From Dehalococcoidia bacterium (GTDB taxonomy: Bacteria > Chloroflexota > Dehalococcoidia > GIF9 > UBA5629): a DNA stretch of 64,000 nucleotides. Below, one piece after another: positions 1 to 64,000 of this stretch. Within the stretch, counting starts at the first letter, position 1, and each line of letters starts with the position of its first letter. Made by a program: the position numbers and the translations under genes. The notes beneath the pieces were generated by a model. The model searched no databases. It was not told where the DNA came from and saw only the letters and a list, made by a program, of their open reading frames with translations. The stretch spans positions 69,069 to 133,068 of the forward strand of contig DAOTWF010000030.1 in assembly GCA_034435835.1 (NCBI GenBank), written 5' to 3'.

Positions 1-199
1 CCAGCATCCCCACACTTATCGCTGGGTTAATGTGGCAACCAGATATGTTGCCAATCGCATACACCATAGCCAGGACCGCCAGACCGAAGGCAAATGAAAT
101 ACCGGCGAAACCAATCGCTTTGCCGGCAACCACCGCACTGCCACAGCCGATGAACACTAACACAAAAGTCCCTATCAGCTCCGCAATGTATTTCTTCAT
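1..199 (-). CDS. aqpZ: Aquaporin Z / MIP-family channel, N-terminal 66 codons only (gene runs off the window start)
   Basis: Absent from the ORF track because no stop lies in the window. The reverse complement from ATG (197..199) reads [66 protein letters not shown]. This is the MIP N-terminus with the first NPA box (HINPAIS). A GGGAGG RBS lies 8 nt upstream. Confidence 0.85.
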
Positions 200-282
200 G
201 ATGCCAACCTCCCTCTTCGTTGATTATGTGCAGTCGTCATTTCAAGTAAACCATAAATCTGATCACCAATTTCACTATGCTT

Positions 283-2763
283 CTAGGACCAGGCCGGTAT
301 TAATTTACCATCAGGGCTCTGCCAGACAGGCACCCATACCAAAGCGACCAAGCGGACGGAAATATCCTTCTTAGCCGGTCTGATAACCACCGTCTCAAGT
401 TCCTCGGCTAGTGGGTCAATCTTGGCTTGCAGCTCCTGCATCTCCGCCCTGAACTCATCCTCCAGCTCTCCCAGCCGTTGCTGGTAGGTTGCCAGCGTCT
501 CTCTAGCACGCCCAACATCCTGCGCTTCTTTCATTATGCGCCCGGCGCTGCGCACAGTAGTAGCACCCCTGCTCAGCGAGGAGTAGCTCAGTGCCTTCCT
601 GCCCATGAAAGCGCTGAGCAAGGTGGCTCCCGCCGAAACAGCCGTCTGCATCTTTTGCTGCCTTGCCTGCTCCACCTCCCTCTCCACCGCCTGCTGGGCA
701 CGCCGTACCTTTTCTTCCAGCGCAGCCACCTTGGCAGCATATTTCTGCTTCGCTTTCTCAATCGCCTCATCACGCTGCTCCCGAAAGCTCTGCTGCAGCC
801 GTACCCTGAAATCGCGCTCCGACTCTCCCGGCTTGGAAAACGCCTTAAACGTCGGACTCTTTAGCAGTTCCAGCTTTCGGTTCCGGTAAAGCCAGTCGGC
901 AAATTCCCTAACCCAGGCATCGTAGCTCCTGGGATTGCTGGCAGCCGAAGGTAGCAGAGCAAAAGCCGCCGGCTCGCTTGGCGACTTTTCCAGATCGGCG
1001 ATGTTGAACGGGGCTTCGTTTGCCCTGTTCCAGTCCACAGGGATGGGATCATCGGTTATTGGTGTAATATGTGAAGACTCCTCCATCAGATCAATCCCGC
1101 TTTTTGCGTCCAGAAAGTGCACCTGGGCATGCCCAACAAGCATCGGGGAATATACCAGGGTATGCCCTGCCGGCTTACTGCCACGAATGGGAACAAAATA
1201 CTGGGGGACGCTCGGCGGTAACACCGGCCTGCCGCTGGAACGGGAGGGCTCGGCTCCAGGCTGTACCGGCGGCATCGCCGGCGCCGTGGGCACGGCTGTG
1301 GATACCGCTGGTTGCGGCGCCGTCTGAGCTGTAAGCACCGCAGTGCGCAGCGGGTCCATAAGCTTCTTTATCTGGACACGGGTGATCGGTCCCCGGAGGT
1401 AGGACATCGCCCACCGGGTCTCAAAGATTACCGGCGCGTCCTCGTGCACATTGTTCATCAGAAATATGCGGTTGCTCAAGCCAGCCAGAGTCTGCTCCAT
1501 TGCCTGTCTGTCGAACTTCGTACCCGCCGTAGCAGCCACACCCTCAAGCCCCTCCAGCACCCGCATCTTATCGCGCTCGGTCTGCAGCCGCCCTACGAAC
1601 CAGGTACCGGTATTCGCCAGTCCTTTGTAGTCGAGGTCAACGGGGTTCTGTGTAGCAAGCAGTATGCCCACGCCGAAAGCGCGCGCTTGCTTGAGCAGGG
1701 TCAGCAAGGGTAGTTTAGAGGGCGGGTTGGCAACGGGCGGGAAGTAGCCAAAAATCTCGTCCATGTAAACTATAGCCCGGAGGCTGGTGGTTCCCGATTG
1801 AGATCGCGTCCAGGCAAGCACTTGATTGAGCAACAACGAGACGAAGAACATCCGCTCGGAATCGTTCAGGTGGGCTATGGAAAAGATGGCTACACGTGGC
1901 TTGCCGTTCGGGGAGTAGAGTATCTGACCGATGTCCAGTGGCTCACCCTGAAGCCAGATATCGAACCCCGGCGCCGCCAGCAAATTGTTCAGCAACAGCG
2001 CCAGCGCAAACCTGTCCTTCGCAGGGTAGAAAGACTCCAGGTCCAGCGCGCCGACCCTGTTCACAGGCGGTGACTGTATCTGCTGTATCAGCATCCCCAG
2101 GTCCATATCCCTCCCCTCGCGCCACGCTATGTCGAGTATTGTGGAGATGAGTATGTGTTCCCGGCTGCGGATAGGGTCAGCCTCTTTCCCCACCAGCCCA
2201 AGCAGGCTAGTGGCTGTGGATACGATGCGTTCCCTGAGTAGTTCAGTGTCTTCCCTTATAGCCGGGGGTGGGGCAGCAAACGATTTCAGAATGGACACCG
2301 GTATCCCGGCGGTGCTTCCCGGCGTGTATATCACAAAGTCGGCAGCCTCCTTGAGCCTGGCAATGCGCTCACCGCTCTGCCCCCACGATGCCAGCCCGTT
2401 TCGCCACACCTCTGCCTGCTTCTTGGCATATTCCTCTACGGTCAGCCCCTTCTTGCGGGCATCGTCCTCGTTCACCCAGGGGAGAAAGTTATCTGGCTTT
2501 AGCTCCGGGAATGCGAGCAGCAGATTGGGCAAATCGCCCTTCGGATCGATGGCTATGGACGGAATCCCGTCCATAGCCGCCTCTTCAAGCAACACTATGC
2601 ACAGGCCCGTTTTGCCGCTGCCGGTCATACCCACGCAGACACCGTGGGTTACCAGGTCCTTAGAATCGTAGAGGAGCAGCTCACCTGTAGATTTCTTGGC
2701 AGCAAGGTCGTAGGTCTTCCCCAGATAGAAAACACCCAGCCTCTCATAATCTTCCATACTCAC
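283..2763 (-). CDS. HerA/FtsK-superfamily P-loop NTPase (DUF87/DUF853-like) with a Pro-rich linker and a C-terminal coiled-coil region
   Basis: 826-aa ORF. Walker A is GMTGSGKTG, a Walker B-like stretch is IVYMDEIF, and LLATQNPVDLD is typical of HerA/VirB4-type ATPases. A Pro/Ala-rich linker (TAPQPAVSTAVPTAPAMPPVQPG) and a charged heptad-like tail (EEKVRRAQQAVEREVEQARQQ) follow. Confidence 0.6.
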   Translation of the reverse strand: MSMEDYERLGVFYLGKTYDLAAKKSTGELLLYDSKDLVTHGVCVGMTGSGKTGLCIVLLEEAAMDGIPSIAIDPKGDLPNLLLAFPELKPDNFLPWVNEDDARKKGLTVEEYAKKQAEVWRNGLASWGQSGERIARLKEAADFVIYTPGSTAGIPVSILKSFAAPPPAIREDTELLRERIVSTATSLLGLVGKEADPIRSREHILISTILDIAWREGRDMDLGMLIQQIQSPPVNRVGALDLESFYPAKDRFALALLLNNLLAAPGFDIWLQGEPLDIGQILYSPNGKPRVAIFSIAHLNDSERMFFVSLLLNQVLAWTRSQSGTTSLRAIVYMDEIFGYFPPVANPPSKLPLLTLLKQARAFGVGILLATQNPVDLDYKGLANTGTWFVGRLQTERDKMRVLEGLEGVAATAGTKFDRQAMEQTLAGLSNRIFLMNNVHEDAPVIFETRWAMSYLRGPITRVQIKKLMDPLRTAVLTAQTAPQPAVSTAVPTAPAMPPVQPGAEPSRSSGRPVLPPSVPQYFVPIRGSKPAGHTLVYSPMLVGHAQVHFLDAKSGIDLMEESSHITPITDDPIPVDWNRANEAPFNIADLEKSPSEPAAFALLPSAASNPRSYDAWVREFADWLYRNRKLELLKSPTFKAFSKPGESERDFRVRLQQSFREQRDEAIEKAKQKYAAKVAALEEKVRRAQQAVEREVEQARQQKMQTAVSAGATLLSAFMGRKALSYSSLSRGATTVRSAGRIMKEAQDVGRARETLATYQQRLGELEDEFRAEMQELQAKIDPLAEELETVVIRPAKKDISVRLVALVWVPVWQSPDGKLIPAWS

Positions 2764-2810
2764 ACCCCCCTGAGGTACTATAGTGCCAGTATATCATCAG
2801 GCGTGCCATC

Positions 2811-2838
2811 AGTTTAGCACAAACAAACCATATGTCAA
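2811..2838 (-). promoter_or_regulatory. Candidate sigma70-type promoter for the HerA-like gene (TTGACA-N16-TAAACT)
   Basis: The minus strand reads TTGACAtatggtttgtttgtgcTAAACT about 50 nt upstream of the ATG at 2763. Motif match only. Confidence 0.35.
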
Positions 2839-2955
2839 TCATTTCCGTCAGAAGATACGTCGGGATGCACCGGAGACAAAGCTTCATACAGAAGTAAGGG
2901 CCCCTAGCAGAAAAGGGGCTAGTGGCTGTTCTCTACAGCCCGCGGAGATAGGCAT

Positions 2956-3206
2956 CTATGGAAGTTGCAGCCCGCCCACCCACATCCTGTCCTTGGTGGT
3001 CTTGCCGGTCACCTCGTCAGCCACCACGGGGTTATCGTCCCTTTCTGTGCCCCAGCCAGCGATAGTGAGCGGTATGCGCTCACCGACCTCATCCACGCGG
3101 ATGACTACAAACTGCTTTGCCTGGCTTTCTTTACTATGGCTGGAGCCTCGAATTCGAAATAGTTGATCACCGGGCAAAGTTTCTCTTTAGCCACTATTTT
3201 GTACAC
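2956..3206 (-). pseudogene. Frameshifted and truncated remnant of an NfnA/SudB-like (PyrK-type FAD/[2Fe-2S]) subunit gene
   Basis: From GTG (3204..3206, GAGG RBS upstream) frame A gives VYKIVAKEKLCPVINYFEFEAPAIVKKARQSSL*. A shifted frame continues AKQFVVIRVDEVGERIPLTIAGWGTERDDNPVVADEVTGKTTKD. Together these match the N-terminal ~70 aa of NfnA/sulfide dehydrogenase small subunit (consensus as recalled: FKIL.KE.LAP.I..FEIEAP.IAKKAKPGQFV.IR..E.GERIPLTIAD...G.I..V.QEVGKTT). The frameshift lies near 3110..3120. Homology ends after GKTTKD and a stop follows at 2956, so about 200 aa are missing. Confidence 0.55.
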
Positions 3207-3220
3207 GGTGAGACCTCGTT

Positions 3221-5410
3221 CTAGACAGTTTTGACTCTAACCGGTGGCAGCACCGGACGGGAAAGCTCGAGCCTGGCATCGCAGCGCAAACAGCGCCTGG
3301 CTTCCGCCCTGGCAGTCATTTCATCGTAGCCTCGCTCCACCTCAGCAAAGCCAGCCAGACGTTTATCCAGGCTGATGCTGGGCATCTCGGGACGCCGCCT
3401 GTCAGCGAAGCCCTCCTCGCTGCCAAAATACGGGTCCGCCTTCTCAAATGGTACCAGCACCTCTTCGATGATGCCGCTCCCACCCAGATATCTATCAATC
3501 GAGCTTGCCGCCTGCCTCCCCTGAGCAATAGCCTCTATCACCGATGCCGGCCCCAGTACCACATCACCACCGGCAAACACACCCTCTATATTGGTCGCCA
3601 GAGTTCTTGTATCCACCTTTATCACATCCCCACGCCCGACCTCCACACCAAACCCCCTAGGAATCTCAGACACCTGCCCGATGCTCGCTATGACGTTGTC
3701 AAACTCCATGACAAACTTGCTACCCTTAATGGGCACCGGCCGGCGCCTGCCGCTGGCATCAGGCTCGCCCAGCTCCATCCTGATGCACTCCAGCTCAAGA
3801 TTGCCATTTTTGACGGCTACCTTTGAAGGTGCTGCCAGGAAGATAATCTCCACCCCCTCGTGCAGAGCTTCCTCCACTTCCTCAGGCGCTGCCGGCATCT
3901 CAGCACGGGTGCGCCGGTAGATAATCGTTACCTCTTTGGCACCAAGACGTAATGCCGTGCGTGAGCAGTCTATAGCTGCATTGCCACCACCTATAACCGC
4001 TATCCTCTCGCCTATCTTCACTGGCTCCCCCAGACTGACCTGCCGCAGGAAAGTGACACCGTCCATAACACCCGCGCTGTCCTCGCCCTCAATACCCAAC
4101 TTCGTCCCCCGATGAGCACCCAGAGCCAGAAACACCGCCTGGTAACCATCCCCAAACAGCCCATCCAGGGACTCCACCCTGGCGTTCGTCCTTATCTCCA
4201 CGCCCACACTCGCAATCTCCTTGATTTCAGCATCAAGAATAGCGCGCGGCAGACGGTAAGCAGGGATACCCACTCGCATCATGCCACCGGGCTGCGGCAG
4301 TGCCTCGAACACCGTAACCTTGTGCCCCAGTTTAGCTAGATAAAAGGCTGCCGTCAGCCCCGCCGGTCCCGAACCGACCACCGCCACCTTCTTCCCGGTC
4401 GGCGGTGCTACTTTAGAATACTGTTTCCACAAACCTCCGTCATTATCAGCAGCAAACCGTTTGAGGAATTTGATGCATATCGGGTCATTGAGCACACCCC
4501 GCCGACACGCCTGCTCACAGGGATGTATACATACCCTCCCCAGAACACCAGGGAAGGGCACTTTCTCTCGTATCACCGCCAGCGCCTCAGAATATTTCCC
4601 CTGCGCAATCAAATAAATGTACCGCGGTATATCAATATGCGCCGGACAGGCATCCCGACAAGGGACAACATAAGCCTCCCAGTTGGGAATATCACGGAAG
4701 CGCGCTTCTCTGTCAATAAGAGCACCGGTGGGACAGACCTCAACACAGCTGAAACAGAACTTGCAGCCCGATTCTTTATGGTCATCGTTCTTCTTAGGCC
4801 CCGCAACCTTATAACCATTCACCTCCACAAAATCAAGCGCCTTTATCCCACGAAGATCATTGCAAGCACTTATACAACGACCACACAAAATGCACAAATT
4901 GTAGTCTAAGTCAAAAAAGGGATTGTCGCGATTTATCGGTAAAAAACGGTACTCGTATAGGATGTCTTGCATCCTGATATCAAAAAAGTCAGACACCAGT
5001 TGTAGCTCACAGCGTCCGTTTTTGGGACAGGTGACACAACGCTCGGTGACGGAGACGCTGCGCAGGCAGATATCGAACGGTTTGCAGCGCTCCCTCCGCC
5101 AGCAGGTAAGGCAGGCGCTGGGATGCTGTGATAGCAGCCTGACCAAAGCCTGACGCTGCCTCTGGCGCAGCTCCGGAGTATCCGTGCGCACGACCATGCC
5201 TTCGTAAACCCTGGTAGTACAGGACAGAACCGGTTCACCCTGCCCCTCGATTTCCACCAGACACAGCCCGCAGTTACCCGAAGGCGGTAGGTCGGGGTGA
5301 GCACAAAGGCTAGGGATGTAGATGCCGGCATCCGTCGCTGCCTGAAATATCGTCATGCCGGCTGAAACGCTGGCCTCACGCCCGTCAATGGTGATGGAGA
5401 ACTCACCCAT
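3221..5410 (-). CDS. Fusion protein: NuoG/HydA-type N-terminal Fe-S domain ([2Fe-2S] plus [4Fe-4S] clusters) joined to a GltD/NfnB-like NAD(P)H:FAD oxidoreductase; putative FDH-associated diaphorase subunit
   Basis: 729 aa. The N-terminus (ITIDGREASVSAGMTIFQAATDAGIYIPSLCAHPDL...CGLCLVEIEG) is paralogous to the FdhA N-terminus. CILCGRCISAC and CKFCFSCVEVCPTGAL are ferredoxin motifs. Then come GltD-type motifs: VPCRDACPAHIDIPRYI, VAVVGSGPAGLTAAFYL (FAD) and IAVIGGGNAAIDCSRTA (NAD(P)H). It starts 4 nt after the fdhA stop. Confidence 0.8.
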   Translation of the reverse strand: MGEFSITIDGREASVSAGMTIFQAATDAGIYIPSLCAHPDLPPSGNCGLCLVEIEGQGEPVLSCTTRVYEGMVVRTDTPELRQRQRQALVRLLSQHPSACLTCWRRERCKPFDICLRSVSVTERCVTCPKNGRCELQLVSDFFDIRMQDILYEYRFLPINRDNPFFDLDYNLCILCGRCISACNDLRGIKALDFVEVNGYKVAGPKKNDDHKESGCKFCFSCVEVCPTGALIDREARFRDIPNWEAYVVPCRDACPAHIDIPRYIYLIAQGKYSEALAVIREKVPFPGVLGRVCIHPCEQACRRGVLNDPICIKFLKRFAADNDGGLWKQYSKVAPPTGKKVAVVGSGPAGLTAAFYLAKLGHKVTVFEALPQPGGMMRVGIPAYRLPRAILDAEIKEIASVGVEIRTNARVESLDGLFGDGYQAVFLALGAHRGTKLGIEGEDSAGVMDGVTFLRQVSLGEPVKIGERIAVIGGGNAAIDCSRTALRLGAKEVTIIYRRTRAEMPAAPEEVEEALHEGVEIIFLAAPSKVAVKNGNLELECIRMELGEPDASGRRRPVPIKGSKFVMEFDNVIASIGQVSEIPRGFGVEVGRGDVIKVDTRTLATNIEGVFAGGDVVLGPASVIEAIAQGRQAASSIDRYLGGSGIIEEVLVPFEKADPYFGSEEGFADRRRPEMPSISLDKRLAGFAEVERGYDEMTARAEARRCLRCDARLELSRPVLPPVRVKTV

Positions 5411-5414
5411 CGGA

Positions 5415-8108
5415 TTAAAGCTTTTCTACCCTGACCGCAGACACCTTGAGTTCTGGAGTCTTGGATACCGGGTCAAAGGCGGTGTTGGTCAAAACATTCA
5501 CCGGGCTCTCGACAAAGTGAAACGTCATATAGACGACCCCGGGTGGCACTCTCTCTGTAACCTTAGCCTTTACCATAACCTCGCCGCGCCTAGATACTAC
5601 CTTCACTCTTTCGCCGTCCTCAATCTTGAGGTCTCTAGCGTCCCTTGGGTTTATCTCCACTGCAGCCTCAGGGTCAATGGCATTCAGCCCGCGCACCCGG
5701 CGCGTCATGGTGCCGGTGTGGTAATGAAAGAGACTGCGTCCGGTGGTGAGTATAAACGGATAGTCCTTGTCCGGCAACTCTGCCGGTGGCTTGTACTCCA
5801 GCGGTGTGAACAGCCCCAGCCCGCGGACAAACCTGCCCACATGCAGTATAGGGGTACCGGGATGGTCTGTGTTCGGACAGGGCCACTGAAGCCCACCGTT
5901 CTCCAGCCGCTCATAATTGATGCCACCGTAGCTGGGCGTCAGCCTGGCTATCTCGTCCATAACCTCCGAGGGATGGTTATAATCAAAACCCTGAGCGCCC
6001 ATTCGTTTTGCTATTTCACAAATGATCCACCAGTCCGGCTTGGAATTGCCCACAGGCTCGATTGCTTTCCTCACCCGTTGCACGCGGCGCTCGGTGTTGG
6101 TGAAGGTACCGTCCTTTTCGGCAAAGCTGGCAGCCGGCAGCACAACATGTGCCAATTGCGCCGTCTCGGTGAGGAACATATCCTGCACTACCAGGAACTC
6201 CAGCCTCTTGAATGCCTCCCTGGTATGGTTGATATCGGGGTCGCTGAGCAGCGGGTTCTCGCCCATGACGAAGGCCGCCTTGAGGCGCCTGTTATAGGCA
6301 GCATCGATCATCTCGCTGAGGGTCAGCCCTGGATTGGGGTTGAGATCGCAACGCCAGGCGATCTCAAACTTGTGGCGTATCTCCGGGTTGTCCACCCTTT
6401 GGTAACCGGTGTAGACGTTAGGCAGGGCACCCATATCGCAGGCACCCTGTACATTGTTCTGCCCACGCAGCGGGTTAACGCCAGAAGAGGGCTTCCCGAT
6501 GTTCCCAGTAAGCATCGCCAAGTTGGCTATCGCCAGCACATTGTCAGTGCCGTGGGTATGCTGGGTTACGCCCATGGTGTAAAGAATTGTCGCCGGCTTA
6601 AAGGTGGCGTACAATCGTGCCGCTTTAGCTATCGCCTCCCGCGGCACCCCTGTTACTTTCTCTACAAATTCCATCTCAAACTTCTTTAACGATTCCTTAA
6701 AAGAATCGAAATTTTCACAATATTCGCTAACGAAGGCTAGGTCGGCAAGCCCTTCATCGTAGATCACCTTCGCCATCCCCATAAGCAAGGCAACATCGCT
6801 ACCAGGAACGTGTCTCAGCCAGACATCGGCACGGTTACAGAGGTCTATCTCCAGAGGGTTAGCCACAATGAGCCGGGCACCATTACGTACCGCTCTTTTG
6901 ACCTCCAGAGCTATAACCGGATGTGTGGCACTGGTATTACTGCCGATGACTAACACGCAAGCTGCATTGCCGATCTCGTTAATAGAGTTAGTCATGGCAC
7001 CGCTGCCAAAAGTGGTAGCCAGACCGGCTACCGTGGGCGCATGTCAGAGACGGGCACAGTGGTCGATATTGTTCGTCCCCATGACGGCACGGGTGAATTT
7101 CTGTGCCAGATAGTTTTCTTCGTTGGTGCACCTTGCTGAAGCGATAAAGGCAAACTCTTCACTTTTGTGCTTGCCCAGGACCTCAGCAACAAAACCCAGT
7201 GCCTCCTCCCAGCTCGTCTCCACAAGCTTGCCATCCTTCCTTATCAGCGGGTTGCTCAGACGCTCGGGGTGATGGACAAACTCGACAATGCCAAAACGTC
7301 CCTTAACACAAGCCTGTCCTTTGTTAACCGTATTCTCACCATAAACAGGTACCGAACGCACCACCCTCTCCGCTTTTACCTCCAGCCCCAACTGACAACC
7401 CACACCGCAATAAGGACATATTGTCGGCACTGTTCGGTCCGACAAGCCAAGCCATTTGCCCTCTGTGTCAAGGAGAGCACCAGTAGGACAGACATCAACG
7501 CAGGCACCACAAAACTGACAACCGGAGTTTTGCAGGGTCTTATCGAAAGCGGTCCCCACTAGCGCCTTGCTGCCCCGATAAATAAAGGCAATAGCCCCCG
7601 CACCCCTCACCTCCTGGCATACCCTTACACAACGCCCACAGAGGACACAAAGATTATAGTCACGGTCGAAAAATGGGCTGTCACGGAGAACAGGAAGCTC
7701 CTTGAGGATAGGCGGAAGAGTGACCTCCTCCACCCCAATCCGGGATGCAACCTTCTGCAGCTCGCAGCGCAGGTTCTTGGCACAGGTAACGCATTGCTTA
7801 GGATGTTCCGCCAGAATCAACTCAAATATGTTCTTCCGCAGCTCCCGAAGCTCAGGGGTGTCCGTCCTGACCACCATCCCATCGGTCACCGGCGTGGTAC
7901 AGGCAGTGGGAAAGCCACGCATATTCTCAATTTCCACAAGACAGAGACGACAGGCACCGTAGGGGCTCAGACTCGGATGATAGCAAAGCGTCGGTATGTG
8001 CACGCCAGCCTGCTTAGCTGCCTCAAGTACGGTACAGCCGTCTTTCACCTGCACCGTCCGACCATCTATGCTCACCGTCACCACTTTAGCTCTCTCTTCA
8101 ACAACCAT
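5415..8108 (-). CDS. fdhA: Formate dehydrogenase catalytic subunit (Mo/W-bis-PGD, NuoG-like N-terminal Fe-S domain), selenocysteine-containing; TGA at 7044..7046 decoded as Sec (residue 355 of 897)
   Basis: Track ORFs 7044..8108 and 5415..6995 share one frame, with 16 sense codons between the TGA and the second ORF's ATG. Read-through gives [35 protein letters not shown], the canonical FDH Sec/Cys active-site context. CPYCGVGCQLG is the [4Fe-4S] motif of the molybdopterin domain. The C-terminus (VSKTPELKVSAVRVEKL) is typical of the family. Confidence 0.9.
7014..7032 (-). promoter_or_regulatory. Bacterial SECIS hairpin (apical stem-loop) directing Sec insertion at the UGA at 7044..7046
   Basis: The mRNA reads UGA-CAUGCGCCCAC-GGUAGCC-GGUCU-GGCUACC. 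An 11-nt spacer precedes 7 perfect base pairs, and the loop contains GGUC. As I recall, the E. coli fdhF SECIS has the same spacing and loop. Confidence 0.75.
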
Positions 8109-8131
8109 GGCAGACCTCTATCCTCACTATA

Positions 8132-10057
8132 TCAATCCTGTGCACCCTTCCCCGCTTTCTGCACCGGCACCGGCTCAGAAGGAACCTCAATGCGCTCACC
8201 AGACACCTTCGCCACCGCCGAAAAGCGCGCCGGACACACATCCAGACAGGTGCCACACTTTATACATTTGTCCTGCTCTATTATGTGTACCAGCCGCTTG
8301 CCACCTTTGATAGCTTCCACCGGACAGTTGCGCATGCATATCATGCACCCCTGACATTTATCCGGTAGAATATAGAAGACTATCAGATCTTTGCACACCA
8401 GGGCCGGACAGCGTCTTTCTTTTATATGCGCCTCATATTCGCCACGGAAATAACGCAGCGTGGTCAGCACCGGGTTCGGTGCCGTCTGTCCCAGCCCGCA
8501 GAGCGACCCCTGCTTCACCGTCATGGCGATCCTCTCCAGTTGGTCAATGTCATCAGGCTTTCCCTGCCCCTCGACAATGCGCTTGAGAATGTCCAGCATC
8601 TGCCTGGTGCCCACACGACAGGGCGGGCATTTGCCGCAGGACTCCGCCTGCGTGAAGGCTAGAAAATATTTGGTCAGGTCTACCATACAGGTGTCCTCAT
8701 CAGCCACTATCATCCCACCAGACCCCATGATGGAGCCAGCCGCAGTCAGCGATTCGTAGTCCACAGGAGAATCAAGCAGCGATGCCGGTAGACAGCCACC
8801 AGAAGGACCACCAGTCTGAACCGCCTTGAACTGCTTCCCTTTGAGGATGCCACCACCAATATCGTAGATGATCTGCCGCAAGGTAATGCCCAGCGGCACC
8901 TCGATAAGACCGGTCATCTCCACCTTGCCCACCAGAGCAAAGGTCTTCGTGCCCTTGCTCCGCTCAGTACCATACTGCGCATACCAGTCGGCCCCCTTCT
9001 GCAGAATCAGAGCCGCACTAGCCCAGGTCTCCACGTTGTTGATATTCGTCGGCTTGCCCCACAGACCGGATATCGCAGGGAACGGCGGCCTGGGCCTGGG
9101 CATACCGCGCTTTCCTTCAATGGATGCCAGCAGGGCAGTCTCTTCACCACAGACAAACGCCCCAGCACCCTCTTTTATCTTTATGTGCAGGCTGAACCCA
9201 GAACCAAGAATGTCGTCCCCTATCAACCCGTACTCTTCCATCTGCTTCAGCGCCAGCCGCAGCCTTTCCAGCGCCAGGGGATACTCGGCACGACAATAGA
9301 TATAACCTCGGTTCGCCCCGATGGCATAGGCACCGATGACCATGCCCTCAAGCACTGAATGAGGATCGCCCTCCAGAAGAGAACGATTCATGAACGCCCC
9401 GGGATCACCTTCATCAGCATTACAGATAATGTATTTCTCTACCCCAGGAGCACGCCTGCAAAACTCCCACTTCTGCCCTGTGGGAAACCCTGCACCTCCT
9501 CTCCCCCGTAAACCAGACTTCTTTATCTCCTCGATGATCGCCTCAGGCGACATGCTCAGCGCCTTCACCAGCCCACTGTAGCCACCATTGGCAATATAAT
9601 GGTCGATGTTCTCCGGGTCGATAAGCCCACAGTTGCGCAGCACCAGCCTCACCTGCGGCTTGAGCACCGGAAGGTCAAAAAGGGCAGGAATGCCGTCAAC
9701 CTTGCCATCCCCTATGTAGCCAAGCGCTAAATCGGAGCGGGGATTATCGTGTACCAGATAGTCAGAGAGCAGTTGCTTTACGGTCTCCGGCTGTACACCG
9801 CCATAAATAATCTGAGGCCTGCCAGGCTTGATGATCCCAACCATCGGCTCAGCATAGCATAAGCCCATACACCCCACCTGGATCACTATGGCTTCTAAGC
9901 CGTGCTGCACCAACACCTCATCTATCGCCCTGAGCACACCATCAGCTCCAGCCGCCCTGCCACACGTGCCAGCACCCACCAGGATCCGGGGCTTGGGGCT
10001 CCCCTCTAGCTTCTCCCACTCGGCAAAAGCACGCTTCTGGATCTCAGCAAAGGTCAT
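8132..10057 (-). CDS. NuoF/HydB-like NAD(H)-binding FMN Fe-S subunit with an N-terminal thioredoxin-like [2Fe-2S] domain and C-terminal 2x[4Fe-4S]
   Basis: 641 aa. Motifs seen: GRGGAGFPTGQKWEF (FMN/NADH site), ESCGKCPPCRVG (N3 cluster), and C-terminal CQGCMICMRNCP and CIKCGTCLDVCP. The N-terminal region reads ILVGAGTCGRAAG...VGCMGLCYAEP. Confidence 0.85.
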   Translation of the reverse strand: MTFAEIQKRAFAEWEKLEGSPKPRILVGAGTCGRAAGADGVLRAIDEVLVQHGLEAIVIQVGCMGLCYAEPMVGIIKPGRPQIIYGGVQPETVKQLLSDYLVHDNPRSDLALGYIGDGKVDGIPALFDLPVLKPQVRLVLRNCGLIDPENIDHYIANGGYSGLVKALSMSPEAIIEEIKKSGLRGRGGAGFPTGQKWEFCRRAPGVEKYIICNADEGDPGAFMNRSLLEGDPHSVLEGMVIGAYAIGANRGYIYCRAEYPLALERLRLALKQMEEYGLIGDDILGSGFSLHIKIKEGAGAFVCGEETALLASIEGKRGMPRPRPPFPAISGLWGKPTNINNVETWASAALILQKGADWYAQYGTERSKGTKTFALVGKVEMTGLIEVPLGITLRQIIYDIGGGILKGKQFKAVQTGGPSGGCLPASLLDSPVDYESLTAAGSIMGSGGMIVADEDTCMVDLTKYFLAFTQAESCGKCPPCRVGTRQMLDILKRIVEGQGKPDDIDQLERIAMTVKQGSLCGLGQTAPNPVLTTLRYFRGEYEAHIKERRCPALVCKDLIVFYILPDKCQGCMICMRNCPVEAIKGGKRLVHIIEQDKCIKCGTCLDVCPARFSAVAKVSGERIEVPSEPVPVQKAGKGAQD

Positions 10058-10059
10058 CT

Positions 10060-10509
10060 TTACTTGTATCGCTCCAACATTTCTTTAGCCCCGGACACCG
10101 TCATCCTACCGTAGACATCTTTATCGACGACCACCACCGGTGCCAGAGCACAGGAACCAAAACAGGCCACCCTCTCAAGACTGAAGCGGTTGTCATCGGT
10201 TGTCCCGCCAGACTCCACCCCCAGCTCCCGCTTCATCTCATCGAAGATACGTTCACCGCCCCTGACATGGCATGCCGTCCCCAGACAGACCTTGATGTTG
10301 TGTCTGCCACGGCGGGTAAAGTAAAACTGGGCATAAAAAGAGGCGACCCCGAACACCTCGCTCTCCGATATACGGCACAACGTGGCTATCCGGGAGACCG
10401 CCTCCTCAGAAAGGTAGCCGTACTTTTCCTGTACTTTTTGCAAAATCGGAATTAACGCACCCTTCTCACCACCGTACTCTGCCACAATTTGGGCTAGTTC
10501 ATCAGACAA
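10060..10509 (-). CDS. NuoE/HydC-like [2Fe-2S] thioredoxin-fold subunit
   Basis: 149 aa with a TTG start and a GGAGAG RBS. KVCLGTACHVRG and ERVACFGSCALAPVVVVD carry the NuoE cluster cysteines. The stop lies 2 nt before the nuoF-like start. Confidence 0.85.
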   Translation of the reverse strand: MSDELAQIVAEYGGEKGALIPILQKVQEKYGYLSEEAVSRIATLCRISESEVFGVASFYAQFYFTRRGRHNIKVCLGTACHVRGGERIFDEMKRELGVESGGTTDDNRFSLERVACFGSCALAPVVVVDKDVYGRMTVSGAKEMLERYK

Positions 10510-10541
10510 CTGGCTCTCCGTGGAAAAGCAATCGGTCAGAT

Positions 10542-10570
10542 AGTTTAGCAGAACGCGGTATCTCCGTCAA
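10542..10570 (-). promoter_or_regulatory. Candidate promoter of the FDH operon (TTGACG-N17-TAAACT)
   Basis: The minus strand reads TTGACGgagataccgcgttctgcTAAACT, about 30 nt upstream of the nuoE-like TTG start. Motif match only. Confidence 0.4.
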
Positions 10571-10607
10571 ATACATTCGGTTTTGTCGCAGTCGCATATG
10601 AAAACAC

Positions 10608-13325
10608 TCAATGTCTTCCCGTTTCCGTCACCCGTCTGATCACAATTTTGGCTATTTCAAGGATCGGAAAAATTGATGCCGCGGCTAGAATCACAATCAC
10701 CCAGTCAAACCAGGGTAAGGGAAAGGTGTTGAACGGCTCTTGAAGAAATGGTGTATAGACTATCACTGACAATAATAGAACCTCCCACAATATGGCAAGA
10801 TTCAGCCATTTGTTCCGAAAAAGACCGATTTTAAAAACAGAATGTATATCCGAGCGAAAATTATAGGCTTTGAAAAATTGTATAAGTACAAGGTTGACAA
10901 AACACATACTCTGCGCTTCTGTCATGCTCTTACCGGCGTCTAGAGCCCATTTGAATATCACCAAATTAGTTAGACAGGACCAGATGCCCCCGACAGCTAT
11001 AAGCACCACCACTGGTGTAGTAAAAATACCTTGCCCACGTGGCCTCGGTTTTCGTTGCATAATATCGGGGGCGGGTGGGTCAACAGATAGGGCAATGGCC
11101 GGCAGACCATCCGTGGCAAGATTGACCCAGAGGATCTGAATAGCAACGAGAGGAATCGCTCCGTAAGGTAGCCCGAACAAGGGCCCGAAAAGAATAGCAA
11201 CCGCCATCAGCAGTATTTCACCGATATTTGACGAAAGTAAGTACATGAGGTACTTCTTGATGTTATCGAATATTGCCCGCCCTTCCTCGACCGCCGCTAC
11301 TATGGAGACGAAGTTGTCATCGGTAAGCACCATGTCAGCCGCCTCCTTGGTAACGTCGGTGCCGGTAACACCCATGGCTACCCCGATATCCGCCTTCTTC
11401 AGCGCCGGAGCATCGTTCACCCCATCTCCGGTCATCGCCACCACATGCCCTTTCTTGGTCAATGCTTCTACCACCCTCAATTTGTGCACCGGCGATACCC
11501 GGGCGTAGATCTCCACACTCTCCACAAGCCTCTCGAACTCCTCGTCGCTTATCGCGTCCAGCTCCTCACCGTCCAGGGCAATCCCGTCTTTCAGCACCCC
11601 TAACTCCCTGGCAATGGCCACCGCAGTGAGCTTATGGTCGCCGGTTATCATCACCGACTTTATCCCCGCCTGCTCGCAGAGCCTCACCGCCTCCTTAGCC
11701 TCCTCCCGCGGCGGGTCTATCATACCTATCAGACCGAGAAATACCATACCTTGGTCAAGAGCCTGATGATTACCTTCAGATACCATCTTATAAGCCACCC
11801 CGAGCACGCGCAGAGCTCCTTCTGCCATCGTGCGGGCTGCCCTTAGTATCTTCTCCCGCTGCCCCGCGCTCAACTCCACTTCTTGCCCGTCATGAAAAAT
11901 ATGGTTACATGCCGCCAGCACCACCTCGGGCGCACCCTTGGAGTAGGCGACCAGACCACCATCGGGCAAGCGGTGGACGGTGGTCATCCGCTTGGTCTCC
12001 GAAGAGAATGGTGTCTCCCCAACGCGCGGTAACCTCCGGCACAACTCCTCTCTCATTAGCCCCGCCTTGGCCGCTGCCACTATGAGAGCGCCCTCGGTGG
12101 GGTCACCCCGCACCTGCCAGTTACCGTCAATACAAGCAAGCGAGGCATCATTGCACAGGGCTACAGCCTCCAGCAGCAACTTTAAGCCACGTTCCTGCTC
12201 GACATCGAGTGCCACTCCGTTTATGTAAAAGCCACCTTTGGGTTCATATCCGGAGCCAGCTACCTCCACGAACCTGCCATCGACGAAAATCCGCTTCACT
12301 GTCATCTGGTTCTGCGTCAGTGTGCCCGTCTTGTCCGAGCAGATAAATGTGGTGCAGCCCAACGTCTCCACCGCGGGCAGCTTCCGTATCAGGGCATGCC
12401 GCTTCACCATCCTCTGCACACCAAGAGCCAACGATATGGTGACCACCGCCGGCAGGGCTTCGGGTACAGCCGCCACTGCCAGGCTCACCCCCCAGATGAC
12501 CATCTCCAGTATCTCGTGGCCCCTCATCACCCCTATGCCAGCCAGGACACAACACAATACCAGGGCTGCAATACCAATATACTTCCCCAGTCTGTCCAGA
12601 TTTATCTGAAGCGGCGTGCGCTCCTTCTCCACCTCCCCGAGTAGTCTGGCAATCTTGCCGAACTCAGTTGCCATACCGGTGGCGGTCACCACCCCTTTCC
12701 CCCTGCCATAGACCACCACCGTGCCCGTAAATGCCATGTTCAACCGGTCACCCACTGACACCTTGCCTTCCACAGGGTCTACCATCTTCTCCACAGGCGT
12801 TGATTCTCCGGTCAGAGGTGCCTCATCCGTCTTTAAATTGACCGCCTCGACGAGCCTCATGTCAGCCGGTACCTTGTCTCCCGTGCCGAGCAGCACAATA
12901 TCGCCGGGTACCAGTTCACAGGCTGCAATTGTAATTTCCTCCCCGTCCCTGATGACCCTCGCCTGTGGCGCTGCCATCCTCTTCAAAGCTTCCATAGCAC
13001 GCTCAGCACGGTACTCCTGGTAGAACCCCAGGCCGGCAGCGAAAAGCACAATGACAAAAATAACAATAGCATCCGCCACCTCACCAAGGACGGCCGACAG
13101 TGCCACCGCGACCAGCAGGATGATGATGAGGAAGTTCTTGAACTGCTCTAGGAAAAGCTGCCAGGCTGAGACTCGCTTCTTCTCCACCAGCTCATTGAGA
13201 CCACATTCAGCAAGCCTCCGCTCCGCCTCTTCGCGGGATAGTCCCATCGTCGGGTCCGAACCGAGACGGCTCAGCACCTGGGGGACGGTAAGGTTATACC
13301 AGTTGGCTGTGCCGTTTACCACCAT
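10608..13325 (-). CDS. P2-type cation-transporting ATPase (Ca2+-ATPase-like, SERCA/PMCA class)
   Basis: 905 aa. It has an N-terminal Cation_ATPase_N-like region, the phosphorylation site ICSDKTGTLTQN, TGDHKLTA, the hinge MTGDGVNDAPALKKADIGVAMG, and about 10 hydrophobic segments. Confidence 0.85.
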   Translation of the reverse strand: MVVNGTANWYNLTVPQVLSRLGSDPTMGLSREEAERRLAECGLNELVEKKRVSAWQLFLEQFKNFLIIILLVAVALSAVLGEVADAIVIFVIVLFAAGLGFYQEYRAERAMEALKRMAAPQARVIRDGEEITIAACELVPGDIVLLGTGDKVPADMRLVEAVNLKTDEAPLTGESTPVEKMVDPVEGKVSVGDRLNMAFTGTVVVYGRGKGVVTATGMATEFGKIARLLGEVEKERTPLQINLDRLGKYIGIAALVLCCVLAGIGVMRGHEILEMVIWGVSLAVAAVPEALPAVVTISLALGVQRMVKRHALIRKLPAVETLGCTTFICSDKTGTLTQNQMTVKRIFVDGRFVEVAGSGYEPKGGFYINGVALDVEQERGLKLLLEAVALCNDASLACIDGNWQVRGDPTEGALIVAAAKAGLMREELCRRLPRVGETPFSSETKRMTTVHRLPDGGLVAYSKGAPEVVLAACNHIFHDGQEVELSAGQREKILRAARTMAEGALRVLGVAYKMVSEGNHQALDQGMVFLGLIGMIDPPREEAKEAVRLCEQAGIKSVMITGDHKLTAVAIARELGVLKDGIALDGEELDAISDEEFERLVESVEIYARVSPVHKLRVVEALTKKGHVVAMTGDGVNDAPALKKADIGVAMGVTGTDVTKEAADMVLTDDNFVSIVAAVEEGRAIFDNIKKYLMYLLSSNIGEILLMAVAILFGPLFGLPYGAIPLVAIQILWVNLATDGLPAIALSVDPPAPDIMQRKPRPRGQGIFTTPVVVLIAVGGIWSCLTNLVIFKWALDAGKSMTEAQSMCFVNLVLIQFFKAYNFRSDIHSVFKIGLFRNKWLNLAILWEVLLLSVIVYTPFLQEPFNTFPLPWFDWVIVILAAASIFPILEIAKIVIRRVTETGRH

Positions 13326-13331
13326 TCAGTC

Positions 13332-14363
13332 CTAGGCTACGGATGCTGGCCAGGGCTTCTCGCCTAAAGCGATGCGACATAGGTCGGTGATGAATATTTT
13401 GGGTAAGCTAAACTGCGAGCTGGGGCGACGCAACACCCGGTCACAGACCGGGCAACAGGTCACGATAGCTTCAGCACCAGAGGCGATGGCGTCCTCAAAG
13501 TTCTTCTTCTGCATCTCGATGGCGAGCTCCCTATTGGTATAGATGATGGGTGCACTGCAACACACCGCCTCCAGCCGCTCATACTTTCTCGGCAGCCTCT
13601 CAACACCCACCAGCTCAAATATCTCGTCCAGGAAGCTGTCATACTCGGGAATCCATCTGGTGGCGCAGTTTGCCTGGAAGGCTATCTTCCTGCCTATCCT
13701 CGTAATTCTGTCCCTGTGCTCCCTAAGATAACTACACAGGTACTCATAGAGGTGCATGTACTTGAAGGAGACTTTGAACCCGTACTCCTTGGCTTTCACA
13801 TGGGCAAGCACAAAACCTTCGTTGTGCATGTAGACCACTTCTTTGCCGAAGCTGGCAAGCCTGTCAAGGACGAGCCGACCATACCTTTCCACAAAGCTCT
13901 CACCGCCCATGTGCACACACCCGCAGAGGGACATAAATTCAGCACCCCTGACCACCGTCATACCCCTGAACAACTGGCTCTCCAGCGTACCCTCTGGAAA
14001 CTCATCAAACCGAAAGGAATCGAGTGACAACAGCGGCTTATCCGGCTCTCCGGGTATCACCTGCCTCGGCTCACCCCGCCCTTCAAGCCCCCTGGCTAGA
14101 GTTTCCAGCATCGGCCTGCCCACAGCCACTATCGGGGCGGTGCCCAGCTTCTCCTGCATCCTGAAGATGAGGTTGACCGGGTCAGCTCCCGTGGGACAAT
14201 AGCTGCTGCATGCCAGGCAGGTGATGCACCTGTGCAGAATCTCAGCATCCTTGCCCTCCATCAACAGCCTCAGCTCCACCACCGCCCTCTCCTTATCAAA
14301 GTCCACATACCGGCACTTCACCAGACAGTCCCCGCAAAGGTCGCATTTAGAAGCATCCCACAT
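13332..14363 (-). CDS. Fe-S oxidoreductase, 2x[4Fe-4S] ferredoxin-like N-terminus plus one CCG (HdrB/HdrD/GlpC-type) cysteine-rich domain
   Basis: 343 aa. Motifs are CDLCGDCLVKC and CITCLACSSYCP, then the CCG-type pattern C-x34-CC-x(33-34)-CxxC (NCATRW...AVCCSAP...TCCPVC). The stop lies 6 nt before the ATPase start. Confidence 0.7.
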   Translation of the reverse strand: MWDASKCDLCGDCLVKCRYVDFDKERAVVELRLLMEGKDAEILHRCITCLACSSYCPTGADPVNLIFRMQEKLGTAPIVAVGRPMLETLARGLEGRGEPRQVIPGEPDKPLLSLDSFRFDEFPEGTLESQLFRGMTVVRGAEFMSLCGCVHMGGESFVERYGRLVLDRLASFGKEVVYMHNEGFVLAHVKAKEYGFKVSFKYMHLYEYLCSYLREHRDRITRIGRKIAFQANCATRWIPEYDSFLDEIFELVGVERLPRKYERLEAVCCSAPIIYTNRELAIEMQKKNFEDAIASGAEAIVTCCPVCDRVLRRPSSQFSLPKIFITDLCRIALGEKPWPASVA

Positions 14364-14664
14364 TATCGTTCTCGCGTAAGTCCTTCACACGAAACGCAAT
14401 TATACGACCTGTCCCCCTTGCCGTCAAAACGCCGACACCGCAAACCAGTCTGCCCTGTACCAAAGTCTCCCTTTTTCTTTACCCCCCACTTTGACAGACA
14501 TCTTCCCACCGGCACCTGATAGTGCTATACTTCCTGCAGCCAGGACAAAGAAGGGGGATCGGGCTAACCAGACCAGCCGGAAGCTATACCCAAACCAAAA
14601 TCAGCGCATTTTAACACTTGCGCGGTGGACCGACGGTCAGACCGACTTCAGGGGGTGAGCAGAA

Positions 14665-15714
14665 ATGACCGGGCTTAAATTCGACAAAACGAAGTGCACA
14701 AACTGCAAAGGTGTCTTCTGTCTCACCAAATGCCAGTATATCCAACTGAGCCAAGATGCCGCCAGAAAAGAGTGGCAGAAAATAGTCGACGGCGAAGACT
14801 CATTTGTCCTGGAAGCCTGCACCACCTGCTATGCCTGTGAGGAATACTGTCCCTTTAACAACCACCCCTTCTATCTCATCGTCGAGCGACAGGAGCAAAA
14901 AGGCATACTGCCAGCGCCCAGGCCCATAATCACCATGTGGATCAACCAGTGCCAGCCCGTGGGCAGGTTTACCGTGGGGAGGGTCGGGGAAAGGATGCTG
15001 TCCTACTGCTTTCTTCCCCATTTCAATACGCTGGTGAAGGGCAAGCTCTTCGACGACACCGCCGGCGCTGTGGTCTTCGGCCAGGAATTTTTCTGCAACG
15101 CCGTCTACCTGCACTACGCCCGGACATCGGTGATAAAAGAAAGGCTGCCCCAGATAGTGGCAAACATCGGTAGGCTGGGCGTAAAGGAGCTCGTCTGCCT
15201 ACACGATGAATGCTACGGCACCTTCGCCTCCCTAGCACCAGCCTACGGCATCGAGGTACCGTTCAAGCCTGTCCACTATTTCGAGTACCTCTACAGCAGG
15301 CTGAAAGAGCTCGGCAAGGCGGTGAAAAAGCTAAATGTCAAAGCTGCCTACCAGCGCAACTGCTCCTCCCACCTCGCCCCGGAGACAGACAGACTCGTCG
15401 ATGATATTTTCAGCCTCATCGGGGTGGAAAGGGCTAAAAGGGAATACGACAGAGATAATGCACTGTGCTGCGCCGAAATCGTCCGCATGGGAAAGGGTCC
15501 TGCTCTCGCAGACGATATACAGAGAAAAAATATAGATGACATGGTGAAAGCCAGTTCTGAATATTGCGTGTTCAACTGCCCCGCTTGCTGGGATGCCCTG
15601 GCAGACAGAGTCGCCAGAAGGGGGATAAAGCCAATACATGTCATAGACCTCTGCAAGCTGGCGATAGGCGAATCCCAGTCTCTCAAGCTTCCCGAATTAG
15701 CAGTGGAGGTATAA
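14665..15714 (+). CDS. Fe-S oxidoreductase, paralogue of 13332..14363 (ferredoxin-like N-terminus plus one CCG domain)
   Basis: 349 aa with the same architecture: CTNCKGVFCLTKC (spacing altered), CTTCYACEEYCP, then NCSSHL...ALCCAEIV...FNCPACW. A GGGGGTGA RBS precedes the ATG. Confidence 0.7.
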   Translation: MTGLKFDKTKCTNCKGVFCLTKCQYIQLSQDAARKEWQKIVDGEDSFVLEACTTCYACEEYCPFNNHPFYLIVERQEQKGILPAPRPIITMWINQCQPVGRFTVGRVGERMLSYCFLPHFNTLVKGKLFDDTAGAVVFGQEFFCNAVYLHYARTSVIKERLPQIVANIGRLGVKELVCLHDECYGTFASLAPAYGIEVPFKPVHYFEYLYSRLKELGKAVKKLNVKAAYQRNCSSHLAPETDRLVDDIFSLIGVERAKREYDRDNALCCAEIVRMGKGPALADDIQRKNIDDMVKASSEYCVFNCPACWDALADRVARRGIKPIHVIDLCKLAIGESQSLKLPELAVEV

Positions 15715-15718
15715 TGCC

Positions 15719-17110
15719 TTGGTAACCACAAATGCTATCTACGAATCCCTGGTCAAAATCGTGGGCAAGAGCTATGTCTCTGCCAGCAAAGAAGAAAGGT
15801 ACTTCTATGCCCGGGACGGTGGCTTGATGCCGCCGCATGAGCCCGATTTCGTGGTGCTGCCTCGGACGACGGAAGAGGTGCAGGAGATAGTCAGGCTGGC
15901 AAACAGAGAAAAGATACCGATAGTCCCCGCCGGCGCCGGGCTGGCGCTCACCGGCCTGGTGATACCACAGAAGGGCGGCATCGTGGTGGACATGAAGCGG
16001 ATGGACAAGATTATAGAGGTAAACGAGAAAGCCAGGTATGTAATCGTGGAGGGGGGCACCACCCAGGGGACACTGAAAAGCTATTTGCAGAAGCACTACC
16101 CCCACCTGAGGCACAGTATACCGGATGCGCCCCCATCAGCCACAGTGGTCGCCAATGCGGTAATACACGGGCAGGGGCGTCTGGCACACCAGCACGGCTT
16201 CAACTCCGACATGGTCTCCGGGCTGGAGGTGGTGCTGCCCACCGGAGAAGTCTGTCGCATCGGTTCCTGTTCTGTATCACCATATTGGTTCTCAAAAGGA
16301 CCGCCTTTGCCTGACCTCAGCGGGCTCTTTCTCGGCTGGTTCGGTACAACAGGCATCATTACCAAGCTCGGCTTGAAGCTCTATCCTTGCAAGAAGCTGA
16401 GAGACGTGATGGTGCTGCTCACAGATAAAGTTGAGCTTGTGCCAGACATCATGCTCAGGCTCAGCCACACTGAGATGGTGGAGGATGTGGTCGTCTCAGC
16501 CCAGCCCCTGCCCCTCAGGTTCAAAGGCACCTTCTGGATCATGACCTACATCACTGGCGATTCGGACGAAGAGCTTGAGTTCAAGCGCAAGATGGTCTGG
16601 GACTCAGTCTGGGACTATTTCCAGAGCCGCGATGTCGGCTTCATCAGCACCTCGCCGGAGGGAAAGGCACCACTCCTATCCATGCCTTCCAAGGACACCA
16701 CCAGGTTCGCCGATGTGGCTAAGGGCGGCGGCTTCCAGTACGCCGGACCGATAACCCCCATCGAAAAGTTCCCCGCCTTCATCCGTAAGCTCGAGGAGGT
16801 GGCTGCCAAATACAATGTATTCTATGGCTCCACCACCCGCCTCATCGGCTCGGGGCACTGTATGATGTTCAGCTTTTCTTTCTCCTTCAACCGTGCAAAT
16901 CCGGACGAGATGGCAAGGGCTAAGAAGGCCCTGGACGAATGCAGCAGGTTCGCCCTCGAGGAAGGGGCTGTTCTCTGGAAACCGGACGTGGATGAGCAGC
17001 GGATGATAATGGAAAGGATGGACCCGAACACGCTCGAACTGATGAAAAGGATAAAACAGCTCCTCGACCCCAACGGCATTATGAACCCGGGCAACTGGGA
17101 GATGAGATGA
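15719..17110 (+). CDS. FAD-linked oxidase (GlcD / D-2-hydroxyacid dehydrogenase, PCMH-type FAD-binding family)
   Basis: 463 aa with a TTG start. The N-terminus is typical of the family (VVLPRTTEEVQEIVRLANREKIPIVPAGAGLALTG). The C-terminal tail (LLDPNGIMNPGN) is characteristic of GlcD-like proteins. Confidence 0.8.
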   Translation: MVTTNAIYESLVKIVGKSYVSASKEERYFYARDGGLMPPHEPDFVVLPRTTEEVQEIVRLANREKIPIVPAGAGLALTGLVIPQKGGIVVDMKRMDKIIEVNEKARYVIVEGGTTQGTLKSYLQKHYPHLRHSIPDAPPSATVVANAVIHGQGRLAHQHGFNSDMVSGLEVVLPTGEVCRIGSCSVSPYWFSKGPPLPDLSGLFLGWFGTTGIITKLGLKLYPCKKLRDVMVLLTDKVELVPDIMLRLSHTEMVEDVVVSAQPLPLRFKGTFWIMTYITGDSDEELEFKRKMVWDSVWDYFQSRDVGFISTSPEGKAPLLSMPSKDTTRFADVAKGGGFQYAGPITPIEKFPAFIRKLEEVAAKYNVFYGSTTRLIGSGHCMMFSFSFSFNRANPDEMARAKKALDECSRFALEEGAVLWKPDVDEQRMIMERMDPNTLELMKRIKQLLDPNGIMNPGNWEMR

Positions 17111-18267
17111 TGCAGCAGAAATATGTCAGCCAGATACACAGATGCTTCCGCTGCGGTTACTGCAAGTTCCCCACCGACTACTCCTCGTTCAACTGCCCCC
17201 CATACTGTAAGTTCAGGTTCGAGACCTATTCCACCGGCGGCCGTCTGTGGCTGATCTACGCCTGGCTGAAGGGCGAGATCGAGTGGTCGGAGCACCTTGC
17301 AGAAATACTATACACCTGCACCACTTGCAGAAACTGTGCCGAGCAGTGCCCCATGAAGTTCGCCCCCGATATCATCGACTGGATAATCGGAGCCAGGAGT
17401 GACATGGTGGAGAAGGGCAGGATCCCACCGAGGGTGGCACGCTTTTTTGAAGCCGTGCAGGGGTACGGCAACCCGTTCAAGCTGCTAAGGGGCGATAGAG
17501 CTAGCTGGACTAACGGGACGAAGTCATATTCCCCCGGCGACGAATTTCTGTTGTACATCGGATGTCTGGGCTCATACGACGAAAACGGACAGAAGATGGC
17601 AAAAAGCCTGGCTAGCGTACTTGAGGCGTCGGGGGTGTCCTTTGGTATCTTGGGCAACGACGAGGAGTGCTGCGGCAACGAGGTCTACATGCTCGGCGAG
17701 ATGGGGCTCTTCCAGAACATTGCCGCGAGGAACATCCAGAAATTCAAGGAGCTCGGCGTAAGGAAGATAGTCACACTTTGCCCCCACGGCTACAATGCCT
17801 TGAAGAACAATTACCCCAAACTGGGTGGGGAGTTCGAGGTATATCACTATACCGAATTGCTGGCAGAACTGATCAGACAGAAAAAGCTGAAGCTTCGCCA
17901 AATCAGGACAAAAATCACCTATCAGGATCCCTGCTTTCTGGGCCGCTACAACAACATCTACGATGAGCCGCGCCTGGTGCTGCAGAGCATCCCCGGTGTC
18001 GAGCTGGTGGAGATGGAACGCAGTAGAAAGGATGCCTTCTGCTGCGGCGGTGGCAGCGGCAACTTCGTCATGGACCTGCTAGCAGGCGATGAAAACAGCC
18101 CGGCACGGGTCAGGGGAAAGGAGGCTTATGCCACTGGCGCCGAGGTGCTTGCAGTCGCCTGCCCAGGCTGCATGACCATGCTTAACGACGCGGTGAAGGC
18201 AGAAAACCTGGAAATAAAGCTGACCGTCAAGGATGTTTCACAGCTCTTGGCGGAATCGCTATCTTGA
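17107..18267 (+). CDS. GlcF/HdrD-like Fe-S subunit with two CCG domains
   Basis: 386 aa. An ATGA overlap joins it to the FAD oxidase. Motifs: CFRCGYCKF...CPP, CTTCRNCAEQCP, two CCG boxes (EECCGNE, FCCGGGSG) and ACPGCMTM. Confidence 0.75.
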   Translation: MMQQKYVSQIHRCFRCGYCKFPTDYSSFNCPPYCKFRFETYSTGGRLWLIYAWLKGEIEWSEHLAEILYTCTTCRNCAEQCPMKFAPDIIDWIIGARSDMVEKGRIPPRVARFFEAVQGYGNPFKLLRGDRASWTNGTKSYSPGDEFLLYIGCLGSYDENGQKMAKSLASVLEASGVSFGILGNDEECCGNEVYMLGEMGLFQNIAARNIQKFKELGVRKIVTLCPHGYNALKNNYPKLGGEFEVYHYTELLAELIRQKKLKLRQIRTKITYQDPCFLGRYNNIYDEPRLVLQSIPGVELVEMERSRKDAFCCGGGSGNFVMDLLAGDENSPARVRGKEAYATGAEVLAVACPGCMTMLNDAVKAENLEIKLTVKDVSQLLAESLS

Positions 18268-18300
18268 AATCTTCTGATTTGAGCCTTAAGGAGGACAGCG

Positions 18301-20688
18301 ATGACAACCAGGCAAGCCGTCACGGTTGATTCGCCGCTGGGAAAGGCGGAGCCGGACAGCACGGGGGCACCTGTCACAGTAGTATGCCTTGACCCGCTGC
18401 AAGCCTACGTAGGGGTTCCCGATCTGCTCAAAAAGGTTATCGATGAGTCAAGCGCCGAAGCCTGGCAGAAGATAAGGGAAAGGATAGACTACATCTACAA
18501 TAACCTGGCTTTGGCTCTAAGCCTTCTGGACAGGGTGACCAACTTCAGCCGGACGGTGAAATCGGAGGTCGCGACTGGCAAGAAGCTACTTTTCAAACCA
18601 AACCTGGTGGCGCCTACAAGCCTCGACCCTATAACACACGGTGAGGGACCAGGCGACAGCGCCTGCACCAACTGGACGTTTATCGCAGCCCTGATGCGCT
18701 GGTTCCATGACGTCCTGGAAATCGATTACTTTAACATGATGCTCGGCGAAGCTGCCAGCGCCGCTGCCATGAACGCAGGCTACTACACCCACGCCTTCGG
18801 CAAAGGCAGGAGGATCACCACTGAAGCTGTAATAGAGGGGCGCAGCGGCGACTTCTACGGCGGCTGGGGCTTCTACTTCGTGAGGAAGTACCTCGCCGAG
18901 AGCCATCCGTCATCCCATGAGGATGACCCCCTGAACGGCTACGAAGAAAGCGTCGCCGGCAAATACCTACCTCCTGGCAGAGCGGGTAACTGCTTGATGG
19001 TCTATGACCTCAACCGTACCCACGACATAAAAGGCAAAGCTCGGACTGTGCCGGTACCCAATGGCGCCAACTTTAAAGAAATAACCCTGCACAAAATCAT
19101 CGTGGGCGGCAACCCCTCCGACCCCGCAGACCTTAAAAACTATCCCGGCTGTGTCCTCATCAACGCACCACGCCTTAAAATCCACGCTATAGACCTGATA
19201 ACCAACGCCATCAAAAACCTGGGCATAGGCCTGTACCCACAGGAAGCCGCCAAGGACGGGATGGGTGGCACTAAATGGAAGTACGCCTACCCCTACAAGC
19301 CGGGACCAGGGATGAAGACCGAACTGCCCCATCAGGTCTGGGTGCCCAAACTGGACGAGAGCACCGGATTACCGCTGAAAGACAAGGGCGGTAAATATAT
19401 CGTCACCAGAACAGCCGGTATGTCCGGCACGCAGGCAGATATCGTCACGACAGTAAAGAGCCAGGGTATCTTCATGCTCCATGTCGTTGATGCCATTCAG
19501 GCGGTGAACATAGACCACCAGGGCATTGGCTTGGGAGCCAAAGTAAACGAGGGGCTTATCCTGGCATCCCTCGACCCGGTAGCCCTGGACCTGTGTTGTG
19601 CCCGCTACATGTTCAAGACCATCCCCATGGCTGAGGCAAGAAAAATTGCCCGCAAGAACGACCTTGCCACCGACTTCCTGCAACGCGTGCCCATAGCCAG
19701 GGTCGAGGGTCAGGACATCGTCATCGAACAGGGCTTCGATTCCCCTCTGCTGCGCTATAACCTGTATAAATACGCCGAAGCCAGAGGGCTGGGCTCACAA
19801 AAATACCACGTTATCGGCTGGGACACCACCGCACAAATACCCGTGTCATCGCTCTGGGGACATCTCGGGCAGGTGGCAGGTGGGGAATTCCGCGAGCTGA
19901 TGACCGGCGAGTTCTACTACAGTCCCGGAAAGCTGCTCTGGGACTGCCAGCGTACCGTGCTCAGTTATCTGGAAGCCAACGACAGGCTCACCGGTTCAAC
20001 CTATTACCGGGAGGTGATGTCCGAATTTGACGAGGATAAAGACGGGGTTATCGGCTATGATGAGAAAGGTCGGAACGGGCTATGGCAGACGATCCTGCGG
20101 CTGGCTTCCCGCGGCATGCAGGTAACCGGAGCGGAAAAATACGGCTTCCTGCACGGCTCCTTCCTTATCACCGCACTGCGCCTCAAATACCTCAACGCCC
20201 AATGGAACCCCGACGGCTATGATTTCGGTAAGTCATACCCCGTACTGCAGGCGGTAGCCATTGGCCTCACCATGTCGCGCACACCTGTGGAGGGCAAAGA
20301 CCCCCTCTTCCCCTCGATGACTTGGGGAAAGGGCAAGCTCCCCAGCCTCCAGTTTGCCAGCTATATGTCAACGGCAACCGCAATATATGGCCGCGGCTTT
20401 CCCACCAAGGTCAGCCTGCCCTCGCTCTACGGCTTAGCTTTCCAGTATGCTGATAAGACCCTCAATGGAGCCAGCTACACCGGCAGCCCGGGACCAGCAA
20501 GCGACCGCCGCGCCGTCGACCGGTATATCGAGGCAGTATCCCGGGGGACAAGTCCTCTGGACTTCGTCCTCTACGTCCCACCTGGCTTCGGCAACCTTGG
20601 AGGAAAGCCCGCCCCTAACGTGGAGGAGACAACAGATCCCCACAAAATCTTCACCGTCACCTTCAACAAAGGCAGGGAACGCTGGTAA
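18301..20688 (+). CDS. DUF362-domain protein with a ~350-aa C-terminal region of unknown affiliation
   Basis: 795 aa. DUF362-like signatures as I recall them: KKLLFKPNLVAP, INAPRLKIHAIDLITNAIKNLGIG and VVDAIQAVN...GLILASLDPVALDLCCARYMF, spanning about aa 90-445. I could assign no motif to aa ~450-795. No Cys cluster is evident. Confidence 0.55.
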   Translation: MTTRQAVTVDSPLGKAEPDSTGAPVTVVCLDPLQAYVGVPDLLKKVIDESSAEAWQKIRERIDYIYNNLALALSLLDRVTNFSRTVKSEVATGKKLLFKPNLVAPTSLDPITHGEGPGDSACTNWTFIAALMRWFHDVLEIDYFNMMLGEAASAAAMNAGYYTHAFGKGRRITTEAVIEGRSGDFYGGWGFYFVRKYLAESHPSSHEDDPLNGYEESVAGKYLPPGRAGNCLMVYDLNRTHDIKGKARTVPVPNGANFKEITLHKIIVGGNPSDPADLKNYPGCVLINAPRLKIHAIDLITNAIKNLGIGLYPQEAAKDGMGGTKWKYAYPYKPGPGMKTELPHQVWVPKLDESTGLPLKDKGGKYIVTRTAGMSGTQADIVTTVKSQGIFMLHVVDAIQAVNIDHQGIGLGAKVNEGLILASLDPVALDLCCARYMFKTIPMAEARKIARKNDLATDFLQRVPIARVEGQDIVIEQGFDSPLLRYNLYKYAEARGLGSQKYHVIGWDTTAQIPVSSLWGHLGQVAGGEFRELMTGEFYYSPGKLLWDCQRTVLSYLEANDRLTGSTYYREVMSEFDEDKDGVIGYDEKGRNGLWQTILRLASRGMQVTGAEKYGFLHGSFLITALRLKYLNAQWNPDGYDFGKSYPVLQAVAIGLTMSRTPVEGKDPLFPSMTWGKGKLPSLQFASYMSTATAIYGRGFPTKVSLPSLYGLAFQYADKTLNGASYTGSPGPASDRRAVDRYIEAVSRGTSPLDFVLYVPPGFGNLGGKPAPNVEETTDPHKIFTVTFNKGRERW

Positions 20689-20729
20689 AAGCAAAGCCAG
20701 CATAACGACTGATAGATAAGGAGGCAAAA

Positions 20730-21494
20730 ATGGCAAAAGATGTCGTGCTCTATGAGGTAAAGGATAAAATCGCCTGCATTACACTGAACAACCCGGATAA
20801 CCGCAATAGGCTCGACCCGAATATGTGCCTCGCCCTAGGCGAGGCATGGGATCAGTTCGCCAAGGACGATGACGCCTGGGTGGCGCTGCTCAGCGCCAAC
20901 GGTAAGGACTTCTGCCGTGGCGCCGATCTCAAGCATGAAGGGCTTCTGAAATACCTGCGCCGTGCCTTCCCGCCAAACGGGACCAGGATACTGAAACCGA
21001 TCGTCGGCGCCGTCCACGGCATGGTCGCCGGCAGCGGCTTCGGTCTGGCAACGTACGGCACCGACATCACCTACGCTACCAAAGACACCCAGTTCGTCTT
21101 CGCTGAGGTCTGGGTGGGGATCGTGGGAGGTATAGTGGAGTATGTACCCTACATGCCCTTCAAAATCTCTCTAGAGTTCCTGCTGTCCGGACAGCCGATG
21201 AGCGGCGAGCGGGCTTACGAGGTTGGGCTGGTCAACCACGTTTGCAAGGACAAAGACGAAATGATGACTGAAGCCACCAAAATGGCTAAAATAATCAGCG
21301 AAAACGCGCCGCTCACCATCCGCGCTATCAAATATGGGCAGTACAAGCACAGGGTGGAGGCGCAGAGAAAAGCAATGCGCGCCGCCCGTAAGGAATTCGA
21401 GGTTTTCATAAAGCCACAGCTTGAGAGCGAGGACTTCAAGGAGGGCAGGGCTGCTCTGTTCGAAAATAGAAAACCGGTGTTCAAGGGCAAATAA
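20730..21494 (+). CDS. Enoyl-CoA hydratase/isomerase (crotonase) family protein
   Basis: 254 aa. IACITLNNPDNRNRLD...ALLSANGKDFCRGADLK is the crotonase-fold N-terminal signature. An AAGGAGG RBS is present. Confidence 0.8.
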   Translation: MAKDVVLYEVKDKIACITLNNPDNRNRLDPNMCLALGEAWDQFAKDDDAWVALLSANGKDFCRGADLKHEGLLKYLRRAFPPNGTRILKPIVGAVHGMVAGSGFGLATYGTDITYATKDTQFVFAEVWVGIVGGIVEYVPYMPFKISLEFLLSGQPMSGERAYEVGLVNHVCKDKDEMMTEATKMAKIISENAPLTIRAIKYGQYKHRVEAQRKAMRAARKEFEVFIKPQLESEDFKEGRAALFENRKPVFKGK

Positions 21495-21569
21495 GCCGCT
21501 TAGAATACAGCCAGTATTGACGTCGGCACACCGTGACCAGAGCCGGACTCCAAGTGATGGTGGGGTAAA

Positions 21570-22769
21570 ATGCCACAGGAAAGAACATTACAGGGAATAA
21601 GAGTCCTGGACTTCTCCCGTTACATCGCCGGACCATACTGCTGCATGCTCCTCGCCGATATGGGGGCTGAGGTTATCAGGGTAGAACCGCCCGGAGGTGC
21701 CGAGGACAGGAATCTGGGCCCCTTCAGTCCCGATGGGCAGGCACTGGTCTACGGCTTCATCCTCCAGCGCAACAAGAAGAACATCACCCTGAACTTACGA
21801 AAAGCCGAGGCTGGAGAACTGCTGCAAGGGCTCGTATCAAAGTCGGATGTGCTGGTGCACAATTTCCCGCCGGGCACCGAGGAGGCAAAGATCCTAGACT
21901 ACAGTTCTCTAAGACAGCTAAACCCGGCGCTCATCGAGGCGATAATCACCGGCTTCGGTCAGTATGGACCTTATGCCGAAAGGACCTGTTTCGATTCCAT
22001 CGCCCAGGCGATGTCCGGCGCCATGAGCTACACCGGCTTCCCCGGCAGCCCGCCCACCAGAGCAGGTGTGCAGTACGTTGATTTTTCCACCGGGCTGTCA
22101 GCAGCGCTGGGAATTGCCCTGGCTCTCCTGCACCGACAGAAGACCGGCAAGGGGCAACTGGTGGATGTTTCCCTGTTCGACGTCGCCCTGTCCTTTGTCG
22201 CCGCCGCCGGGGTGGCGGCGGAATACAAACTTCTGGGGGAAATCCGCCCCCGGGTGGGCAACAGCTCCTTCTACGCCTACGCCAATAGCTTCCAGGCAAA
22301 GGACGGCTGGGTGATGATCAACGTGGTGGGCAACAGCGCCTGGCGCCGTTTCTGCCGGGCGCTGGGGAGGGATGACCTTGCCAGCGACCCCAGATTCAAG
22401 GACAACCTCTCCCGCTATCTCAACCGCGAGGAAATCAACTCCATCGTCGCCGGCTGGACAAGAGAGAAAACGGTCGAAGAGGTAACCCGCATCCTCGAAG
22501 CCGCCAGGGTACCCTGCGGACCGATAAGGAACATGGCTGATATCTACCAGGACCCCCAGGTCACCGCCAGGGAGATGCTGGTGGAAATCGAGCAACCGGG
22601 CGCGGGCACAGTCCCGATGCCCGGCATCGCCATAAAGCTTTCCGGGACACCCGGCGGCATAGACTCCCCAGCAGCAAGCCTCGGCGAACACAACCTCGAA
22701 ATCTACTGTCACCTCCTTGGCTTAAGCGACCAGCAACTAGCCGATTACAGGGACAGAGGAGTTATCTAA
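21570..22769 (+). CDS. Family III CoA-transferase (CaiB/BaiF/Frc family)
   Basis: 399 aa. LQGIRVLDFSRYIAGPYCCMLLADMGAEVIRVEPPGG is the family N-terminal signature. VDVSLFD and WRRFCRALGR are also typical. Confidence 0.85.
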   Translation: MPQERTLQGIRVLDFSRYIAGPYCCMLLADMGAEVIRVEPPGGAEDRNLGPFSPDGQALVYGFILQRNKKNITLNLRKAEAGELLQGLVSKSDVLVHNFPPGTEEAKILDYSSLRQLNPALIEAIITGFGQYGPYAERTCFDSIAQAMSGAMSYTGFPGSPPTRAGVQYVDFSTGLSAALGIALALLHRQKTGKGQLVDVSLFDVALSFVAAAGVAAEYKLLGEIRPRVGNSSFYAYANSFQAKDGWVMINVVGNSAWRRFCRALGRDDLASDPRFKDNLSRYLNREEINSIVAGWTREKTVEEVTRILEAARVPCGPIRNMADIYQDPQVTAREMLVEIEQPGAGTVPMPGIAIKLSGTPGGIDSPAASLGEHNLEIYCHLLGLSDQQLADYRDRGVI

Positions 22770-22841
22770 CCCCCACCACGAAGACTGCCCTGAAAACAAA
22801 GGTACCACCAAAGTACCACAGGCATTCAGTCCGACCAGTAC

Positions 22842-22870
22842 TTGACAGCGCAATGATGTGCGCATATGAT
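22842..22870 (+). promoter_or_regulatory. Candidate sigma70-type promoter upstream of the sensor kinase (TTGACA-N17-TATGAT)
   Basis: TTGACAgcgcaatgatgtgcgcaTATGAT lies about 75 nt upstream of the GTG at 22945. Motif match only. Confidence 0.45.
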
Positions 22871-22944
22871 ATGTACGACGAACATTCTTAGCTACGCAAG
22901 CCCGGACTGACAGGGTATAGCAAGGTGGGATGGGAAAGTAAGGG

Positions 22945-24753
22945 GTGAAGAGTAAAACTGGTGTTGCGGGGATACTTCTGGCGGCAAGTCTTCTTCTGCT
23001 CTGTCTGCCATCTCTACACGTTTTCACCTCGACCACAGTTGTATCCGCGGACAGCTCGCTGACAGTGAGGGTCGGCATCTACGAAAACAAGCCCAAGATA
23101 TTCACCGATGAACAGGGTGTCCCCTCCGGCTTCTGGGTGGACATCGTGGAGTATATTGCCTCCCAAGAAGGCTGGAAGATACAGTACGTGCACGGCACCT
23201 GGCAGCAGTGTCTGGAAAGGCTGGAGAACGGTGAGATAGACGTAATGCCAGACGTCGCCTACACTCAGGAAAGAGCCCAAAAATACGAATTTTCCCGTGA
23301 GCCCGTCTACACAAGCTGGTCAACCGTCTACACCCGTCCCGGCTTACGCATAGAGTCCATCCTCGACCTGCAGGGGAAAAATGTGGCCGTCATGAAGGGC
23401 AGCGTTAACTACGAAGGTCCCGAGGGGATAAAGCAACTGGCGAAGTCCTATGGCATCGACTGCACCTTCACCGAAGTTGACAGCTACCAGAAGGTGTTCG
23501 AGCTGGTGGCAAACGGGGATGTCGATGCGGGCGTGGTGAGCAAGGACTTCGGGCACCAGCATGAGACAGAGTACCGTCTGGCAAAGACCGCCATCATCTT
23601 CCAGCCCTCCCTCCTCCACTTCGCTTTTCCCAAAGGTTCCAGCCTCACACCCCACCTCATCGAGAGGATAGACAACCATATGACGGCGCTCAAAAACGAT
23701 GGTAAGTCCTTCTATTACCAGTCGCTAGAAAGGTGGTTTGGGGTGAAGCCGTCCAGCAGAGCGGTTGTCCCCATGTGGCTTATCTGGGGGCTGGTAGCCG
23801 CGGGGGGGGTAGCCTTGCTGCTGGCTGCCGGCAACTTTATTCTCAGGGCACAGGTCGCTGCCAGAACCAGGGAACTGATCGAGGAAATCAGGGAGCGCCG
23901 GCTGGCTGAGGAAAAGCTGGTAAGGTACCGCCAGCACCTGGAAAAACTGGTCGAGACGAGGACCGCCGAGCTTACACAAAAGAACCTGGCACTCGAACAG
24001 GCAAACATCCGTCTTCAGGAAATCGACCGCCTAAAATCGGTGTTCCTCGCCAGCATGAGCCATGAGCTCCGCACCCCACTGAACTCTATAATCGGCTTCA
24101 CCGGCATACTTCTCCAGGGCATGGCTGGGGGGATTAACGATGAACAGCGCAAACAGCTCACCATAATTAAAAGCAGCGCCAGCCACCTGCTGAATTTGAT
24201 TAACGACATCCTCGACATCTCCAAGATAGAGGCGGGCAGGGTTGAGCTGTTCCCCGAGGAAATTAAGCTGGACGACATGGTAAAGGACATAGCCCATACC
24301 TTCTCCCCGATGGTAGACCAGAAAGGATTGCAACTGGTCACAGAAATACCGGAGGGCATATCGCTCGTCACGGATAAACGGCGTCTGAAACAGGCACTGA
24401 TAAACCTGGTGAGCAACGCCGTGAAGTTCACCGAGAGGGGGACGATCAGGCTCTCAGCCACGGTCATCGATGGGGCAAAACTTGAGCTCCGCGTCAGCGA
24501 TACCGGGCCAGGGATAAAGGAGGAGGACATGGCTAAGCTTTTCGAGCCCTTTCAGCAAATCAGTGCCTCGCTGACCAAAAGGCATGATGGGACAGGCCTG
24601 GGACTGTACCTGACCAAGAAACTGGCGAGCCTCCTCGGCGGCGATATCACCGCAAAAAGTCAGTACGGTCAGGGTAGTGAGTTCACCCTTACAATTCCGC
24701 TGCGGTGCACACCAGCAAAGGAGACAAAAAACGAAACGCATACTGGTAGTTGA
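22945..24753 (+). CDS. Sensor histidine kinase with an extracytoplasmic family-3 solute-binding-protein (SBP_bac_3-like) sensor domain
   Basis: 602 aa. It has a signal/TM segment (AGILLAASLLLLCL), a ~230-aa periplasmic-binding-like domain (VGIYENKPKIF...GKNVAVMKGS...), a second TM (VVPMWLIWGLVAAGGVALLLAAG), a coiled coil, the HisKA box SHELRTPLNSIIGF, and HATPase boxes (NLVSNAVKFT, DTGPGI, GTGLGLYL). Confidence 0.85.
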   Translation: MKSKTGVAGILLAASLLLLCLPSLHVFTSTTVVSADSSLTVRVGIYENKPKIFTDEQGVPSGFWVDIVEYIASQEGWKIQYVHGTWQQCLERLENGEIDVMPDVAYTQERAQKYEFSREPVYTSWSTVYTRPGLRIESILDLQGKNVAVMKGSVNYEGPEGIKQLAKSYGIDCTFTEVDSYQKVFELVANGDVDAGVVSKDFGHQHETEYRLAKTAIIFQPSLLHFAFPKGSSLTPHLIERIDNHMTALKNDGKSFYYQSLERWFGVKPSSRAVVPMWLIWGLVAAGGVALLLAAGNFILRAQVAARTRELIEEIRERRLAEEKLVRYRQHLEKLVETRTAELTQKNLALEQANIRLQEIDRLKSVFLASMSHELRTPLNSIIGFTGILLQGMAGGINDEQRKQLTIIKSSASHLLNLINDILDISKIEAGRVELFPEEIKLDDMVKDIAHTFSPMVDQKGLQLVTEIPEGISLVTDKRRLKQALINLVSNAVKFTERGTIRLSATVIDGAKLELRVSDTGPGIKEEDMAKLFEPFQQISASLTKRHDGTGLGLYLTKKLASLLGGDITAKSQYGQGSEFTLTIPLRCTPAKETKNETHTGS

Positions 24754-25096
24754 GGACAACGAAGACAACCTCTACCTCACCAGATTCATACTGGAGAAAA
24801 ACGGCTATCAGGTGATAGAGGCAAAGAATGGTATCCACGGCGTCGAGCTGGCAATAAGTGAGAAGCCAGACCTCATCCTCATGGACATCCAGTTGCCCGA
24901 TATCAACGGCTTAGAGGCGGTGAGGAGAATAAGGGCGCTGGAAATAGACCGTGAGACACCCATAGTGGCACTCACCTCCTACGCCATGCCCGGTGACAGG
25001 GAGAAAGCACTGGCAGCCGGCTGTACTGGCTACATCGAAAAGCCTATAAACCCGGACACCTTTATGGCGGAGATAGAGAAGTTTTTGACACCATGA
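24677..25096 (+). CDS. CheY-like receiver (REC) domain protein. The start is uncertain and it may be the C-terminal REC of the preceding kinase.
   Basis: REC homology begins at KRILVVEDNEDN (~24734), followed by LILMDIQLPDINGLE and GCTGYIEKPI. The only in-frame start is a GTG at 24677, which overlaps the kinase by 77 nt and lacks a properly spaced RBS. An A6 run at 24726..24731 lies at the frame junction. Confidence 0.6.
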   Translation: MSSPLQFRCGAHQQRRQKTKRILVVEDNEDNLYLTRFILEKNGYQVIEAKNGIHGVELAISEKPDLILMDIQLPDINGLEAVRRIRALEIDRETPIVALTSYAMPGDREKALAAGCTGYIEKPINPDTFMAEIEKFLTP

Positions 25097-25118
25097 CCAT
25101 GCCCGGTGGAGGAACAAA

Positions 25119-27173
25119 ATGAAGATCCTCATCGTCGACGACAACAGAGACAACATCTACTTACTGGAGACCATGCTCAAAGCAGAAGGCTATAAAGTGG
25201 TGCCCACCAGCAACGGCGCCGAGGCTCTGGAAAAGCTACGTGCCGAGAGTTTCGACATGGTCATCGCCGACATCCTCATGCCGGTCATGGACGGCTTCCA
25301 GCTCTGCCGCGAGTGCAAGACCGATGAAAAACTGAAGCATATCCCCTTTGTCTTCTACACCGCTACCTATGTGAACGAGAAAGACGAAGAACTTGCCCTG
25401 GCGCTGGGTGCCGATAAGTTCATCAGAAAGCCAATCGAACCGGACGAGTTTATGAGCATCATCCGGGAGTTCGTCAAGCACATCGAAACAGCAAGACCGG
25501 TACCTAGAGAGCCGGCGGTTGAGGAAGAAGCGGAGGTGCTGAAGCTGTACTCCGAACGCCTGGTACATAAGCTCGAGAAGAAGATGCTTGACCTGGAAAA
25601 AGAGGTTGAGCAGCGCCAGAGGCTGGAGGAAGAGTTGCGCCGTGCCGAAGAAAAATACCGGCTCATCACCGAAAACACCAGGGACATAATCGTCACCACA
25701 GACATGGACCTCAACATCACCTATGTCAGCCCCTCTGTCCAGTACCTCGGGACGCGCACGCCGGGAGAAATCGTCGCCACACCGCTGGAAACCCTCGTGG
25801 CACCGGCCTCCTTCGAAACGATAAGGAGGACCTTAGCCGAGGAGCTACCTCTAGCAGAGAGCCCCACCAGAGACCCGGCGCGGTCCAGGGTGCTCGAGGT
25901 GGAAATCGTCCGCGAGGACGGCACCGCGGTACCGGTGGAGGCACGGGTAAACTTTCTCCGCGATGCTGGGGGAAAACCAACGGGGCTCATAGCTGTGTTA
26001 CGCGATATCACCGAGCGCAAGAAGGCTGAGGAGAAAAGGAAACTGCTGGAGCTCCAAGCCCAAGCCGCCAGCCGCCTGGCATCCATCGGCGAGATGGCTG
26101 CCGGCATTGCCCATGAGATAAATAACCCCCTCACCGGCGTGGTCGGCTACGCACAGTTGCTGCTGAGCCGCCCAGATGTACCGCCCGATATAAAGGCAGA
26201 CCTCACCGTCATCAACGACTGCGCCCAGAGGGTCGCTGACATCGTGAGGAGACTGCTCACCTTTGCCCGCCAGACCAAGCCGGAGCGAAAGCTGGTGGAT
26301 GTTAACATGCTGGTGCAAAGCACACTGACCCTGCGGGCTTACAGCCTGAAGATGAACAACATCGCAGTCACCACCCACCTCGACCCCCGCCTGCCCGCCA
26401 CGGTAGCTGACCCGGGCCAGATACAGCAGGTGCTGTTCAACCTGATCGCCAACGCTGAGACAGAGATGAGGCTAGCCCACGGTAAGGGCAACCTCACCAT
26501 CACCACCGAGAGGGTGGACAACACCATCAGGATTGCGGTCAAGGACGACGGTCCAGGGATAAAGCCTGAGATTATGGACCGGATTTTTGACCCCTTTTTC
26601 ACCACCAGAGAGGCAGGGCAGGGCACGGGCTTGGGGCTCAGTATTTGCTATGGGATAGTAACCGAACATAACGGCAGGATTTATGCTGAAAGCAAGCCCG
26701 GCGAAGGCGCCACCTTTATAGTGGAGCTGCCAGTAGTCACACCACCAGAACCTGCCCAGAAGGTCGCCGAAAAACCATCCAAAAGTGCGAAAGCCACCAT
26801 ACTGGTGGTGGACGATGAGCAGGTGATCAGGGACCTGACGGTCCACGCCCTTACCGAACAGGGACACAGGGTGGATACCACGCATAGTGCCAGCGAAGCG
26901 CTGAAAAAAATCAAGCGGCGAAAGTACGATTTGCTGCTCATAGACATCAAACTTCCAGATAGGAGCGGTATGGAACTTTACAGACAGGTCAAGGAGATGG
27001 ACAGCTCGCTGGCTCAAAAGGTGCTGTTTATCACCGGCGACATCATGAGTCCCGACACCAGGAGGTTCCTTGCCGAGACCGGAGCAGCGTATATAGAAAA
27101 GCCGTTCGATGTCGAGCAGCTAAGCCGCGAGGTACAACGCGCCCTGACCACAAACAAAAGGCTGAAAGCTTAA
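25119..27173 (+). CDS. Hybrid REC-PAS-HisKA-HATPase-REC sensor kinase/response regulator
   Basis: 684 aa with a GGAGGA RBS. N-terminal REC (ILIVDDNRDNIYLL...MVIADILMPVMDGF), PAS-like region (ITENTRDIIVTTDMDLNITYVSPS), HisKA (IAHEINNPLTGVVGYAQLL), HATPase (GTGLGLSICYGIV), and C-terminal REC (ILVVDDEQVIRD...LLLIDIKLPDRSGMEL). Confidence 0.85.
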   Translation: MKILIVDDNRDNIYLLETMLKAEGYKVVPTSNGAEALEKLRAESFDMVIADILMPVMDGFQLCRECKTDEKLKHIPFVFYTATYVNEKDEELALALGADKFIRKPIEPDEFMSIIREFVKHIETARPVPREPAVEEEAEVLKLYSERLVHKLEKKMLDLEKEVEQRQRLEEELRRAEEKYRLITENTRDIIVTTDMDLNITYVSPSVQYLGTRTPGEIVATPLETLVAPASFETIRRTLAEELPLAESPTRDPARSRVLEVEIVREDGTAVPVEARVNFLRDAGGKPTGLIAVLRDITERKKAEEKRKLLELQAQAASRLASIGEMAAGIAHEINNPLTGVVGYAQLLLSRPDVPPDIKADLTVINDCAQRVADIVRRLLTFARQTKPERKLVDVNMLVQSTLTLRAYSLKMNNIAVTTHLDPRLPATVADPGQIQQVLFNLIANAETEMRLAHGKGNLTITTERVDNTIRIAVKDDGPGIKPEIMDRIFDPFFTTREAGQGTGLGLSICYGIVTEHNGRIYAESKPGEGATFIVELPVVTPPEPAQKVAEKPSKSAKATILVVDDEQVIRDLTVHALTEQGHRVDTTHSASEALKKIKRRKYDLLLIDIKLPDRSGMELYRQVKEMDSSLAQKVLFITGDIMSPDTRRFLAETGAAYIEKPFDVEQLSREVQRALTTNKRLKA

Positions 27174-27179
27174 CCAGCC
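27151..27179 (-). terminator. Weak intrinsic-terminator-like hairpin at the end of the small membrane ORF
   Basis: The minus strand reads GGCUG-guuaagcuuu-CAGCC followed by UUUUGUUUG. The stem is 5 bp and the U-rich tail occurs only on the minus strand. Confidence 0.3.
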
Positions 27180-27325
27180 GCACAAAGAATGATGTATACG
27201 TTCGCCGCCAGCAGCGCCATGCCGATGAAAATAAACAGGGCTACCAGAAAGTATGGGGTCGCCTCAGCCATGGCAAGCCCTAAAAAGAAACCGACGAAAA
27301 AAGCCAAAACCTTCACCCGAGACAC
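27170..27325 (-). CDS. Putative small (51-aa) two-TM membrane protein, not in the ORF track
   Basis: The minus strand reads GTG(27323..27325)-SRVKVLAFFVGFFLGLAMAEATPYFLVALFIFIGMALLAANVYIILCAAG-TAA, with a GAGGGG RBS 6 nt upstream. It has its own candidate promoter and a terminator-like hairpin. No homology was recognised. Confidence 0.35.
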   Translation of the reverse strand: MSRVKVLAFFVGFFLGLAMAEATPYFLVALFIFIGMALLAANVYIILCAAG

Positions 27326-27430
27326 GGGTCACCCCTCTACTAACACTATCCACAACCGGACCAGCCTACTAGCAGCCCGGTGTGCCGCCAGCCCCGGAGG
27401 ACGAGCCTTGCCATACTCACTTCTGAATCT

Positions 27431-27459
27431 ATCTTATGCCATCGCCGCTTCGATGTCAA
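27431..27459 (-). promoter_or_regulatory. Candidate promoter (TTGACA-N17-TAAGAT) driving the minus-strand small-ORF transcript
   Basis: The minus strand reads TTGACAtcgaagcggcgatggcaTAAGAT, about 100 nt upstream of the small ORF start. Motif match only. Confidence 0.4.
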
Positions 27460-27495
27460 CGATGCTAAAACCGTCATAAAAAGCTCTTAGACCCA

Positions 27496-27524
27496 TTGCC
27501 TGCGGTACGAAGCTATCATATAAT
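27496..27524 (+). promoter_or_regulatory. Candidate promoter (TTGCCT-N17-TATAAT) for the amidohydrolase gene
   Basis: TTGCCTgcggtacgaagctatcaTATAAT lies about 30 nt upstream of the AGGAGGGAGAA-ATG at 27556. Confidence 0.45.
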
Positions 27525-27555
27525 GGTGGTACATTCATCGGCACAGGAGGGAGAA

Positions 27556-29118
27556 ATGAAGGGTGAAGGCAAAACCAATTTCGTCAGCAACTATGAACCG
27601 GGTGAAGACGCCCTCGTGGAGCTGAAAAACGGCAGGTTCATCGACGTCATCAACGGCCGTTGTTTCCCGCCGGAGACCAGCGTGATCATCCAGGGCAACA
27701 AAATCAAAGCTATGCCAGGGCTACCGGGCGAGCCCACCGATATCAGACCGGACTTCACCATAGACCTTCAAGACAGGGCGGTCTTTCCGGGCATCTTCAA
27801 CACGCACTGTCACGGCTCCTACACCATGACCACGGTGAGCCCGTCCATGAAGGACAACAGGCTGAGCAACAAGTTCCGCAGCCAGCAGATCGCCAAGAAC
27901 ATGGAGGAATGTCTGGCACACGGCATCACCCACATCCGCGACTGCAAGATCGACGACCTGCGTATACTACGAGAGTGGAAGGAGAGGATTTCCCGGGGCG
28001 AGGCAAACGGTCCCCGCATCTATCAGGCAATTGTAGTCACTCAGCCAAAAGGCTACTTTTCACCGCCACAAACACTTAGCTGGAGGCTCTTTTCCATGGC
28101 GCTGGGCATACCAATTATCGAGTACGAAAAGAAAGAAAGCGGCATAGTAGTATTCCCCCCTGATGCCAGCGCCCAGCAGGTCAGGGATGCGGTCAAGCGC
28201 GCCATTGAGGAAAGGGGCGCGGAATATATCAAGATCGGAGAGCAGCGCGAAGACCTGGTGTACTTTAAGCCCATAAATACCATAATGACCATGGAACAGC
28301 TTGAGGCGCTGGTAGATGAGACAAACCGCAGGGGGCTGAAGAGCACCATGCACCACATGAGCGTGGAATCGTTCCGCCGCGGTGTCAAGGCTGGCGTGTC
28401 GTCGCTGGCACATGTGGCTATGGACGCTGAGCTCACCGAGGAGGATATCAAAGCCTTTATTGCCGCAAAATGTATTATCGAACCCACGCTGTCAGTGGCT
28501 TACGACGTGGTCTGGCCCGTGAAGGGCCACCCTTCGGAAAACCATCCCGAGGTGCTCAAAATCAAACAGTTCCGTGACAGCACAATAGCCAGCCTGGCTG
28601 AGGAATTCTACATACCGGAGTTAAGGGACAGCGTGCTAGGCAGTCATCAACGCCTCTCGCAGGGCATCATGAAGACGCTGGGAATCAGGGACAACACACA
28701 CCTGTTCCGTTATTATGCCCCGGCTGGCATCCACGGCATGCGCAACTTCAAGACGCTTTTTGATGCCGGCGCCAGGATGGCATGCGGTAATGACGGTGGT
28801 ATACCCCCGTGCACACCTGCATCTCTGAAGTACGAAATTGGCATGTTTGACCTGGTGCTGAACAGCGGCGGGAAGGCTGGGCGGTTCACCGGCGCTGATG
28901 CCTTGCGTCTCTGCACCATAAACAGCGCCGAAACGATGGGGCTGGAAGACAAATTTGGCTCCATTCAAACGGGCAAGGTGGCTGACCTAGCTATCGTCGA
29001 CGGCGACCCACTTGCCGACTTGCATTTAGTAGGCAGCCGCGTTGCCGCCCTGTTCTACGACGGAAAGCTTAAGATAAACAACTGTGGTCTCAGGGTAGAA
29101 AGGACCAGGACACCGTAG
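27556..29118 (+). CDS. Metal-dependent amidohydrolase-superfamily protein
   Basis: I prefer the ATG at 27556 (MKGEGKTNF, strong AGGAGG RBS) over the track start at 27496. FPGIFNTHCHGS supplies the HxH metal ligands. The C-terminus (GNDGG..., GSIQTGKVADLAIVDGDPLAD) is typical of amidohydrolases. Confidence 0.75.
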   Translation: MKGEGKTNFVSNYEPGEDALVELKNGRFIDVINGRCFPPETSVIIQGNKIKAMPGLPGEPTDIRPDFTIDLQDRAVFPGIFNTHCHGSYTMTTVSPSMKDNRLSNKFRSQQIAKNMEECLAHGITHIRDCKIDDLRILREWKERISRGEANGPRIYQAIVVTQPKGYFSPPQTLSWRLFSMALGIPIIEYEKKESGIVVFPPDASAQQVRDAVKRAIEERGAEYIKIGEQREDLVYFKPINTIMTMEQLEALVDETNRRGLKSTMHHMSVESFRRGVKAGVSSLAHVAMDAELTEEDIKAFIAAKCIIEPTLSVAYDVVWPVKGHPSENHPEVLKIKQFRDSTIASLAEEFYIPELRDSVLGSHQRLSQGIMKTLGIRDNTHLFRYYAPAGIHGMRNFKTLFDAGARMACGNDGGIPPCTPASLKYEIGMFDLVLNSGGKAGRFTGADALRLCTINSAETMGLEDKFGSIQTGKVADLAIVDGDPLADLHLVGSRVAALFYDGKLKINNCGLRVERTRTP

Positions 29119-29145
29119 CTATACCTTGCCACCGCCTGAGTGATG

Positions 29146-29385
29146 CTAGCGCAGGAACATATCCTCTGCGCCAGCATCGAAATCCCACCCGCAGACAGGG
29201 CAACGGAACACCACCCTGATTATCGCCACCCCGGACTTATCAACCCTGTGGACCGGCGATTCATGCCCGGATTTCGGACAGCGCGCGTACAGGTAATGGT
29301 ATAAACCTGTCGCCGGGTCACGCACAGACAGTTGACCCCGGCAAAGCATGTCCTTTATCCGCTGCAACTCAGTCTGTGTGCTCAT
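29146..29385 (-). CDS. Small hypothetical protein with a zinc-ribbon-like Cys/His pattern
   Basis: 79 aa with CPKSGH...CPVCGW. No family was recognised. Coding status rests on ORF length and the Cys pattern only. Confidence 0.4.
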   Translation of the reverse strand: MSTQTELQRIKDMLCRGQLSVRDPATGLYHYLYARCPKSGHESPVHRVDKSGVAIIRVVFRCPVCGWDFDAGAEDMFLR

Positions 29386-29536
29386 TCACCACCTCCTGCA
29401 ACTCCTTCATATCGCCATCAAAAAGTGAAGCTCCGGCACAGACTTCTCTCCGGTAAGACTATCATATCATATCACCTGCCGCCGTCAAGAAGGTGGTTAT
29501 TATCGGGTATAGATTGTATAATTTTTAAAGCGGGCT

Positions 29537-29623
29537 GGAGAGGTGTCCGAGTGGTTTATGGAGCCGCTCTCGAAAAGCGGTAGGTGATGAGCCTCGTGGG
29601 TTCGAATCCCACCCTCTCCGCCA
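29537..29623 (+). tRNA. tRNA-Ser (anticodon CGA), class II with a long variable arm and encoded CCA
   Basis: Manual fold. Acceptor GGAGAGG/CCTCTCC. D stem TCC/GGA. Anticodon stem CCGCT/AGCGG with loop CT-CGA-AA. Variable arm AGGT-GATGA-GCCT. T arm GTGGG-TTCGAAT-CCCAC. Discriminator G, then CCA. Confidence 0.9.
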
Positions 29624-29630
29624 GCTTCAT

Positions 29631-29721
<91 letters not shown>

Positions 29722-29739
29722 CTATCAGTCACTGGTGGC

Positions 29740-31137
29740 TTAGACCGAGTATAAAGTGTCCAGATAACCGTCCAGCAGTTCAGCCACCACCTTCCTGTCA
29801 GGAACTGTGGCAGCCATACCATATATGGGCGCCATGCCGCCTTCCTGCTGGGGGTTGCTCTTCACATGCTCAACGGCCGCTCTCAGGTCTTCCATAAAGC
29901 GCCCCATTACGCCCTTCTGGGCATGCCTGAGAGTGACACATATGTGCACGCTGGGTGGCTTCTGTAAGGGGTTGAGACTCCAGCCCCTGCCGCTCATAAA
30001 GTCCATGACCCGGTAGATGTCCACTGTGTCCGAAGCAAAAGCTATGTTCCACAGAGGCTTACCCAGGATATACAGTTCGGGTATACTGGCGATCCCTGCC
30101 TTTATCTCCTCCGCCGCCAGCAGAATTTTCCTGGCAGCCTCGAGGTAACCGCTCTCGCCCATGCTCACCATCGCCGCCCAGCAGGACGCTATCAAGCCAC
30201 CGGGACGGCTACCAGCGATGGTCGGCGAAACATATAAGCCACCGGACCAGTCAGTAACCTTAAAATACTGATAGCGCCGTAGCTCCCGTCCGCGATAGAG
30301 GATGACCGATGTCCCCTTCGGGGCATAGCCATATTTGTGGGTATCCACGGAAATGGAGGTGACCCCGCGCAGCCTGAAGTCAAAAGGCGGCACCTCATAG
30401 CCGAGCCTCTCCGCCCAGGGAAGCAAAAAGCCGCCGAGACAGGCATCAACATGAAAGCCGCTGCCTTTCTCCCTCGCCAGCTCGGACAGCTCCTCTATGG
30501 GGTCGATGACTCCGTGGGGGAAAGAGGGCGCAGAGCCGACTATCACTATGGTGTTTTTGGTGACCGCCTCTCTCATCGCCGCCACATCCGCCCTGAAATC
30601 TGGACCTACGGGGACACGCACGATAGAGATATTGAAGTACTGGGCAGCCTTGTCAAAAGCGGCGTGAGCGCTGGAAGGTACCACCATCTCCGGTGCCATA
30701 ATACCCTTTCTTGCTCTTGCCCAATCGCGGTAGGTCTTCATAGCAAGCAAGATGCTCTCGGTGCCCCCGGAGGTGACCGTGCCGCATATCTCCACGGCAT
30801 CTCCGCCGTCTCCGACAGCGCCTGCGCCCAGCATATTTGCCGTCATGGAGACTATCTCCGCCTCGTACTTCACCGTGCTGGGCCAGAGGTCGGCATGGAG
30901 GGGATTGCTCTGTGAGTTTATGGCATAAGCCCGGCAGAGAAAATCTATGTACTCCTCGTCGCCGTGATATACCGCCCCCGAGGCAAACCCCCTCTGCCAC
31001 CTCGCCCTCTCCAGAGAGGCCAGCTCTTCCATCTCCTTCAATATTTCTGTCCTGCTGCGTCCCACCTCGGGTAGACGGGTATAAGTCGGTACCGTACCCT
31101 TATACGGTTTTAGCCTGCTCTCCAGCTCCTCTACCAT
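29740..31137 (-). CDS. PLP-dependent sphingosine-1-phosphate-lyase-like enzyme (group II decarboxylase/SPL family), soluble form
   Basis: 465 aa. [21 protein letters not shown] (PLP-Lys box), [21 protein letters not shown] and [22 protein letters not shown] are near-identical in pattern to eukaryotic SGPL1 as I recall it. There is no N-terminal TM segment. Confidence 0.75.
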
Positions 31138-31159
31138 GTCGTCATCTCCTCCTTTGCCA

Positions 31160-32698
31160 TCAGATAGACTTATTGAACCTATCCCTGTTCAGCCTTCTGT
31201 AGAAGCCACGCAGATTGTGGTACACTTGCTGATAAGCCCGAAAAAGGGTATTGTAAACCTCCCGGTTTTCCGTCTGCGGCTGAAAGACGCTGTCCACCCT
31301 GACCACCTTCTTGAGCGATGCAAAATCAGGGTAGATGCCCAGTCCCACCCCAGCCACCAGCGCCGCCCCCACCGCACCGGCCTCCTGAGCGTTAGACACT
31401 GCCTCAACCCTGCGCCCGGTAACATCTGCCAGGATCTGCATCCACGGTCTGCTTCGGGCACCCCCACCGATCACCCGCAGTACTGGCAAAGGGAATTTGA
31501 ACTTTTTCTCCACAATCTCCACCAGCCACCTTATGTTATAAGCCACACCCTCATAGACAGCACGCAACATATCCCTGCGTGTGTGTTCACCACTCAGGTT
31601 GAAGAAAGCAGCCCGCACATAACAGTCGTCCACAGGCGCCCGCTCACCATAAATCCACGGAGTGAACAACAGGCAATTCGAACCCGGCGGCACCTCTGCT
31701 ACCTTTCTGTCCATAAAAGCGTAGACTTCAGGCACACCCAGCTCCGTCTTTTCTTTCTTGTAGACCTCCTCAGCCAGCCACTGGAGACAGGCGCCGGCAG
31801 CCTCAGTCTCAGCGATGAGAAACGCCTTGTTAGGGTCAGCAGACTGGATTGTCGCCACACCACACTTCCCCGTGGGGGTGCGTTCTGTGGTCACCCCTAC
31901 CCACCCCGAAGTGCCCAGGCAGACGTGTCCGTCCCCTTCCCCAACAGCACCCGAACCGATAAGGGCGCAGGGGGCGTCCCCTGCACCGGCGATGACCGGC
32001 GTGCCCTCCAGCAGACCATATTCGCTGGCTGCCGCCGCGGTGAGAACACCCACTTTATCAACAGAACGCACCAGCGGCGGAAACTTCGCCGGGTCAAGCC
32101 CGATATACTTGAACAGACTGCTCAGCCAGACCTTTTTCCTCAAATCTATGCCGAAAACAGAGGCACCGCTCCATTCCATGGCTATATTGCCCGTGCTGCG
32201 GTAGAAAAGGTACCCGGCGACGTCGACGAAACGCGACATAGCATTATACACCTGGGGTTCCTTCTCCTTGAGCCAGAGCAACTTCGGCAGCCCGTCCTTG
32301 CCGCTCAGTGCGGCACCGGCGATCATGGCAAACAGCCCGGCACCACCAAACTTTTTCATTATCTTCTCCGCCTGCTCGCCGGCGCGGTTGTCCATCCAGA
32401 TGATGGCACGGCGCAGCACCTTCCCGCTAGCATCCAGGGGGACGATGTTGATCATCTGGGTGCTGAAGGTGATACAGAGAACATCCCGCGGCGAAACACC
32501 GGTAGTCTCCAGGAGCGCTCTGGTACCCCGTGTCACCGCCCTCCACCAGTCTTCAGGCTCCTGCTCCGCCCAGCCAGGCTTGGGGTAAAAAGCACGGTAA
32601 GGTTCAACTACCCTGCCGCAGACACGCCCGTCAACATCCACCAACACAGCCTTGTCACCGCTGGTGCCCACATCATGGGCAACTATATACTGGCTCAT
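31160..32698 (-). CDS. FGGY-family carbohydrate kinase (xylulokinase/glycerol-kinase-like)
   Basis: I prefer the start at [21 protein letters not shown] (32698), which gives the usual FGGY N-terminus (DxGTS). [15 protein letters not shown] and [18 protein letters not shown] are FGGY signatures. The stop lies 22 nt before the SPL-like start. Confidence 0.8.
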
Positions 32699-32821
32699 CC
32701 CCACCCCCAGAACATTATAGCCCAAAAAATCGCCAGCCACACATGGAAAACCTTTACCGGGATCCACAGCACAGGAACTCTTCGGAAAAGTCTTTTGTCC
32801 GCCCTGTCCTCCTATGTTACA

Positions 32822-33967
32822 ATGTCTCAGCTTCCAATGTCGGGCAACGAGGAATTGAAATACTTGGTCAGCTTCTCCAGAATACCGGGCATCGGCCCGG
32901 TTAAGCTTGCCCGTCTGCAGGAATATTTCTCCAGCCTAGAAAATGCCTGGAAGGCGCCGCTAAATGAGCTGGAAAAAGCCGGACTGGACGCAAAGTCAGC
33001 CGAAGCCATCGCTGTTTCGAGGACCAGAATAGACCCCGAAACAGAGATGGACAGGCTACAGCAATACAGGGTAAAGGTCCTGACTTGCGAATCGCCCGAA
33101 TACCCGTGGAGGCTCAAGGAAATCTACGACCCCCCTCCCGTGCTTTATGTGCGTGGCGAACTTCTTCCCGAAGACGAGGTCTGTCTGGCAGTGGTGGGCA
33201 CAAGGAGAGCAACGATATACGGGCGCCATGTGACCGAAGAAATAGTGGCCGACCTAGCACGAAACGGGGTGACCATCGTCAGCGGGCTGGCTCGGGGCAT
33301 TGACTCCATAGCCCACCGCGCCGCTCTGGAGGCTGGTGGGAGGACCATAGCTGTCTTCGGCTGCGGGCTGGACATCGTGTATCCAGCCGAAAACGCCCGG
33401 CTGGCACGCGATATCATGGAACACGGTGCGCTCGTCAGCGAATACCCACTGGGCACCAAGCCCAAAGCGGACAACTTTCCCAGACGCAACCGGATTATGA
33501 GCGGGATGAGCCTGGGGGTTCTGGTGGTGGAGGCGGGTGAGAGCAGCGGTGCCATGATAACCGCCGAGCAGGCACTGGAGCAGGACAGGGAGGTCTTCGC
33601 CGTCCCCGGAAGCATCCTCTCTCCAGCCAGCCGTGGCACCAACCGCCTCATTAAAGAGTGCCGTGCCAAGCTGGTGCAGAACTATATAGACATACTTGAG
33701 GAACTGAACCTGACCATCATCCCCCGCCAGATGGAGATGAAAGAGTTCATCGCTGCAGACGAGACGGAGTCCTGCTTGCTCAAACAATTATCCCACGAAC
33801 CAACCCACATAGACGATATCTGTCGCTCCAGCGGGCTGGGGGCAGCCGTGGTCAGCAGCACGCTGGCGATGATGGAACTGAAAGGCATGGTGAAACAGGT
33901 CAGCAGCATGAGCTATGTGCTGGCGAAGGGATTGAGAGAGACAGGAGATGAAGCTAGTTATCGTTGA
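32822..33967 (+). CDS. dprA: DNA-processing protein DprA (Smf)
   Basis: This is the C-terminal 381 codons of the artefactual 943-aa track ORF. FSRIPGIGPVKLARL, LAVVGTRRATIYG, IVSGLARGIDSIAHRAAL and FPRRNRIMSGMS are DprA signatures. The start could be the ATG at 32822 or at 32837; no clear RBS is visible. Confidence 0.8.
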   Translation: MSQLPMSGNEELKYLVSFSRIPGIGPVKLARLQEYFSSLENAWKAPLNELEKAGLDAKSAEAIAVSRTRIDPETEMDRLQQYRVKVLTCESPEYPWRLKEIYDPPPVLYVRGELLPEDEVCLAVVGTRRATIYGRHVTEEIVADLARNGVTIVSGLARGIDSIAHRAALEAGGRTIAVFGCGLDIVYPAENARLARDIMEHGALVSEYPLGTKPKADNFPRRNRIMSGMSLGVLVVEAGESSGAMITAEQALEQDREVFAVPGSILSPASRGTNRLIKECRAKLVQNYIDILEELNLTIIPRQMEMKEFIAADETESCLLKQLSHEPTHIDDICRSSGLGAAVVSSTLAMMELKGMVKQVSSMSYVLAKGLRETGDEASYR

Positions 33968-36089
33968 ATCACCAGCCAAATCAAGAACGATAAGCAGGTT
34001 CCTGGGCAGCGAGTACACCGTTAAGGCGTCGTTAGGACACGTCCGTGACCTGCCGCCGAAAGAGCTGGGCATAGACATCGCCAATGGCTTCACTCCCAGA
34101 TACGTGATAATCTCCCAGCGGAAACATGTGGTGAGCGAGCTCAAGAAGTCAGCCGAAAATGCCTCAGCGGTCTATCTGGCAACCGACCCCGACCGCGAGG
34201 GGGAAGCCATCTCCTGGCACCTGGTCAAAGCCCTGAAACTGGACAATAATGGCAAGCCAATACACCGGGTGGTCTTCCACGAGATAACCAGAGAAGCAGT
34301 GGAGGAGGCGTTTCGGCAGCCCCGTTCTATCGACATGAACCTGGTCAACGCCCAGCAAGCACGCCGCCTCCTCGACCGGCTCGTCGGTTATATGCTCAGC
34401 CCTTTGCTGTGGCGCAAGGTACAGAGAGGGCTCTCCGCCGGAAGAGTACAGTCAGCCGCCCTCAGGATGATCGTTGACCGCGAGCGGGAAATACAGAGCT
34501 TCGTCCCCACCGAGTACTGGCTGATAGAAGCAGAGCTGGCTAAAATGCCGCCAGAGGACGCCAGCCCAAGCTTTAAAGCCCTGCTGGTGGGCTTCAGCGA
34601 CGGCACCAAGATAGAGATACCGGACAGGGGAAAAGCTGAGGCACTTCAGTCTGAACTCAGGGCTGCTGAGTATTATGTCAAGTCAGTACAGATAAAGGAG
34701 GCTCTGCGGCAGCCGGCGCCTCCGTTCATCACCAGCACTCTGCAGCAGGAAGCCTGGCGTAAGCTGCGGTTCACTGCTCAGCGCACCATGTCCATAGCGC
34801 AGCAGCTCTACGAGGGCATCCCTATCGGCGATGAGGGTCCTGTGGGCTTGATCACCTATATGCGCACCGATTCCACCCATGTGGCTTCCAGTGCCCTGGC
34901 TGAGACCAGGCAGTTCATCAAAGAAAGGTTCGGCGTCCAATACCTACCACCGCATGCTCGCACCTTTGAAAAAGCCAAGAAAGCTAAATGGACCCAGGAG
35001 GCGCATGAAGCCATCAGGCCCACTAGGGTCCACAGGGAACCGGAAAATCTCCGCCCCTTCCTGACACCGGACCAGTTCAAGCTTTACGAGCTCATCTGGA
35101 AGAGGATGGTGGCAAGCCAGATGATTGCCGCTGTCCTCGATGTCGTTACTCTAGAGGTAGAGGCAAGGAAAAAGGAAACAGACAGAGGCTACCTGTTCAG
35201 GACAACCAGCTATGTGGTGAAGTTCCCCGGATTCCTCATCCTGTACAGCGAGGACAGGGACGAGGATACCGGAGAGGACACCGCAACCCTTCCGCTCCCC
35301 AAGCTCTCGCCCGGTGAACCGCTTAAGCTGTTAGACCTTATCCCGCAGCAATGTTTCACCCAGCCACCACCCCGCTATACCGAAGCCACCCTGATCAAAG
35401 CGCTGGAACAGAAGGGGATAGGCCGCCCCAGCACCTACGCTCCTATCATCGCCACTATACAGGAGCGCGGCTATGTCTATAAGGAGAACGGTCGCTTCCG
35501 TCCCGACGAGATAGGCATGGTGGTAAGCGACTTGCTCACAAAGCACTTTCCCAAGATCGTCAAACTCGACTTCACCGCCCGCATGGAGGAAGAGCTAGAC
35601 GACATCGCCCGGGGGAAAAAGCAGTGGGTATCCGTAGTGAAGGAGTTCTATGAGCCGTTTGAGAAGATGGTGACTCAGGCTCAGACTAATATAGACAGAA
35701 TCAAAGTGATCAAGCCCACCGAGGAGAAATGCCCCGATTGCGGCAGCCTGATGGTCGTCAGGATCGGGCGCTACGGTAAGTTCCTCGCCTGCAGCAACTA
35801 CCCGGAATGCAAAAAGACCATGCCCTTCCTGACCAGGACAGGAGTCTCCTGCCCCAGGCCCGGTTGCGACGGAGAAATAGTGGAAAAGATAGGCAAGAGA
35901 AAGCGCCGCTTCTATGCCTGCACAAAATACCCCGAATGCAACTTCACTCTTAACCGCAAACCAATACCACAGTCGTGCCCTGACTGTGGTAACATACTTA
36001 TCACGTGGAGGAGAAATCTGGTAAAATGCATCGCCTGCGATTATAAAGGGGAACTGGACGCGATAGAAAAGGTAGGTGCCAAGGTATGA
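33948..36089 (+). CDS. topA: DNA topoisomerase I
   Basis: 713 aa. MKLVIVESPAKSRTISRFLG is the Toprim N-terminus. YMRTDS carries the active-site Tyr. C-terminal zinc ribbons include CPDCGSLMVVRIGRYGKFLACSNYPEC. Confidence 0.92.
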   Translation: MKLVIVESPAKSRTISRFLGSEYTVKASLGHVRDLPPKELGIDIANGFTPRYVIISQRKHVVSELKKSAENASAVYLATDPDREGEAISWHLVKALKLDNNGKPIHRVVFHEITREAVEEAFRQPRSIDMNLVNAQQARRLLDRLVGYMLSPLLWRKVQRGLSAGRVQSAALRMIVDREREIQSFVPTEYWLIEAELAKMPPEDASPSFKALLVGFSDGTKIEIPDRGKAEALQSELRAAEYYVKSVQIKEALRQPAPPFITSTLQQEAWRKLRFTAQRTMSIAQQLYEGIPIGDEGPVGLITYMRTDSTHVASSALAETRQFIKERFGVQYLPPHARTFEKAKKAKWTQEAHEAIRPTRVHREPENLRPFLTPDQFKLYELIWKRMVASQMIAAVLDVVTLEVEARKKETDRGYLFRTTSYVVKFPGFLILYSEDRDEDTGEDTATLPLPKLSPGEPLKLLDLIPQQCFTQPPPRYTEATLIKALEQKGIGRPSTYAPIIATIQERGYVYKENGRFRPDEIGMVVSDLLTKHFPKIVKLDFTARMEEELDDIARGKKQWVSVVKEFYEPFEKMVTQAQTNIDRIKVIKPTEEKCPDCGSLMVVRIGRYGKFLACSNYPECKKTMPFLTRTGVSCPRPGCDGEIVEKIGKRKRRFYACTKYPECNFTLNRKPIPQSCPDCGNILITWRRNLVKCIACDYKGELDAIEKVGAKV

Positions 36090-36535
36090 AAAAGGTGCTG
36101 GTCATCAATGGTCCAAACTTAAACCTCCTGGGCAAAAGGGACACACGCCATTACGGAAGCAAAACGCTCCCGGAGATCGAAAGGGCACTGATAACCGAGG
36201 GCAAGAAACTCGGTATCGAGATCCTCTGCTTCCAGTCCAATAGCGAAGGAGCCATCATCGATTTCATCCAGCAGAGCTATGCTGAGGCCGAGGGGATAAT
36301 CATCAACCCCGGGGCTCTGACTCACTACAGTCTGGCGCTACGCGACGTCCTTGCCGATGTGGCGCTCCCCTGTGTGGAAGTGCACCTCTCAAATATCTAC
36401 GCGCGGGAAGAATGGCGACAGAAATCGGTAACCGCACCCGTCGTCACCGGACAGATAAGCGGCTTGGGCTGGCAGGGCTACCTGCTGGCTCTGCAATATC
36501 TGGCTGGCGTGCTCAAAGATAAAAAACAGAAATGA
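36086..36535 (+). CDS. aroQ: Type II 3-dehydroquinate dehydratase
   Basis: 149 aa. VLVINGPNLNLLGKRDTRHYG and EVHLSNIYAREEWR are AroQ signatures. An ATGA overlap joins it to topA. Confidence 0.9.
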   Translation: MKKVLVINGPNLNLLGKRDTRHYGSKTLPEIERALITEGKKLGIEILCFQSNSEGAIIDFIQQSYAEAEGIIINPGALTHYSLALRDVLADVALPCVEVHLSNIYAREEWRQKSVTAPVVTGQISGLGWQGYLLALQYLAGVLKDKKQK

Positions 36536-37587
36536 ACCGAGTAGAAAGGCTGCGCAAAATACTGGCAGAGATGGGACTGGATGCGCTCCTGGTTGCACAT
36601 CCTGAAAACCGTCATTACCTCTCCGGTTTCCGCGGCTCTGCCGGCTGGTTACTCATTTCCCGTACTACTGCCCTATTGGCTGTCGACTTCAGATATGTGG
36701 AGCAAGCCGGGATGGAGGCACCTGGATTCGAGATAGTACACATCAAAGGAGAGCCGGCAGTCTGGCTACCAGACCTCGCTGCAGGCAACAACGTTAGAAA
36801 TATCGGCTTCGAATCAAACCACCTTCCCTTTGCCACCTACCAAAAGCTGCGCACCGCGCTAAAAAAACATGACATCAAGCTTACACCAACAGAGAACATG
36901 GTTGAATCTTTGCGAGCAACCAAGGAAAAAGAAGAAATAGAAAGCATCGCCGCAGCAGCAGCACTTGCCGACGCCGCTTTTGAATATGCCAGGTCCATAA
37001 TCCGCCCCGGTATCACGGAGAAGCAGGTTGCCTGGGGGGTGGAAAAGTTTCTCCGCAGCCAAGGCAGCGAGACCGTGCCCTTCGACACCATCATCGCCTC
37101 GGGTCCCAATTCAGCGCTGCCACATGCCAGGGCATCCGAGAGGTATATTCAGGAAAAAGAACCGATAGTCATCGACCTCGGGGCCCGCGTCAACGGATAC
37201 TGCAGCGACCTGACCCGCACCATCGTACTGGGCAACGGTGATGGGACGTTTTCCAGAATTTATGACACAGTTCTCGGTGCCCAGCTCACCGCACTCGCCA
37301 CACTTACCGCTGGAATGACCGGCGGTGAGGTGGACAGCCTTGCCAGAGCCGCCATCGAGGAGGCCGGTTACGGAGAGAAATTCGGACACGGGCTGGGACA
37401 CGGCGTCGGACTGAACCCACATGAACTGCCCCGTTTGTCGCCCGGCTCGTCCGATGTATTACAGGAAAATATGGTGTTCACCATCGAACCGGGTGTCTAT
37501 GTGCCGGGCTGGGGTGGCATCAGAATTGAGGATACGGTGATCCTACAAAACGGCAAAACCAGACCGTTGACGCGGTCTGAAAAATAG
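36532..37587 (+). CDS. pepP: Xaa-Pro aminopeptidase / M24B peptidase
   Basis: 351 aa. CSDLTRT, HGLGHGVGLNPHE and GIRIEDTV are M24 metal-ligand motifs. The aroQ-pepP-efp order matches the known B. subtilis yqhS-yqhT-efp arrangement. Confidence 0.8.
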   Translation: MNRVERLRKILAEMGLDALLVAHPENRHYLSGFRGSAGWLLISRTTALLAVDFRYVEQAGMEAPGFEIVHIKGEPAVWLPDLAAGNNVRNIGFESNHLPFATYQKLRTALKKHDIKLTPTENMVESLRATKEKEEIESIAAAAALADAAFEYARSIIRPGITEKQVAWGVEKFLRSQGSETVPFDTIIASGPNSALPHARASERYIQEKEPIVIDLGARVNGYCSDLTRTIVLGNGDGTFSRIYDTVLGAQLTALATLTAGMTGGEVDSLARAAIEEAGYGEKFGHGLGHGVGLNPHELPRLSPGSSDVLQENMVFTIEPGVYVPGWGGIRIEDTVILQNGKTRPLTRSEK

Positions 37588-37618
37588 CCAATGCTAAATC
37601 AGGAGGTCCGCTCATCCA

Positions 37619-38179
37619 ATGATAGACGCCGGTGAACTGAAAAAAGGCATCACCATCGAGCTGGACGGGAACCTCTATCAGGTACTCGACTACCAGCACA
37701 TCAAAATGGGGCGCGGTTCAGCACAGATAAGACTGAAGCTCCGCGACCTCCGCGCTGGCTATATAACAGAACGCTCATTCCAAGCCAGCGAGCGGTTCAA
37801 GCGCGCCTTCCTGGAACACCGACCCGTCCAGTACATCTACAATGACGAGCATCTTTACTACTTCATGGACACCAAGACCTATGAGCAAATACCGCTGGAC
37901 AGGTCGATCCTGGGCGATGCCCTGAACTATCTCAAGGAGGACTTGAACCTGGAGTTGCTGACTCACAACGGCAAAGCCGTGGGCATAGAACTGCCTGTCG
38001 CGGTAGAGCTGAAGGTGGTGGAAACGGGACCCGCCTTCAAGGGGGACACCGCCACCGCCGGCAGCAAACCAGCCAAGCTGGAAACGGGCATCACCATCAA
38101 GGTGCCTCTGTTCATCAACAACGGTGATGTAATCAAAGTGGACACCAGAACAGGAGAGTACCTGGAGAGGGTGAGTTGA
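37619..38179 (+). CDS. efp: Translation elongation factor P
   Basis: 186 aa. ELKKGITIELDGNLYQVLDYQHIKMGRGSAQIRLKLRDL is the EF-P N-terminal KOW-like domain with the conserved loop. Confidence 0.92.
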   Translation: MIDAGELKKGITIELDGNLYQVLDYQHIKMGRGSAQIRLKLRDLRAGYITERSFQASERFKRAFLEHRPVQYIYNDEHLYYFMDTKTYEQIPLDRSILGDALNYLKEDLNLELLTHNGKAVGIELPVAVELKVVETGPAFKGDTATAGSKPAKLETGITIKVPLFINNGDVIKVDTRTGEYLERVS

Positions 38180-38832
38180 GTAACAGGATAAGAGCCGACC
38201 TCCATCTTCACACCTGCTATTCCATGGACTGCGCCATGACCCTGGAGCAGATTGTTGACCGCTGCCTCGCGGTGGGCATCAACTGCCTCGCCATCACCGA
38301 CCACAATACCATCGAAGGTGCCCTGCGTATGAGGGAAATCGCACCCTTCACGGTGATCGTTGGTGAAGAAATTCTGACCACCAGCGGCGAGATCATAGGA
38401 CTGTTCCTCATCCATCACATCCCCAGCGGACTTTCCCCCCAAGAGACCATAAACCGCATTAAGTCCCAGGGCGGCTTGGTATGCATCCCCCACCCTTTCG
38501 ATACACTGCGGCTTTCCGCCTCAAGGGACTCCCTCTTTGAAAGCCTGATGCCACAAGTGGATATAGTTGAGGTTTTCAATGCTCGCAGCCTTTCACCCTC
38601 CAGCACCGACAAAGCCTGGCAACTAGCCCACAAATATAGCAAGCCCGCAAGCGCTGGCAGCGATGCCCACTCACCACAAGAAATCGGTAATGCCTATGTG
38701 GAGATGCCTCATTTCGACGGCAAAGAGGATTTCATCGCCTCACTGGAACAGGGGAGGATCGCCGGCAGCAAGTCGAGCCCGACCGTCCATCTCTTCAGCA
38801 CCTGGGCGAGACTGAAAAAACAGCTATTTTGA
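38176..38832 (+). CDS. PHP-domain metal-dependent phosphoesterase
   Basis: 218 aa. The ADLHLHTCYSMDC (HxH), ITDHNT, IPHPFD and GSDAHS motifs are present. It overlaps efp by 4 nt. Confidence 0.75.
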   Translation: MSNRIRADLHLHTCYSMDCAMTLEQIVDRCLAVGINCLAITDHNTIEGALRMREIAPFTVIVGEEILTTSGEIIGLFLIHHIPSGLSPQETINRIKSQGGLVCIPHPFDTLRLSASRDSLFESLMPQVDIVEVFNARSLSPSSTDKAWQLAHKYSKPASAGSDAHSPQEIGNAYVEMPHFDGKEDFIASLEQGRIAGSKSSPTVHLFSTWARLKKQLF

Positions 38833-38839
38833 AAAATTA

Positions 38840-39670
38840 GTGCTGATGCTGAAGCTGGGTTGGTTTTCCACCGGCAGGGACGAGGCAGCAAGACTGCTGC
38901 TTCAGACAGTCTGCCAGCATATCCAGGATGGCGAGATATCTGCCAGAATATCCTTCGTCTTTAGCAACCGTGAGCCCGGCGAATCGGAGCAGAGCGACCT
39001 GTTCTTCAACTTGGTCAAAAGCTACGATATCCCGCTTATCTGTCTGTCGTCTAGAGGATTTCAGGCAAAACTGGGCGGCAAACCCAAGGGTGCGGATCCT
39101 GAAACAGGTCTGCCGCTGTGGCGTCTGGAATACGACCGTGAGGTGATGAGACGACTTGGCAATTTTAAGCCAGAGCTGTGCGTCCTCGCCGGCTACATGC
39201 TCATCGTGGGCAAGGAAATGTGCCAAAAATACAACATGATCAACCTCCACCCGGCAAAGCCCGGCGGTCCCAAGGGCACCTGGCAGGATGTTATCTGGAC
39301 ACTGATAGAGGGAAAAGCAAGGGAGACCGGCGTCATGATGCACCTGGTAACGCCGGAACTAGACAGCGGACCTGTGGTCACTTACTGTACTTTCCCCATC
39401 GTGGGTGGACCGTTCGACAGACTATGGCAGGAACTGGGCAGTCGCTCCGTGGCAGAAATAAAGAGGGAGGAAGGAGAAAATAACAGGCTCTTCCAGCTCA
39501 TACGCCAGCATGGTGTCGCCAGGGAGCTACCCCTTATAGTAGCCACATTGAAAGCTTTTGCTCAGGGAAAGACCAAGATTGAAAACGGCGTGGTACTGGA
39601 TAATGCGGGTAAACCGATAGCCGGCTATGACCTCACCGAACAAGTAAACAGGATGGTGGAATCAAGATGA
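38840..39670 (+). CDS. Formyltransferase-like (PurN-fold) protein with an atypical active-site region and a C-terminal extension
   Basis: 276 aa with a GTG start. ISFVFSNREPG...VLAGYMLIVGKEM...MINLHPAKPGGPKG...GVMMHLVTPELDSGPVV resembles the GAR-transformylase fold, but LHPAKPGG replaces the canonical HPSLLP. Confidence 0.5.
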   Translation: MLMLKLGWFSTGRDEAARLLLQTVCQHIQDGEISARISFVFSNREPGESEQSDLFFNLVKSYDIPLICLSSRGFQAKLGGKPKGADPETGLPLWRLEYDREVMRRLGNFKPELCVLAGYMLIVGKEMCQKYNMINLHPAKPGGPKGTWQDVIWTLIEGKARETGVMMHLVTPELDSGPVVTYCTFPIVGGPFDRLWQELGSRSVAEIKREEGENNRLFQLIRQHGVARELPLIVATLKAFAQGKTKIENGVVLDNAGKPIAGYDLTEQVNRMVESR

Positions 39671-40653
39671 AGTTTATCGCCTTCGACCTGGAGGGACCTC
39701 TGGCAGTCCAGGACAATGCCTACGAGCTGATGAAGCTCTTTCCTGGTGGCGATAAAATCTTTGAAATAATCAGCCGCTATGACGACCTGCTCACCCTGGA
39801 GGGCAGACCGGACTACGAACCAGGCGATACCTTAGCCCTGATCGCCCCATTTCTGATCTACCACGGGATTAAAGAGGAGCACATCTCGGCGTTAGCCAGA
39901 GAGGCGACGCTGGTCAACGGGGCAGAAAGACTCGTCCTCAAGCTCAGCATCGCCGGCTGGAAGGTATTCTGCATCAGCACCAGCTACCAGCAGTATGCTA
40001 GGCACATTGCCCACAGGCTTAACATCTTCTGGCAGAACGTCGCCTGCACCCCTTTCCCCATCGAAGAACTGCAGCGCCTTGTCTCCAGTGAAGATCTCCA
40101 CTCTATTGAACACCTCGAGGCTGAATTGCTGGCTCAACAATCGATAGACGACGCCTGGATAAAAGAGCGGCTCGACCGTTTTTACTGGCAGGACATCCAG
40201 AAGACAAGCCTGGCTCGAATAATGGAAAAGGTAAAGCCCGTCGGCGGCGCTCGAAAGGTACAAGCATTGAAACGGTTCGCTGAAAGTCACAGACAGCCGC
40301 TCTCCGCCTGGGTGGTGGTGGGCGACAGCATCACCGACTTCAAAATGCTGCAGAACGTGGAAGGCACAGGCGGCTTGGCTATAGCATTTAACGCCAACCA
40401 GTACGCACTCCCCTACGCTACTATGGGCTTGGCATCTACCCATCTGGACGACCTCCTACCCGTGTTGGAAACGTGGTCGAAAGGCGGGCGCCGGGCAGTA
40501 GAAATGCTCGTCAAACAGAAAGAAAAGACCGGCGGCTCCGATAACCGGAATTACTTTCACTGGCTCTCCGGCAGAAAGGATATTACCGCTCCCCTTGAGA
40601 TACACCAGAGGATCAGGAGAGTGGTCAGACAGGAGGCAGCCAAACTGGGGTAA
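39667..40653 (+). CDS. HAD-superfamily-like protein of unknown function
   Basis: 328 aa. The N-terminal FIAFDLEGPL resembles HAD motif I with Glu in place of the second Asp. VVGDSITDFKML resembles motif IV. It overlaps the upstream gene by 4 nt. Confidence 0.45.
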   Translation: MKFIAFDLEGPLAVQDNAYELMKLFPGGDKIFEIISRYDDLLTLEGRPDYEPGDTLALIAPFLIYHGIKEEHISALAREATLVNGAERLVLKLSIAGWKVFCISTSYQQYARHIAHRLNIFWQNVACTPFPIEELQRLVSSEDLHSIEHLEAELLAQQSIDDAWIKERLDRFYWQDIQKTSLARIMEKVKPVGGARKVQALKRFAESHRQPLSAWVVVGDSITDFKMLQNVEGTGGLAIAFNANQYALPYATMGLASTHLDDLLPVLETWSKGGRRAVEMLVKQKEKTGGSDNRNYFHWLSGRKDITAPLEIHQRIRRVVRQEAAKLG

Positions 40654-40658
40654 AAAAA

Positions 40659-41633
40659 TTGGCTGACAGCTGCGAAATTGCAGTAATCGGCGTCGGTGCC
40701 ATGAACCTCGACTATATCTGTCGTGTTGGGGAAACCGTCGAGGATGGTGAAGCGACGATCACCCGGTTTGTTCCTTCCCCCGGTGGCTCCGCAGCCAACA
40801 CCCTCTATGGCCTCGCCAGACTCGGCATCGGGGCTGGTTTCATCGGCGCCGTGGGGAATGACGCAGAGGGCAAGGTTCTCGTCCGCAGCTTTAGGACCGT
40901 CGGGATAGACACCAGCCACATCTGTGTAAAGTCCGGCACAAAGACGGGGCTGGCGTTTTGCTTCAGCGACAGCAAAGGGAGACGCGCCATCTATCTCCTC
41001 CCCGGAGCCAACGATTTGCTCTCCGAAGAAGACATGGACACTGCTTACCTGAACCGCGCCCGGATAGTGCATTTTTCCTCGTTTGCCCGCGACGAGCAGT
41101 TCCGCCTGCAAATAAAGACAGCACAAACTCTGGCGGACCATGTAAAACTTTCTCTGGCTCCAGGTATGCTATACGCCTCCAAAGGCTTAAAAATTCTTGC
41201 CCCTCTGCTGGAGCGCTCCTCTATAGTTTTTCTGAACCGCGAAGAGGTTAGACTGCTTACCGGGAAGGACTTCAAAACAGGGGCAAAGGTGCTGCTCAGT
41301 ACCGGATGTCATACGGTAGTGGTCACCCTAGGGAAGGGCATTGCCCACAGCGGTGGCAAAAGGCTGAACGGCTATATACGCACCCGGGGGACAGAGCACT
41401 TCGTGACGGCTGAAGCCTTAGAAGCAAAGGATATCGAGTCCACAGGTGCCGGGGATGCCTTCGCCTGCGGTTTCCTCTTCGGCGTACTGAGGGAGAAACC
41501 CTTGGACCAGTGTGGGGTGCTCGGGGACATTGTAGCGCGCTCTGTGCTCTCAGCACCTGGTGGCAGGAAAGGCTTCCCCACCCTGAAACAACTGTCCCGT
41601 GCCCACCTCAAGCGAACCGGCAAGCGACTTTAG
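40659..41633 (+). CDS. PfkB-family carbohydrate/nucleoside kinase (ribokinase-like)
   Basis: 324 aa with a TTG start. GGSAANTLYGLARLG and TGAGDAFACGFLFG are the two PfkB signatures. Confidence 0.8.
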   Translation: MADSCEIAVIGVGAMNLDYICRVGETVEDGEATITRFVPSPGGSAANTLYGLARLGIGAGFIGAVGNDAEGKVLVRSFRTVGIDTSHICVKSGTKTGLAFCFSDSKGRRAIYLLPGANDLLSEEDMDTAYLNRARIVHFSSFARDEQFRLQIKTAQTLADHVKLSLAPGMLYASKGLKILAPLLERSSIVFLNREEVRLLTGKDFKTGAKVLLSTGCHTVVVTLGKGIAHSGGKRLNGYIRTRGTEHFVTAEALEAKDIESTGAGDAFACGFLFGVLREKPLDQCGVLGDIVARSVLSAPGGRKGFPTLKQLSRAHLKRTGKRL

Positions 41634-41643
41634 CTGGACGCCA

Positions 41644-42267
41644 CTACTTCCTGCCACCTGACTGCTTGTCGCCAGGTTTCCTCAGGATCTCGTCGATGAT
41701 ACCGTACTCCACGGCTTGCTCTGCGCCCAGATAGAAGTCGCGGTCGGTATCATGGGCGATCTTCTCAATGGGCTGGCCCGTATGCTTGGCTATTATACCG
41801 CGGATCAGCTCCTGCAGCCTCATTATCTCCCTGGCAGCTATCGCTACATCTGCTGCTGGACCCTGAGCACCGCCTATCGCCTGGTGCATGTGGATGGTGG
41901 CATTGGGCAGGGCATACCGCTTCCCCTTGGCACCGGCACAGAGGATGAGCGTCCCCATGCTAGCGGCCAGACCTACGCAGATGGTGCACACATCAGGGCG
42001 GATCAACTGCATGGTATCATATATGGCAAGGCCCGCGCTGACGATGCCCCCGGGGCAATTGATGTAAAGGTGTATGTCCTTCTCCGGATCCTCGTGTTCC
42101 AGATACAGTAGCTGGGCAATAATAAGGTTCGCCACCTGATCGTTAATCGGCGTGCCCAAGAATACGATGCGCTCCTTGAGGAGCAGCGAATATATATCGA
42201 AGGCACGCTCCCCGCGGGCGCTCGTCTCAATGACCATTGGTATTATGTTCTTAAATTTTTCCATCAT
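41644..42267 (-). CDS. clpP: ATP-dependent Clp protease proteolytic subunit
   Basis: 207 aa. [32 protein letters not shown] (active-site Ser) and [10 protein letters not shown] (His) are present. Confidence 0.93.
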
Positions 42268-42291
42268 ATCCTGCTCACCTCCTAGTTTGAA

Positions 42292-43572
42292 TCAGTCAGG
42301 CTTCACCACCAGCCGCTCCAACAGCCTGTCCATGGTCTTACGGCGCTTGAGGAACCACCTCACCGACTCCCTCCTGTCCTCAGAACTGAAGACTTCTCGC
42401 AACTTCTCAGCCCCTTCACCTGCATTTGCCGCTATCCGCTCCACCTCTTCCTCAACCTCAAAGTCCGTGACTTCCACCTTTTCAGCCTCCACAACCTCAT
42501 CCAAGACCAACGAGCGCACCAGCCGCTGTGTTGACTCAGCACGCAGCTCCTCTCTGTGCTCAGCCATTGTCTTGCCCACTGCCTTCAGGTACCTCTCCAG
42601 CCCGCTGATCCCTTCAACAAAATGTCTGGCTTCGTCTGTAATCAGACGGTCGATCTCCCTCTCCACCAGAACCGGTGGATACTCCACCTGACTCACCTCC
42701 ACAAGCGCGTCCATTATCTTTTTTTCCGCATCTAGACGCGCTGTTGACTCTTTTCTAGCCCTGATGGCGTCCGCTATCCTTGCCCGCAACGAGGCTAGGT
42801 CGTCACTTCCCAGCAACTTGGCGAACTCCTCATCCAATTCTGGAAGCTTCTTCCCCTTTATGTCCTTGATGGTCACCTTGAAAACATGTTCCTTGCCGGC
42901 AAGCTCTGCAACTTCATAATCAGCGGGATATGACAGGGTGATGTCCCTTTCCTCGCCCTTATTCATGCCAACCAAACTTTCAGCAAACCCGGGCAGGGGT
43001 AACCGCGAGCCCTCGCGCACTTCGTAGACCAGGTCCTGGCGGAGCGGCGTTGATTTCCCCTCCTTCACTTCATGCACGTCCAGTGTCACCTCGTCGCCTA
43101 AAGCCACCTGGCGCTCCACAGGGGACAGCACGGCATGCTCTTCACGGAGCTGCTCCAGCACCGCATCTATCTCAGCGTCGGTGACCTCCACTGGCTGGGC
43201 TTCAACCTTAATCTGGCTGTAATCGCCGAGCTTTACCGTTGGCTTGAGCGGAACCACCGCCTTAAATACCAGTGGCTCGGTCTGGACTATCTCAAACGAC
43301 GGTTGAGCAATGGGCTCGAGCTCCTGGCTCTCCACGGCCTCAGCATACGCCTCCGGTATCAGGTCCTCCAGTGCCTCACGAAATAGCATCTCTTTGCCCA
43401 CATAGCGTACCAGCACGTCCCTCGGTGCCTTGCCCTTACGGAACCCGGGCACCGATACGCGCTTTGCCAGACGCTGATAAGCCCTGTCGAGGTACTTATC
43501 CACCTCACCAGCCTCCATCTCGATGTTCAACAGCACCTGGCTATTCTGCATAGGTTCAGCGGACACCTTCAT
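42292..43572 (-). CDS. tig: Trigger factor
   Basis: 426 aa. The ribosome-binding motif VPGFRKGKAPR is present, and the gene lies in the usual tig-clpP arrangement. Confidence 0.9.
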   Translation of the reverse strand: MKVSAEPMQNSQVLLNIEMEAGEVDKYLDRAYQRLAKRVSVPGFRKGKAPRDVLVRYVGKEMLFREALEDLIPEAYAEAVESQELEPIAQPSFEIVQTEPLVFKAVVPLKPTVKLGDYSQIKVEAQPVEVTDAEIDAVLEQLREEHAVLSPVERQVALGDEVTLDVHEVKEGKSTPLRQDLVYEVREGSRLPLPGFAESLVGMNKGEERDITLSYPADYEVAELAGKEHVFKVTIKDIKGKKLPELDEEFAKLLGSDDLASLRARIADAIRARKESTARLDAEKKIMDALVEVSQVEYPPVLVEREIDRLITDEARHFVEGISGLERYLKAVGKTMAEHREELRAESTQRLVRSLVLDEVVEAEKVEVTDFEVEEEVERIAANAGEGAEKLREVFSSEDRRESVRWFLKRRKTMDRLLERLVVKPD

Positions 43573-43632
43573 CTCAACACCATCTTTCGTAGGTTAATAA
43601 ATTATATCAGTTTACTTGGAATTGCGCTCGGG

Positions 43633-45438
43633 TTATTGCTTCGCCGCATCATCTAGCTTCACCATAAGGTGAAGCTCATCAAGCTGGGACTGTGGTACCG
43701 GCGACGGTGAGCCGCTCATTACATCGACAGCGCTCTGGTTCTTGGGGAAAGCTATTACTTCCCTTATATTGTCAGCCCTGGCTAGTAACATGACTAGGCG
43801 ATCCACACCCGGGGCGATGCCGCCGTGAGGCGGTGCCCCATAGTCAAACGCCTCAAGGAGGTGGCCAAAACGCTCCTCGATCTCAGCATCATTATAGCCC
43901 AGCAGGCGGAATATCTTTTCCTGAAGAGGTCTGGTATGAATCCTGATGCTGCCGCTGGAAAGCTCGTAGCCATTGCACACAACGTCGTAGTGACGCGCCC
44001 GCACTTTAGCCGGGTCTGTATCCAGCAGGGGAATATCCTCCTCGCGTGGTGCCGTAAAGGGATGATGCATCGGCTCCCAGTGCCCTAGCTCCTCGTTCCA
44101 TTCCAGCAACGGATAGTCAATGACAAACAGAAACGCCAGTAGATCGGGTGCAGCCAGATCCAGCCGGTGCCCCATCTCCCTCCGCAGCTCGTCCAGCACT
44201 TTATTCACCACCTTCACCTCATCAGCTACCACAAGGATGAGGTCGCCGGGCTTTGCCTCGCATTTACGCAGGATCGCTTTCAGTTCATCGGCGCTCAAGT
44301 ATTTACTCACCACAGATTTGACCTTCTCCGGGCATGGCTGCTCAATGTTTTCATCAGCGGGCAGAGCTATGGTTATCAGCCCCTTAGCACCATAGGAACG
44401 GGCAAGCTGCGTCAGCTCTTCTATTTGCTTTCCCGAATAGCCAGCACAACCTGGTATACAGATAGCCTTCACCTTCCCACCGCTTTTGACGGCAGAACGA
44501 AATACGGAAAAGGAAGATTCAGCCACTATGGTTGAAATGTCCTTTAACTCCAGCCCGAATCGCATGTCGGGTTTATCTGTCCCATAGCGTTCCATAACCT
44601 CAGCGTAAGAAAGGCGCGGGAATGGCTTTATCACCTTCATATCCGGCTTCACCGTCTCCACCAAAGAGGTGAACATCTCCTCCAGCAATTGGAGTATATC
44701 CTCCTCGTCTATGAAACTCATCTCGATGTCGAGCTGGGTGAACTCCGGCTGTCTGTCAGCCCGCAGGTCCTCGTCCCGAAAACAGCGGGCTATCTGGTAG
44801 TACTTCTCAAAACCAGCCACCATGAGTAGCTGCTTTAGTTGCTGTGGCGATTGAGGTAAGGCATAGAATTTGCCCGGGTAAAGACGACTGGGCACCAGAT
44901 AGTCCCTCGCGCCCTCCGGCGTGCTCTTTATCAATATCGGCGTCTCAATCTCCACAAAACCCCTAGCATCGAGAAAATCGCGCATAAACTTGACCACCTT
45001 GTGGCGGAGCAGGATGTTCTCTTTCACCCTGGGACGCCGCAGATAAAGGTACCGGTATTTTAGATTTAAGTTCTCATCTATGGGCACATCTTCATTTATG
45101 TAAAATGGTGGTGTCTTCGCAGTGTTCAGGATACGGGTTTGTTCGGCAACCACCTCTATCTCCCCGGTGGGCAGCTTCAGGTTCTCAGTGCCCTTGGGGC
45201 GCAAAGCCACCTTGCCGCGCACCTGGACAACATACTCGTTGCGAAAATCGCTTGCCACCATATGGGCTTCTTCTGAGACTTCAGGATTGAACACCACCTG
45301 GACAATGCCTTCTTTGTCCCTCAGGTCAATGAATATCAAGCCGCCATGGTCGCGACGCCGGTGTACCCACCCGGCAAGCGTTACCACCTGGCCAGCATGC
45401 TCCCTCCCCAACTCACCACAGCTATGACTTTTAAGCAA
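43633..45438 (-). CDS. aspS: Aspartyl-tRNA synthetase
   Basis: I prefer the TTG start at 45438 ([11 protein letters not shown]) with an AAGGAGG RBS 6 nt upstream; the track's ATG at 45480 adds 14 atypical residues. The class II motifs [18 protein letters not shown] and [13 protein letters not shown] are present. Confidence 0.9.
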
Positions 45439-45460
45439 CGGGGACCTCCTTAACTGCGAA

Positions 45461-45490
45461 ATTATAGCCCACGGTAGCATTCCAACTCAA
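45461..45490 (-). promoter_or_regulatory. Candidate aspS promoter (TTGAGT-N18-TATAAT)
   Basis: The minus strand reads TTGAGTtggaatgctaccgtgggcTATAAT, about 20 nt upstream of the preferred aspS start. Motif match only. Confidence 0.4.
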
Positions 45491-45561
45491 TTTGGCGGCA
45501 GACAAAGGTCGCCGGACACAAATTCTAACCACAAAAAACCGGCAAACACAGCCCCACCCAT

Positions 45562-46743
45562 CTAGTCCGCATCTCCATGGTGGTCACGGGCTGTGCTCAA
45601 CCACTTCTGCTTCTGCGCTATCCTCTTTTCCTCATTGGTGACCCGGTAACTGGAAAGGAACTCCTTTTTGAGATCGCCAAAGGTATTGTTCTTTATGGCT
45701 TCTCTTATCCTCTCCATCAGCCTCATCATGAAGCGCACATTATGTATGGTAGCAAGTCGGTACACCAGCAACTCATCGCATCTGAAAAGATGGTGAAGAT
45801 AAGCCGCCGAGAAAGTGCGGCAGGTGTAACAATCGCACTCCGGGTCCACCGGCGAATCAGTATCCCTGAATCTAGCCTTGGTTATGTCCTGCCTGCCGCG
45901 GGCGGTGAACAGCGCCCCATTTCTGGCGACCCTAGTGGGCAGCGCACTGTCGAAAATGTCAATACCCTGGCTAACACCTTCAATTACATCCTCGGGCGAG
46001 CCCACCCCCATGAGGTAGCGAGGTCTATTTTCAGGTAGCGACAGCACCGTCTCAGTCACCATAGACCACATTACCGATTTCGGCTCACCTAGACTGAGCC
46101 CCCCGATAGCATAGCCATCGAAGTCGAGCGAGACGATCTGCTTTGCCGTCTGCTGCCGCAACTGGGGAAAAAGCCCGCCATGGACGATGCCGAAAAGCAT
46201 CTGGTCCGGCTTTTTATGACTTCCTTTAGAGGCCTCAGCCCATCGGTAGGTTCGCCTCACCGCATCAACCGCCTCCTCAGCGCTAGCACTTGACGGCGGA
46301 CAGTGATCCAGGGGCATGATTATGTCAGCACCCATCCTTTCCTGGAGCTCGATAACGCTCTCAGGAGTGAACTGGTGCTCACTGCCATCGATATGTGAGC
46401 GGAAAACCACACCCCCATCGTCCACCCGGCAGAGCCTTGCCAGGCTGAAGACCTGATAGCCGCCGCTATCGGTAAGTATAGGTCCCTCCCATTTCATAAA
46501 TTTATGTAGCCCGCCCACCCTCTTAATGATATCCACCCCAGGCCTTAAATAAAGATGGTACGCATTCGCCAGCACCATACTCACCCCTACATCTTTGAGG
46601 TCGTGGGGTGTAAGCGTTTTCACCGTGCCTCGGCTGCCCACCGGCAAAAACACCGGCGTCATCACCGCGCCGTGAGCCGTGCTGAGTTCCCCCAATCGCG
46701 CCCTGGTGGCGCTGCATGTCTCCATTACTCTAAAGCGGGTCAC
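45562..46743 (-). CDS. tgt: Queuine tRNA-ribosyltransferase (tRNA-guanine transglycosylase)
   Basis: 393 aa. TDSGGYQVFSL, YLMGVGSPEDV and the zinc site CDCYTC...H are present. Confidence 0.9.
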   Translation of the reverse strand: MTRFRVMETCSATRARLGELSTAHGAVMTPVFLPVGSRGTVKTLTPHDLKDVGVSMVLANAYHLYLRPGVDIIKRVGGLHKFMKWEGPILTDSGGYQVFSLARLCRVDDGGVVFRSHIDGSEHQFTPESVIELQERMGADIIMPLDHCPPSSASAEEAVDAVRRTYRWAEASKGSHKKPDQMLFGIVHGGLFPQLRQQTAKQIVSLDFDGYAIGGLSLGEPKSVMWSMVTETVLSLPENRPRYLMGVGSPEDVIEGVSQGIDIFDSALPTRVARNGALFTARGRQDITKARFRDTDSPVDPECDCYTCRTFSAAYLHHLFRCDELLVYRLATIHNVRFMMRLMERIREAIKNNTFGDLKKEFLSSYRVTNEEKRIAQKQKWLSTARDHHGDAD

Positions 46744-46746
46744 CTC

Positions 46747-47610
46747 TCAGAACAACCAGGCATCCAGAGCCATTGCGAGGAATACGATCCCGAGATAAGG
46801 ATAGGCAGACAACTTATAAAGCCGCCAGGCGGACTTCGCTGTAGTCGAGAACAAAAGGTTGCCGCTGGCGATGACCATAGCAGCACCGAAAATACCCGCC
46901 ACTACCAGATACAGCATGTGAAGTCCGGTGAAATAGAGCAGAATTGAGATCGAGTATAGTAGCAACGATAGACCAAACAGCGTCTTCACCACATTTTCGA
47001 CCGACCAGCTCAGAGGAAAGTATTTTAGACCAGCACCCAGATAGTCCTCCCGGTTGGCTATCATCACGCTCCATACATGGAGCGGCACCCATGCCATTAC
47101 CAGAAGACAGAGGAGGAGGATTTGCATGTCAAAGAATGGTTTAACAGCCAGCCAACCGATGAGCACCGGACTGCAGCTGGCGACCATGCCCAGGAAAGTA
47201 CAGGAGACCGTTTTTCTCCATATAGACGAAGCTATAGCACCTATGGCACCGACAGCAAAGCATAGCGGGTGTAAGAACCATGCCAGCACCAGACCAGCAA
47301 CGATAAGCCCCAGGACCAACGGCAACACCTTCTGCGCAGGAACGATACGCCCTGAAGGCAGGGCACGGCGGGCGGTCCTTTTCATCCGTGCGTCCACCTC
47401 CCTGTCGAGGTAATTGGTAAGACCATTGCAGCCGGCGCTCCCCAGTGCGATAGCCACCAGGACCAACGCCAGCCGCCCAGCCGCTATCTCCCCACCGGCA
47501 GCCAGTACCGCTGCACACCCCCCAATAAAGGTCAGTAGGAATGTAGCACCGGGCTTCAATACCTCGATGTAGTCAACGATTCCCCACGCGTAGGACACGC
47601 TGGCTCTCAA
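46747..47610 (-). CDS. UbiA-family prenyltransferase, closest in motifs to protoheme IX farnesyltransferase (heme O synthase, CtaB/CyoE-like)
   Basis: 287 aa with about 8 TM segments. NGLTNYLDREVDARMKRTARRALPSG is the first Asp-rich motif with a CtaB-like MxRT. WVPLHVWSVMIANREDYLGAGLKYFPL resembles the CtaB W.P.HFW...DY..AG.PM.P. Confidence 0.6.
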   Translation of the reverse strand: MRASVSYAWGIVDYIEVLKPGATFLLTFIGGCAAVLAAGGEIAAGRLALVLVAIALGSAGCNGLTNYLDREVDARMKRTARRALPSGRIVPAQKVLPLVLGLIVAGLVLAWFLHPLCFAVGAIGAIASSIWRKTVSCTFLGMVASCSPVLIGWLAVKPFFDMQILLLCLLVMAWVPLHVWSVMIANREDYLGAGLKYFPLSWSVENVVKTLFGLSLLLYSISILLYFTGLHMLYLVVAGIFGAAMVIASGNLLFSTTAKSAWRLYKLSAYPYLGIVFLAMALDAWLF

Positions 47611-49289
47611 TTCACCATCACCTCGCGTAGAACGCTCAAGACTACATCTTCTGGCACATCGCCGCGCACCACTGTCCTGCCTATGCCTTCGAGCAATATC
47701 CAGCGGATAGCCTTACTGCGCACCTTCTTATCCAGCTCCATAGCCCTGACTACATCAGACATTGCCACCCCAGAGCACCGCGTAGGCAGTCCAAACCTTT
47801 CCAGCAACACCCTCTGCCGCTCCACCACCCCCATGTCTATCAGTCCGAGCCTCAGACTTATTCCGGCTGCCGCCATCATGCCGACAGATACCGCCTCGCC
47901 ATGGAGAAAGCGTTCATACCTGGTTGCTGCCTCCAGAGCATGCCCCACAGTGTGTCCGTAGTTCAGGATCACTCGCCTCCCCGTCTCCTTCTCGTCTTCG
48001 CTGACCACCTGCGCTTTAATCGAGGCGCTCCGGGTAACAGCACAACGGAGGGCAGCAGGCTCCAGCGCCAGAAGCTCCTCCGCCTTATCCTCAAGAAACT
48101 GTACCAGACCAGCTTCCGCAATCAGACCGTGCTTGATCACCTCCGCCCAGCCCGACACCAGCTCGCGTTTGGGCAGTGTGGTCAGCGTCTCCAGGTCAGC
48201 TAGCACCAGGCTGGGCTGGTGAAAGGAACCGATCAGGTTCTTACCCAGGGGATGGTTTACCGCCACCTTGCCGCCGATGCTGGCATCGACCATAGCCATC
48301 AAGGTCGTTGGCACCTGTACCCAGTATATCCCACGCAAATATGTTGCCGCCACAAACCCGGCGAGGTCGCCAGCCATGCCACCACCCAGCGCCACGATAA
48401 CGTCCTTCCTTTCCAGCCGCCGCTCAATCAGAAAGTCGTATATTTTTATGGCTTGCACAATGCTCTTGGTAGACTCGCCAGAGGGCACGGTATATGTCTC
48501 TACGGCAAAGCCCGCCTCCTTCAAGCTGTCACGGACCTTTGCCCCGTAAATGGCAAACACCGACTCATCAGCGATCATAACCGCCATGCCCGACAAGCCG
48601 ACCTGTCTCATCCTTCTCCCGAGCTGCCCCAGTACTCCCCAGCCCACAAATATCGGATAGCGCGCCGTTCCCGTCACCACCACACACGCCGGTTCACCCC
48701 TGTCTGCATATATGGGCAAGCCACAGTCCTTCACCGCAGACTTCCAGGCATTTATCACCTCAAGACTGACCTCGAGGGTACCCAGCCTGTCAGTGTCCAC
48801 CGTCCGGTCAGCAACCGCATAAAAAGGCTGCCGTAGCTTTTTAAGCTCCCTGATACGCTCCAGCGGGTTGTCACCGGCAAGCAGGGGACGTACCACAGGA
48901 CTGGAGGACTCCTGTCCCTCAGCCAAGAGGCGCTGGCGTATGGTCTCGGGGGAAGCTTCCAGACAGATGACCACGCTGCAGTCCTGAAGAAGCTTCCGGT
49001 TCTCGGCATCAACAACTATGCCCCCGCCGGTGGCAATGACCTTGTTACTGGCATCCCTGCACACATGGTGCAGCACTTCACGCTCCAAGCGTCGGAACTC
49101 CCTTTCGCCATCGCGCTCGAAAATTTCCGGTATGCTTCTACCAGTTAGTCTGACCACCTCTTCATCGGTGTCCACATACTCCCACCCCAATAGTTCCGCC
49201 ACCTTTTTAGCCACCGAAGATTTCCCGGTGCCCGAAAAGCCTATCAGAGAAATGTTACTGCTCTTATGTGGATTGCCCATGTCCGCCAA
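47607..49289 (-). CDS. aroKB: Bifunctional shikimate kinase / 3-dehydroquinate synthase
   Basis: 560 aa. The N-terminal shikimate kinase has the P-loop LIGFSGTGKSS. The dehydroquinate synthase part has GGGMAGDLAGFVAATYLRGI, VDASIGGKVAVNH and HTVGHALE. Confidence 0.88.
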   Translation of the reverse strand: MADMGNPHKSSNISLIGFSGTGKSSVAKKVAELLGWEYVDTDEEVVRLTGRSIPEIFERDGEREFRRLEREVLHHVCRDASNKVIATGGGIVVDAENRKLLQDCSVVICLEASPETIRQRLLAEGQESSSPVVRPLLAGDNPLERIRELKKLRQPFYAVADRTVDTDRLGTLEVSLEVINAWKSAVKDCGLPIYADRGEPACVVVTGTARYPIFVGWGVLGQLGRRMRQVGLSGMAVMIADESVFAIYGAKVRDSLKEAGFAVETYTVPSGESTKSIVQAIKIYDFLIERRLERKDVIVALGGGMAGDLAGFVAATYLRGIYWVQVPTTLMAMVDASIGGKVAVNHPLGKNLIGSFHQPSLVLADLETLTTLPKRELVSGWAEVIKHGLIAEAGLVQFLEDKAEELLALEPAALRCAVTRSASIKAQVVSEDEKETGRRVILNYGHTVGHALEAATRYERFLHGEAVSVGMMAAAGISLRLGLIDMGVVERQRVLLERFGLPTRCSGVAMSDVVRAMELDKKVRSKAIRWILLEGIGRTVVRGDVPEDVVLSVLREVMVN

Positions 49290-50448
49290 AAGAGAGCGAA
49301 GAAATGTAGTTCCTGTAGTTCTCTAAAGTCTCTCTCAAATTGTCGCCGCCAAATTTCTCCAGCATCGCATCCGCCAGAACAATAGCCAGCATGGCTTCCC
49401 CAACCACACCGGCAGCCGGCACCACACAAATGTCGCTGCGTTCATAGTGGGCTTTCGTCGCCCTGCCGGCGCGCAGGTCAACCGTTGGGAGGGGTTTGCC
49501 CAGAGTAGCAATGGGCTTGACCACAGCCCGAACGACTATCGGTTCCCCGTTGCTTATACCACCCTCGATACCGCCAGCAAAATTGGTGGCACGACGCCAG
49601 GGATAAATCCCTTTTTTGCCACGGGCAGGCTTGATAACATCATGCGCCTGTGAGCCGTGGATACTCGCCAGAGAAAAACCAGCTCCTGTTTCAACGCCCT
49701 TGACTGCGTTTATGCTCATAATCGCCGCAGCGATACGGGCATCGAGGCGCCGGTCCCAGTGCACATGGCTTCCCAGCCCTATGGGGACGCCATCCGCCAC
49801 AACCTCAAAGATACCGCCCAGCGTGTCACCATCAGCTCTAGCCCTGTCAATGGCTGCCAGCATCGCCTTTTCCGCCTCAGGGTCAGCACAGCGTAATGGC
49901 GACTTCTCCACCTTTCGCCAATCTACATGACCTCTTATCTTAGACTCATGCCCGCCGATATTCACTGTGTGACTGTAAATAGCGATGTCGAACTCCTCGA
50001 GAAACCTACGGGCAATGGCACCGACCGCCACCCGTGCTGCAGTCTCCCGCGCACTGGCTCTTTCCAGTACAGTCCTGATATCATCAAGCCCGTATTTGAC
50101 CACACCTGCCAGATCTGCATGCCCCGGTCTGGGCGCAGTCAAGGGTGGTATCTCAACCTCGACAGGTGAAATACTCATCACCTCCTGCCATTCCTGCCAG
50201 ACACGGTTAGTCAGTATAAGCCCTATCGGGCTCCCGATGGTATAACCATGTCGCACACCCGAGACTATCTTGGCTTTGTCAGACTCCAGCTTCATCCGTT
50301 CGCTGCGACCGTACCCGCTTTGCCGCCTTCTCAGGTCGCGATGGATATACTCTTCAGAGAGCTGCAAGCCAGCCACCATACCTTCCAAAATCGCCAGCAG
50401 CCCCTGCCCATGCGACTCTCCAGCGGTCAAAAAGCGGAGTCTCCCCAC
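49264..50448 (-). CDS. aroC: Chorismate synthase
   Basis: 394 aa. LRFLTAGESHGQGL and RPGHADLAG are present. Confidence 0.92.
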   Translation of the reverse strand: MGRLRFLTAGESHGQGLLAILEGMVAGLQLSEEYIHRDLRRRQSGYGRSERMKLESDKAKIVSGVRHGYTIGSPIGLILTNRVWQEWQEVMSISPVEVEIPPLTAPRPGHADLAGVVKYGLDDIRTVLERASARETAARVAVGAIARRFLEEFDIAIYSHTVNIGGHESKIRGHVDWRKVEKSPLRCADPEAEKAMLAAIDRARADGDTLGGIFEVVADGVPIGLGSHVHWDRRLDARIAAAIMSINAVKGVETGAGFSLASIHGSQAHDVIKPARGKKGIYPWRRATNFAGGIEGGISNGEPIVVRAVVKPIATLGKPLPTVDLRAGRATKAHYERSDICVVPAAGVVGEAMLAIVLADAMLEKFGGDNLRETLENYRNYISSLSFGGHGQST

Positions 50449-50469
50449 TTGCTTGTTCCTCCTCTTAAA

Positions 50470-51378
50470 CTACCTATATTCGGGCTGCGGGTACGGGTTG
50501 CTCAAAATTTTCTCCACAACCACAGCCTCGGCCCCCAGCAGCCCTGCTCTTAACAAATCGGTTAGACTCAGCCCACCCAGCTTCAGAAATGTCTCCAGTA
50601 AAGACGGCACACGTGGCTTGTAATGCACAATCTTGGGTTCTTTTATACCAGCAAGCCCTGCTGCCACGTTTACCGCTTTATCTAGCCCGCCGAGTTCATC
50701 CACCAGGCCCAGCGCTTTCGCCTGCTCTCCGGTGTAAAGCTGCCCGGTGGCTAACTGCCTTACCTTCTGCTTATCCATACGCCTGCCTTCAGCCACGACA
50801 TCGAGGAACTGCTCATACAGCTGCCTGGTCATCTCCTGCATAAGCTCCTGTTCTTCGGGGGTCAGTTCTCTCAGCCCGGCATACATATCCTTGTGTTCCC
50901 CGGCTTTGAAGACCTGGACCTTGATTCCCAGTTTATCGTAGAGCCCCGCTATGTTCGGCACCTGGGCGAGCACCCCGATGCTCCCCGTCAGCGTCCCGGG
51001 CAAGGCTACAATTCTATCAGCCTTGGCGGATATATAATAACCACCTGAAGCCACCACATCGCCCATACTGACCACAATCGGCTTTTTCAGGCTCTTCAAT
51101 ATCTCAAGTATCTCCTGGCAGGCAGCCACACTGCCACCGGGGCTTTCTATCTGCAAGACCACAGCTCTGACGCCAGGGTCATTTTGTGCCCTTTCAAGCT
51201 GCTCACGCACCAGCGCCGGTGTTATCACCGCCCCACCAAAAAGCAGCCCGCTGGGTTCATGCTGGATGGGACCGCTCAGCGAGATCACCGCGACCTTGCC
51301 ATCCGCCGCTGTACACCCACCCAGCAGCATAGAAACCAGCAAGATGGATAAAGCCAATAACAGTAAACCGTTTTTCAT
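50470..51378 (-). CDS. sppA: Signal peptide peptidase SppA (36K type)
   Basis: 302 aa. It has an N-terminal TM segment, the ClpP/crotonase-fold S49 motif VASGGYYISAKAD, and GSIGV. Confidence 0.8.
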   Translation of the reverse strand: MKNGLLLLALSILLVSMLLGGCTAADGKVAVISLSGPIQHEPSGLLFGGAVITPALVREQLERAQNDPGVRAVVLQIESPGGSVAACQEILEILKSLKKPIVVSMGDVVASGGYYISAKADRIVALPGTLTGSIGVLAQVPNIAGLYDKLGIKVQVFKAGEHKDMYAGLRELTPEEQELMQEMTRQLYEQFLDVVAEGRRMDKQKVRQLATGQLYTGEQAKALGLVDELGGLDKAVNVAAGLAGIKEPKIVHYKPRVPSLLETFLKLGGLSLTDLLRAGLLGAEAVVVEKILSNPYPQPEYR

Positions 51379-52253
51379 ATACTAGCCCCTTTCTCAATAA
51401 GCGCCTTTTCTGCAGCTTGGAACATTATCTCAAGCGGAGGCTCTTTTCCGGTCCACAGTTTAAAAGCCGCAGCCCCCTGATATACCAGCATAGCCAGACC
51501 ATCTATAGTTTTCGCCCCCGCCCTTTTAGCCATTTTGAGCAAAGGTGTCTCACGAGGATTATACACCAAGTCGTAAACCAGAACACCACCCCCGAGCATA
51601 TCCTCGGTCAGGGGCGATCTTCCTTCCTCCGGAGTATGTCTCATACCCAGCGTAGTGCAGTTTACCACCAGCTGACACCTCGCCACTGCCCCTTTCAACC
51701 AGTCCTCCTCCCAAGGTACCACAACCATCTGGGTAACAAGGCCTGCCTCCCATGCGTATCTGGATAAATCTTTCACCAGCCGCTCGGCACGTGCTCTGGT
51801 GCGGTTGGCAACCATCAGCATTGCCAGTCTTTCACGGATAAGAGCGAAGCATACAGCCCTTGCTGCCCCTCCTGCCCCCAGTACCACCGCAACCTTTCCC
51901 CGCGGCTCAAACTCAGCCCTGCTTAAAGCAGCGAGGAAGCCGTCTACATCCGTGTTGTAACCCATTAGACTGCCATCTTCGTTGACAATGGTATTTACAG
52001 CGCCCACAGCACGCGCCAGGTCATCGAGGCTGTCTGCAAGGTGTACTACCTTCTCCTTGTAGGGAACAGTGACATTCGCCCCCAGGCTCTGCGGGACACG
52101 CAAGCCCTCTACAACCGACGGCAACAGCCTTTCCTCAGCCTCCAGCAGTTCGTAGCGTACATCGAGCCCGCAGTAGTCCAGAGCTGCCTGTTGAAACCCA
52201 GGAGAAATGGAATGCTTCAGCGGATAGCCGATTAAATAGATAGACCTCGTCAC
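51375..52253 (-). CDS. aroE: Shikimate dehydrogenase
   Basis: 292 aa. GYPLKHSISPGFQQAAL, NVTVPYKE, NTD and VLGAGGAARAV are present. Confidence 0.9.
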   Translation of the reverse strand: MTRSIYLIGYPLKHSISPGFQQAALDYCGLDVRYELLEAEERLLPSVVEGLRVPQSLGANVTVPYKEKVVHLADSLDDLARAVGAVNTIVNEDGSLMGYNTDVDGFLAALSRAEFEPRGKVAVVLGAGGAARAVCFALIRERLAMLMVANRTRARAERLVKDLSRYAWEAGLVTQMVVVPWEEDWLKGAVARCQLVVNCTTLGMRHTPEEGRSPLTEDMLGGGVLVYDLVYNPRETPLLKMAKRAGAKTIDGLAMLVYQGAAAFKLWTGKEPPLEIMFQAAEKALIEKGASI

Positions 52254-52672
52254 TGCTCCCCGCTTCGCAGGCTATCTAAATACCCCTGCAGTACAAAGGC
52301 AGCAGCCGCAGCATCGCGTACCAGCCGCCTGTGTCCTTTCTTCGCACCTGCCTGCAAAAGCAGGCGGTCAGCAGCATTGGTGGACAACCTCTCATCCCTC
52401 AGCTTGATATCAATCTGAAGACTTTCAGACAGCTTCCGTACAAAGTCGTAAACCTTCTCCGCCTGTGCACCAACTCCGCCATCCAGCGAATAGGGGAGCC
52501 CCACCACCACACAACCCACCCTATATTCACTTACCAGGCTGCAGATATGGTCGATAGCCCTGCTGTCGCTCACTCTGACAACAGTCGTTAACGGGCTGGC
52601 TAGCAGCCCCTCGGGGTCGCTCATAGCCACGCCTATCTTTTTATCCCCGACGTCCAGAGCCATCACGCGCAT
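52250..52672 (-). CDS. ruvX: Holliday-junction-resolvase-like nuclease RuvX (YqgF)
   Basis: 140 aa. VMALDVGDKKIGVAMSDP and DERLST are present. Confidence 0.88.
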   Translation of the reverse strand: MRVMALDVGDKKIGVAMSDPEGLLASPLTTVVRVSDSRAIDHICSLVSEYRVGCVVVGLPYSLDGGVGAQAEKVYDFVRKLSESLQIDIKLRDERLSTNAADRLLLQAGAKKGHRRLVRDAAAAAFVLQGYLDSLRSGEQ

Positions 52673-52679
52673 GCCTTTA

Positions 52680-55355
52680 TCAACCCTTCCCAGATGAAAC
52701 CAGCTTCTTCACCAGCCCCAAAGCTTCGTCCAGCTTGCTGGCATCTCTGCCACCTGCCTGTGCCATCCCGGGCTTGCCACCGCCACCGCCTCCGGTGACC
52801 TCAGCCACCCGAGCCGCTATCTCTCCGGCATGCAGCCCCCGAGCCACCAGATCGCTGGTCACCATAGCCACAAACCCGGGTTTGCCATCATAGACTGTTC
52901 CCAGAACGATCACCGCGCTCCCGAGGCGCGCCTTAAGGAAGTCGCCTATCTCCCGCAAGGCTTGAGGGGAAGCTGAAGATACTCTAGCAGCGACCACCGT
53001 TATGCTGTCCACCTGCTCAGCCTTGGAAAGCAGTCCCTCAGCCACCAGCCGGGCAAGTTCCTTCTCCAATGCTATAGCCCGTTTGCGTTCTGCAGCCAGC
53101 TCGTCAAGCAGGGCTTCTGCCCTGACGGGTAGCTCTAGAGGCAAGCTTTTGAGCTTCTCTGCCGTGCTCCCCAGCACTTCAAGACAGCGCTCCACAAACT
53201 CTTCAGCCTGGCGCCCGGTCAGGGCTTCAATCCTCCTCAACCCAGTGCCAATACTGCTTTCTGAAGTAACCACGAAGAACCCTATCTCCCCCGTAGACCG
53301 CACGTGGGTGCCGCCACAAAGCTCAGCGCTTACCACAGGCTCACCGATCTCTACTACACGAACGGTGTCGCCATACTTTTCCGTGAAAAGCGCTATAGCA
53401 CCCTCGCTTATGGCCTGCTGATAGGAAACCGCTTTATACCTCACCGGCAGGTCCTGCCGGATTTTCTCGTTCACCGCATGCTGGATCTGGGCGAGTTCCT
53501 CTTTACTGAGAGGCACCAGGTGGGAAAAATCAAAGCGGAGCTCGTCAGGGCTCACCAGTGACCCCCTTTGAGAAACATGGCCACCTATTGTCTTTCTCAG
53601 GGCAAAGTGGAGCAGATGCGTGGCGGTGTGGTTACGGGCGATGTCAAGGCGCCGCTCTATATCCACACTGGCTTCCACCACCTCCCCAACCCTTATGACC
53701 CCCTTGGTGACCCTTCCAACATGCACTATCGCCCCCTCACCGAGGTTGCCAAACGGTGACCACACGGTATTGGTCACCTCCACCTCCCCTGAAGCGCTCA
53801 CAATCTTGCCGGCATCTCCCACCTGTCCTCCCATCTCACCGTAAAACGGTGTCTCCTCAAGCACCACTGCCACTTTATCGCCCTCTTTAGCCTCACCTAC
53901 CGAGCGACCATCATCCGCATCGAGCACATAGCTCACCCTAGAATTGGCTGTAAACTGCTCGTACCCCACAAACCTCGTCGGCGCGGGGATTATAGTAAGA
54001 GTGGCTTTCTCTCGTGCAACCCCCTTATCGCTGGCAAAAACAAATTTCTGACTTGCCCTGGCTCTTTCCCGTTGCTTCGCCATTTCAGCTTCGAAGCCGT
54101 GGATATCGACGTCGAGACCCTTGCTCCGGGCGATCTCAGCAGTGAGCTCCACCGGGAAACCGTAAGTATCCCAGAATTTGAATACGTCCTCCCCGGATAT
54201 GCAGCTTTTCGCTTCCTGCAAAGCTTTTTGGATGGCTTCATCGACTAGGTTTATCCCGGCATCCAGAGTACCTTCAAACTTCTCCTCCTCCACTTTGACC
54301 ACCTCTTCGATCAGGCTTCTGCTGCTCACCAGCTCCGGATAAATATGTCCCATCCTCTCTATCACACCCACAGCCATCTCGCTGAAGAACGGCCCATTTA
54401 CACCCAGCCTCCTGCCAAAGAAGCAGGCCCGCCGCAGTATACGCCGCAGCACATAGCCTCTGCCTTCATTGGAAGGCAATACTCCATCAGCAATCAGAAA
54501 TGCAACACCCCGACTGTGCTCGCATATAATGCGGATAGCCCTGTCAGCAGCTTCGTCCTTCCCGTAAACTACGCCGGCTATCTGACAGGCTTTCTCCCGC
54601 AGCGGCAGAAAGAGGTCTGTATCATACACAGAGGACACTCCTTGCATAACAGCGCTTATCCTCTCCAGACCCATCCCGGTATCTATGTTGGGCTTCGGCA
54701 GGCGAGTACGCTTGCCATCAGGGCTCTGATCGTATTCGGTAAACACCAGGTTCCAGACCTCGCAAAAACGTCCGCAATCGCAGCCTGGATTGCATTCAGC
54801 CCGTCCACAGCCCACCCCAATGCCGAAGTCATAATGAATTTCACTGCAGGGACCGCAGGGTCCCGAGTCCCCGGCGGGGCCCCAGAAATTGTCCTCCTCA
54901 CCCAGGCGCACTATTTTCTCCGCCGGAAACCCCACCTCTCGCCAGTAACGGAAAGCCTCGTCATCATCCAGATATATTGTGACCCACAAACGTTCAGGGG
55001 CTATCTTCATCCGCCCGGTGACGAACTCCCACGCCCAGGAAATAGCCTCTTTCTTGAAGTAGTCGCCCACGCTGAAATTTCCCAGCATCTCGAAAAACGT
55101 CAGGTGCTTAGCATCCCCCACTGAGTTGATGTCGGTGGTGCGGAAGCATTTCTGGCATGAAGCCAGACGCGGGCTGGGGGGCACCGCCAAGCCCAGAAAG
55201 TAGGGCTTTATCTGCACCATTCCCGCTGTGGTGAACAGCAGGGTGGGGTCACCATACGGAACCAGAGAGGAACTGGGGATGACCAGATGCCCCTTCTCTT
55301 CAAAGAAGTTCAAAAACGCCTTCCTTATCTCATCGCTTTTCATCCGCTTTGCCAT
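52680..55355 (-). CDS. alaS: Alanyl-tRNA synthetase
   Basis: The start is uncertain. MAKRMKSDEIRKAFLNFFEEKGH (55355) or MKSDE (55343) fits the family N-terminus better than the track's TTG at 55391. FTTAGMVQ, the editing-domain HTATHLL, and a C-terminal DHHA1-like GGGGGKPGMAQAGG are present. Confidence 0.9.
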   Translation of the reverse strand: MAKRMKSDEIRKAFLNFFEEKGHLVIPSSSLVPYGDPTLLFTTAGMVQIKPYFLGLAVPPSPRLASCQKCFRTTDINSVGDAKHLTFFEMLGNFSVGDYFKKEAISWAWEFVTGRMKIAPERLWVTIYLDDDEAFRYWREVGFPAEKIVRLGEEDNFWGPAGDSGPCGPCSEIHYDFGIGVGCGRAECNPGCDCGRFCEVWNLVFTEYDQSPDGKRTRLPKPNIDTGMGLERISAVMQGVSSVYDTDLFLPLREKACQIAGVVYGKDEAADRAIRIICEHSRGVAFLIADGVLPSNEGRGYVLRRILRRACFFGRRLGVNGPFFSEMAVGVIERMGHIYPELVSSRSLIEEVVKVEEEKFEGTLDAGINLVDEAIQKALQEAKSCISGEDVFKFWDTYGFPVELTAEIARSKGLDVDIHGFEAEMAKQRERARASQKFVFASDKGVAREKATLTIIPAPTRFVGYEQFTANSRVSYVLDADDGRSVGEAKEGDKVAVVLEETPFYGEMGGQVGDAGKIVSASGEVEVTNTVWSPFGNLGEGAIVHVGRVTKGVIRVGEVVEASVDIERRLDIARNHTATHLLHFALRKTIGGHVSQRGSLVSPDELRFDFSHLVPLSKEELAQIQHAVNEKIRQDLPVRYKAVSYQQAISEGAIALFTEKYGDTVRVVEIGEPVVSAELCGGTHVRSTGEIGFFVVTSESSIGTGLRRIEALTGRQAEEFVERCLEVLGSTAEKLKSLPLELPVRAEALLDELAAERKRAIALEKELARLVAEGLLSKAEQVDSITVVAARVSSASPQALREIGDFLKARLGSAVIVLGTVYDGKPGFVAMVTSDLVARGLHAGEIAARVAEVTGGGGGGKPGMAQAGGRDASKLDEALGLVKKLVSSGKG

Positions 55356-55427
55356 CTTCTGGATTTTAGAGTACTCCACCCCTGCTGTCAACGCAGCTAA
55401 CGGGAACTCTCATATTTTCGGCAATTG

Positions 55428-55436
55428 TGCTAAAAT
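55428..55436 (+). promoter_or_regulatory. Candidate extended -10 element (TGcTAAAAT) upstream of the first FmdB-like gene
   Basis: TGCTAAAAT ends 13 nt before the ATG at 55450, and no SD sequence lies between them. This would imply a very short leader. Motif match only. Confidence 0.3.
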
Positions 55437-55449
55437 GCAGTAAAGTATT

Positions 55450-55818
55450 ATGCCGATCTACGAGTACTGGTGCTACGATTGTCAGAAAAAGGTGTCCTTC
55501 CTGCAGATGGCATCATCTGGGGTAACGCCTTCATGCCCACAATGCGGCAGCCAGAACCTGCACCGACTTTTTTCCACATTCGCTGTGCGTAAGACATACA
55601 AAGACATCTATGAAGACATACTTTCTGATACCAGCCTGACCAAGGGCATGCTAGCAAACGACCCCAGGGCACTGGCGGAATGGAACAGGAGGATCAGCCG
55701 GGACGAACCGGTGGCTCCTGAATACCAGGAGATGCTGGAGAGGATGGAAAAAGGAGAGATGCCTGATACGAAGCCCGGCACTGGTATCACCTCACAAAAG
55801 CAGGGTCGTGAGGGGTGA
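55450..55818 (+). CDS. FmdB-family zinc-ribbon protein (CxxC...CxxC)
   Basis: 122 aa. MPIYEYWCYDCQKK...SCPQCGS is the FmdB/CxxC_CxxC_SSSS signature. An acidic tail follows. Confidence 0.75.
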   Translation: MPIYEYWCYDCQKKVSFLQMASSGVTPSCPQCGSQNLHRLFSTFAVRKTYKDIYEDILSDTSLTKGMLANDPRALAEWNRRISRDEPVAPEYQEMLERMEKGEMPDTKPGTGITSQKQGREG

Positions 55819-55825
55819 CAGACTT

Positions 55826-56197
55826 ATGCCCATCTATGAATACTTCTGTCCCGCCTGCGGCAAAAAAAGCAGCGTCCTAATAAAAAGCCACACAGCCACT
55901 TTTGTGCCCAGATGCAGTCATTGTGGCAGCGCCGAACTCAGGCGTCTCCTATCCACCTTCGCCTACCACAGGTCCCTAAACAGTATCCATGAAGAAAGCG
56001 GCGAGCCTAGCCGTCCCGGACCTGACTACTACAAAGACCCGCGCAATATAGGCAGATGGGTGGAAGAAAAGTTCAAGGACATGGGCATGGAACTACCGAG
56101 CCATCTCAAGCAGAAGATCGAAGCCGCAAGGGAAGGTGTGCTGCCAGACTCACTGAAGGACCTTCAAAGTGCCTCACCAGACACTGCGTATCATTGA
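55826..56197 (+). CDS. FmdB-family zinc-ribbon protein, tandem paralogue
   Basis: I prefer the ATG at 55826 (MPIYEYFCPACGKK...RCSHCGS) with a GAGGGG RBS; the track start at 55808 adds 6 residues. Confidence 0.75.
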   Translation: MPIYEYFCPACGKKSSVLIKSHTATFVPRCSHCGSAELRRLLSTFAYHRSLNSIHEESGEPSRPGPDYYKDPRNIGRWVEEKFKDMGMELPSHLKQKIEAAREGVLPDSLKDLQSASPDTAYH

Positions 56198-57230
56198 TGC
56201 CAATTGCAACCGTATCAGTGAGGGGCTGCGCGTCCTTGAGGACATAGCCCGCTTCATCCTCAACAATCAGCCCCTGAATCACCAGCTCAAAGCCCTGCGC
56301 CACGACCTGGTTAAAAGGCTAACCAGCCTTGGCACTGGTCTCATCACTGCCAGAGATACGGATACAGACGTGGGCACCGCTGGCATCCACACATCGACGC
56401 AAGCTGACCTCGCTGCCCTTGTAGCGGCGAACGCCAAGCGTGTCGAGGAGGCATTGAGGGTGGTTGAAGAAATGGCAAAACTGCCCGAAATCAGTAGGCA
56501 GCTAGACTCTAGAACTTTTGAAACAGCCCGTTTCGCTCTGTATGCACTGGAGAAAGAACTCCTGTCCAGGCTGCTCCGCCATGACAAGGTTTCCCGTCTC
56601 AGAGGACTGTATGTCATCATCGATGCCGAAACGCTGGGCTACAGGGATGAAACGAAAGTCGCCGCCCAGGCAATCAGCGGCGGTGCCAGCACTATCCAGC
56701 TCCGTGATAAAAAACGGAGCAAACGGGAACTCCTCCACCTTGCCCGTGAAATCAACGAACTGTGCCGCAATTCCAATACCCTTTTTATAATAAACGACCA
56801 TCTCGACATCGCGCTGGTGGTGGAATGCGATGGGTTGCACATTGGGCAGGAAGACCTGCCCATATCTCTGATAAGGCGAGAACTGCAGGTGGAAAAACTG
56901 ATCGGCATCTCCACACGCACCACCGAGCAGGCTGCGGACGCCCAAGCACAGGGCGCCGACTACATCGCAGTCGGCTCCGTCTACACATCGCCCACCAAAC
57001 CGGATGCTCCGGTGATAGGACTAGCAGAACTGCGCAAAATAAGACAGGCGGTGAACCTGCCCATAGTCGCCATCGGCGGTATCAACCGGGAAAACATCAG
57101 AGATGTTATGGCAACAGGGGCAGAAGCAGCGGCGGTGATCAGCGCCGTTATCACACAGGAAGACATAGAACGGGCAACGCGCATTCTGGTGAAAGAAATT
57201 GGAGCCACGAAAAGCCACCTGGAATCTTGA
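56169..57230 (+). CDS. thiE: Thiamine-phosphate synthase with a ~135-aa N-terminal extension domain
   Basis: 353 aa with a GTG start. The C-terminal ~215 aa are ThiE (LYVIIDAE..., ASTIQLRDK, DGLHIGQEDL, ADYIAVGSVYTSPTK, IVAIGGI). The N-terminal region (LRIIDANCNRISEGLRVLEDIARF) is a separate helical domain. Confidence 0.85.
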   Translation: MPHQTLRIIDANCNRISEGLRVLEDIARFILNNQPLNHQLKALRHDLVKRLTSLGTGLITARDTDTDVGTAGIHTSTQADLAALVAANAKRVEEALRVVEEMAKLPEISRQLDSRTFETARFALYALEKELLSRLLRHDKVSRLRGLYVIIDAETLGYRDETKVAAQAISGGASTIQLRDKKRSKRELLHLAREINELCRNSNTLFIINDHLDIALVVECDGLHIGQEDLPISLIRRELQVEKLIGISTRTTEQAADAQAQGADYIAVGSVYTSPTKPDAPVIGLAELRKIRQAVNLPIVAIGGINRENIRDVMATGAEAAAVISAVITQEDIERATRILVKEIGATKSHLES

Positions 57231-57843
57231 GACCATAGCCGAGCGGGCACACGCACTATTCACGGCGAAGGACGCCGCTAGAGAAGAGGCGCTGCGCCTC
57301 TGTCGCGAGACAATCCGTCATAGCGCCCTGGCAATCCGCTCCATACACCGCCATGATGAACAGGGGGCACGCAGAAACCTGGCTGCAGCCAGAAGCCTGC
57401 TTCAGGAACTGGGACACAAGACCAGCAAACACGATGACCTGGCACAAACTGGCTTCGTTCACGACGCCCAGAAGGAGCTGGCAGAGGCTGCTCTGGTTTT
57501 AGCCATCATCACACAGCAGCCATTGCCCGACCCGGAGGGACTGAAGGTGAGCTATCCCGCCTACTTCAATGGCCTGGGGGAGGCAGTGGGGGAGCTCAGG
57601 CGCTACCTTCTCGACCGTCTCCGACAGAACGATTTTTCCAGGTCTCAAGAACTCCTGGAGGCGATGGAGGATATTTACGATACATTGATGACCATGGACT
57701 TCCCCGATGCTATAACTTGGGGGCTGAGGAGGATAACCGATAACGTCCGGGGTATACTGGAGAAGACCCGCGGCGACCTAACCCTTGCCCTCCGTCAGAA
57801 GGACCTGGAGAGCAAACTGGAAAAAATAGACCGCAACCTCTAG
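57199..57843 (+). CDS. Translin-family protein (COG2178-like predicted nucleic-acid-binding protein)
   Basis: 214 aa with a TTG start that overlaps the thiE end. AREEALRLCRETIRHSALAIRSIH, DAQKELAEA, GLGEAVGELRRY, MDFPDAI and LEKTRGDLT follow the archaeal translin-like pattern as I recall it. Confidence 0.65.
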   Translation: MEPRKATWNLETIAERAHALFTAKDAAREEALRLCRETIRHSALAIRSIHRHDEQGARRNLAAARSLLQELGHKTSKHDDLAQTGFVHDAQKELAEAALVLAIITQQPLPDPEGLKVSYPAYFNGLGEAVGELRRYLLDRLRQNDFSRSQELLEAMEDIYDTLMTMDFPDAITWGLRRITDNVRGILEKTRGDLTLALRQKDLESKLEKIDRNL

Positions 57844-57864
57844 TCAAATCCGCCACACATAGTA

Positions 57865-57904
57865 CAGGGCTCAAGCCAGTATCTTCACACCGACCTGAGC
57901 CCTG
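57865..57904. terminator. Inverted repeat between convergent genes (9-bp stem, 22-nt loop); a possible bidirectional transcript-end structure with no U tract
   Basis: CAGGGCTCA-N22-TGAGCCCTG lies between the translin-like stop (57843) and the thiolase stop (57926). Confidence 0.3.
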
Positions 57905-57925
57905 ACCTCAAACCAAAACTATCTA

Positions 57926-59167
57926 CTACGCCTTCTCAATTATTGTGGCTATGCCCTGCCCCAGACCGACGCACATGGTGAGCAGCCCGTACTTCACATT
58001 GTTCTGCTCCATGCCATTGACCGCGGTAGTCAGTATCTTGACGCCGGACTCACCCAGCGGATGTCCCAGAGCGATGGCGCCGCCGTGAGGGTTAATCCTG
58101 GGGTCATTCCACGGTATACCCATTTCCTTAGCCCAGGCAATGACCACAGAAGCAAAGGCTTCGTTGACCTCAAACCAGCCAATGTCTGATAGTTTCATGC
58201 CAGAACGCTTTAGCACCTTCTGCGTGGCTGGGATAGGTCCGGTCAACTGGTATGGTCCAGGGTTGACCCCGAGTACGCATATGCGGTCAGCCCTCAAATA
58301 AGCGCGCGGCTTTAGCCCGAGTTCTTTAGCTTTCTCCACGCTCATAAGCAGAGCAGCAGCAGCACCATCGCTTATCGGAGCCGAATTGGCTGCCGTCACT
58401 TTACCCTGCGTGATACCCATAAATGGCGGCGGAATGAACGCTGGCGGCAAGGTTTTCATCTTCTCACGGTCGAGGTCGAACCTGATCGTCTCATCGACCT
58501 CCACAACCTTGACCGTCCCATCTTCCATCCTTACCGGTATGGGAACGATCTCGTTCTTGAATTTCCCTTCCTTGGTCGCCTTTATTGCCTTCTCCTGACT
58601 CCAGTAACCAAAGTCGTCCAGCTCCTCCCTCGAGATATTCCACTTTTGGGCAATGGCTTCCGCTGACTGTCCCATATTGCAGGCACCGCCATGTTTATTG
58701 AAAGCATCTATCAGCCCCTGAACCATATAATCAGGCGGCACAGGTGCCCCGGTGGCTGACTGCGCTGGCGGCGGCTGTACTTCTTTCCTCACCTGCCAGT
58801 CACGGGACATAGCTTCGACACCGCAGGCTATAGTGACGTCGGCATAGCCGGTCAATACCTCCATAACGGCAAAATGAAGGGCGGTATGCGACCCGGCGCA
58901 CTGCCGGTTTACCTGGCAGCCAGCCACCTCGGGAGGAAATCCTGCCGCAAGGGCAGCAGTTCTACCGGAATTATGGGGGCGGTCCGAAGTACCACAGATG
59001 ATATCCTCCACTATACTGGGATTTATGCCGGTGCGCTTTATCAACGCCTGCAAACAATGAGCCAGAAGCTCATCCGGCATTACCCGGCAGATGTCCGAAT
59101 ACCTCCTCTGGGTACGAATGCCCACAGGTGACCTCACCACGTCAATCACGGCTACCTCATTTCTCAT
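57926..59167 (-). CDS. Thiolase-family acyl-CoA acetyl/acyltransferase
   Basis: 413 aa with an AGGAGG RBS. VNRQCAGSHTAL contains the candidate nucleophile Cys. NPHGGAIALGHPLGESG and the C-terminal MCVGLGQGIATIIE are thiolase signatures. An unusual Pro-rich insert (PPPAQSATGAPVPPD) is present. Confidence 0.8.
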   Translation of the reverse strand: MRNEVAVIDVVRSPVGIRTQRRYSDICRVMPDELLAHCLQALIKRTGINPSIVEDIICGTSDRPHNSGRTAALAAGFPPEVAGCQVNRQCAGSHTALHFAVMEVLTGYADVTIACGVEAMSRDWQVRKEVQPPPAQSATGAPVPPDYMVQGLIDAFNKHGGACNMGQSAEAIAQKWNISREELDDFGYWSQEKAIKATKEGKFKNEIVPIPVRMEDGTVKVVEVDETIRFDLDREKMKTLPPAFIPPPFMGITQGKVTAANSAPISDGAAAALLMSVEKAKELGLKPRAYLRADRICVLGVNPGPYQLTGPIPATQKVLKRSGMKLSDIGWFEVNEAFASVVIAWAKEMGIPWNDPRINPHGGAIALGHPLGESGVKILTTAVNGMEQNNVKYGLLTMCVGLGQGIATIIEKA

Positions 59168-59299
59168 TTCTCCTCCTTATTTGATATTTGATTAGTTTGG
59201 ATGGAGATAGAATCCAACGGACTCTATCCCACAAAAGGCGCAAACATAAGTTTATAACAGCACTCCCTGGCTGTCAAACAGACTGAACTACTACACGGC

Positions 59300-59328
59300 T
59301 TGACAAGTGCTGAGACATAGGATACCAT
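59300..59328 (+). promoter_or_regulatory. Candidate promoter for the liv-type transporter operon (TTGACA-N17-TACCAT)
   Basis: TTGACAagtgctgagacataggaTACCAT leaves a ~150-nt leader before the ATG at 59484. Motif match only. Confidence 0.4.
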
Positions 59329-59483
59329 ATGCCCTAACGTTTCAGCCCAGCAAGACTAGCAACAATAGCAAACTCTTGGAAACGCTACAGTGGGATCTTG
59401 CCCTGTGTAGAAGAGCGACTATGAGAAAAGAGGCGTTGCTTACGCAATTGGCATCTCAAAAATAACAAGCGGGGGAAATCACT

Positions 59484-60368
59484 ATGCTCGCTACAACAAG
59501 CACGGTGCTCCTTTATACTTTTCTGCTGGGTTCCCTCTATCTCTTGGTCTCCCTCGGTTTCTCCTTGATCACAGGCGTCCTTAAAATATTCCACTTCGGG
59601 TACGGTTACCTTTTCATCGGTGCCATCTATTTCACCTGGATGTTTATGGACATATTCCACTTGCCCCTTGGTTGGGCAATACTCGCCATGTTCGCCTTGC
59701 AAGCAGTGCTGGCATTCGTCCTCTACAAATTCATCCTGGTGCCCTTCAGGTTCAAGCAGGACGAAGAATTTATGTTCGTGATGACAGTCATCTTCATAGC
59801 GCTCATTCTGCAGCTCGGCGCCGACGTTTTTTACCCCGTCTATAAGGGTGTTTATCTGGAGACAACGGTATTCCCCGGCACCTCTCAAATCGGTCCCATA
59901 ACTGTGTCCAACCAGCTCCTCTTTGCCGCCGGCGTGGGGATAATACTGACCCTTCTCTTCGTCGTCTTTTTCACCAGAACTAAAATGGGGCTGGCGGTCC
60001 GTGCCATATCCTACGATGTATATTCCAGCCGCATTTTAGGGATAAACGTAGAACAGCTCTTCATGATCGTCTTCCTGATGACCATCATCCCGCCGATAGT
60101 TGCCATCCTCACCGTGGCACCGATCTGGGCTATCGACTCCAGCATAGGGCAGGCTTATCTGGGTATTGCCATATTGATAGCCGTCCTCGGCGGCTTAGGC
60201 AACCTCAAAGGCACCATCATAGCCAGCTATCTGATTGCTTTCTGCCATGCCTTCGTTGCCTTTGCCATCGGTGAGCCAAGACTCATGAGTTTAGCAGCAC
60301 TAATTGTGGTATTTATCGTGCTGATTGTGAGACCGCAAGGCATCATCAGTACCAAGAGCGTCTGGTGA
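59484..60368 (+). CDS. livH: Branched-chain-amino-acid-type (HAAT family) ABC transporter permease, LivH-like
   Basis: 294 aa and polytopic. The C-terminal half (GINVEQLFMIVF...GGLGNLKGTIIAS) is LivH-like. Confidence 0.8.
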   Translation: MLATTSTVLLYTFLLGSLYLLVSLGFSLITGVLKIFHFGYGYLFIGAIYFTWMFMDIFHLPLGWAILAMFALQAVLAFVLYKFILVPFRFKQDEEFMFVMTVIFIALILQLGADVFYPVYKGVYLETTVFPGTSQIGPITVSNQLLFAAGVGIILTLLFVVFFTRTKMGLAVRAISYDVYSSRILGINVEQLFMIVFLMTIIPPIVAILTVAPIWAIDSSIGQAYLGIAILIAVLGGLGNLKGTIIASYLIAFCHAFVAFAIGEPRLMSLAALIVVFIVLIVRPQGIISTKSVW

Positions 60369-60377
60369 GGTGAAGTT

Positions 60378-61415
60378 ATGAAAGTCATTGAATGGGAACG
60401 AGATAGGATCATATTCCGCTTCTTCGGCGTGAAGTGGGACTGGACTATCGAGCCCGGATACTGGCGCCCCCACATCATCGGCATCGGCATCCTTGTTGCC
60501 ACGCCCGTTATCCTCTATTTTGTCTATCCGCCCTTGCTGGCTACATTTATCGAGGGCAGTCTGCTCCCCTGTATTGTCCTCCCAATAATACTGATGCTCA
60601 TTGGAACAGGGAGGTTCAACTTCGGTCCCCAGTTCTTCGTCGGCGTCGGTGGTTTCACCGCTGGCTTACTCAGTATCCATCTCGGACTGGGACCGGGAAT
60701 CACGCTGCTGGCTGCCGCAGCTGCTGGGCTGCTCACCGGCTTGATTTTCAGCCCACTCACACTCCTTGCCGGTGGCATTTACTTCGCTTTACTGACACTA
60801 CTCTTACCCCTCATTTTTCTTGAGGTCACTTTTGTCTTTGGCATCTTCAAAGGCGACACGGGCATCGCCGGTATCCCCTTTCTGGTGAACTTACCCAATT
60901 TTACACTCAGCCAGCTCCTTTATGCCTTCATCGCATTGGCTCTCATGCTGATATACCTGGCTATTACAGACAGGGTTCTCCAGTCTCGTTATGCCCTCCA
61001 GATGGCAGCCATCAACGATGACGAAGAGGTCGCCAACAGCTTGGGCGTGAACATAAGCCGCATCAAGATAATCTCCTTTGTGGGACCAGCGGTAATGATT
61101 TCCATAGTGGGCTGGTTCTATGCCCATTACTTCGGCGCCTTCTCTGGCATCACCTACCTCCCCATGACCTTCATGATGAAGGTATTCATGGCGCTGGTAA
61201 TTGGCGGCCGTGGCGCCTGGGCAATAGTCCTTGGCAGCTATGTGGTAACGCTCATTGAGATGCTGCTCATACGCTTTGCCGGTGACCTTTCACCAATACT
61301 GTTCCCTATAATCATGTTGACGCTACTGCTTATTTTCCGCGAGGAAGGTCTATTCGGCCTTTACCGCAAGAGACATTATCGGGATTACAAGCCGCGCTTC
61401 AAAATTACAAAATAA
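60378..61415 (+). CDS. livM: HAAT-family ABC transporter permease, LivM-like
   Basis: 345 aa and polytopic. MAAINDDEEVANSLGVN and VIGGRG are LivM-like. Confidence 0.8.
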   Translation: MKVIEWERDRIIFRFFGVKWDWTIEPGYWRPHIIGIGILVATPVILYFVYPPLLATFIEGSLLPCIVLPIILMLIGTGRFNFGPQFFVGVGGFTAGLLSIHLGLGPGITLLAAAAAGLLTGLIFSPLTLLAGGIYFALLTLLLPLIFLEVTFVFGIFKGDTGIAGIPFLVNLPNFTLSQLLYAFIALALMLIYLAITDRVLQSRYALQMAAINDDEEVANSLGVNISRIKIISFVGPAVMISIVGWFYAHYFGAFSGITYLPMTFMMKVFMALVIGGRGAWAIVLGSYVVTLIEMLLIRFAGDLSPILFPIIMLTLLLIFREEGLFGLYRKRHYRDYKPRFKITK

Positions 61416-61426
61416 GGGGCAGATAA

Positions 61427-62170
61427 ATGGCTAAAGAACTGCTCAAAGTCACCGATGTCTACAAGAGTTTCGGCGGCCTAACCGCGGTGAACGGCGTCAG
61501 CTTCTCCATCTACGAGGGAGAGACCGTAGGGCTCATGGGTCCCAACGGTGCCGGGAAGACCACGCTGGTAAATCTGATCTCAGGCACTCTTCCCGTGGAC
61601 TCTGGCAAGATCGAGTTCACTGGAGTCGATATCACCAACCTGCCACCGTGGAAGCGCTGTAAACTGGGGCTCGCTCGCACCTATCAAATACCACGGCCCT
61701 TCCCGGGACTGCTGACTTCAGCGAACATAATTGTCGGCGCTCTCTGTGGTAAAGACATGACGGAACGGAGCCTCATGGACGCCGCGGCAGAGGCAATACA
61801 CTATCTGGAAATCGTCGGCTTGTTCCATAAAAGGAACGTCAAAGCTGAGGAGCTCTCCCTCTACGAGCTCAGGCTCCTGGAATTGGCGCGGGCTCTGGCA
61901 ACAACACCAAAGCTAATTCTTCTCGATGAGGTGGTGGCCGGGCTAAACCCCGCCGAGGCTGAAGAGGCGATAAAACTCGTAGAACGTATAAAAGACTACT
62001 TCGGCGTTACCGTACTCTGGATCGAGCATGTCATGGCGGTATTGATGAAGGCTGCTAACCGCGTCATCGTCTTGCATTATGGCCAGAAAATAGCCGAGGG
62101 CACCCCGCAGGACGTGGCCCGTAATCCACAGGTGATAGAAGCATATCTAGGAGAAGAGGTCAATGTTTGA
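61427..62170 (+). CDS. livG: HAAT-family ABC transporter ATP-binding protein, LivG-like
   Basis: 247 aa. Walker A is [19 protein letters not shown] is LivG-like. The Walker B region is [11 protein letters not shown], with a C-terminal VIEAYLG. Confidence 0.88.
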
Positions 62171-62867
62171 GATACAGAACCTCAATGTATTTCACGGACT
62201 CATCCCTGTCCTGCATGATGTAAGCCTCGAGGTCAAAAAGGGTGAAATGGTGGCCTTGCTCGGTTCCAACGGCGCTGGCAAGACCACACTGTTGAACACT
62301 GTCTCAGGAATCCATAAAGCTTCATCGGGTAGCATCATATTCGAGGGGGAACATATCGAGAACAAACCTCCCCACGAGATAGTCAAGCGCGGTATTATCC
62401 AAGTTCCGGAGGGAAGAAAAATACTTCCCTACCTGACTGTGGAAGAAAACCTTTATCTCGGTGCCTACACCAACGAGGCTTGGCGTAAAAGGAAACAGTC
62501 TATTGAAAGAATATATGAACTGTTCCCAGTGCTTAAAGAAAGGCGGAGGGTGCTTGCCGGCAGCCTGAGTGGTGGCGAACAGCAGATGCTGGTCATTGGC
62601 AGGGGACTTATGGCACGACCTAAGTTGATGATGTTCGATGAACCCTCACTCGGTCTAGCCCCTAAGCTCCTCTCCGAAGTCTACAGGACACTGGCAAAGC
62701 TCCGCGATGAAAAGATAACCATACTGCTCTCAGAACAGAACGTGCGCCAGGCATTAGCTATCACCCACCGTGGATACGTGCTCGAAAACGGCAGGCTAAT
62801 GCTCAGCGGCGACAGCAAAGAACTGCTGAACAACGAGATGGTTAAAAGGGCCTATTTAGGAGTGTGA
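62163..62867 (+). CDS. livF: HAAT-family ABC transporter ATP-binding protein, LivF-like
   Basis: 234 aa. Walker A is GSNGAGKTT, the signature is LSGGEQQML, Walker B is [11 protein letters not shown], and the C-terminus is VKRAYLG. Confidence 0.88.
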
Positions 62868-62869
62868 TT

Positions 62870-64000
62870 ATGGAGGAATATTTTCATTTCACTCAGGAGC
62901 TCTTCGACCCAGCTAAAGCTAAGGATAAGCCCCAGCCACTCAAAGGTATCAGAGTCCTTGACTTCACCCACTTCATCTACGGGCCAACCTGTACAGGCAT
63001 ACTGGCTCGCTACGGCGCCGATGTCATCAAGATCGAGGAGCCCGGGACCGGCGACATGCTCAGACTGGGAGCCTGGTGGGGGAAGTACTGGAAACACACC
63101 AACCCATTGTCGCATTCACTGCACCTCAATAAGTATTTCGTCACCATAAACCTAAAAAAGCCCGAGGGCAAGGAACTGGTCTACAAACTGGCAGAGAAGG
63201 CTGACGTGGTAGTGGAAAACCTGGCTGCCGGCACTGCTGAAGCCTGGGGGGTGGGATATACCCAGTTGCGAGAGATCAAGCCGGACATTATCTACCTGAG
63301 CTGCTCAACGTACGGTCAATATGGACCACTTCGGTTCTTCCCTGGCTGGGACCTGTTAGCTCAGGCAGCTGCCGGCACCATCACTATAACTGGCTACCCT
63401 GGCACAGACAAATACTACAAACTACCTGATTACCTTGGAGATTTCTATCCCGGCACTCTGGGCGCCCTGGTAATCCTTATTGCCCTATACCACCGAAAGA
63501 AAACTGGCAAAGGTCAATACATAGACCTGGCTCAGGTAGAGACGATGACAAGGCTGCTGCCACATTTCACCTATTTCAGCATAACCGGTCAGGAACTGGA
63601 ACGCACCGGCAATATCGACCCGGCAATGGCACCGGCGTTCATCCACAAGACACGCGATGGTAAGTTTGTCGCCCTTGCGGCAAGCACCAACGAACAGTTC
63701 AAAGCACTTTGCACGGCGATGGGACGGAGCGAGCTGGTAACGAAATATCCCACTCAGCTGGAAAGGCTGAAGCCAGAAAATGCACAGGAGCTGAATAGGC
63801 TCGCTCAGGAGTGGGTCAGCCAGAAAGATGCTGCTGAGATCACAGATCTGGCAAAAAAGCACGGCTTCCCTGCCGCTGAGGTGACAGACGACTACCAGAT
63901 AACCCACGAGGAATGGCGCAGGGAAAGAGGCAGCGTCGAAAGCTTCTATGACGAGATGTACCGCGAGTTCCTTCTCCCCGGACCACAGGCCATCCTCAGC
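62870..64000 (+). CDS. Family III CoA-transferase (CaiB/BaiF/Frc/BbsF-like), 3'-truncated by the window end
   Basis: Absent from the ORF track because no stop lies in the window. The ATG at 62870 is 2 nt after the livF stop, and the frame stays open for 377 codons: MEEYFHFTQELFDPAKAKDKPQPLKGIRVLDFTHFIYGPTCTGILARYGADVIKIEEPGTGD..., plus GKGQYIDLAQVE. Confidence 0.8.
   Translation, partial: MEEYFHFTQELFDPAKAKDKPQPLKGIRVLDFTHFIYGPTCTGILARYGADVIKIEEPGTGDMLRLGAWWGKYWKHTNPLSHSLHLNKYFVTINLKKPEGKELVYKLAEKADVVVENLAAGTAEAWGVGYTQLREIKPDIIYLSCSTYGQYGPLRFFPGWDLLAQAAAGTITITGYPGTDKYYKLPDYLGDFYPGTLGALVILIALYHRKKTGKGQYIDLAQVETMTRLLPHFTYFSITGQELERTGNIDPAMAPAFIHKTRDGKFVALAASTNEQFKALCTAMGRSELVTKYPTQLERLKPENAQELNRLAQEWVSQKDAAEITDLAKKHGFPAAEVTDDYQITHEEWRRERGSVESFYDEMYREFLLPGPQAILS

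Follow-up and report, generated by a model that had tools for sequence, protein, structure and literature searches.

A selenocysteine formate dehydrogenase gene packed with bifurcating-type flavin subunits and a GltD-type NADPH module in a Dehalococcoidia genome

The window analysed here is a stretch of 64,000 nucleotides of contig DAOTWF010000030.1, which belongs to a Dehalococcoidia MAG that is 88% complete. Four genes, bfuC, bfuB, fdhA and fdhB, follow each other on its minus strand with intergenic gaps of only 2, 23 and 4 nt (Table 1), and their open reading frames lie exactly where the first-pass annotation had placed them. The TTG start of bfuC is preceded by GGAGAG at a distance of 4 nt. 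A consensus scan gives a single promoter-like intergenic match upstream, the sigma-70-like site already proposed as the one candidate promoter ahead of the genes; it falls within the 98-nt gap downstream of a P-type ATPase gene and upstream of bfuC. Downstream, the scan gives a single terminator-like intergenic hairpin, where the putative transcription unit probably ends. The P-type ATPase gene is on the same strand, and read-through from it into bfuC is a possibility.

Table 1. Features of the four-gene unit and its flanks, in coordinates of the window.
Feature	Position	Strand	Remarks
bfuC / nuoE-like	10060..10509	(-)	149 aa, TTG start
bfuB / nuoF-like	8132..10057	(-)	641 aa
fdhA (acts as BfuA)	5415..8108	(-)	897 aa, Sec FDH alpha subunit
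fdhB-like	3221..5410	(-)	729 aa
Sec TGA, in frame in fdhA	7044..7046	(-)	residue 355
SECIS-like hairpin GGTAGCC-GGTCT-GGCTACC	7014..7032	(-)	ViennaRNA, 60 nt from TGA
Candidate sigma-70-type promoter	10542..10570	(-)	TTGACG, 17 nt spacer, TG-TAAACT; consensus match only
nfnAB remnant	2972..3206	(-)	sequence and blastn vs L001, L002, L004
Terminator-like hairpin	2900..2919	(-)	consensus scan; weak T-tract

The Pfam and NCBIfam profile searches agree with the first domain assignments for all four proteins. BfuC is covered over its full length by PF01257 (2Fe-2S_thioredx, NuoE; E 2e-50). It is a thioredoxin-like [2Fe-2S] protein with the C1 cluster, and its best solved relatives are the C subunit of NiFe-Bfu (7t2r_C), HydC and NfnC. 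BfuB matches Complex1_51K, SLBB, NADH_4Fe-4S and a C-terminal 2x[4Fe-4S] profile, with ~145 additional N-terminal residues. Its parts are an N-terminal thioredoxin-like domain, a NuoF core with FMN, NADH and [4Fe-4S] sites, and a C-terminal 2x[4Fe-4S] ferredoxin domain. Among solved proteins the best relatives of BfuB come from NiFe-Bfu, NfnABC and Stn, where they form the B subunit: residues 24-618 of BfuB align to 7t2r_B, 9n5u_B, 9bov_B and 8oh5_B with 832-763 bits, against 374-444 bits for FdsB. CNADEGDPGAF and both C-terminal CxxCxxCxxxCP motifs are retained, and the N-terminal domain has three Cys like that of the Stn/Nfn B subunits. This domain and the C-terminal dicluster arm are absent from the non-bifurcating FdsB and NuoF, and the B3/B4 dicluster arm is essential for bifurcation in HydABC. 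We followed the published criteria for bifurcating Bfu/HydB-type subunits (PMC9304861, PMC11829005) and for the Bfu family (Schut et al. 2022). As BfuC, the window has a NuoE-like [2Fe-2S] gene directly beside bfuB, and the assignment of BfuB is borne out both by its Pfam domains and by the residue-level alignment to the four solved B subunits. The 641-aa protein is, as read from its sequence, a bifurcating-type BfuB, so the earlier reading of the NuoE/NuoF module with extra Fe-S domains stands.

FdhA scores 869 bits against TIGR01591 (Fdh-alpha, NCBIfam), for which the cut-off is 666. Its N-terminus holds the NuoG-type domains Fer2_4, NADH-G_4Fe-4S_3 and Fer4_Nqo3, followed by the pterin domains; it thereby offers the NuoG-type N-terminus and the third-substrate site by which Schut et al. 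(2022) recognize a BfuA subunit. Its best solved relatives are FdsA proteins (6tg9_A and 9wxb_B), to which it aligns over the full length. The active site reads CARL-U-HAPT with Sec355-His356, and the SECIS-like hairpin starts 11 nt after the TGA. FdhA is apparently a live, active FDH. No tRNA-Sec was found by aragorn in the MAG, and selB is matched only in part, where a contig ends; we do not count either against Sec decoding since the MAG is 88% complete. A paralogue cluster of the same genome (C34) was considered as a second FDH and rejected: its 'FdhA' is a pseudo-FDH wire, because its active site reads SGSRLYSAAT, with no Sec/Cys-His, and MetV/MetF-like genes come after it.

FdhB carries a second NuoG-type N-terminus besides that of FdhA. 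Its residues 1-245 match the Fer2_4, NADH-G_4Fe-4S_3 and Fer4 dicluster domains and its residues 249-631 match Fer4_20 and Pyr_redox_2, and the protein is below the cut-offs of all NCBIfam equivalogs. The first part has motifs for a [2Fe-2S] cluster, a His-ligated [4Fe-4S] cluster and 2x[4Fe-4S], plus an extra Cys4 motif, and the paralogy to the FdhA N-terminus that had been suggested is clear at 42% identity over 234 aa. The second part (250-713) is a GltD/NfnB-type 2x[4Fe-4S]/FAD/NADPH module with a terminal RCLRC. Across 120 homologues each of the 29 Cys of FdhB is kept in 99% or more, the mean column identity is 77% and every cluster and nucleotide motif is intact; judged from this pattern, FdhB is under strong purifying selection. 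Its close homologues are named 'formate dehydrogenase (NADP+) beta subunit' by JGI, and a search of representatives with cluster look-up gave Acetobacterium-type relatives. The AlphaFold2 model of FdhB (38-sequence alignment) has a mean pLDDT of 63 with all Fe-S regions below 50, which is too poor for docking.

The closest characterised system is Stn/NfnABC (Nfn-Bfu), whose members are StnABC of S. ovata (8oh5), NfnABC of C. saccharolyticus (9bov) and the T. sibiricus enzyme (9n5u). Common to these and the window are NuoE-like and NuoF-like subunits that share the extra Fe-S domains, the GltD-type FAD/NADPH module with a C-terminal tail ending in CxxC, the NuoG-type [2Fe-2S] and dicluster domains, and the presence of NAD(H) and NADP(H) sites within one gene cluster. 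The first-pass annotation took both pyridine-nucleotide modules around one catalytic subunit to be unusual and overlooked this precedent, in which both sites belong to one complex. FdhB aligns to StnC and to Csac NfnA in three permuted pieces, its residues 1-100, 250-713 and 133-249 corresponding to residues 1-100, 103-568 and 573-690 of StnC. This suggests that in the window the domain set is the one known from Stn, but split over separate proteins and with a live FDH. K317 and R386 of FdhB, the equivalents of the probed residues K170 and R239 of StnC, are invariant in our alignment A1, and both proteins have the motif GGGNAA...YRRT of the NADPH type (GxGxxA...YRR); C114 of StnC is not conserved, being Ile261 in FdhB. 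The motif H96xxxC100xxC103xxxxxC109 is intact in FdhB and its tail reads RC707LRC710D. The StnC junction motifs HxxxCxxxCxxxCP and CxxCxCxxxxC are absent from FdhB, where GltD follows a complete NuoG-type N-terminus, and present in a 1357-aa Sec protein at locus L019. The idea that the GltD module of FdhB stands plainly closer to that of StnC than to NfnB holds only in part, with identities of 46-53% to Stn-type modules versus 47% to the local NfnB. The trait that sets FdhB and StnC apart from NfnB is a C-terminal tail of ~70 residues with the CxxC.

The differences from Stn lie in the layout and in the FDH. StnC is one polypeptide of 1172 aa that takes up the GltD module behind residue ~100, whereas in FdhB the module is C-terminal and the protein is separate. 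The FdhF domain of StnC is dead, a 'non-functional evolutionary remnant' according to the Stn structural work, and it is the FdhF-like and N-terminal domains whose contacts hold the Stn tetramers together. The window, in contrast, encodes its FDH as a subunit of its own that contains Sec and is apparently active, with the Sec-His pair, the SECIS-like hairpin and a score above the equivalog cut-off. The joining of NuoE, NuoF, NuoG-like and GltD parts with both nucleotide sites is already known from Stn/NfnABC. New here are only the putatively live FDH and the unfused, non-permuted layout, and the proposed complex resembles Stn/NfnABC in an unfused form whose FDH part is catalytically live.

Several other systems share parts of this arrangement. 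The NADP-FDH of Moorella thermoacetica (FdhAB; Moth_2312-2314; sfrB2/sfrA2/fdhF3) likewise has a Sec FdhA, with an Fe-S N-terminus as here, and a large SfrB/GltD-type Fe-S/FAD/NADPH beta subunit; the gene names agree with the earlier statement that a GltD-like beta subunit is the NADPH side of this enzyme. The JGI names, the gene naming (sfrB2) and the published domain description (PMC5736913) speak indirectly to a possible orthology of FdhB with that subunit (Moth_2314). As purified, the Moorella enzyme is an alpha2beta2 protein for which NuoE/NuoF subunits are not reported, while the window, with bfuC and bfuB packed into the unit, departs from a two-subunit enzyme having NADP+ as its sole nucleotide. 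In the Fdh-Bfu group, of which HylABC-FdhF2 of Gottschalkia acidurici is characterised and type 1 of Carboxydothermus hydrogenoformans is predicted (PMC9304861), a BfuBC core likewise goes together with a pterin FDH, and formate serves as third substrate in bifurcation to NAD+ and ferredoxin. For type 1, PMC9304861 describes a BfuA subunit that is itself the FDH; the window shows this arrangement too. The described Fdh-Bfu examples have no GltD/NADPH subunit, but the window has one. FdsABG (Rhodobacter capsulatus, 6tg9/6tga; Cupriavidus necator) attests structurally a NuoG-like FDH with NuoF-like and NuoE-like subunits, a set that in the window is known from genes. However, FdsB lacks the extra B2-B5 sites and is non-bifurcating, whereas BfuB has the extra domains; FdsABG also lacks an NADPH module and is a Cys-type Mo enzyme. 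Uncharacterised Dehalococcoidia clusters of the BfuB::GltD type (FDH, hydrogenase and MetVF clusters, in this genome and at L018/L021) use the same GltD family with BfuC, BfuB and NuoG-type partners. There GltD stands in place of the C-terminal ferredoxin arm of BfuB, while the BfuB of the window keeps the arm and its NADPH module is separate. Fdh3 of Thermococcus onnurineus, also an FDH coupled to NADP+ as proposed for the window, reaches it through a separate GltD-like flavoprotein, but it is archaeal and has small ferredoxin-like connector subunits and no NuoE/NuoF module. We found no description of the four-gene layout in Dehalococcoidia in a literature search that covered a minority of the subscription journals, which is weak evidence of absence.

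The BfuC-BfuB-FdhA-FdhB order occurs in seven species-level genomes with FdhB identities of 61-87%, and three further incomplete contigs are compatible with it, so that within the lineage the arrangement is no rarity. It is always followed by nfnAB, the unit in the relatives being one of six genes. In the window, in place of an intact nfnA and nfnB pair, there is a remnant of ~235 nt in which the first ~60 codons of nfnA run directly into the final ~45 codons of nfnB; nfnAB appears to have been lost here by an internal deletion of ~1.9 kb, and no other nfnAB was found in the MAG. The most conserved neighbour of FdhB is nfnAB (both genes intact at 21 of the 40 loci), not FdhA. FdhB-nfnAB stands alone behind unrelated genes at six loci (L007, L012, L013, L022, L037 and L038), and the genomes searched for four of these (L007, L012, L013 and L022) have no FdhA orthologue, their best matches being at 32-34% identity. 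BfuC-BfuB-FdhB clusters without FdhA, with gaps of 20-44 nt, are found at L039, L048 and L050, implying that FdhB can take the A-subunit position. L020 has FdhA-FdhB without BfuCB, about a dozen FdhB genes are solitary, and distant members of the fusion family adjoin unrelated redox enzymes. The fusion protein, which the first-pass annotation placed with the FDH, is therefore not specific to it. In the congener L002 the BfuCB pair is 62-67% identical to that of the window and FdhA and FdhB are 84-85% identical, which indicates that the modules are exchangeable. Rosetta-stone fusions occur in the same GltD subclade as FdhB (SH-aLRT 96-97): BfuB::GltD adjoins FdhA at L018 and L021, and both P0125 and the second ORF of L050 show GltD inserted into a Sec/Cys FdhA. 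Fusions to BfuB in FDH operons and to FdhA support a single complex linking formate/CO2, NAD(H), ferredoxin and NADP(H).

We suggest, at about even chances, that the products of the four genes assemble into one soluble FDH complex of the Bfu family (HydBC/StnAB-type) with an additional NADP(H) port. Several lines point to it: the tight same-strand packing with promoter- and terminator-like intergenic sites only at the flanks, the closeness of BfuB and BfuC to subunits of structurally proven bifurcating enzymes, and the end-to-end match of FdhA to FdsA, which binds NuoF-like and NuoE-like subunits in solved structures. The three-piece alignment of FdhB to StnC with its NADPH-site motif and K170/R239 equivalents, the recurrence of the gene order, and the purification of the Moorella NADP-FDH as FdhA plus an SfrB/GltD-type beta subunit point the same way. 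Of the earlier interpretation, the idea of an FDH wired to NAD(H)/ferredoxin and NADP(H) modules is the reading that the comparative evidence supports best; the corrections to it concern the Stn precedent, the occurrence in relatives, the specificity of the fusion for FDH and the six-gene unit with nfnAB. Domain content, cofactor motifs, gene order with its conservation, and the natural fusions are read directly from the genomes.

In such a complex the Sec-FdhA would oxidize formate or reduce CO2 at its Mo/W-bisPGD site. Electrons would travel along the NuoG-type Fe-S N-terminus of FdhA and reach the BfuB-BfuC flavobicluster (B1-FMN-C1), which would bifurcate electron pairs to NAD+ and, via the C-terminal 2x[4Fe-4S] arm of BfuB, to ferredoxin; in reverse, NADH and reduced ferredoxin would be confurcated for CO2 reduction. 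FdhB would dock by its own NuoG-type Fe-S domain and connect the same cluster network to its GltD-type non-bifurcating FAD/NADPH site. Reactions of the Moorella type (formate:NADP+) and of the Stn/Nfn type (NADPH:NAD+/ferredoxin) might then be within reach of the complex as well. We infer the subunit stoichiometry, docking geometry, nucleotide specificities and bifurcation in this scheme.

Counting against a single complex are nfnAB as the more conserved neighbour, the loci without FdhA, the solitary FdhB genes and the exchangeable modules. The proteins could instead form interchangeable sub-complexes from a common subunit pool: FdhA-BfuBC as a type-1 Fdh-Bfu bifurcating FDH, FdhB-BfuBC as a Stn-like NADPH:NAD+/ferredoxin transhydrogenase lacking the FDH domain, and/or FdhA-FdhB as a Moorella-type NADP-FDH. 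Each pairing is found alone (L039/L048/L050 and L020 among the relatives; type 1 in PMC9304861), FdhA and FdhB each have a complete NuoG-type N-terminus, the part that contacts NuoF/NuoE, and the loss of nfnAB would hand FdhB-BfuBC a transhydrogenase role. Yet GltD is fused to BfuB in operons that hold FdhA and to FdhA in operons that hold BfuCB, and these two covalent fusion types speak for a meeting of all modules in one assembly; an FdhA:FdhB pair could moreover reproduce the FdhF-like/N-terminal contact of the Stn tetramer. We consider a pool of sub-complexes unlikely.

It is less probable still that FdhB works outside the FDH, as a partner of nfnAB (deleted here) or as a lone NADPH:ferredoxin-type oxidoreductase, its place after fdhA reflecting inherited synteny or co-regulation of redox-balancing genes. 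The FdhB-nfnA-nfnB trio is indeed the most conserved unit and stands alone at the six loci above, four of them in searched genomes without FdhA, and solitary FdhB genes are common. But only 4 nt and no separate promoter-like site lie between fdhA and fdhB, SfrB/GltD-type subunits purify elsewhere with FdhA/SfrA-type partners, the same GltD subclade is fused to FdhA and BfuB, and FdhB has stayed intact, down to every conserved Cys, in a genome where nfnAB is destroyed. The enzyme could also be a plain NAD+-dependent FDH of the FdsABG kind that does not bifurcate, its extra domains being structural and FdhB a decaying passenger; this would fit FdsA being the best solved relative of FdhA and the occurrence of NuoE/NuoF homologues in non-bifurcating enzymes. 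We regard it as very improbable given the far lower BfuB scores against FdsB, the retained B3/B4 arm, and the selection on FdhB with its motifs intact.

Returning to the single complex, we tentatively raise the possibility of a single redox hub with four ports, built from all four proteins and representing the Stn/NfnABC ancestor in living form. If true, one Fe-S network would join the Sec-FDH, the bifurcating FMN site (NAD+/ferredoxin) and the GltD FAD site (NADP+), CO2 could be reduced with NADPH or with NADH plus reduced ferredoxin, and formate or NADPH could interchangeably drive ferredoxin reduction. This interchange would make a separate Nfn dispensable, and nfnAB is deleted here. The split, fused and permuted series in Dehalococcoidia would then document the origin of StnC by domain insertion into an active FDH. 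The operon and its fused relatives are extant candidates with a live FdhF branch where StnC has a dead remnant, and they raise the questions of how Stn arose and whether one Bfu core can handle formate and NADPH, both medium-potential substrates, simultaneously. Should the enzyme be active, it would, as a CO2 reductase linked to NADPH and ferredoxin, also be attractive for making formate by biocatalysis. The MAG has the acetyl-CoA synthase gene AcsB, and for subsurface uncultured Dehalococcoidia with Wood-Ljungdahl genes, the electron donor for CO2-to-formate conversion and the balance of NADH, NADPH and ferredoxin are central questions.

The first-pass annotation had described four tightly packed minus-strand genes behind one candidate promoter, encoding a NuoE-like protein (BfuC), a NuoF-like protein (BfuB), a Sec-containing formate dehydrogenase (FdhA) and an Fe-S/GltD fusion (FdhB). 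This description is borne out as written by the ORF positions, the gaps of 2, 23 and 4 nt, the Pfam and NCBIfam assignments, a hairpin in fdhA and a consensus scan, in which the promoter-like and terminator-like sites are each the sole intergenic match while matches inside genes occur at about the shuffled rate. The fdhA hairpin (7 bp, GGUCU loop) begins 11 nt past the TGA, and the active-site string reads CARL-U-HAPT.

Features of the operon and its downstream flank (window positions)
Feature	Position	Strand	Description
bfuC (NuoE-like)	10060-10509	minus	ORF, 149 aa
bfuB (NuoF-like)	8132-10057	minus	ORF, 641 aa
fdhA	5415-8108	minus	ORF, 897 aa with single in-frame TGA taken as Sec
Sec codon TGA in fdhA	7044-7046	minus	sole in-frame TGA
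fdhB	3221-5410	minus	ORF, 729 aa
Promoter-like site	10570-10542	minus	TTGACG-17-TAAACT; sole intergenic match, consensus scan
Terminator-like hairpin	2919-2900	minus	sole intergenic match, consensus scan
nfnAB remnant	2972-3206	minus	nfnA 5' end (VYKIVAKEKLCPV...) joined to nfnB 3' end (...VVADEVTGKTTKD)
HerA-like ATPase gene	283-2763	minus	downstream of operon; syntenic with related locus L001:14645-17119, 82% nucleotide identity
Promoter-like site of HerA-like gene	2838-2811		TTGACA-16-TAAACT

The flavin module resembles those of bifurcating enzymes. BfuC is a NuoE-type thioredoxin-like [2Fe-2S] protein over its full length, and its nearest solved structures are the C subunits of bifurcating Bfu enzymes. 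BfuB has a NuoF core (Complex1_51K, SLBB, NADH_4Fe-4S), extended by ~145 residues at the N-terminus and by a 2x[4Fe-4S] domain at the C-terminus. Its residues 24-618 score 763-832 bits against B subunits from bifurcating Bfu enzymes of known structure (NiFe-Bfu of A. mobile, 7t2r_B; Nfn-Bfu of T. sibiricus, 9n5u_B; NfnABC of C. saccharolyticus, 9bov_B; Stn of S. ovata, 8oh5_B). In residue-level alignments it shares the CNADEGDPGAF motif with the NAD-using StnB, keeps both C-terminal CxxCxxCxxxCP motifs (B3/B4) and has three cysteines in the N-terminal domain, as in Stn/Nfn B subunits. These extra Fe-S sites are the criterion by which the Bfu literature tells bifurcating NuoF homologues from non-bifurcating ones, and deletion of B3/B4 from HydABC abolishes bifurcation (PMC9304861, PMC11829005). 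FdhA belongs to the Fdh-alpha equivalog TIGR01591 (869 bits, cut-off 666), with Fer2_4, NADH-G_4Fe-4S_3 and Fer4_Nqo3 domains ahead of the Fdh-alpha part. Its alignment with FdsA (6tg9_A, 9wxb_B) covers the full length, and solved structures show the FdsA N-terminus bound to NuoF- and NuoE-like subunits. BfuC-BfuB-FdhA is thus predicted, from the matches of BfuB and BfuC to Bfu enzymes and the full-length FdhA-FdsA alignment, to be a type-1 'Fdh-Bfu' sensu Schut et al. 2022 (PMC9304861).

FdhB is closest to the large subunits of Nfn-Bfu/Stn transhydrogenases among solved structures (9bov_A, 553 bits; 8oh5_C, 503; 9n5u_A, 491). Its residues 1-245 form a NuoG-type N-terminus 42% identical to that of FdhA, in agreement with the paralogy proposed earlier, and residues 249-631 form a Fer4_20/Pyr_redox_2 GltD-type module. 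The alignment with StnC falls into three permuted pieces: FdhB 1-100 with StnC 1-100 ([2Fe-2S] through HxxxC), FdhB 250-713 with StnC 103-568 (the entire GltD module with a ~70-residue tail ending in CxxC) and FdhB 133-249 with StnC 573-690 (dicluster domain). StnC therefore has the domain set of FdhB, with GltD inserted after residue ~100 and an FdhF-like domain following. The tail is common to the GltD modules of FdhB and StnC, whereas NfnB of NfnSL lacks it. FdhB conserves GGGNAA...YRRT, an NADPH-type motif, and has K317 and R386 where StnC has K170 and R239; StnC C114 is not conserved. Each of the 29 cysteines of FdhB is kept in 99% or more of 120 homologues with at least 63% identity. Among them is an additional Cys4 set (C115/C125/C128/C134) next to the canonical H96/C100/C103/C109 motif, and FdhB therefore probably has one more cluster than the matching part of StnC. 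FdhB falls under the cut-off of every NCBIfam equivalog. Close homologues carry the JGI name 'formate dehydrogenase (NADP+) beta subunit', and the genes for the Moorella NADPH-FDH bear the names sfrB2/sfrA2/fdhF3.

A survey of the four-gene order in other genomes, as the first-pass annotation had proposed, finds the complete order in 7 of 40 distinct Dehalococcoidia loci. These loci, all with a full-length FdhB, came from scanning a genome collection and surveying 301 genomes of the class, and their neighbour genes were typed by tblastn. The seven (L001, L002, L004, L006, L010, L011 and L040; FdhB identity 61-87%) all have nfnA-nfnB 3' of fdhB, and three contigs ending within the cluster are also compatible with this order. 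Three loci (L039, L048, L050) encode BfuC-BfuB-FdhB with FdhB in the A-subunit position and no intervening FdhA (gaps 20-44 nt), two (L041, L049) have partial clusters of this kind, and L020 has FdhA-FdhB without BfuCB. FdhB-nfnA-nfnB stands alone after unrelated genes in six loci; no FdhA orthologue was found in the four of their genomes that were searched (best matches 32-34% identity). Roughly a dozen FdhB genes stand by themselves, and nfnAB is the commonest neighbour (21/40). The fusion family also has more remote members (40-46% identity), which adjoin NuoF fragments together with FAD reductases, or xanthine-dehydrogenase-type enzymes, or BcrAD/HGD-D genes. Because of these remote members and the FDH-less loci, we regard FdhB as an NADP(H)/Fe-S module of general use, not as a subunit specific to FDH.

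Several loci vary the theme. BfuC and BfuB of L002 (L002:4864-7246; compared with L004 of the same genus) are 62-67% identical to those of the window and its FdhA and FdhB 84-85%; a paralogue seems to have replaced its flavin module. At L010:1729-4668 and L019:2290-5550, immediately upstream of the FDH cluster, lie a second BfuC'-BfuB' pair (39-54% identical) and a short BfuA-like protein of ~200 aa. An Acetobacterium-type relative (L030:3021-8284) encodes a 711-aa FdhB-like fusion, then a 381-aa NuoF-like protein, a small ferredoxin and an FAD_binding_2 reductase; the A. woodii homologue of this fusion is listed as split (110-aa and 586/600-aa products).

In the window itself nfnAB is reduced to a remnant beginning 14 nt past fdhB, in which some 60 codons from the start of nfnA run into the final ~45 of nfnB. 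When aligned to L001, L002 and L004, the assembled sequence shows a clean internal deletion of ~1.9 kb with its junction near 3027-3029. Both genes are intact in same-genus relatives, and a search of the MAG (1.44 Mb, 35 contigs, 88% complete), which related loci and their names assign to an uncultured Dehalococcoidia (Chloroflexota), found no further nfnAB. The window FdhA is the only intact cytoplasmic FDH found in this MAG, which also has an AcsB/CdhC gene and, at the end of a contig, a fragment resembling selB; FTHFS was not found in it. At a distance of ~2 kb from AcsB/CdhC, a BfuC-BfuB pair stands by itself (contig C2:38001-42989; 48% and 59% identity to the window proteins).

Natural fusions join the GltD module to both partners. 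In a maximum-likelihood tree the window module groups with BfuB::GltD and GltD-in-FdhA fusions in one clade of good support (SH-aLRT 96-97). The BfuB::GltD proteins of L018 and L021 adjoin an FdhA and nfnAB; GltD takes the place of the ferredoxin arm, and HIKE..CPAAVC runs straight into PCxxxCP. In P0125 (1365 aa) and in the second, Sec-containing ORF of L050 (L050:11163-13711), a GltD module 61% identical to the window's is inserted within the FdhA 2x[4Fe-4S] dicluster domain at about residue 176, and the FdhA parts have a CARL(C/U)H active site. A 1357-aa protein at L019:5925-9998, with one TGA read through, looks like a StnC with an apparently live Sec FDH, since it has a complete Sec-type FDH domain (CARL-U-HAPT) and both StnC junction motifs, HxxxCxxxCxxxCP and CxxCxCxxxxC (as HYGDCIAPCQLTCP and CLECGCKASYYC); FdhB and nfnAB come after its gene.

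The MAG itself has two BfuB::GltD clusters, whereas the window BfuB retains its ferredoxin arm. C34:24543-32318 (minus) encodes an FdhA-like protein (886 aa), BfuC, BfuB::GltD (1026 aa) and MetV-like (215 aa) and MetF-like (295 aa) proteins. The FdhA-like protein looks like a dead FDH acting as an Fe-S wire for methylene-THF reductase, as SGSRLYSAAT replaces the Sec/Cys-His site. C2:108814-116561 (minus) encodes BfuC, BfuB::GltD (1059 aa), a NuoG-like protein (664 aa) and NiFe small- (178 aa) and large-subunit-like (488 aa) proteins, and a gene for another GltD-like protein (596 aa) comes next. This cluster resembles a NiFe-Bfu hydrogenase in which GltD stands in for the ferredoxin arm of the B subunit.

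The best-supported reading of the operon, to which we give about an even chance, is one Bfu-type complex uniting BfuBC, FdhA and FdhB. FdhA would give electrons to, or take them from, the B1-FMN-C1 site of BfuBC, where NAD(H) and ferredoxin would be coupled, and FdhB would connect a non-bifurcating NADP(H) site to the same cluster chain. The strongest argument available that this GltD subfamily functions while physically joined to both BfuB and FdhA comes from the natural fusions. We consider interchangeable sub-complexes, instead of one machine, a rather doubtful explanation, raised because each pairing occurs by itself in relatives. It is unlikely that FdhB works apart from the FDH, with Nfn or by itself, as its linkage to nfnAB and its occurrence in FDH-less genomes could suggest. 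A plain FdsABG-like enzyme is highly improbable; BfuB scores 374-444 bits against the non-bifurcating FdsB.

The proposed single complex can be compared with Stn. The C1/C2 clusters and FdhF domain of StnC are catalytically inactive, a 'non-functional evolutionary remnant'; electrons pass along FAD-C7-C6-C5-C4-C3-B1-FMN, and the FAD of StnC does not bifurcate (Kumar et al.). Stn tetramers are held by contacts of the FdhF-like domain with the N-terminal domain of neighbouring StnC chains, which the FdhA:FdhB pair could by analogy reproduce. The window operon has the sequence-level features of the Bfu family and lacks both defining features of Stn, the single polypeptide with an insertion and the dead FdhF domain; its subunit set is also larger than that of Moorella FdhAB. 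We found no description of the BfuC-BfuB-FdhA-FdhB layout in the literature, which is weak evidence of absence given incomplete coverage, and the design is unsurprising in principle given the modular Bfu concept. The operon offers a concrete, testable and apparently live counterpart of the 'remnant' branch of Stn.

What the first reader, a model, noticed from the sequence alone, without database searches (positions are those of the whole stretch)
5415..8108. Selenocysteine formate dehydrogenase hidden as two ORFs, with an fdhF-type SECIS hairpin
Track ORFs 7044..8108 and 5415..6995 are in the same frame. Only a TGA (7044..7046) and 16 sense codons separate them. Reading through gives [35 protein letters not shown], which is the catalytic Sec/Cys position of Mo/W-bis-PGD formate dehydrogenases.

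Eleven nt after the UGA, the mRNA can form GGUAGCC-GGUCU-GGCUACC (7014..7032). This is 7 perfect base pairs with GGUC in the loop. As I recall, the E. coli fdhF SECIS has the same geometry. The organism therefore very likely decodes UGA as Sec, and naive gene callers will mis-annotate this gene as two fragments.
Basis: partly seen in the sequence, partly recalled or inferred. Interest (0 to 1): 0.7.

Follow-up and report, generated by a model that had tools for sequence, protein, structure and literature searches.

The report
Selenocysteine formate dehydrogenase gene with SECIS
The two adjacent reading frames are one formate dehydrogenase gene whose internal UGA almost certainly encodes the catalytic selenocysteine, directed by a conserved RNA hairpin; this is a correct but ordinary example of a well-known recoding system.

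Summary
On the minus strand, 8108..5415 is one 897-codon frame with a single TGA at 7046..7044. A perfect 7-bp hairpin with loop GGUCU lies at 7032..7014, 11 nt after the TGA.

The TGA aligns with Sec140 of E. coli FdhH. His141, Arg333, Lys44 and the four FeS cysteines are conserved. The joined protein passes the NCBIfam Fdh-alpha model.

It is not a nonsense allele. The three closest relatives (Dehalococcoidia/Chloroflexota MAGs, 85-89% identity) and 34 more distant homologs carry TGA at the same codon. dN/dS is 0.03-0.06 on both sides of the TGA, although synonymous sites are near saturation.

The hairpin follows the TGA. Its mean energy is -10.6 kcal/mol in 38 TGA genes and -2.8 in 38 Cys-codon copies. 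Synonymous sites are frozen only in the TGA genes. The window itself carries a compensatory G-C to A-U change.

TGA is also the commonest ordinary stop here, so the code is not reassigned.

Public gene calls do split the gene into 354-aa and 526-aa fragments.

selA, selB, selD and tRNA-Sec are not in the window, and the rest of the genome could not be reached.

Selenocysteine formate dehydrogenases are already reported in Dehalococcoidia, so interest is low.

The parts
5415..8108 (-). Single gene for a formate dehydrogenase alpha subunit (FdhA), 897 aa including Sec355. Domains: [2Fe-2S] + NuoG-type FeS + 2x[4Fe-4S] + Mo/W-bis-PGD + dinucleotide-binding.
   Evidence: Translation. Pfam domains. 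TIGR01591 Fdh-alpha 869 bits, cutoff 666. Best solved relatives are 9wxb_B and 6tg9_A FdsA.
7044..7046 (-). In-frame UGA read as selenocysteine (codon 355), the Mo/W ligand position.
   Evidence: Aligns with E. coli FdhH Sec140. TGA at the same codon in L001-L003 and 34 further loci; TGC/TGT in 38 copies.
7014..7032 (-). SECIS apical hairpin: 5' arm 7032..7026 (GGUAGCC), loop 7025..7021 (GGUCU), 3' arm 7020..7014 (GGCUACC). It overlaps the codons for T-V-A-G-L-A-T.
   Evidence: Fold. Conservation and covariation in TGA genes against Cys genes. Meets the bacterial SECIS consensus criteria quoted in PMC13188914.
6991..7049 (-). Stretch matched by Rfam SECIS_3 (RF01989). Sub-threshold.
   Evidence: 46.7 bits against a gathering score of 63. 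Cys-type homologs also score 22-43 bits, so the match is largely coding conservation.
8132..10057 (-). NuoF/HydB-like flavoprotein subunit (FMN, NADH site, C-terminal 2x[4Fe-4S]), immediately upstream in the same operon.
   Evidence: Pfam. Best solved relatives are B subunits of bifurcating enzymes: 7t2r_B, 9n5u_B, 9bov_B, 8oh5_B. Adjacent to FdhA in nearly all 75 homologous loci.
10060..10509 (-). NuoE/HydC-like [2Fe-2S] subunit, first gene of the operon.
   Evidence: PF01257. NCBIfam NuoE / FDH gamma. Conserved next to NuoF-FdhA.
3221..5410 (-). 729-aa protein directly downstream (5-nt gap): NuoG/HydA-type FeS N-terminus fused to a GltD/NfnB-like NADPH-FAD module. Candidate NADP(H)-binding partner of the FDH.
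   Evidence: Pfam. NCBIfam. Best solved relatives are StnC residues 103-568 and NfnA. Same gene follows FdhA in L001-L003.

Best explanation
The region 8108..5415 (minus strand) is one gene for the catalytic alpha subunit of a cytoplasmic, NAD(P)-linked Mo- or W-bis-PGD formate dehydrogenase. Its metal-ligand residue is selenocysteine, encoded by UGA at codon 355.

Proposed mechanism. During translation, the hairpin that begins 11 nt downstream (7-bp stem, loop GGUCU, with G23/U24 in the same register as in E. coli fdhF) is bound by the C-terminal winged-helix domains of the elongation factor SelB. SelB delivers Sec-tRNA(Sec) to the UGA in competition with release factor 2. The ribosome then continues through the remaining 542 codons.

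What is shown:
- a single frame;
- a catalytic-site alignment;
- a TGA conserved across deep divergence;
- equal purifying selection on both sides of the TGA;
- an RNA-level constraint specific to genes that carry TGA.

What is inferred:
- the presence of selA, selB, selD and selC elsewhere in the genome;
- actual selenium incorporation.

The enzyme is encoded with NuoE-like and NuoF-like subunits and a GltD-like NADPH module. It probably exchanges electrons between formate/CO2 and pyridine nucleotides, and possibly ferredoxin.
For: Sequence and frame.

FDH identity.

Catalytic site: Sec140/His141/Arg333/Lys44 and the four FeS-cluster cysteines of E. coli FdhH align to U355/H356/R548/K269 and C231/C234/C238/C267.

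Conserved TGA: the genome-collection scan found TGA at the homologous codon in the three nearest relatives (85-89% aa identity, Dehalococcoidia/Chloroflexota MAGs) and in 37 of 75 copies found overall.

Selection: dN/dS is 0.03-0.06 for both the 354 codons before and the 542 codons after the TGA, with dS of 1-2.9.

Hairpin:
- The 19-nt hairpin energy averages -10.6 kcal/mol in TGA genes and -2.8 in Cys-codon genes.
- The inner six pairs are 92-100% paired in TGA genes. In Cys genes the whole stem is only 50% paired.
- There are compensatory changes: the window's own G-C to A-U, and four loci with C-G to U-A.
- The third position of the Gly codon is T in 38/38 TGA genes and 13/37 Cys genes (p = 1e-10).
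- The state tracks the hairpin across at least 12 Sec/Cys switches on a rough NJ tree.

Genetic code: TGA ends 19 of 40 long ORFs in the window, so it is a normal stop there.

Literature:
- The hairpin meets the bacterial SECIS criteria: 3-9 nt loop, 4-16 bp stem, G in the first two loop positions, 16-37 nt from UGA to the loop (PMC13188914).
- It also meets '6-8 bp stem, conserved loop G about 20 nt after UGA' (PMC4605307).
- Sec machinery and Sec-FDH are documented in the class Dehalococcoidia (PMC4918011) and in other Chloroflexi (PMC4959059 and PMC5736913).
Against: No tRNA-Sec, selA, selB or selD was found in the 64-kb window or in about 1.3 Mb of related loci. The rest of the source genome could not be read.

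The Rfam SECIS_3 match is below the gathering score (46.7 against 63). Cys-type homologs also hit that model.

Taken alone, the hairpin's thermodynamic z-score in context is unremarkable.

The bulged U that I recall as important for E. coli SelB binding is absent.

There are no expression, proteomic or selenium-labelling data.
Confidence: 0.93

Rival explanations
1. The TGA is a genuine nonsense mutation, or a sequencing or assembly error, in a formerly Cys-type FDH. The gene would then be a pseudogene, or would yield only a truncated 354-aa product.
For: The highest-scoring full-length database proteins (62-76% identity) nearly all carry Cys at this position: 109 of the 110 that the motif search could read. 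No Sec machinery is seen in the window.
Against: That Cys excess is an artefact, because gene callers split the Sec forms. At the DNA level the three nearest relatives and 34 others have TGA at this codon. dN/dS is 0.03-0.06 downstream of the TGA, with dS above 1. The exact fragment sequences occur on several independent public contigs. The hairpin and the frozen synonymous sites are specific to TGA carriers.
Confidence: 0.01
2. The gene is naturally split. Translation stops at the TGA and restarts at ATG 6995, giving an FeS/N-terminal polypeptide and a separate molybdopterin polypeptide that assemble.
For: An ATG lies 16 codons after the TGA, and gene callers emit two ORFs.
Against: The break falls inside the PF00384 molybdopterin domain (residues 283-702) and would delete the catalytic residue itself. 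The 16 codons between the TGA and the ATG are conserved as protein ([16 protein letters not shown]) in all homologs. That ATG is the conserved internal Met of the GAM motif. There is no Shine-Dalgarno-like sequence before it (GGCAGCGGTGCC).
Confidence: 0.02
3. The UGA is read through, but not as selenocysteine. Possibilities are a reassigned code (UGA = Trp or Gly), near-cognate suppression, or SelB/SECIS-dependent insertion of Cys from a Sec-like tRNA.
For: Read-through is strongly implied, but the inserted residue was not observed. Sec machinery genes were not located.
Against: TGA is the commonest ordinary stop in the window (19 of 40 long ORFs), which excludes global reassignment. Trp or Gly at the metal-ligand position would inactivate the enzyme, contrary to the strong purifying selection. 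The position is Cys or TGA in all 75 homologous copies found in the loci. The conserved SelB-type hairpin points to the Sec pathway.
Confidence: 0.04

Closest known systems
E. coli formate dehydrogenase H (fdhF, Sec140) and its SECIS
   Same: The catalytic core is homologous: 44% identity over 669 aligned residues. Sec, His, Arg and Lys and the [4Fe-4S] cysteines are at the same positions. The UGA is followed by a hairpin that overlaps the V-A-G-L codons, with GGUC at nt 22-25 from the U of UGA.
   Different: FdhH lacks the ~225-aa NuoG-like FeS N-terminus and partners with hydrogenase 3, not with NuoE/NuoF-like subunits. The E. coli SECIS has a 4-nt loop and a bulged U. Its predicted fold has a lower helix that starts a few nt after the UGA. 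The window has a 5-nt loop, no bulge and no supported lower helix.
NAD-dependent FdsABG-type formate dehydrogenases (Rhodobacter capsulatus FdsA, PDB 6tg9/6tga; 9wxb)
   Same: These are the best solved-structure matches over the full length (residues 9-894, E = 1e-239 to 1e-244). They have the same NuoG-like N-terminus plus Mo-bis-PGD core, and NuoF-like and NuoE-like partner subunits.
   Different: As I recall (not checked here), those enzymes use Cys, not Sec. The NuoF-like subunit here is larger (641 aa, with two extra [4Fe-4S] motifs) and is closer to the B subunits of bifurcating enzymes than to FdsB.
Moorella thermoacetica NADP-dependent FdhAB (Sec-containing), and the Sec-FDHs reported in Dehalogenimonas alkenigignens and in Chloroflexi single-cell genomes
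   Same: These are cytoplasmic, Sec-containing, pyridine-nucleotide-linked FDH alpha subunits. Sec-FDH with a SECIS, together with selC, selB and Sec synthesis genes, is documented in the class Dehalococcoidia (PMC4918011; PMC5736913; PMC4959059). From memory, the Moorella fdhA SECIS also has a 6-bp stem and a GGUCU loop, and its beta subunit is GltD-like. Neither point was verified here.
   Different: This is a different species and operon. Here NuoE-like and NuoF-like genes precede fdhA, and the GltD-like partner carries a NuoG-type FeS N-terminus.
Rfam SECIS_3 (RF01989)
   Same: The only Rfam family that matches. It aligns over all 59 model positions, starting 3 nt before the UGA.
   Different: The score is 46.7 bits, below the gathering score of 63. 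The model's lower-stem pairs are not formed. All 11 TGA relatives tested also fall below threshold at 37-54 bits. Cys-type homologs score 22-46 bits.
Stn and NfnABC transhydrogenases and HydABC-type bifurcating enzymes
   Same: The NuoE-like and NuoF-like subunits are the closest solved relatives of the StnA/B, NfnB and HydB/C subunits. The 729-aa protein matches the GltD-like NADPH module of StnC and NfnA. StnC itself contains an FDH-like domain (PMC10482914).
   Different: In Stn the FDH-like domain is catalytically dead and is fused to the GltD module. Here the FDH is a separate, apparently active Sec enzyme, and the domain order of the GltD protein differs.

Membership tests
Mo/W-bis-PGD formate dehydrogenase alpha subunit (TIGR01591 Fdh-alpha) | Whole-protein score above the curated equivalog cutoff | tested here: met
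   869 bits against a cutoff of 666.25, over residues 229-894.
Mo/W-bis-PGD formate dehydrogenase alpha subunit (TIGR01591 Fdh-alpha) | Sec/Cys metal ligand followed by His, the catalytic Arg, and the N-terminal [4Fe-4S] Cys motif with Lys | tested here: met
   U355, H356, R548, C231/C234/C238/C267 and K269 align to E. coli FdhH U140, H141, R333, C8/C11/C15/C42 and K44.
Mo/W-bis-PGD formate dehydrogenase alpha subunit (TIGR01591 Fdh-alpha) | Formate oxidation / CO2 reduction activity, and metal identity (Mo or W) | not testable with these tools
   Needs enzymology and metal analysis.
Bacterial selenoprotein gene | In-frame UGA aligned with Cys in homologs (Sec/Cys pair) | tested here: met
   37 TGA against 38 TGC/TGT at the same codon across the 75 copies found in 80 loci. 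109 of the 110 top full-length database proteins that could be read carry Cys.
Bacterial selenoprotein gene | UGA conserved in orthologs, with the downstream part under purifying selection | tested here: met
   L001-L003 all have TGA. dN/dS is 0.03-0.06 on both sides.
Bacterial selenoprotein gene | Genome encodes selA, selB, selD and tRNA-Sec | not testable with these tools
   Absent from the 64-kb window and from all fetched loci. The source contig (210,497 bp) and the rest of the genome could not be fetched. The machinery is documented in a cultured member of the class (PMC4918011).
Bacterial selenoprotein gene | Selenium incorporated at the UGA position | not testable with these tools
   Needs 75Se labelling or mass spectrometry.
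Bacterial SECIS consensus (bSECISearch model, as summarised in PMC13188914) | Apical loop of 3-9 nt and upper stem of 4-16 bp | tested here: met
   5-nt loop and 7-bp stem.
Bacterial SECIS consensus (bSECISearch model, as summarised in PMC13188914) | A G in the first two loop positions, and 16-37 nt between the UGA and the apical loop | tested here: met
   The loop is GGUCU. 18 nt separate the UGA from the loop (11-nt spacer plus the 7-nt arm).
Bacterial SECIS consensus (bSECISearch model, as summarised in PMC13188914) | Structure maintained by evolution (covariation; loss when Sec is replaced by Cys) | tested here: met
   The inner six pairs are 92-100% paired in TGA genes. In Cys genes the whole stem is only 50% paired. 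Compensatory changes occur at two inner pairs. Synonymous sites are frozen only in TGA genes. Three Cys genes sister to Sec clades keep a fossil hairpin.
E. coli fdhF-type SECIS | GGUC loop with G23/U24 at a fixed distance from the UGA (hairpin starts 11 nt after the UGA) | tested here: met
   GGUC is at nt 22-25 from the U of UGA in both the window and MG1655 fdhF. The importance of G23/U24 and of the 11-nt spacing is from my own knowledge of the E. coli literature, not from a paper read here.
E. coli fdhF-type SECIS | Bulged U in the 5' arm, and a lower helix between the UGA and the apical hairpin | tested here: not met
   The window stem is a perfect 7 bp without a bulge. The lower-stem pairs of the Rfam alignment are non-canonical.
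Rfam SECIS_3 (RF01989) | Score at or above the gathering threshold (63 bits) | tested here: not met
   46.7 bits, and no hit at gathering. The relatives tested score 37-54 bits. Cys controls score 22-46 bits.

The most novel reading that the evidence does not exclude
The Sec-FDH is not a simple NAD-dependent enzyme. It may be the catalytic module of a flavin-based electron-bifurcating complex of the HydBC/Stn/NfnABC kind, built from the NuoE-like and NuoF-like subunits and the GltD-like NADPH module encoded around it. In effect this would be an Stn-type transhydrogenase in which the FDH-like domain (dead in Sporomusa StnC) is a live selenoenzyme. It would couple formate/CO2 to NAD(H), NADP(H) and possibly ferredoxin in uncultured Dehalococcoidia.

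Repeated linkage of a GltD-like gene to the NuoE-NuoF-FdhA unit, in different gene orders across phyla, is consistent with this. It does not prove a single complex.
Probability: 0.25. Interest if true: 0.5.

Novelty: new member of a known kind. Interest (0 to 1): 0.18.

Why it matters
Practically, this is an annotation fix. Public gene calls hold this enzyme as two fragments of 354 and 526 aa. Metabolic reconstructions of this Dehalococcoidia population could therefore score formate dehydrogenase as broken or absent, and its selenium requirement would be missed.

Biologically, it adds one more lineage to the known pattern of frequent Sec/Cys switching in this FDH subfamily. There are at least 12 switches among 76 sequences. 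Fossil SECIS hairpins remain in the nearest Cys forms, which suggests recent Sec-to-Cys replacement.

It does not change what is known about selenocysteine decoding.

Tried and rejected
- Looking up the window's own FDH-region proteins to reach the source contig failed. The NuoF-like protein, the N-terminal fragment and the 729-aa protein were all 'not on record', although the exact sequences exist in the protein collection.
- The thiolase and ATPase look-ups found a near-identical MAG contig (GCA_964594975.1, CAZQND010000004.1; 99.99% nt identity). That contig ends at window position ~10,022, just before the NuoF-like and FDH genes. It gave no access to sel genes.
- tblastn with E. coli SelA, SelB and SelD against the window and all fetched loci gave only one weak SelB hit over its N-terminal ~210 residues, in L040.
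- ARAGORN on the window and 37 TGA loci found no tRNA-Sec.
- Rfam at gathering thresholds found only two tRNA-Ser genes. I first took the sub-threshold SECIS_3 hit as support. I then discounted it after the control on Cys-type homologs.
- The protein search ranked only full-length Cys forms on top. I rejected this as evidence for 'relatives carry Cys', because Sec forms are split by gene callers and cannot score as high. The DNA-level scan corrected it.
- PMC5424206 was checked for UGA-to-Cys recoding in Dehalococcoidia and had nothing relevant.
- I did not use the remaining large protein searches to hunt SelB. Any available seed (E. coli) would return only its own close relatives.
Full report
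**1. The observation**

On the minus strand, the ORFs 8108..7044 and 6995..5415 share one frame. A TGA at 7046..7044 and 16 sense codons separate them. Read-through gives an 897-residue protein with ...NNIDHCARL-(TGA)[25 protein letters not shown]....

The inverted repeat GGTAGCC / GGCTACC with loop GGTCT is at 7032..7014, exactly 11 nt after the TGA. It is the predicted minimum-energy and centroid fold.

Taken alone the hairpin is only moderately unusual. For the 19-mer, z = -3.1 and 0 of 200 shuffles fold as well. In a 41-nt context, z = -1.25. Perfect 7-bp hairpins occur about 6.4e-4 per nt in this window, and about 1% of all TGA triplets have one at SECIS distance. The case therefore rests on comparison with other genes, not on thermodynamics.

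**2. What the gene is**

Pfam finds Fer2_4, a NuoG-type 4Fe-4S, two ferredoxin-type clusters, Molybdop_Fe4S4, Molybdopterin and Molydop_binding. The TGA lies inside the Molybdopterin domain, not at a domain border. The joined protein passes the NCBIfam equivalog model TIGR01591 (Fdh-alpha) at 869 bits against a cutoff of 666. Its best solved relatives are full-length NAD-dependent FDH alpha subunits (9wxb_B, 6tg9_A), then HDCR FdhF and E. coli FdhH.

I fetched fdhF from E. coli MG1655 and aligned it. The window's TGA falls on Sec140. His141, Arg333, Lys44 and the four cysteines of the [4Fe-4S] cluster are all conserved.

**3. Nonsense allele or conserved recoding?**

A protein search returned only full-length hits (62-76% identity), and 109 of the 110 whose active-site motif could be read carry Cys at this position. 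This is a ranking artefact. Gene callers split Sec-type genes, so those cannot score as high.

A DNA-level scan of one genome per species gave 80 loci. The three closest are Dehalococcoidia/Chloroflexota MAGs at 89, 87 and 85% identity, and all have TGA at the same codon. Overall, 37 copies have TGA and 38 have TGC/TGT.

Between the window and these three relatives, synonymous sites are near saturation (dS 1-2.9). dN/dS is nevertheless 0.03-0.06 both for the 354 codons before the TGA and for the 542 after it. A stop that truly ended translation could not coexist with that. TGA is also the commonest ordinary stop in the window (19 of 40 long ORFs), so the code is not reassigned.

**4. The hairpin as a SECIS**

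- **Stability.** Among 38 TGA-bearing genes (window plus 37), the 19-nt segment folds at a mean of -10.6 kcal/mol. Among 38 Cys-codon copies the mean is -2.8.
- **Pairing.** In the TGA set the six inner pairs are 92-100% paired. In the Cys set the whole stem is only 50% paired, and the two pairs furthest from the loop are broken in about 80-90% of sequences.
- **Compensatory changes.** The window carries the only G-C to A-U double change at pair 21:33. Four loci carry C-G to U-A at the loop-closing pair.
- **Why the register alone proves little.** The 5' arm and the loop encode V-A-G-L in all homologs, so protein homology forces their position. The RNA-level signal is in the synonymous sites. 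The Gly codon is GGT in 38/38 TGA genes and 13/37 Cys genes (p = 1e-10). The Val third position is G in 37/38 against a mixture in the Cys set.
- **The 3' arm.** The two codons that form it encode A-T in most TGA genes and A/V-Q in most Cys genes.
- **Phylogeny.** On a rough NJ tree there are at least 12 Sec/Cys switches, and hairpin stability follows the state.
- **Exceptions.** These are informative. The nearest Cys homolog (L089 = P0001, 76% identity), L008 and L011 keep an intact hairpin after TGC. They sit beside Sec clades, which fits recent Sec-to-Cys replacement.

The hairpin meets the published bacterial SECIS criteria: 3-9 nt loop, 4-16 bp stem, G in the first two loop positions, 16-37 nt from the UGA to the loop (PMC13188914). 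It also meets '6-8 bp stem, conserved loop G about 20 nt after the UGA' (PMC4605307).

**5. Comparison with E. coli and Rfam**

In MG1655 fdhF the loop GGUC lies at nt 22-25 counted from the U of UGA, the same register as here. E. coli has a 4-nt loop and a bulged U, and its predicted fold has a lower helix that starts a few nt after the UGA. The window has a 5-nt loop, no bulge and no supported lower helix.

Rfam SECIS_3 is the only family that matches, at 46.7 bits against a gathering score of 63. It does not appear at gathering thresholds. Eleven TGA relatives score 37-54 bits. Cys-type homologs also score 22-43 bits, and the fossil L089 scores 46. Most of that score therefore reflects conserved coding sequence. 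I do not count it as independent evidence.

**6. Sec machinery**

The window has no tRNA-Sec; it has only two tRNA-Ser genes. It has no selA, selB or selD among its ORFs and no second selenoprotein candidate. Nothing was found in the fetched loci either.

The window is 99.99% identical to part of NCBI MAG contig CAZQND010000004.1 (GCA_964594975.1). That contig ends at window position ~10,022, just before the NuoF-like and FDH genes. The exact FDH fragments sit on another NCBI contig of 210,497 bp that I could not fetch.

At the level of the class, Dehalogenimonas alkenigignens has selC, a Sec-specific elongation factor, Sec synthesis genes, a Sec-containing SelD and a Sec-FDH with a SECIS (PMC4918011). 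Sec-FDHs and Sec translation factors are also reported in Chloroflexi single-cell genomes (PMC4959059; PMC5736913).

**7. Annotation**

The exact 354-aa and 526-aa fragments exist as two separate proteins in the public collection. This confirms the prediction that gene callers split the gene.

**8. Context**

The operon on the minus strand reads:

| Gene | Coordinates |
|---|---|
| NuoE-like | 10509..10060 |
| NuoF/HydB-like | 10057..8132 |
| FdhA(Sec) | 8108..5415 |
| 729-aa protein | 5410..3221 |

The 729-aa protein has a NuoG/HydA-type FeS N-terminus and a GltD/NfnB-like NADPH module. The solved relatives of the NuoF-like subunit are the B subunits of bifurcating hydrogenases, NfnABC and Stn. 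The GltD part matches StnC and NfnA.

NuoE-NuoF-FdhA is conserved in almost all 75 homologous loci, Sec and Cys alike. A GltD-like gene is linked in about a third of them, in varying positions. StnC of Sporomusa carries a dead FDH-like domain (PMC10482914). Here a live Sec-FDH sits among the same modules. This is the basis of the novel reading, which I rate at about 25%.

**9. Verdict**

The one untested link is the sel genes. The kind of thing is textbook and already reported in this bacterial class, so it is a new member of a known kind. Its value is mainly for annotation. Interest 0.18.

Noticed in passing
window 3221..10509 (minus strand): Four-gene unit: NuoE-like, NuoF/HydB-like, FdhA(Sec), and a 729-aa fusion of a NuoG-type FeS N-terminus with a GltD/NfnB-like NADPH module. 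The subunits resemble Stn and NfnABC bifurcating enzymes, but with a catalytically intact FDH. A GltD-like gene is linked to NuoE-NuoF-FdhA in about a third of 75 homologous loci, in varying gene orders.
   Followed up: partly
L089 7438..7496; also L008 and L011 (Cys-codon homologs): The nearest Cys-type homologs keep a perfect SECIS-like hairpin (GGTGGCC-GGTCT-GGCCGCC, -13 kcal/mol) after TGC. This is a fossil SECIS and implies recent Sec-to-Cys replacement. In L089 the FDH is followed by separate NfnA-like and NfnB-like genes instead of the fused 729-aa protein.
   Followed up: partly
L016, L021, L028, L048, L065, L073 (Cys-type FDH loci): Rfam SECIS_3 (RF01989) matches Cys-codon homologs at 22-43 bits with E-values down to 1e-6. 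Sub-threshold hits of this model largely report conserved FDH coding sequence rather than a SECIS.
   Followed up: yes
window ~10,022 (between the NuoE-like and NuoF-like genes): A near-identical public MAG contig (GCA_964594975.1, CAZQND010000004.1; 99.99% nt identity over 16 kb) ends here. In that assembly the NuoF-like and FDH genes lie beyond the contig end. I found no cause for the assembly break.
   Followed up: no
L043 6398 (TGA) and downstream: One TGA-bearing homolog has only a weak hairpin at the usual position (-2.6 kcal/mol; the 3' arm encodes V-Q as in Cys forms). It could use another structure, or it could be a recent Cys-to-TGA change or a pseudogene.
   Followed up: no
window 31136..33967 (+): A 943-aa ORF whose DprA match covers only residues ~592-924. 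The ~590-aa N-terminal extension is unexplained, and it overlaps a 535-aa ORF on the opposite strand (31160..32767). The start may be over-extended, or two genes may be merged.
   Followed up: no
window 29537..29720 (+): Two tandem tRNA-Ser genes (anticodons CGA and GGA), 7 nt apart. Both are ordinary tRNA-Ser, not tRNA-Sec.
   Followed up: yes
window 13332..18267: Divergent cluster of CCG-domain and 4Fe-4S proteins with an FAD-linked oxidase (GlcD/GlcF- or HdrD-like), next to a P-type cation ATPase. An in-frame TGA at 14656..14658 sits 2 codons before the ATG of ORF 14665..15714. I judged it to be ordinary intergenic sequence.
   Followed up: no

Follow-up and report, generated by a model that had tools for sequence, protein, structure and literature searches.

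Gene layout and conservation

The window, a 64,000-nucleotide stretch of DNA, belongs to a small-genome anaerobic bacterium (Dehalococcoidia). Seven genes occupy positions 13332-22769, and the ORF list and Pfam confirmed for all of them the coordinates and domains proposed in the earlier note (Table 1). Along the six-gene plus-strand run, the gaps are 4, -4 (overlap of the HdrD/GlcF-like gene start with the FAD gene stop), 33, 41 and 75 nt. The seventh gene, CCGa, is transcribed divergently, a position kept in four lineages, and a P-type ATPase gene begins 6 nt after it. In an alignment of the intergenic region from these four lineages, both promoter-like hexamers of CCGa fall on conserved columns, and the block GTGCTATACT at the plus-strand promoter-like site is common to all. 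As the gaps are tight or overlapping, this site is conserved, and no convincing internal terminator was found within 14665-22769, the run can be read as one operon. The NCBIfam equivalog cut-offs are reached by none of the cluster's proteins, in agreement with the earlier view that it matches no characterized pathway.

Table 1. Genes and sequence features of the cluster and its flanks
Feature	Position	Strand	Basis
CCGa, 343 aa	13332..14363	-	Pfam CCG and 4Fe-4S dicluster; Cys positions
CCGa promoter-like site, TTGACG-17-TATAAT, 11/12 matches	14399..14427	-	scan, intergenic alignment
Promoter-like site of the six-gene run, TTCCCA-17-TATACT, TG upstream	14503..14531	+	scan, intergenic alignment
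CCGb, 349 aa, two 4Fe-4S motifs and one CCG domain	14665..15714	+	Pfam
FAD subunit, 463 aa, VAO/PCMH-type FAD_binding_4 and FAD-oxidase_C	15719..17110	+	Pfam, NCBIfam, GlcD alignment, PDB
HdrD/GlcF-like Fe-S subunit, 386 aa, Fer4_8 and two CCG domains	17107..18267	+	Pfam, NCBIfam
Giant DUF362 protein, 795 aa	18301..20688	+	Pfam, hhalign, AF2
Predicted EF-hand calcium-binding loop DEDKDGVIGYDE, residues 577-588 of giant DUF362	20029..20064	+	homologue alignment, profile search
Atypical crotonase, 254 aa, ECH_1	20730..21494	+	Pfam, alignment with E. coli PaaF, PaaG, CaiD
Family III CoA-transferase, 399 aa, CoA_transf_3	21570..22769	+	Pfam, NCBIfam, PDB, CaiB alignment
Kinase promoter-like site, TTGACA-17-TATGAT, 11/12 matches	22842..22870	+	scan
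Sensor histidine kinase, SBP_bac_3, HisKA and HATPase	22945..24753	+	Pfam

Judged from sequence, the cluster combines three modules: the flavoenzyme trio (CCGb, FAD and HdrD-like subunits), the giant DUF362 protein with the crotonase, and the family III CoA-transferase. Metagenome contigs and the other four genomes of the genus carry the identical gene set and order, with proteins 72-95% identical. This repetition in relatives indicates that the arrangement is not due to chance, and bears out the description of a conserved, co-oriented redox/CoA-ester cluster of an anaerobe. Orthologues of the giant DUF362 protein, the crotonase (88-92% identical) and CaiB (81-87%) are present in 5/5 genomes of the genus and in 0/16 other relatives, both modules being absent from neighboring genera, while the trio is encoded by 10 of the 21 relatives, five of which lack the DUF362 gene. 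The DUF362-crotonase-CaiB neighborhood holds within the genus; outside it, only the DUF362-crotonase pairing recurs, with non-orthologous crotonases. In one sub-lineage, ~8.5 kb of unrelated genes separate crotonase and CaiB. The nearest outgroup DUF362 (70% identical) lies in the order ACAD, Fer4-nitroreductase, AMP-ligase, thiolase, AMP-ligase, DUF362, ECH.

The best explanation is that a resident flavoenzyme module and an acquired acyl-CoA module would be joined in one operon to catabolize a carboxylic acid via CoA thioesters under anoxic conditions. The probability assigned to this explanation as a whole, operon included, is about one in two. Since the trio and the DUF362-crotonase-CaiB genes also occur independently elsewhere, their adjacency may not mean a shared pathway: the trio could be a resident general-purpose oxidoreductase of the order, sharing only a promoter with a horizontally acquired DUF362-crotonase-CoA-transferase cassette. 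Stand-alone trios among varied neighbors in five related genomes and numerous further contigs are consistent with such a juxtaposition, as are the patchy presence of the giant DUF362 protein in the phylum (3/401 genomes), the disagreement of its tree with taxonomy, and the conservation level that differs from module to module. However, the trio-DUF362-crotonase order, with gaps of 33-100 nt, is kept down to 72% DUF362 identity despite rearranged flanks, the sister cluster has an ACAD at the equivalent place, and a fused FAD-CCG protein is encoded near a giant DUF362 gene in an unrelated lineage. Mere juxtaposition is rather unlikely.

The flavoenzyme trio

The CCGb, FAD and HdrD-like genes form a highly conserved three-gene unit with CCGb first, which replaces the earlier view of a GlcD/GlcF pair with extra carriers: stand-alone trios are found in related genera devoid of the DUF362-crotonase-CaiB genes and in many other contigs, always with a CCGb orthologue (66-74% identity) upstream of the FAD gene. 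Although their neighbors vary, acyl-CoA ligase (AMP-ligase) and β-oxidation genes usually lie next to them; thiolase, MaoC, SDR, OYE and ACAD genes are among these neighbors. CCGa and CCGb are indeed paralogues (32% identical), as had been proposed; CCGa shares 31-35% identity with every CCGb orthologue and is therefore an old paralogue. Its sequence contains the CxxCxxCxxxC motif twice and a single complete CCG domain (C233, C268/C269, C304, C307). The HdrD/GlcF-like protein matches Pfam CCG (106.7 bits) over two stretches, its best NCBIfam matches being TfrB and LdhH, both under cut-off.

Among the nearest known systems are E. coli GlcDEF and the D-LDH/D-2-HGDH subfamily, in which the gene of a VAO/PCMH-type FAD subunit also adjoins that of a GlcF/HdrD-like protein with two CCG domains and two 4Fe-4S motifs. 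Here, in contrast, GlcE is missing, CCGb stands in its place and CCGa is encoded divergently; the FAD and HdrD/GlcF-like proteins are 22% and 27% identical to E. coli GlcD and GlcF, respectively. D-2-HGDH, D-LDH and GlcD all strictly conserve and require a His-His-Glu-His set (HxGDGNxH, GEHG) (PMC7801405). This metal-binding/catalytic set is absent from the FAD protein: the alignment places GSGHCMMF and WKPD opposite HAGDGNMH and GEHG of E. coli GlcD, without equivalents of His434, His441, Glu475 and His476. As the protein also scores 124.5 bits against the NCBIfam glcD model (cut-off 567.9), the 2-hydroxyacid-type dehydrogenase identity advanced in the earlier note does not hold. A scheme in which a dehydrogenase of lactate, glycolate or a 2-hydroxyglutarate-like acid feeds or drains the CoA-ester pathway could still draw on the FAD_binding_4/FAD-oxidase_C architecture with its two-CCG partner, on mitochondrial D-lactate dehydrogenase as best PDB match, and on a transferase resembling dicarboxylate and hydroxy-dicarboxylate enzymes. 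In view of the lost residues and the low glcD score, and of p-cresol methylhydroxylase and eugenol oxidase matching equally well, with mainly the FAD domain covered, it is improbable for this uncharacterized iron-sulfur flavoenzyme.

The giant DUF362 protein

The giant DUF362 protein matches its Pfam profile only partially (positions 101-200), and hhalign aligns residues 245-480 to ordinary DUF362 with a probability of 90%. Its AF2 model (pLDDT 84.9) suggests a DUF362 core with insertions, a β-rich domain and a C-terminal helical domain. Comparison of 32 diverse homologues shows no variation at 79 positions with a polar or aromatic residue (H, D, E, K, R, N, Y, W, S, T, Q). The family is, from its sequences, compact, strongly conserved and unstudied, and this residue conservation suggests that the protein is probably a metalloenzyme. 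It carries a canonical, conserved, predicted EF-hand calcium-binding loop: positions 1, 6 and 12 never vary, D or N occupies position 3 throughout, 31/32 homologues have D at position 5, I or L stands at position 8, and a profile search of PDB sequences with this stretch matched only EF-hand proteins. As stated earlier for the 795-residue protein, no function is known for this giant, putatively calcium-binding enzyme.

Family members of ~800 residues, with 52-55% full-length identity and the same EF-hand loop, are found in methanogens and Desulfobaccales. There, the partner enzymes, which act on free acids, are a short-chain dehydrogenase and a Schiff-base acetoacetate-decarboxylase-like (ADC-like) protein, whereas the crotonase, CoA-transferase and flavoenzyme partners observed here imply thioester substrates. 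A survey of 50 giant DUF362 loci identified an ADC-like gene at 14, including all nine methanogen loci, where a short-chain dehydrogenase gene also lies alongside. A crotonase gene is nearby at 7/50 loci (adjacent at six), in two distant clades whose crotonases are non-orthologous (21-23% identity). Other neighbors are ACAD (4), AMP-ligase (4), alpha/beta-hydrolase (4), OYE (3), AOR (3) and Amidohydro_2 (3). These neighbors, among them enoate reductases, acyl-CoA dehydrogenases and the non-orthologous crotonases at some loci, point to chemistry on β-functionalized acyl compounds.

DUF362 and the N-terminal domain of LarA belong to one Pfam clan, CL0471 (PMC11770544), and LarC, encoded by a nickel-pincer cofactor gene, is found in 10/12 other carrier genomes. 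With hydroxy- or oxo-acid enzymes as neighbors, the giant protein might be LarA-like, using the nickel-pincer nucleotide to racemize or epimerize a hydroxyacyl(-CoA) delivered by the crotonase. This is very improbable: neither the window's genome (88% complete) nor a 98%-complete one from the same genus encodes LarC, a third carrier lacks it as well, and LarC is common in anaerobes anyway (6/14 control genomes). Moreover, the giant protein has twice the size of LarA, its extra domains are unrelated, and it has no PDB match by sequence or by fold, LarA included (Foldseek best E-value 0.17).

CoA enzymes and a proposed thioester route

The CoA-transferase matches Pfam CoA_transf_3 with 402.9 bits, and its D171 aligns to the catalytic Asp169 of E. 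coli CaiB and is conserved. Its best NCBIfam matches are succinate-glutarate and succinyl-CoA:mesaconate CoA-transferases (both under cut-off), and the best PDB match is succinate-hydroxymethylglutarate CoA-transferase (9e-67), which places it closest, by similarity, to dicarboxylate-type enzymes. Alignment of the crotonase with PaaF, PaaG and CaiD revealed that the first of two catalytic Glu (E109 in PaaF) is replaced by Gly, while the second, E126, is retained and followed by a 3-residue deletion. The missing Glu favors an isomerase-like or atypical chemistry; of the hydration or isomerization proposed earlier, plain hydration is thus the disfavored part. Both enzymes recall the E. coli cai system, which also pairs a family III CoA-transferase with a crotonase; CaiD is the closest crotonase among the references tried (32% identity) but has the first catalytic Glu. 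With CaiB, the transferase shares only 26% identity; it scores higher against dicarboxylate transferases, and caiA, caiC and caiT equivalents are absent.

In the preferred explanation, an operon for acid catabolism via CoA thioesters, the CoA-transferase, with the family's fold and catalytic Asp, would activate the acid with succinyl-CoA or a similar donor; C4-C6 dicarboxylic or hydroxy-dicarboxylic acids are the most likely substrates. The trio would then act as a dehydrogenase on the CoA ester or on its side chain, passing electrons along a chain of at most five or six Fe-S clusters, to which CCGa would add another carrier; this assignment is suggested by an acyl-CoA dehydrogenase and a ferredoxin-domain protein at the equivalent place in the sister clade, and by the acyl-CoA ligase and β-oxidation genes adjoining stand-alone trios. 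With its single Glu, the crotonase may move the double bond, or hydrate or decarboxylate an enoyl or β-oxo thioester. Finally, the giant DUF362 protein would convert a β-functionalized (3-hydroxy, 3-oxo or 2-enoyl) acyl intermediate, probably by the same kind of reaction as that of its methanogen relatives on free acids beside ADC-like and short-chain dehydrogenase enzymes. The conserved transferase Asp and the many invariant His, Asp, Glu and Lys of the DUF362 protein are in line with this route, which is incomplete as written since the cluster has no thiolase, 3-hydroxyacyl-CoA dehydrogenase or lyase.

The "Magic" cluster of the anaerobic benzene degraders ORM2, BzS1 and Pelotomaculum BPL, of putative function itself, also combines, in strict anaerobes, a GlcDEF-like flavoprotein/Hdr-like Fe-S complex, type III CoA-transferase(s), an AMP-ligase and enoyl-CoA hydratase-type genes (PMC13101534, PMC13416013), and its distance from GlcDEF is just as large (≤23% identity; PMC13101534). 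That the present cluster is its relative, in which CoA enzymes would process the adduct once the flavoenzyme has activated or transformed a cyclic or aromatic compound, has the slightest chance of all despite the AMP-ligase and MaoC genes beside stand-alone trios, since the published cluster is described with two FAD subunits, a single Fe-S subunit, an AMP-ligase and hydratases of the MaoC instead of the crotonase type, and lacks DUF362, against one FAD and two or three Fe-S proteins and neither AMP-ligase nor MaoC genes here, and the trio reaches far beyond benzene degraders.

The sensor kinase immediately downstream, earlier suggested as a possible regulator, does adjoin the cluster in G000, G411 and G413, three of the genus's genomes. 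It is preceded by a separate strong promoter-like site, and other genes follow the crotonase in the G364/L022 sub-lineage; for these two reasons, the kinase might at most tentatively be proposed as the cluster's regulator.

A cluster of composite origin

All seven open reading frames of the cluster were found at the coordinates reported in the earlier note, every domain named there was borne out by Pfam, and a kinase with a solute-binding domain does lie directly downstream in the window. The host genome is a 1.44-Mb bacterial assembly, 88% complete, and the closest named homologues of the cluster proteins belong to Chloroflexi or Dehalococcoidia MAGs. No known orthologous pathway fits the cluster, in line with the earlier note: 0/7 proteins reach an NCBIfam equivalog cut-off, and for the giant DUF362 protein the NCBIfam models give no hit of any kind. 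The type of system, an anaerobic acyl-CoA catabolic operon, is already known, while the combination of genes is new. Its components are two widespread enzyme systems to which no reaction has been assigned: a trio formed by the CCGb, FAD and HdrD/GlcF-like subunits, and the giant DUF362 protein.

Coordinates of the features discussed
Feature	Sequence	Position	Strand	Remark
CCGa	window	13332-14363	-	divergent
CCGa and Ca-type P-type ATPase	window	10608-14363	-	6 nt apart; also in L004, L068 and L069
CCGb to CaiB run	window	14665-22769	+	six genes
Sensor kinase	window	22945-24753	+	SBP_bac_3, HisKA, HATPase
Interlocked palindromes	window	14600-14646
Rejected operator palindrome	window	14628-14646
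Family III CoA-transferase paralogues	window	62864-64000 and beyond
Family III CoA-transferase paralogues	host genome, C30	132007-134603; 166909-169340
Genes between crotonase and CaiB	L070, genus locus	574-9059
Genes between crotonase and CaiB	L022, metagenome contig	8452-17548		polysaccharide-related
Fused FAD_binding_4-CCG protein	L008, other lineage	4536-7127	-	863 aa
Tandem giant DUF362 genes	L050, Desulfobacterota-type genome	2543-4942; 5038-7473
MoxR-type and VWA/CoxE-like flanking genes	L017, Promethearchaeota	5763-7870; 11147-12571
DUF362 gene with one in-frame TAG	G1031:C34, methanogen phylum genome	5123-7489
DUF362 gene with two in-frame TAGs	G654:C105, Desulfobacterota-type genome	13185-14939

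Spacings along the plus-strand run are 4, -4, 33, 41 and 75 nt, with no convincing terminator inside it. The divergent intergenic region is 300 nt long and alignable across four lineages; its conserved blocks coincide with two promoter-like sites, TTGACG-17-TATAAT on the minus strand and TGnTATACT on the plus strand. The kinase is preceded by a promoter-like site of its own (11/12 matches), and an Rfam search over 13000-25500 returned no riboswitch or leader. A palindrome in the divergent region was considered as a conserved operator and rejected: together with the palindromes interlocked with it, it falls within a stretch of ~46 nt that is missing from the three related intergenic regions and is thus unique to this genome in the four-lineage alignment.

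CCGa and CCGb (~345 aa each) both combine a 4Fe-4S dicluster, i.e. two ferredoxin motifs, with one complete CCG domain. Identity between the two is 32%, and CCGa is 31-35% identical to all CCGb orthologues, a level of divergence that marks it as an old paralogue. The P-type ATPase gene that follows CCGa is probably co-transcribed with it, as at least three genomes of the genus retain the two genes side by side.

Conservation was surveyed in 21 relatives, the genus of the window being represented by five genomes. The earlier note proposed to check whether the DUF362, crotonase and CaiB genes are conserved as neighbours. They are present throughout the genus (5/5 genomes) and absent from the other relatives, and in one sub-lineage the crotonase and CaiB genes are split by ~8.5 kb of other genes, among them, on one metagenome contig, genes for a GH10 xylanase-like protein, a UDP-sugar dehydrogenase, an epimerase and a glycosyltransferase. 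Within the survey, the giant DUF362 protein occurs in all five genus genomes and in none of the other relatives; likewise, these five alone encode a crotonase orthologue (88-92% identical) and a CoA-transferase orthologue (81-87% identical). The FAD protein is found in 10/21 relatives, five of which belong to other genera and have no giant DUF362. Outside the genus, in these five genomes and in unrelated contigs, the order is always CCGb, FAD, HdrD-like. These stand-alone trio proteins are 65-78% identical to those of the window, and their genes neighbour AMP-dependent ligases, thiolase, MaoC hydratases, short-chain dehydrogenase (SDR), OYE-type (enoate) reductase, acyl-CoA dehydrogenases (ACADs) or DUF169. 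The cluster is therefore of composite origin, assembled from separately conserved modules: since the DUF362-crotonase(-CaiB) cassette is restricted to the genus and the trio also exists in genera without it, a resident trio gained the cassette in the genus ancestor. Three genomes keep the complete arrangement (P-type ATPase, CCGa, then divergently CCGb, FAD, HdrD-like, DUF362, crotonase, CaiB, kinase).

In the reading that we favour, the operon would degrade a carboxylic acid as its CoA thioester; the trio would be the dehydrogenase, taking the role of an ACAD, and an acyl intermediate with a beta-functional group would be the substrate of DUF362. A more far-reaching reading, with a probability of about one in five, is that the giant DUF362/EF-hand protein represents a new class of metalloenzyme, acting independently of NAD and ATP on beta-functionalised acyl compounds, and wired in this genus to a new Fe-S-rich flavoenzyme resembling in design that of the 'Magic' cluster, in an undescribed anaerobic organic-acid route. 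It might, for example, form a beta-oxo acid or thioester for removal by an adjacent decarboxylase-capable partner that depends on the lineage (ADC-like, i.e. of the acetoacetate-decarboxylase type, crotonase, alpha/beta-hydrolase or Amidohydro_2). The sister of the window's DUF362 clade (70% identical) lies in a locus ordered ACAD, Fer4-nitroreductase, AMP-ligase, thiolase, AMP-ligase, DUF362, crotonase, in which an ACAD stands in place of the trio and ligases in place of the CoA-transferase. The chief alternative is juxtaposition, in which trio and acquired cassette would have only a promoter in common and serve no shared pathway. The composite origin and the split between crotonase and CaiB in one sub-lineage are compatible with such an assembly; on the other side stand the exchange of trio for ACAD in the sister locus and the gene order kept in three genomes.

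The flavoenzyme and the CoA-ester enzymes

The FAD subunit has the FAD_binding_4 plus FAD-oxidase_C architecture (Pfam 109.2 and 49 bits) and is a remote member of the VAO/PCMH superfamily. Its PDB matches to mitochondrial D-LDH, p-cresol methylhydroxylase and eugenol oxidase are equally good and mostly cover the FAD domain only. The HdrD/GlcF-like subunit (386 aa) displays the full cysteine pattern, two CxxCxxCxxxC ferredoxin motifs (Fer4_8) and then two CCG domains; its identity to E. coli GlcF is 27%. The flavoenzyme family is very abundant, with 2775 proteins at E<=1e-20, the best 120 of which are all >=71% identical, and Chloroflexota and Desulfobacterota hold homologues by the thousand.

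Among published systems, the nearest in design to this flavoenzyme/CoA gene set comes from anaerobic benzene degraders, the 'Magic' cluster (WAC08368-70 / BzS1_12970-90), compared here by its published gene make-up. It encodes a GlcDEF-like heterotrimer in which two FAD subunits flank one Hdr-like subunit, together with two type III CoA-transferases, an AMP-ligase and MaoC hydratases, its function itself being unassigned (PMC13101534, PMC13416013). A 'Magic'-like aromatic system is less likely in the window, despite this likeness, since the make-up differs: the cluster here has a single FAD subunit beside three Fe-S/CCG proteins, only one CoA-transferase, and a crotonase, and it lacks the AMP-ligase and MaoC hydratases of 'Magic'. 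GlcDEF-like flavoenzymes whose genes accompany those of type III CoA-transferases have recently been proposed as the long-sought anaerobic benzene-activating system, a question to which a simpler and far commoner relative such as the window's trio could contribute.

The earlier note had taken the flavoenzyme for a 2-hydroxyacid-type dehydrogenase, a scheme that the domain architecture and the GlcF likeness would suit but that the active-site residues speak against. The GlcD signature motifs are absent: HAGDGNMH of E. coli GlcD is replaced by GSGHCMMF in the window protein, SGEHGIG by L-WKPDV(D), and the C-terminal domain contains no EH dipeptide. The residues of HxGDGNxH/GEHG provide the metal-binding His, His and Glu and the catalytic His, and are strictly conserved in D-LDHs and GlcD; in human D-2-HGDH, the corresponding His434, His441, Glu475 and His476 bind the metal and the carboxyl/hydroxyl groups of the substrate and are essential (PMC7801405). 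Devoid of this His-His-Glu-His set, the FAD subunit is not a canonical 2-hydroxyacid dehydrogenase; it also remains below the NCBIfam cut-offs (TIGR00387 glcD, 124.5 vs 567.9; NF008408, 68.1 vs 897), and the scheme is less likely than the acyl-CoA dehydrogenase role. A fused FAD_binding_4-CCG protein from another lineage, encoded 2.9 kb from a giant DUF362 gene in an acetoin-dehydrogenase-like cluster, is also without the GlcD catalytic motifs.

The crotonase (ECH_1, 103.2 bits over 11-253) possesses an oxyanion-hole motif, FCRGADL, aligned with FxAGxDL of PaaF and CaiD. In the column of the first catalytic Glu (PaaF E109, same in CaiD) it has a Gly (AGSGFGLAT vs GAGCELAL), while the second (PaaF E129) is kept as E126 in FAEV and followed by a 3-residue deletion; all three features are conserved in the genus orthologues. 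Within the superfamily, a lone Glu here is the usual state of enoyl-CoA isomerases and not of hydratases, a lead towards an isomerase-like activity. The CoA-transferase is full-length (CoA_transf_3, 402.9 bits over profile 1-366) and retains the catalytic Asp, D171 being aligned with Asp169 of E. coli CaiB. Its best matches are succinate-glutarate, succinyl-CoA:mesaconate and succinate-hydroxymethylglutarate CoA-transferases, a hint that its substrate is dicarboxylic, with scores below the equivalog cut-offs (succinate-glutarate, 291.9 vs 750; succinyl-CoA:mesaconate, 284.1 vs 700). The host genome encodes at least six further family III paralogues, 29-33% identical and several of them in tandem.

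The giant DUF362 protein and its neighbours

The giant DUF362 protein (795 aa) matches Pfam PF04015 with 45.2 bits (cut-off 24) over profile positions 101-200 only. Against 12 ordinary DUF362 proteins, hhalign gives 90% probability over residues 245-480, the common motifs being PxLKxH...TxAxKNxG and SxDPVAxD. Full-length homologues, 52-88% identical, exist in Methanosarcina, Methanospirillum, Bathyarchaeota, Promethearchaeota, Dehalococcoidia, Desulfobacterota, Syntrophaceae and Rokubacteria, archaeal proteins being >50% identical to the bacterial query. The family is compact, as only 313 phmmer hits were obtained among 1.84 billion cluster representatives; it occurs in 3/401, 22/401 and 10/401 genomes of three phyla.

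Comparison of 32 diverse homologues reveals 79 invariant polar or aromatic residues, eight of them His. No cysteine is shared by all 32, which makes a conserved Fe-S site unlikely. Residues 577-588, DEDKDGVIGYDE, form a canonical EF-hand loop that fits D-x-[DN]-x-D-G-x-I-x-x-x-E and whose liganding positions are conserved in the 32 homologues; a calcium-binding site is predicted there. A single-sequence search of the PDB found nothing, and the family profile retrieved only EF-hand loops and one spurious repeat protein. The AlphaFold2 model is confident (pLDDT 84.9, pTM 0.86); Foldseek found nothing in the PDB, LarA included, at E<=0.001 (best E-value 0.17), a result in which large core insertions could mask distant likeness. 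Literature searches on DUF362 and COG2006 returned nothing on the giant family, and those on ADC, Methanosarcina and acetone nothing relevant.

The genomic context was surveyed in 50 loci. ADC-like genes are the most frequent partners (14/50, with two ADC subfamilies in bacteria), followed by crotonases (7/50, six directly downstream of DUF362) and family-5 solute-binding ABC importers (6/50, four of these with an alpha/beta-hydrolase). ACADs and AMP-ligases are each found in 4/50 loci, and OYE-type reductases, aldehyde:ferredoxin oxidoreductases, nitroreductases, Amidohydro_2 and, in bacterial and other loci, SDRs in 3/50 each. The nine loci of the methanogen-containing phylum (9/9) all display a divergent ADC-like gene, the giant DUF362 gene, then an SDR gene, the ADC and SDR being 47-63% and 49-57% identical to a Desulfobaccales pair. 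Loci with a linked crotonase belong to two clades far apart in the DUF362 tree, and the window crotonase is only 21-23% identical to the others, hence not orthologous, so the DUF362-crotonase pairing arose more than once. Very often the gene adjoining DUF362 comes from a family with decarboxylase or lyase members (ADC-like, crotonase, alpha/beta-hydrolase, Amidohydro_2), so that a beta-oxo acid or thioester may be what DUF362 makes or consumes. An epimerase dependent on the nickel-pincer nucleotide (NPN), suggested by the Pfam clan that DUF362 and the LarA N-terminal domain have in common (PMC11770544), is less likely and is rejected for this genus: larC (PF01969, NPN biosynthesis) is absent both from the host genome (88% complete) and from a second genome of the genus (98% complete), making the cofactor itself improbable there.

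The trio and giant DUF362 are widespread in microbes of anoxic sediments and the subsurface, with reactions unassigned, and the main value of the cluster is as an entry point to both families. Here they stand beside a CoA-transferase and a crotonase, enzymes whose chemistry is known, and this narrows the substrate search; the window also provides a second, thioester-based context for DUF362 to be set against the ADC/SDR context of methanogens. Some of the methanogens that carry the protein are genetically tractable.

In-frame TAG codons occur in two giant DUF362 genes, a single codon in that of a methanogen phylum genome and two codons in that of a Desulfobacterota-type genome; they could reflect pyrrolysine read-through or decay. 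Another Desulfobacterota-type genome carries two giant DUF362 genes in tandem behind a gene for a family-5 solute-binding protein. MoxR-type AAA ATPases paired with VWA/CoxE-like proteins often mature metalloenzymes, and the giant DUF362 gene of a Promethearchaeota locus has such genes on its flanks, one for a MoxR-type AAA ATPase and two of the VWA/CoxE-like kind.
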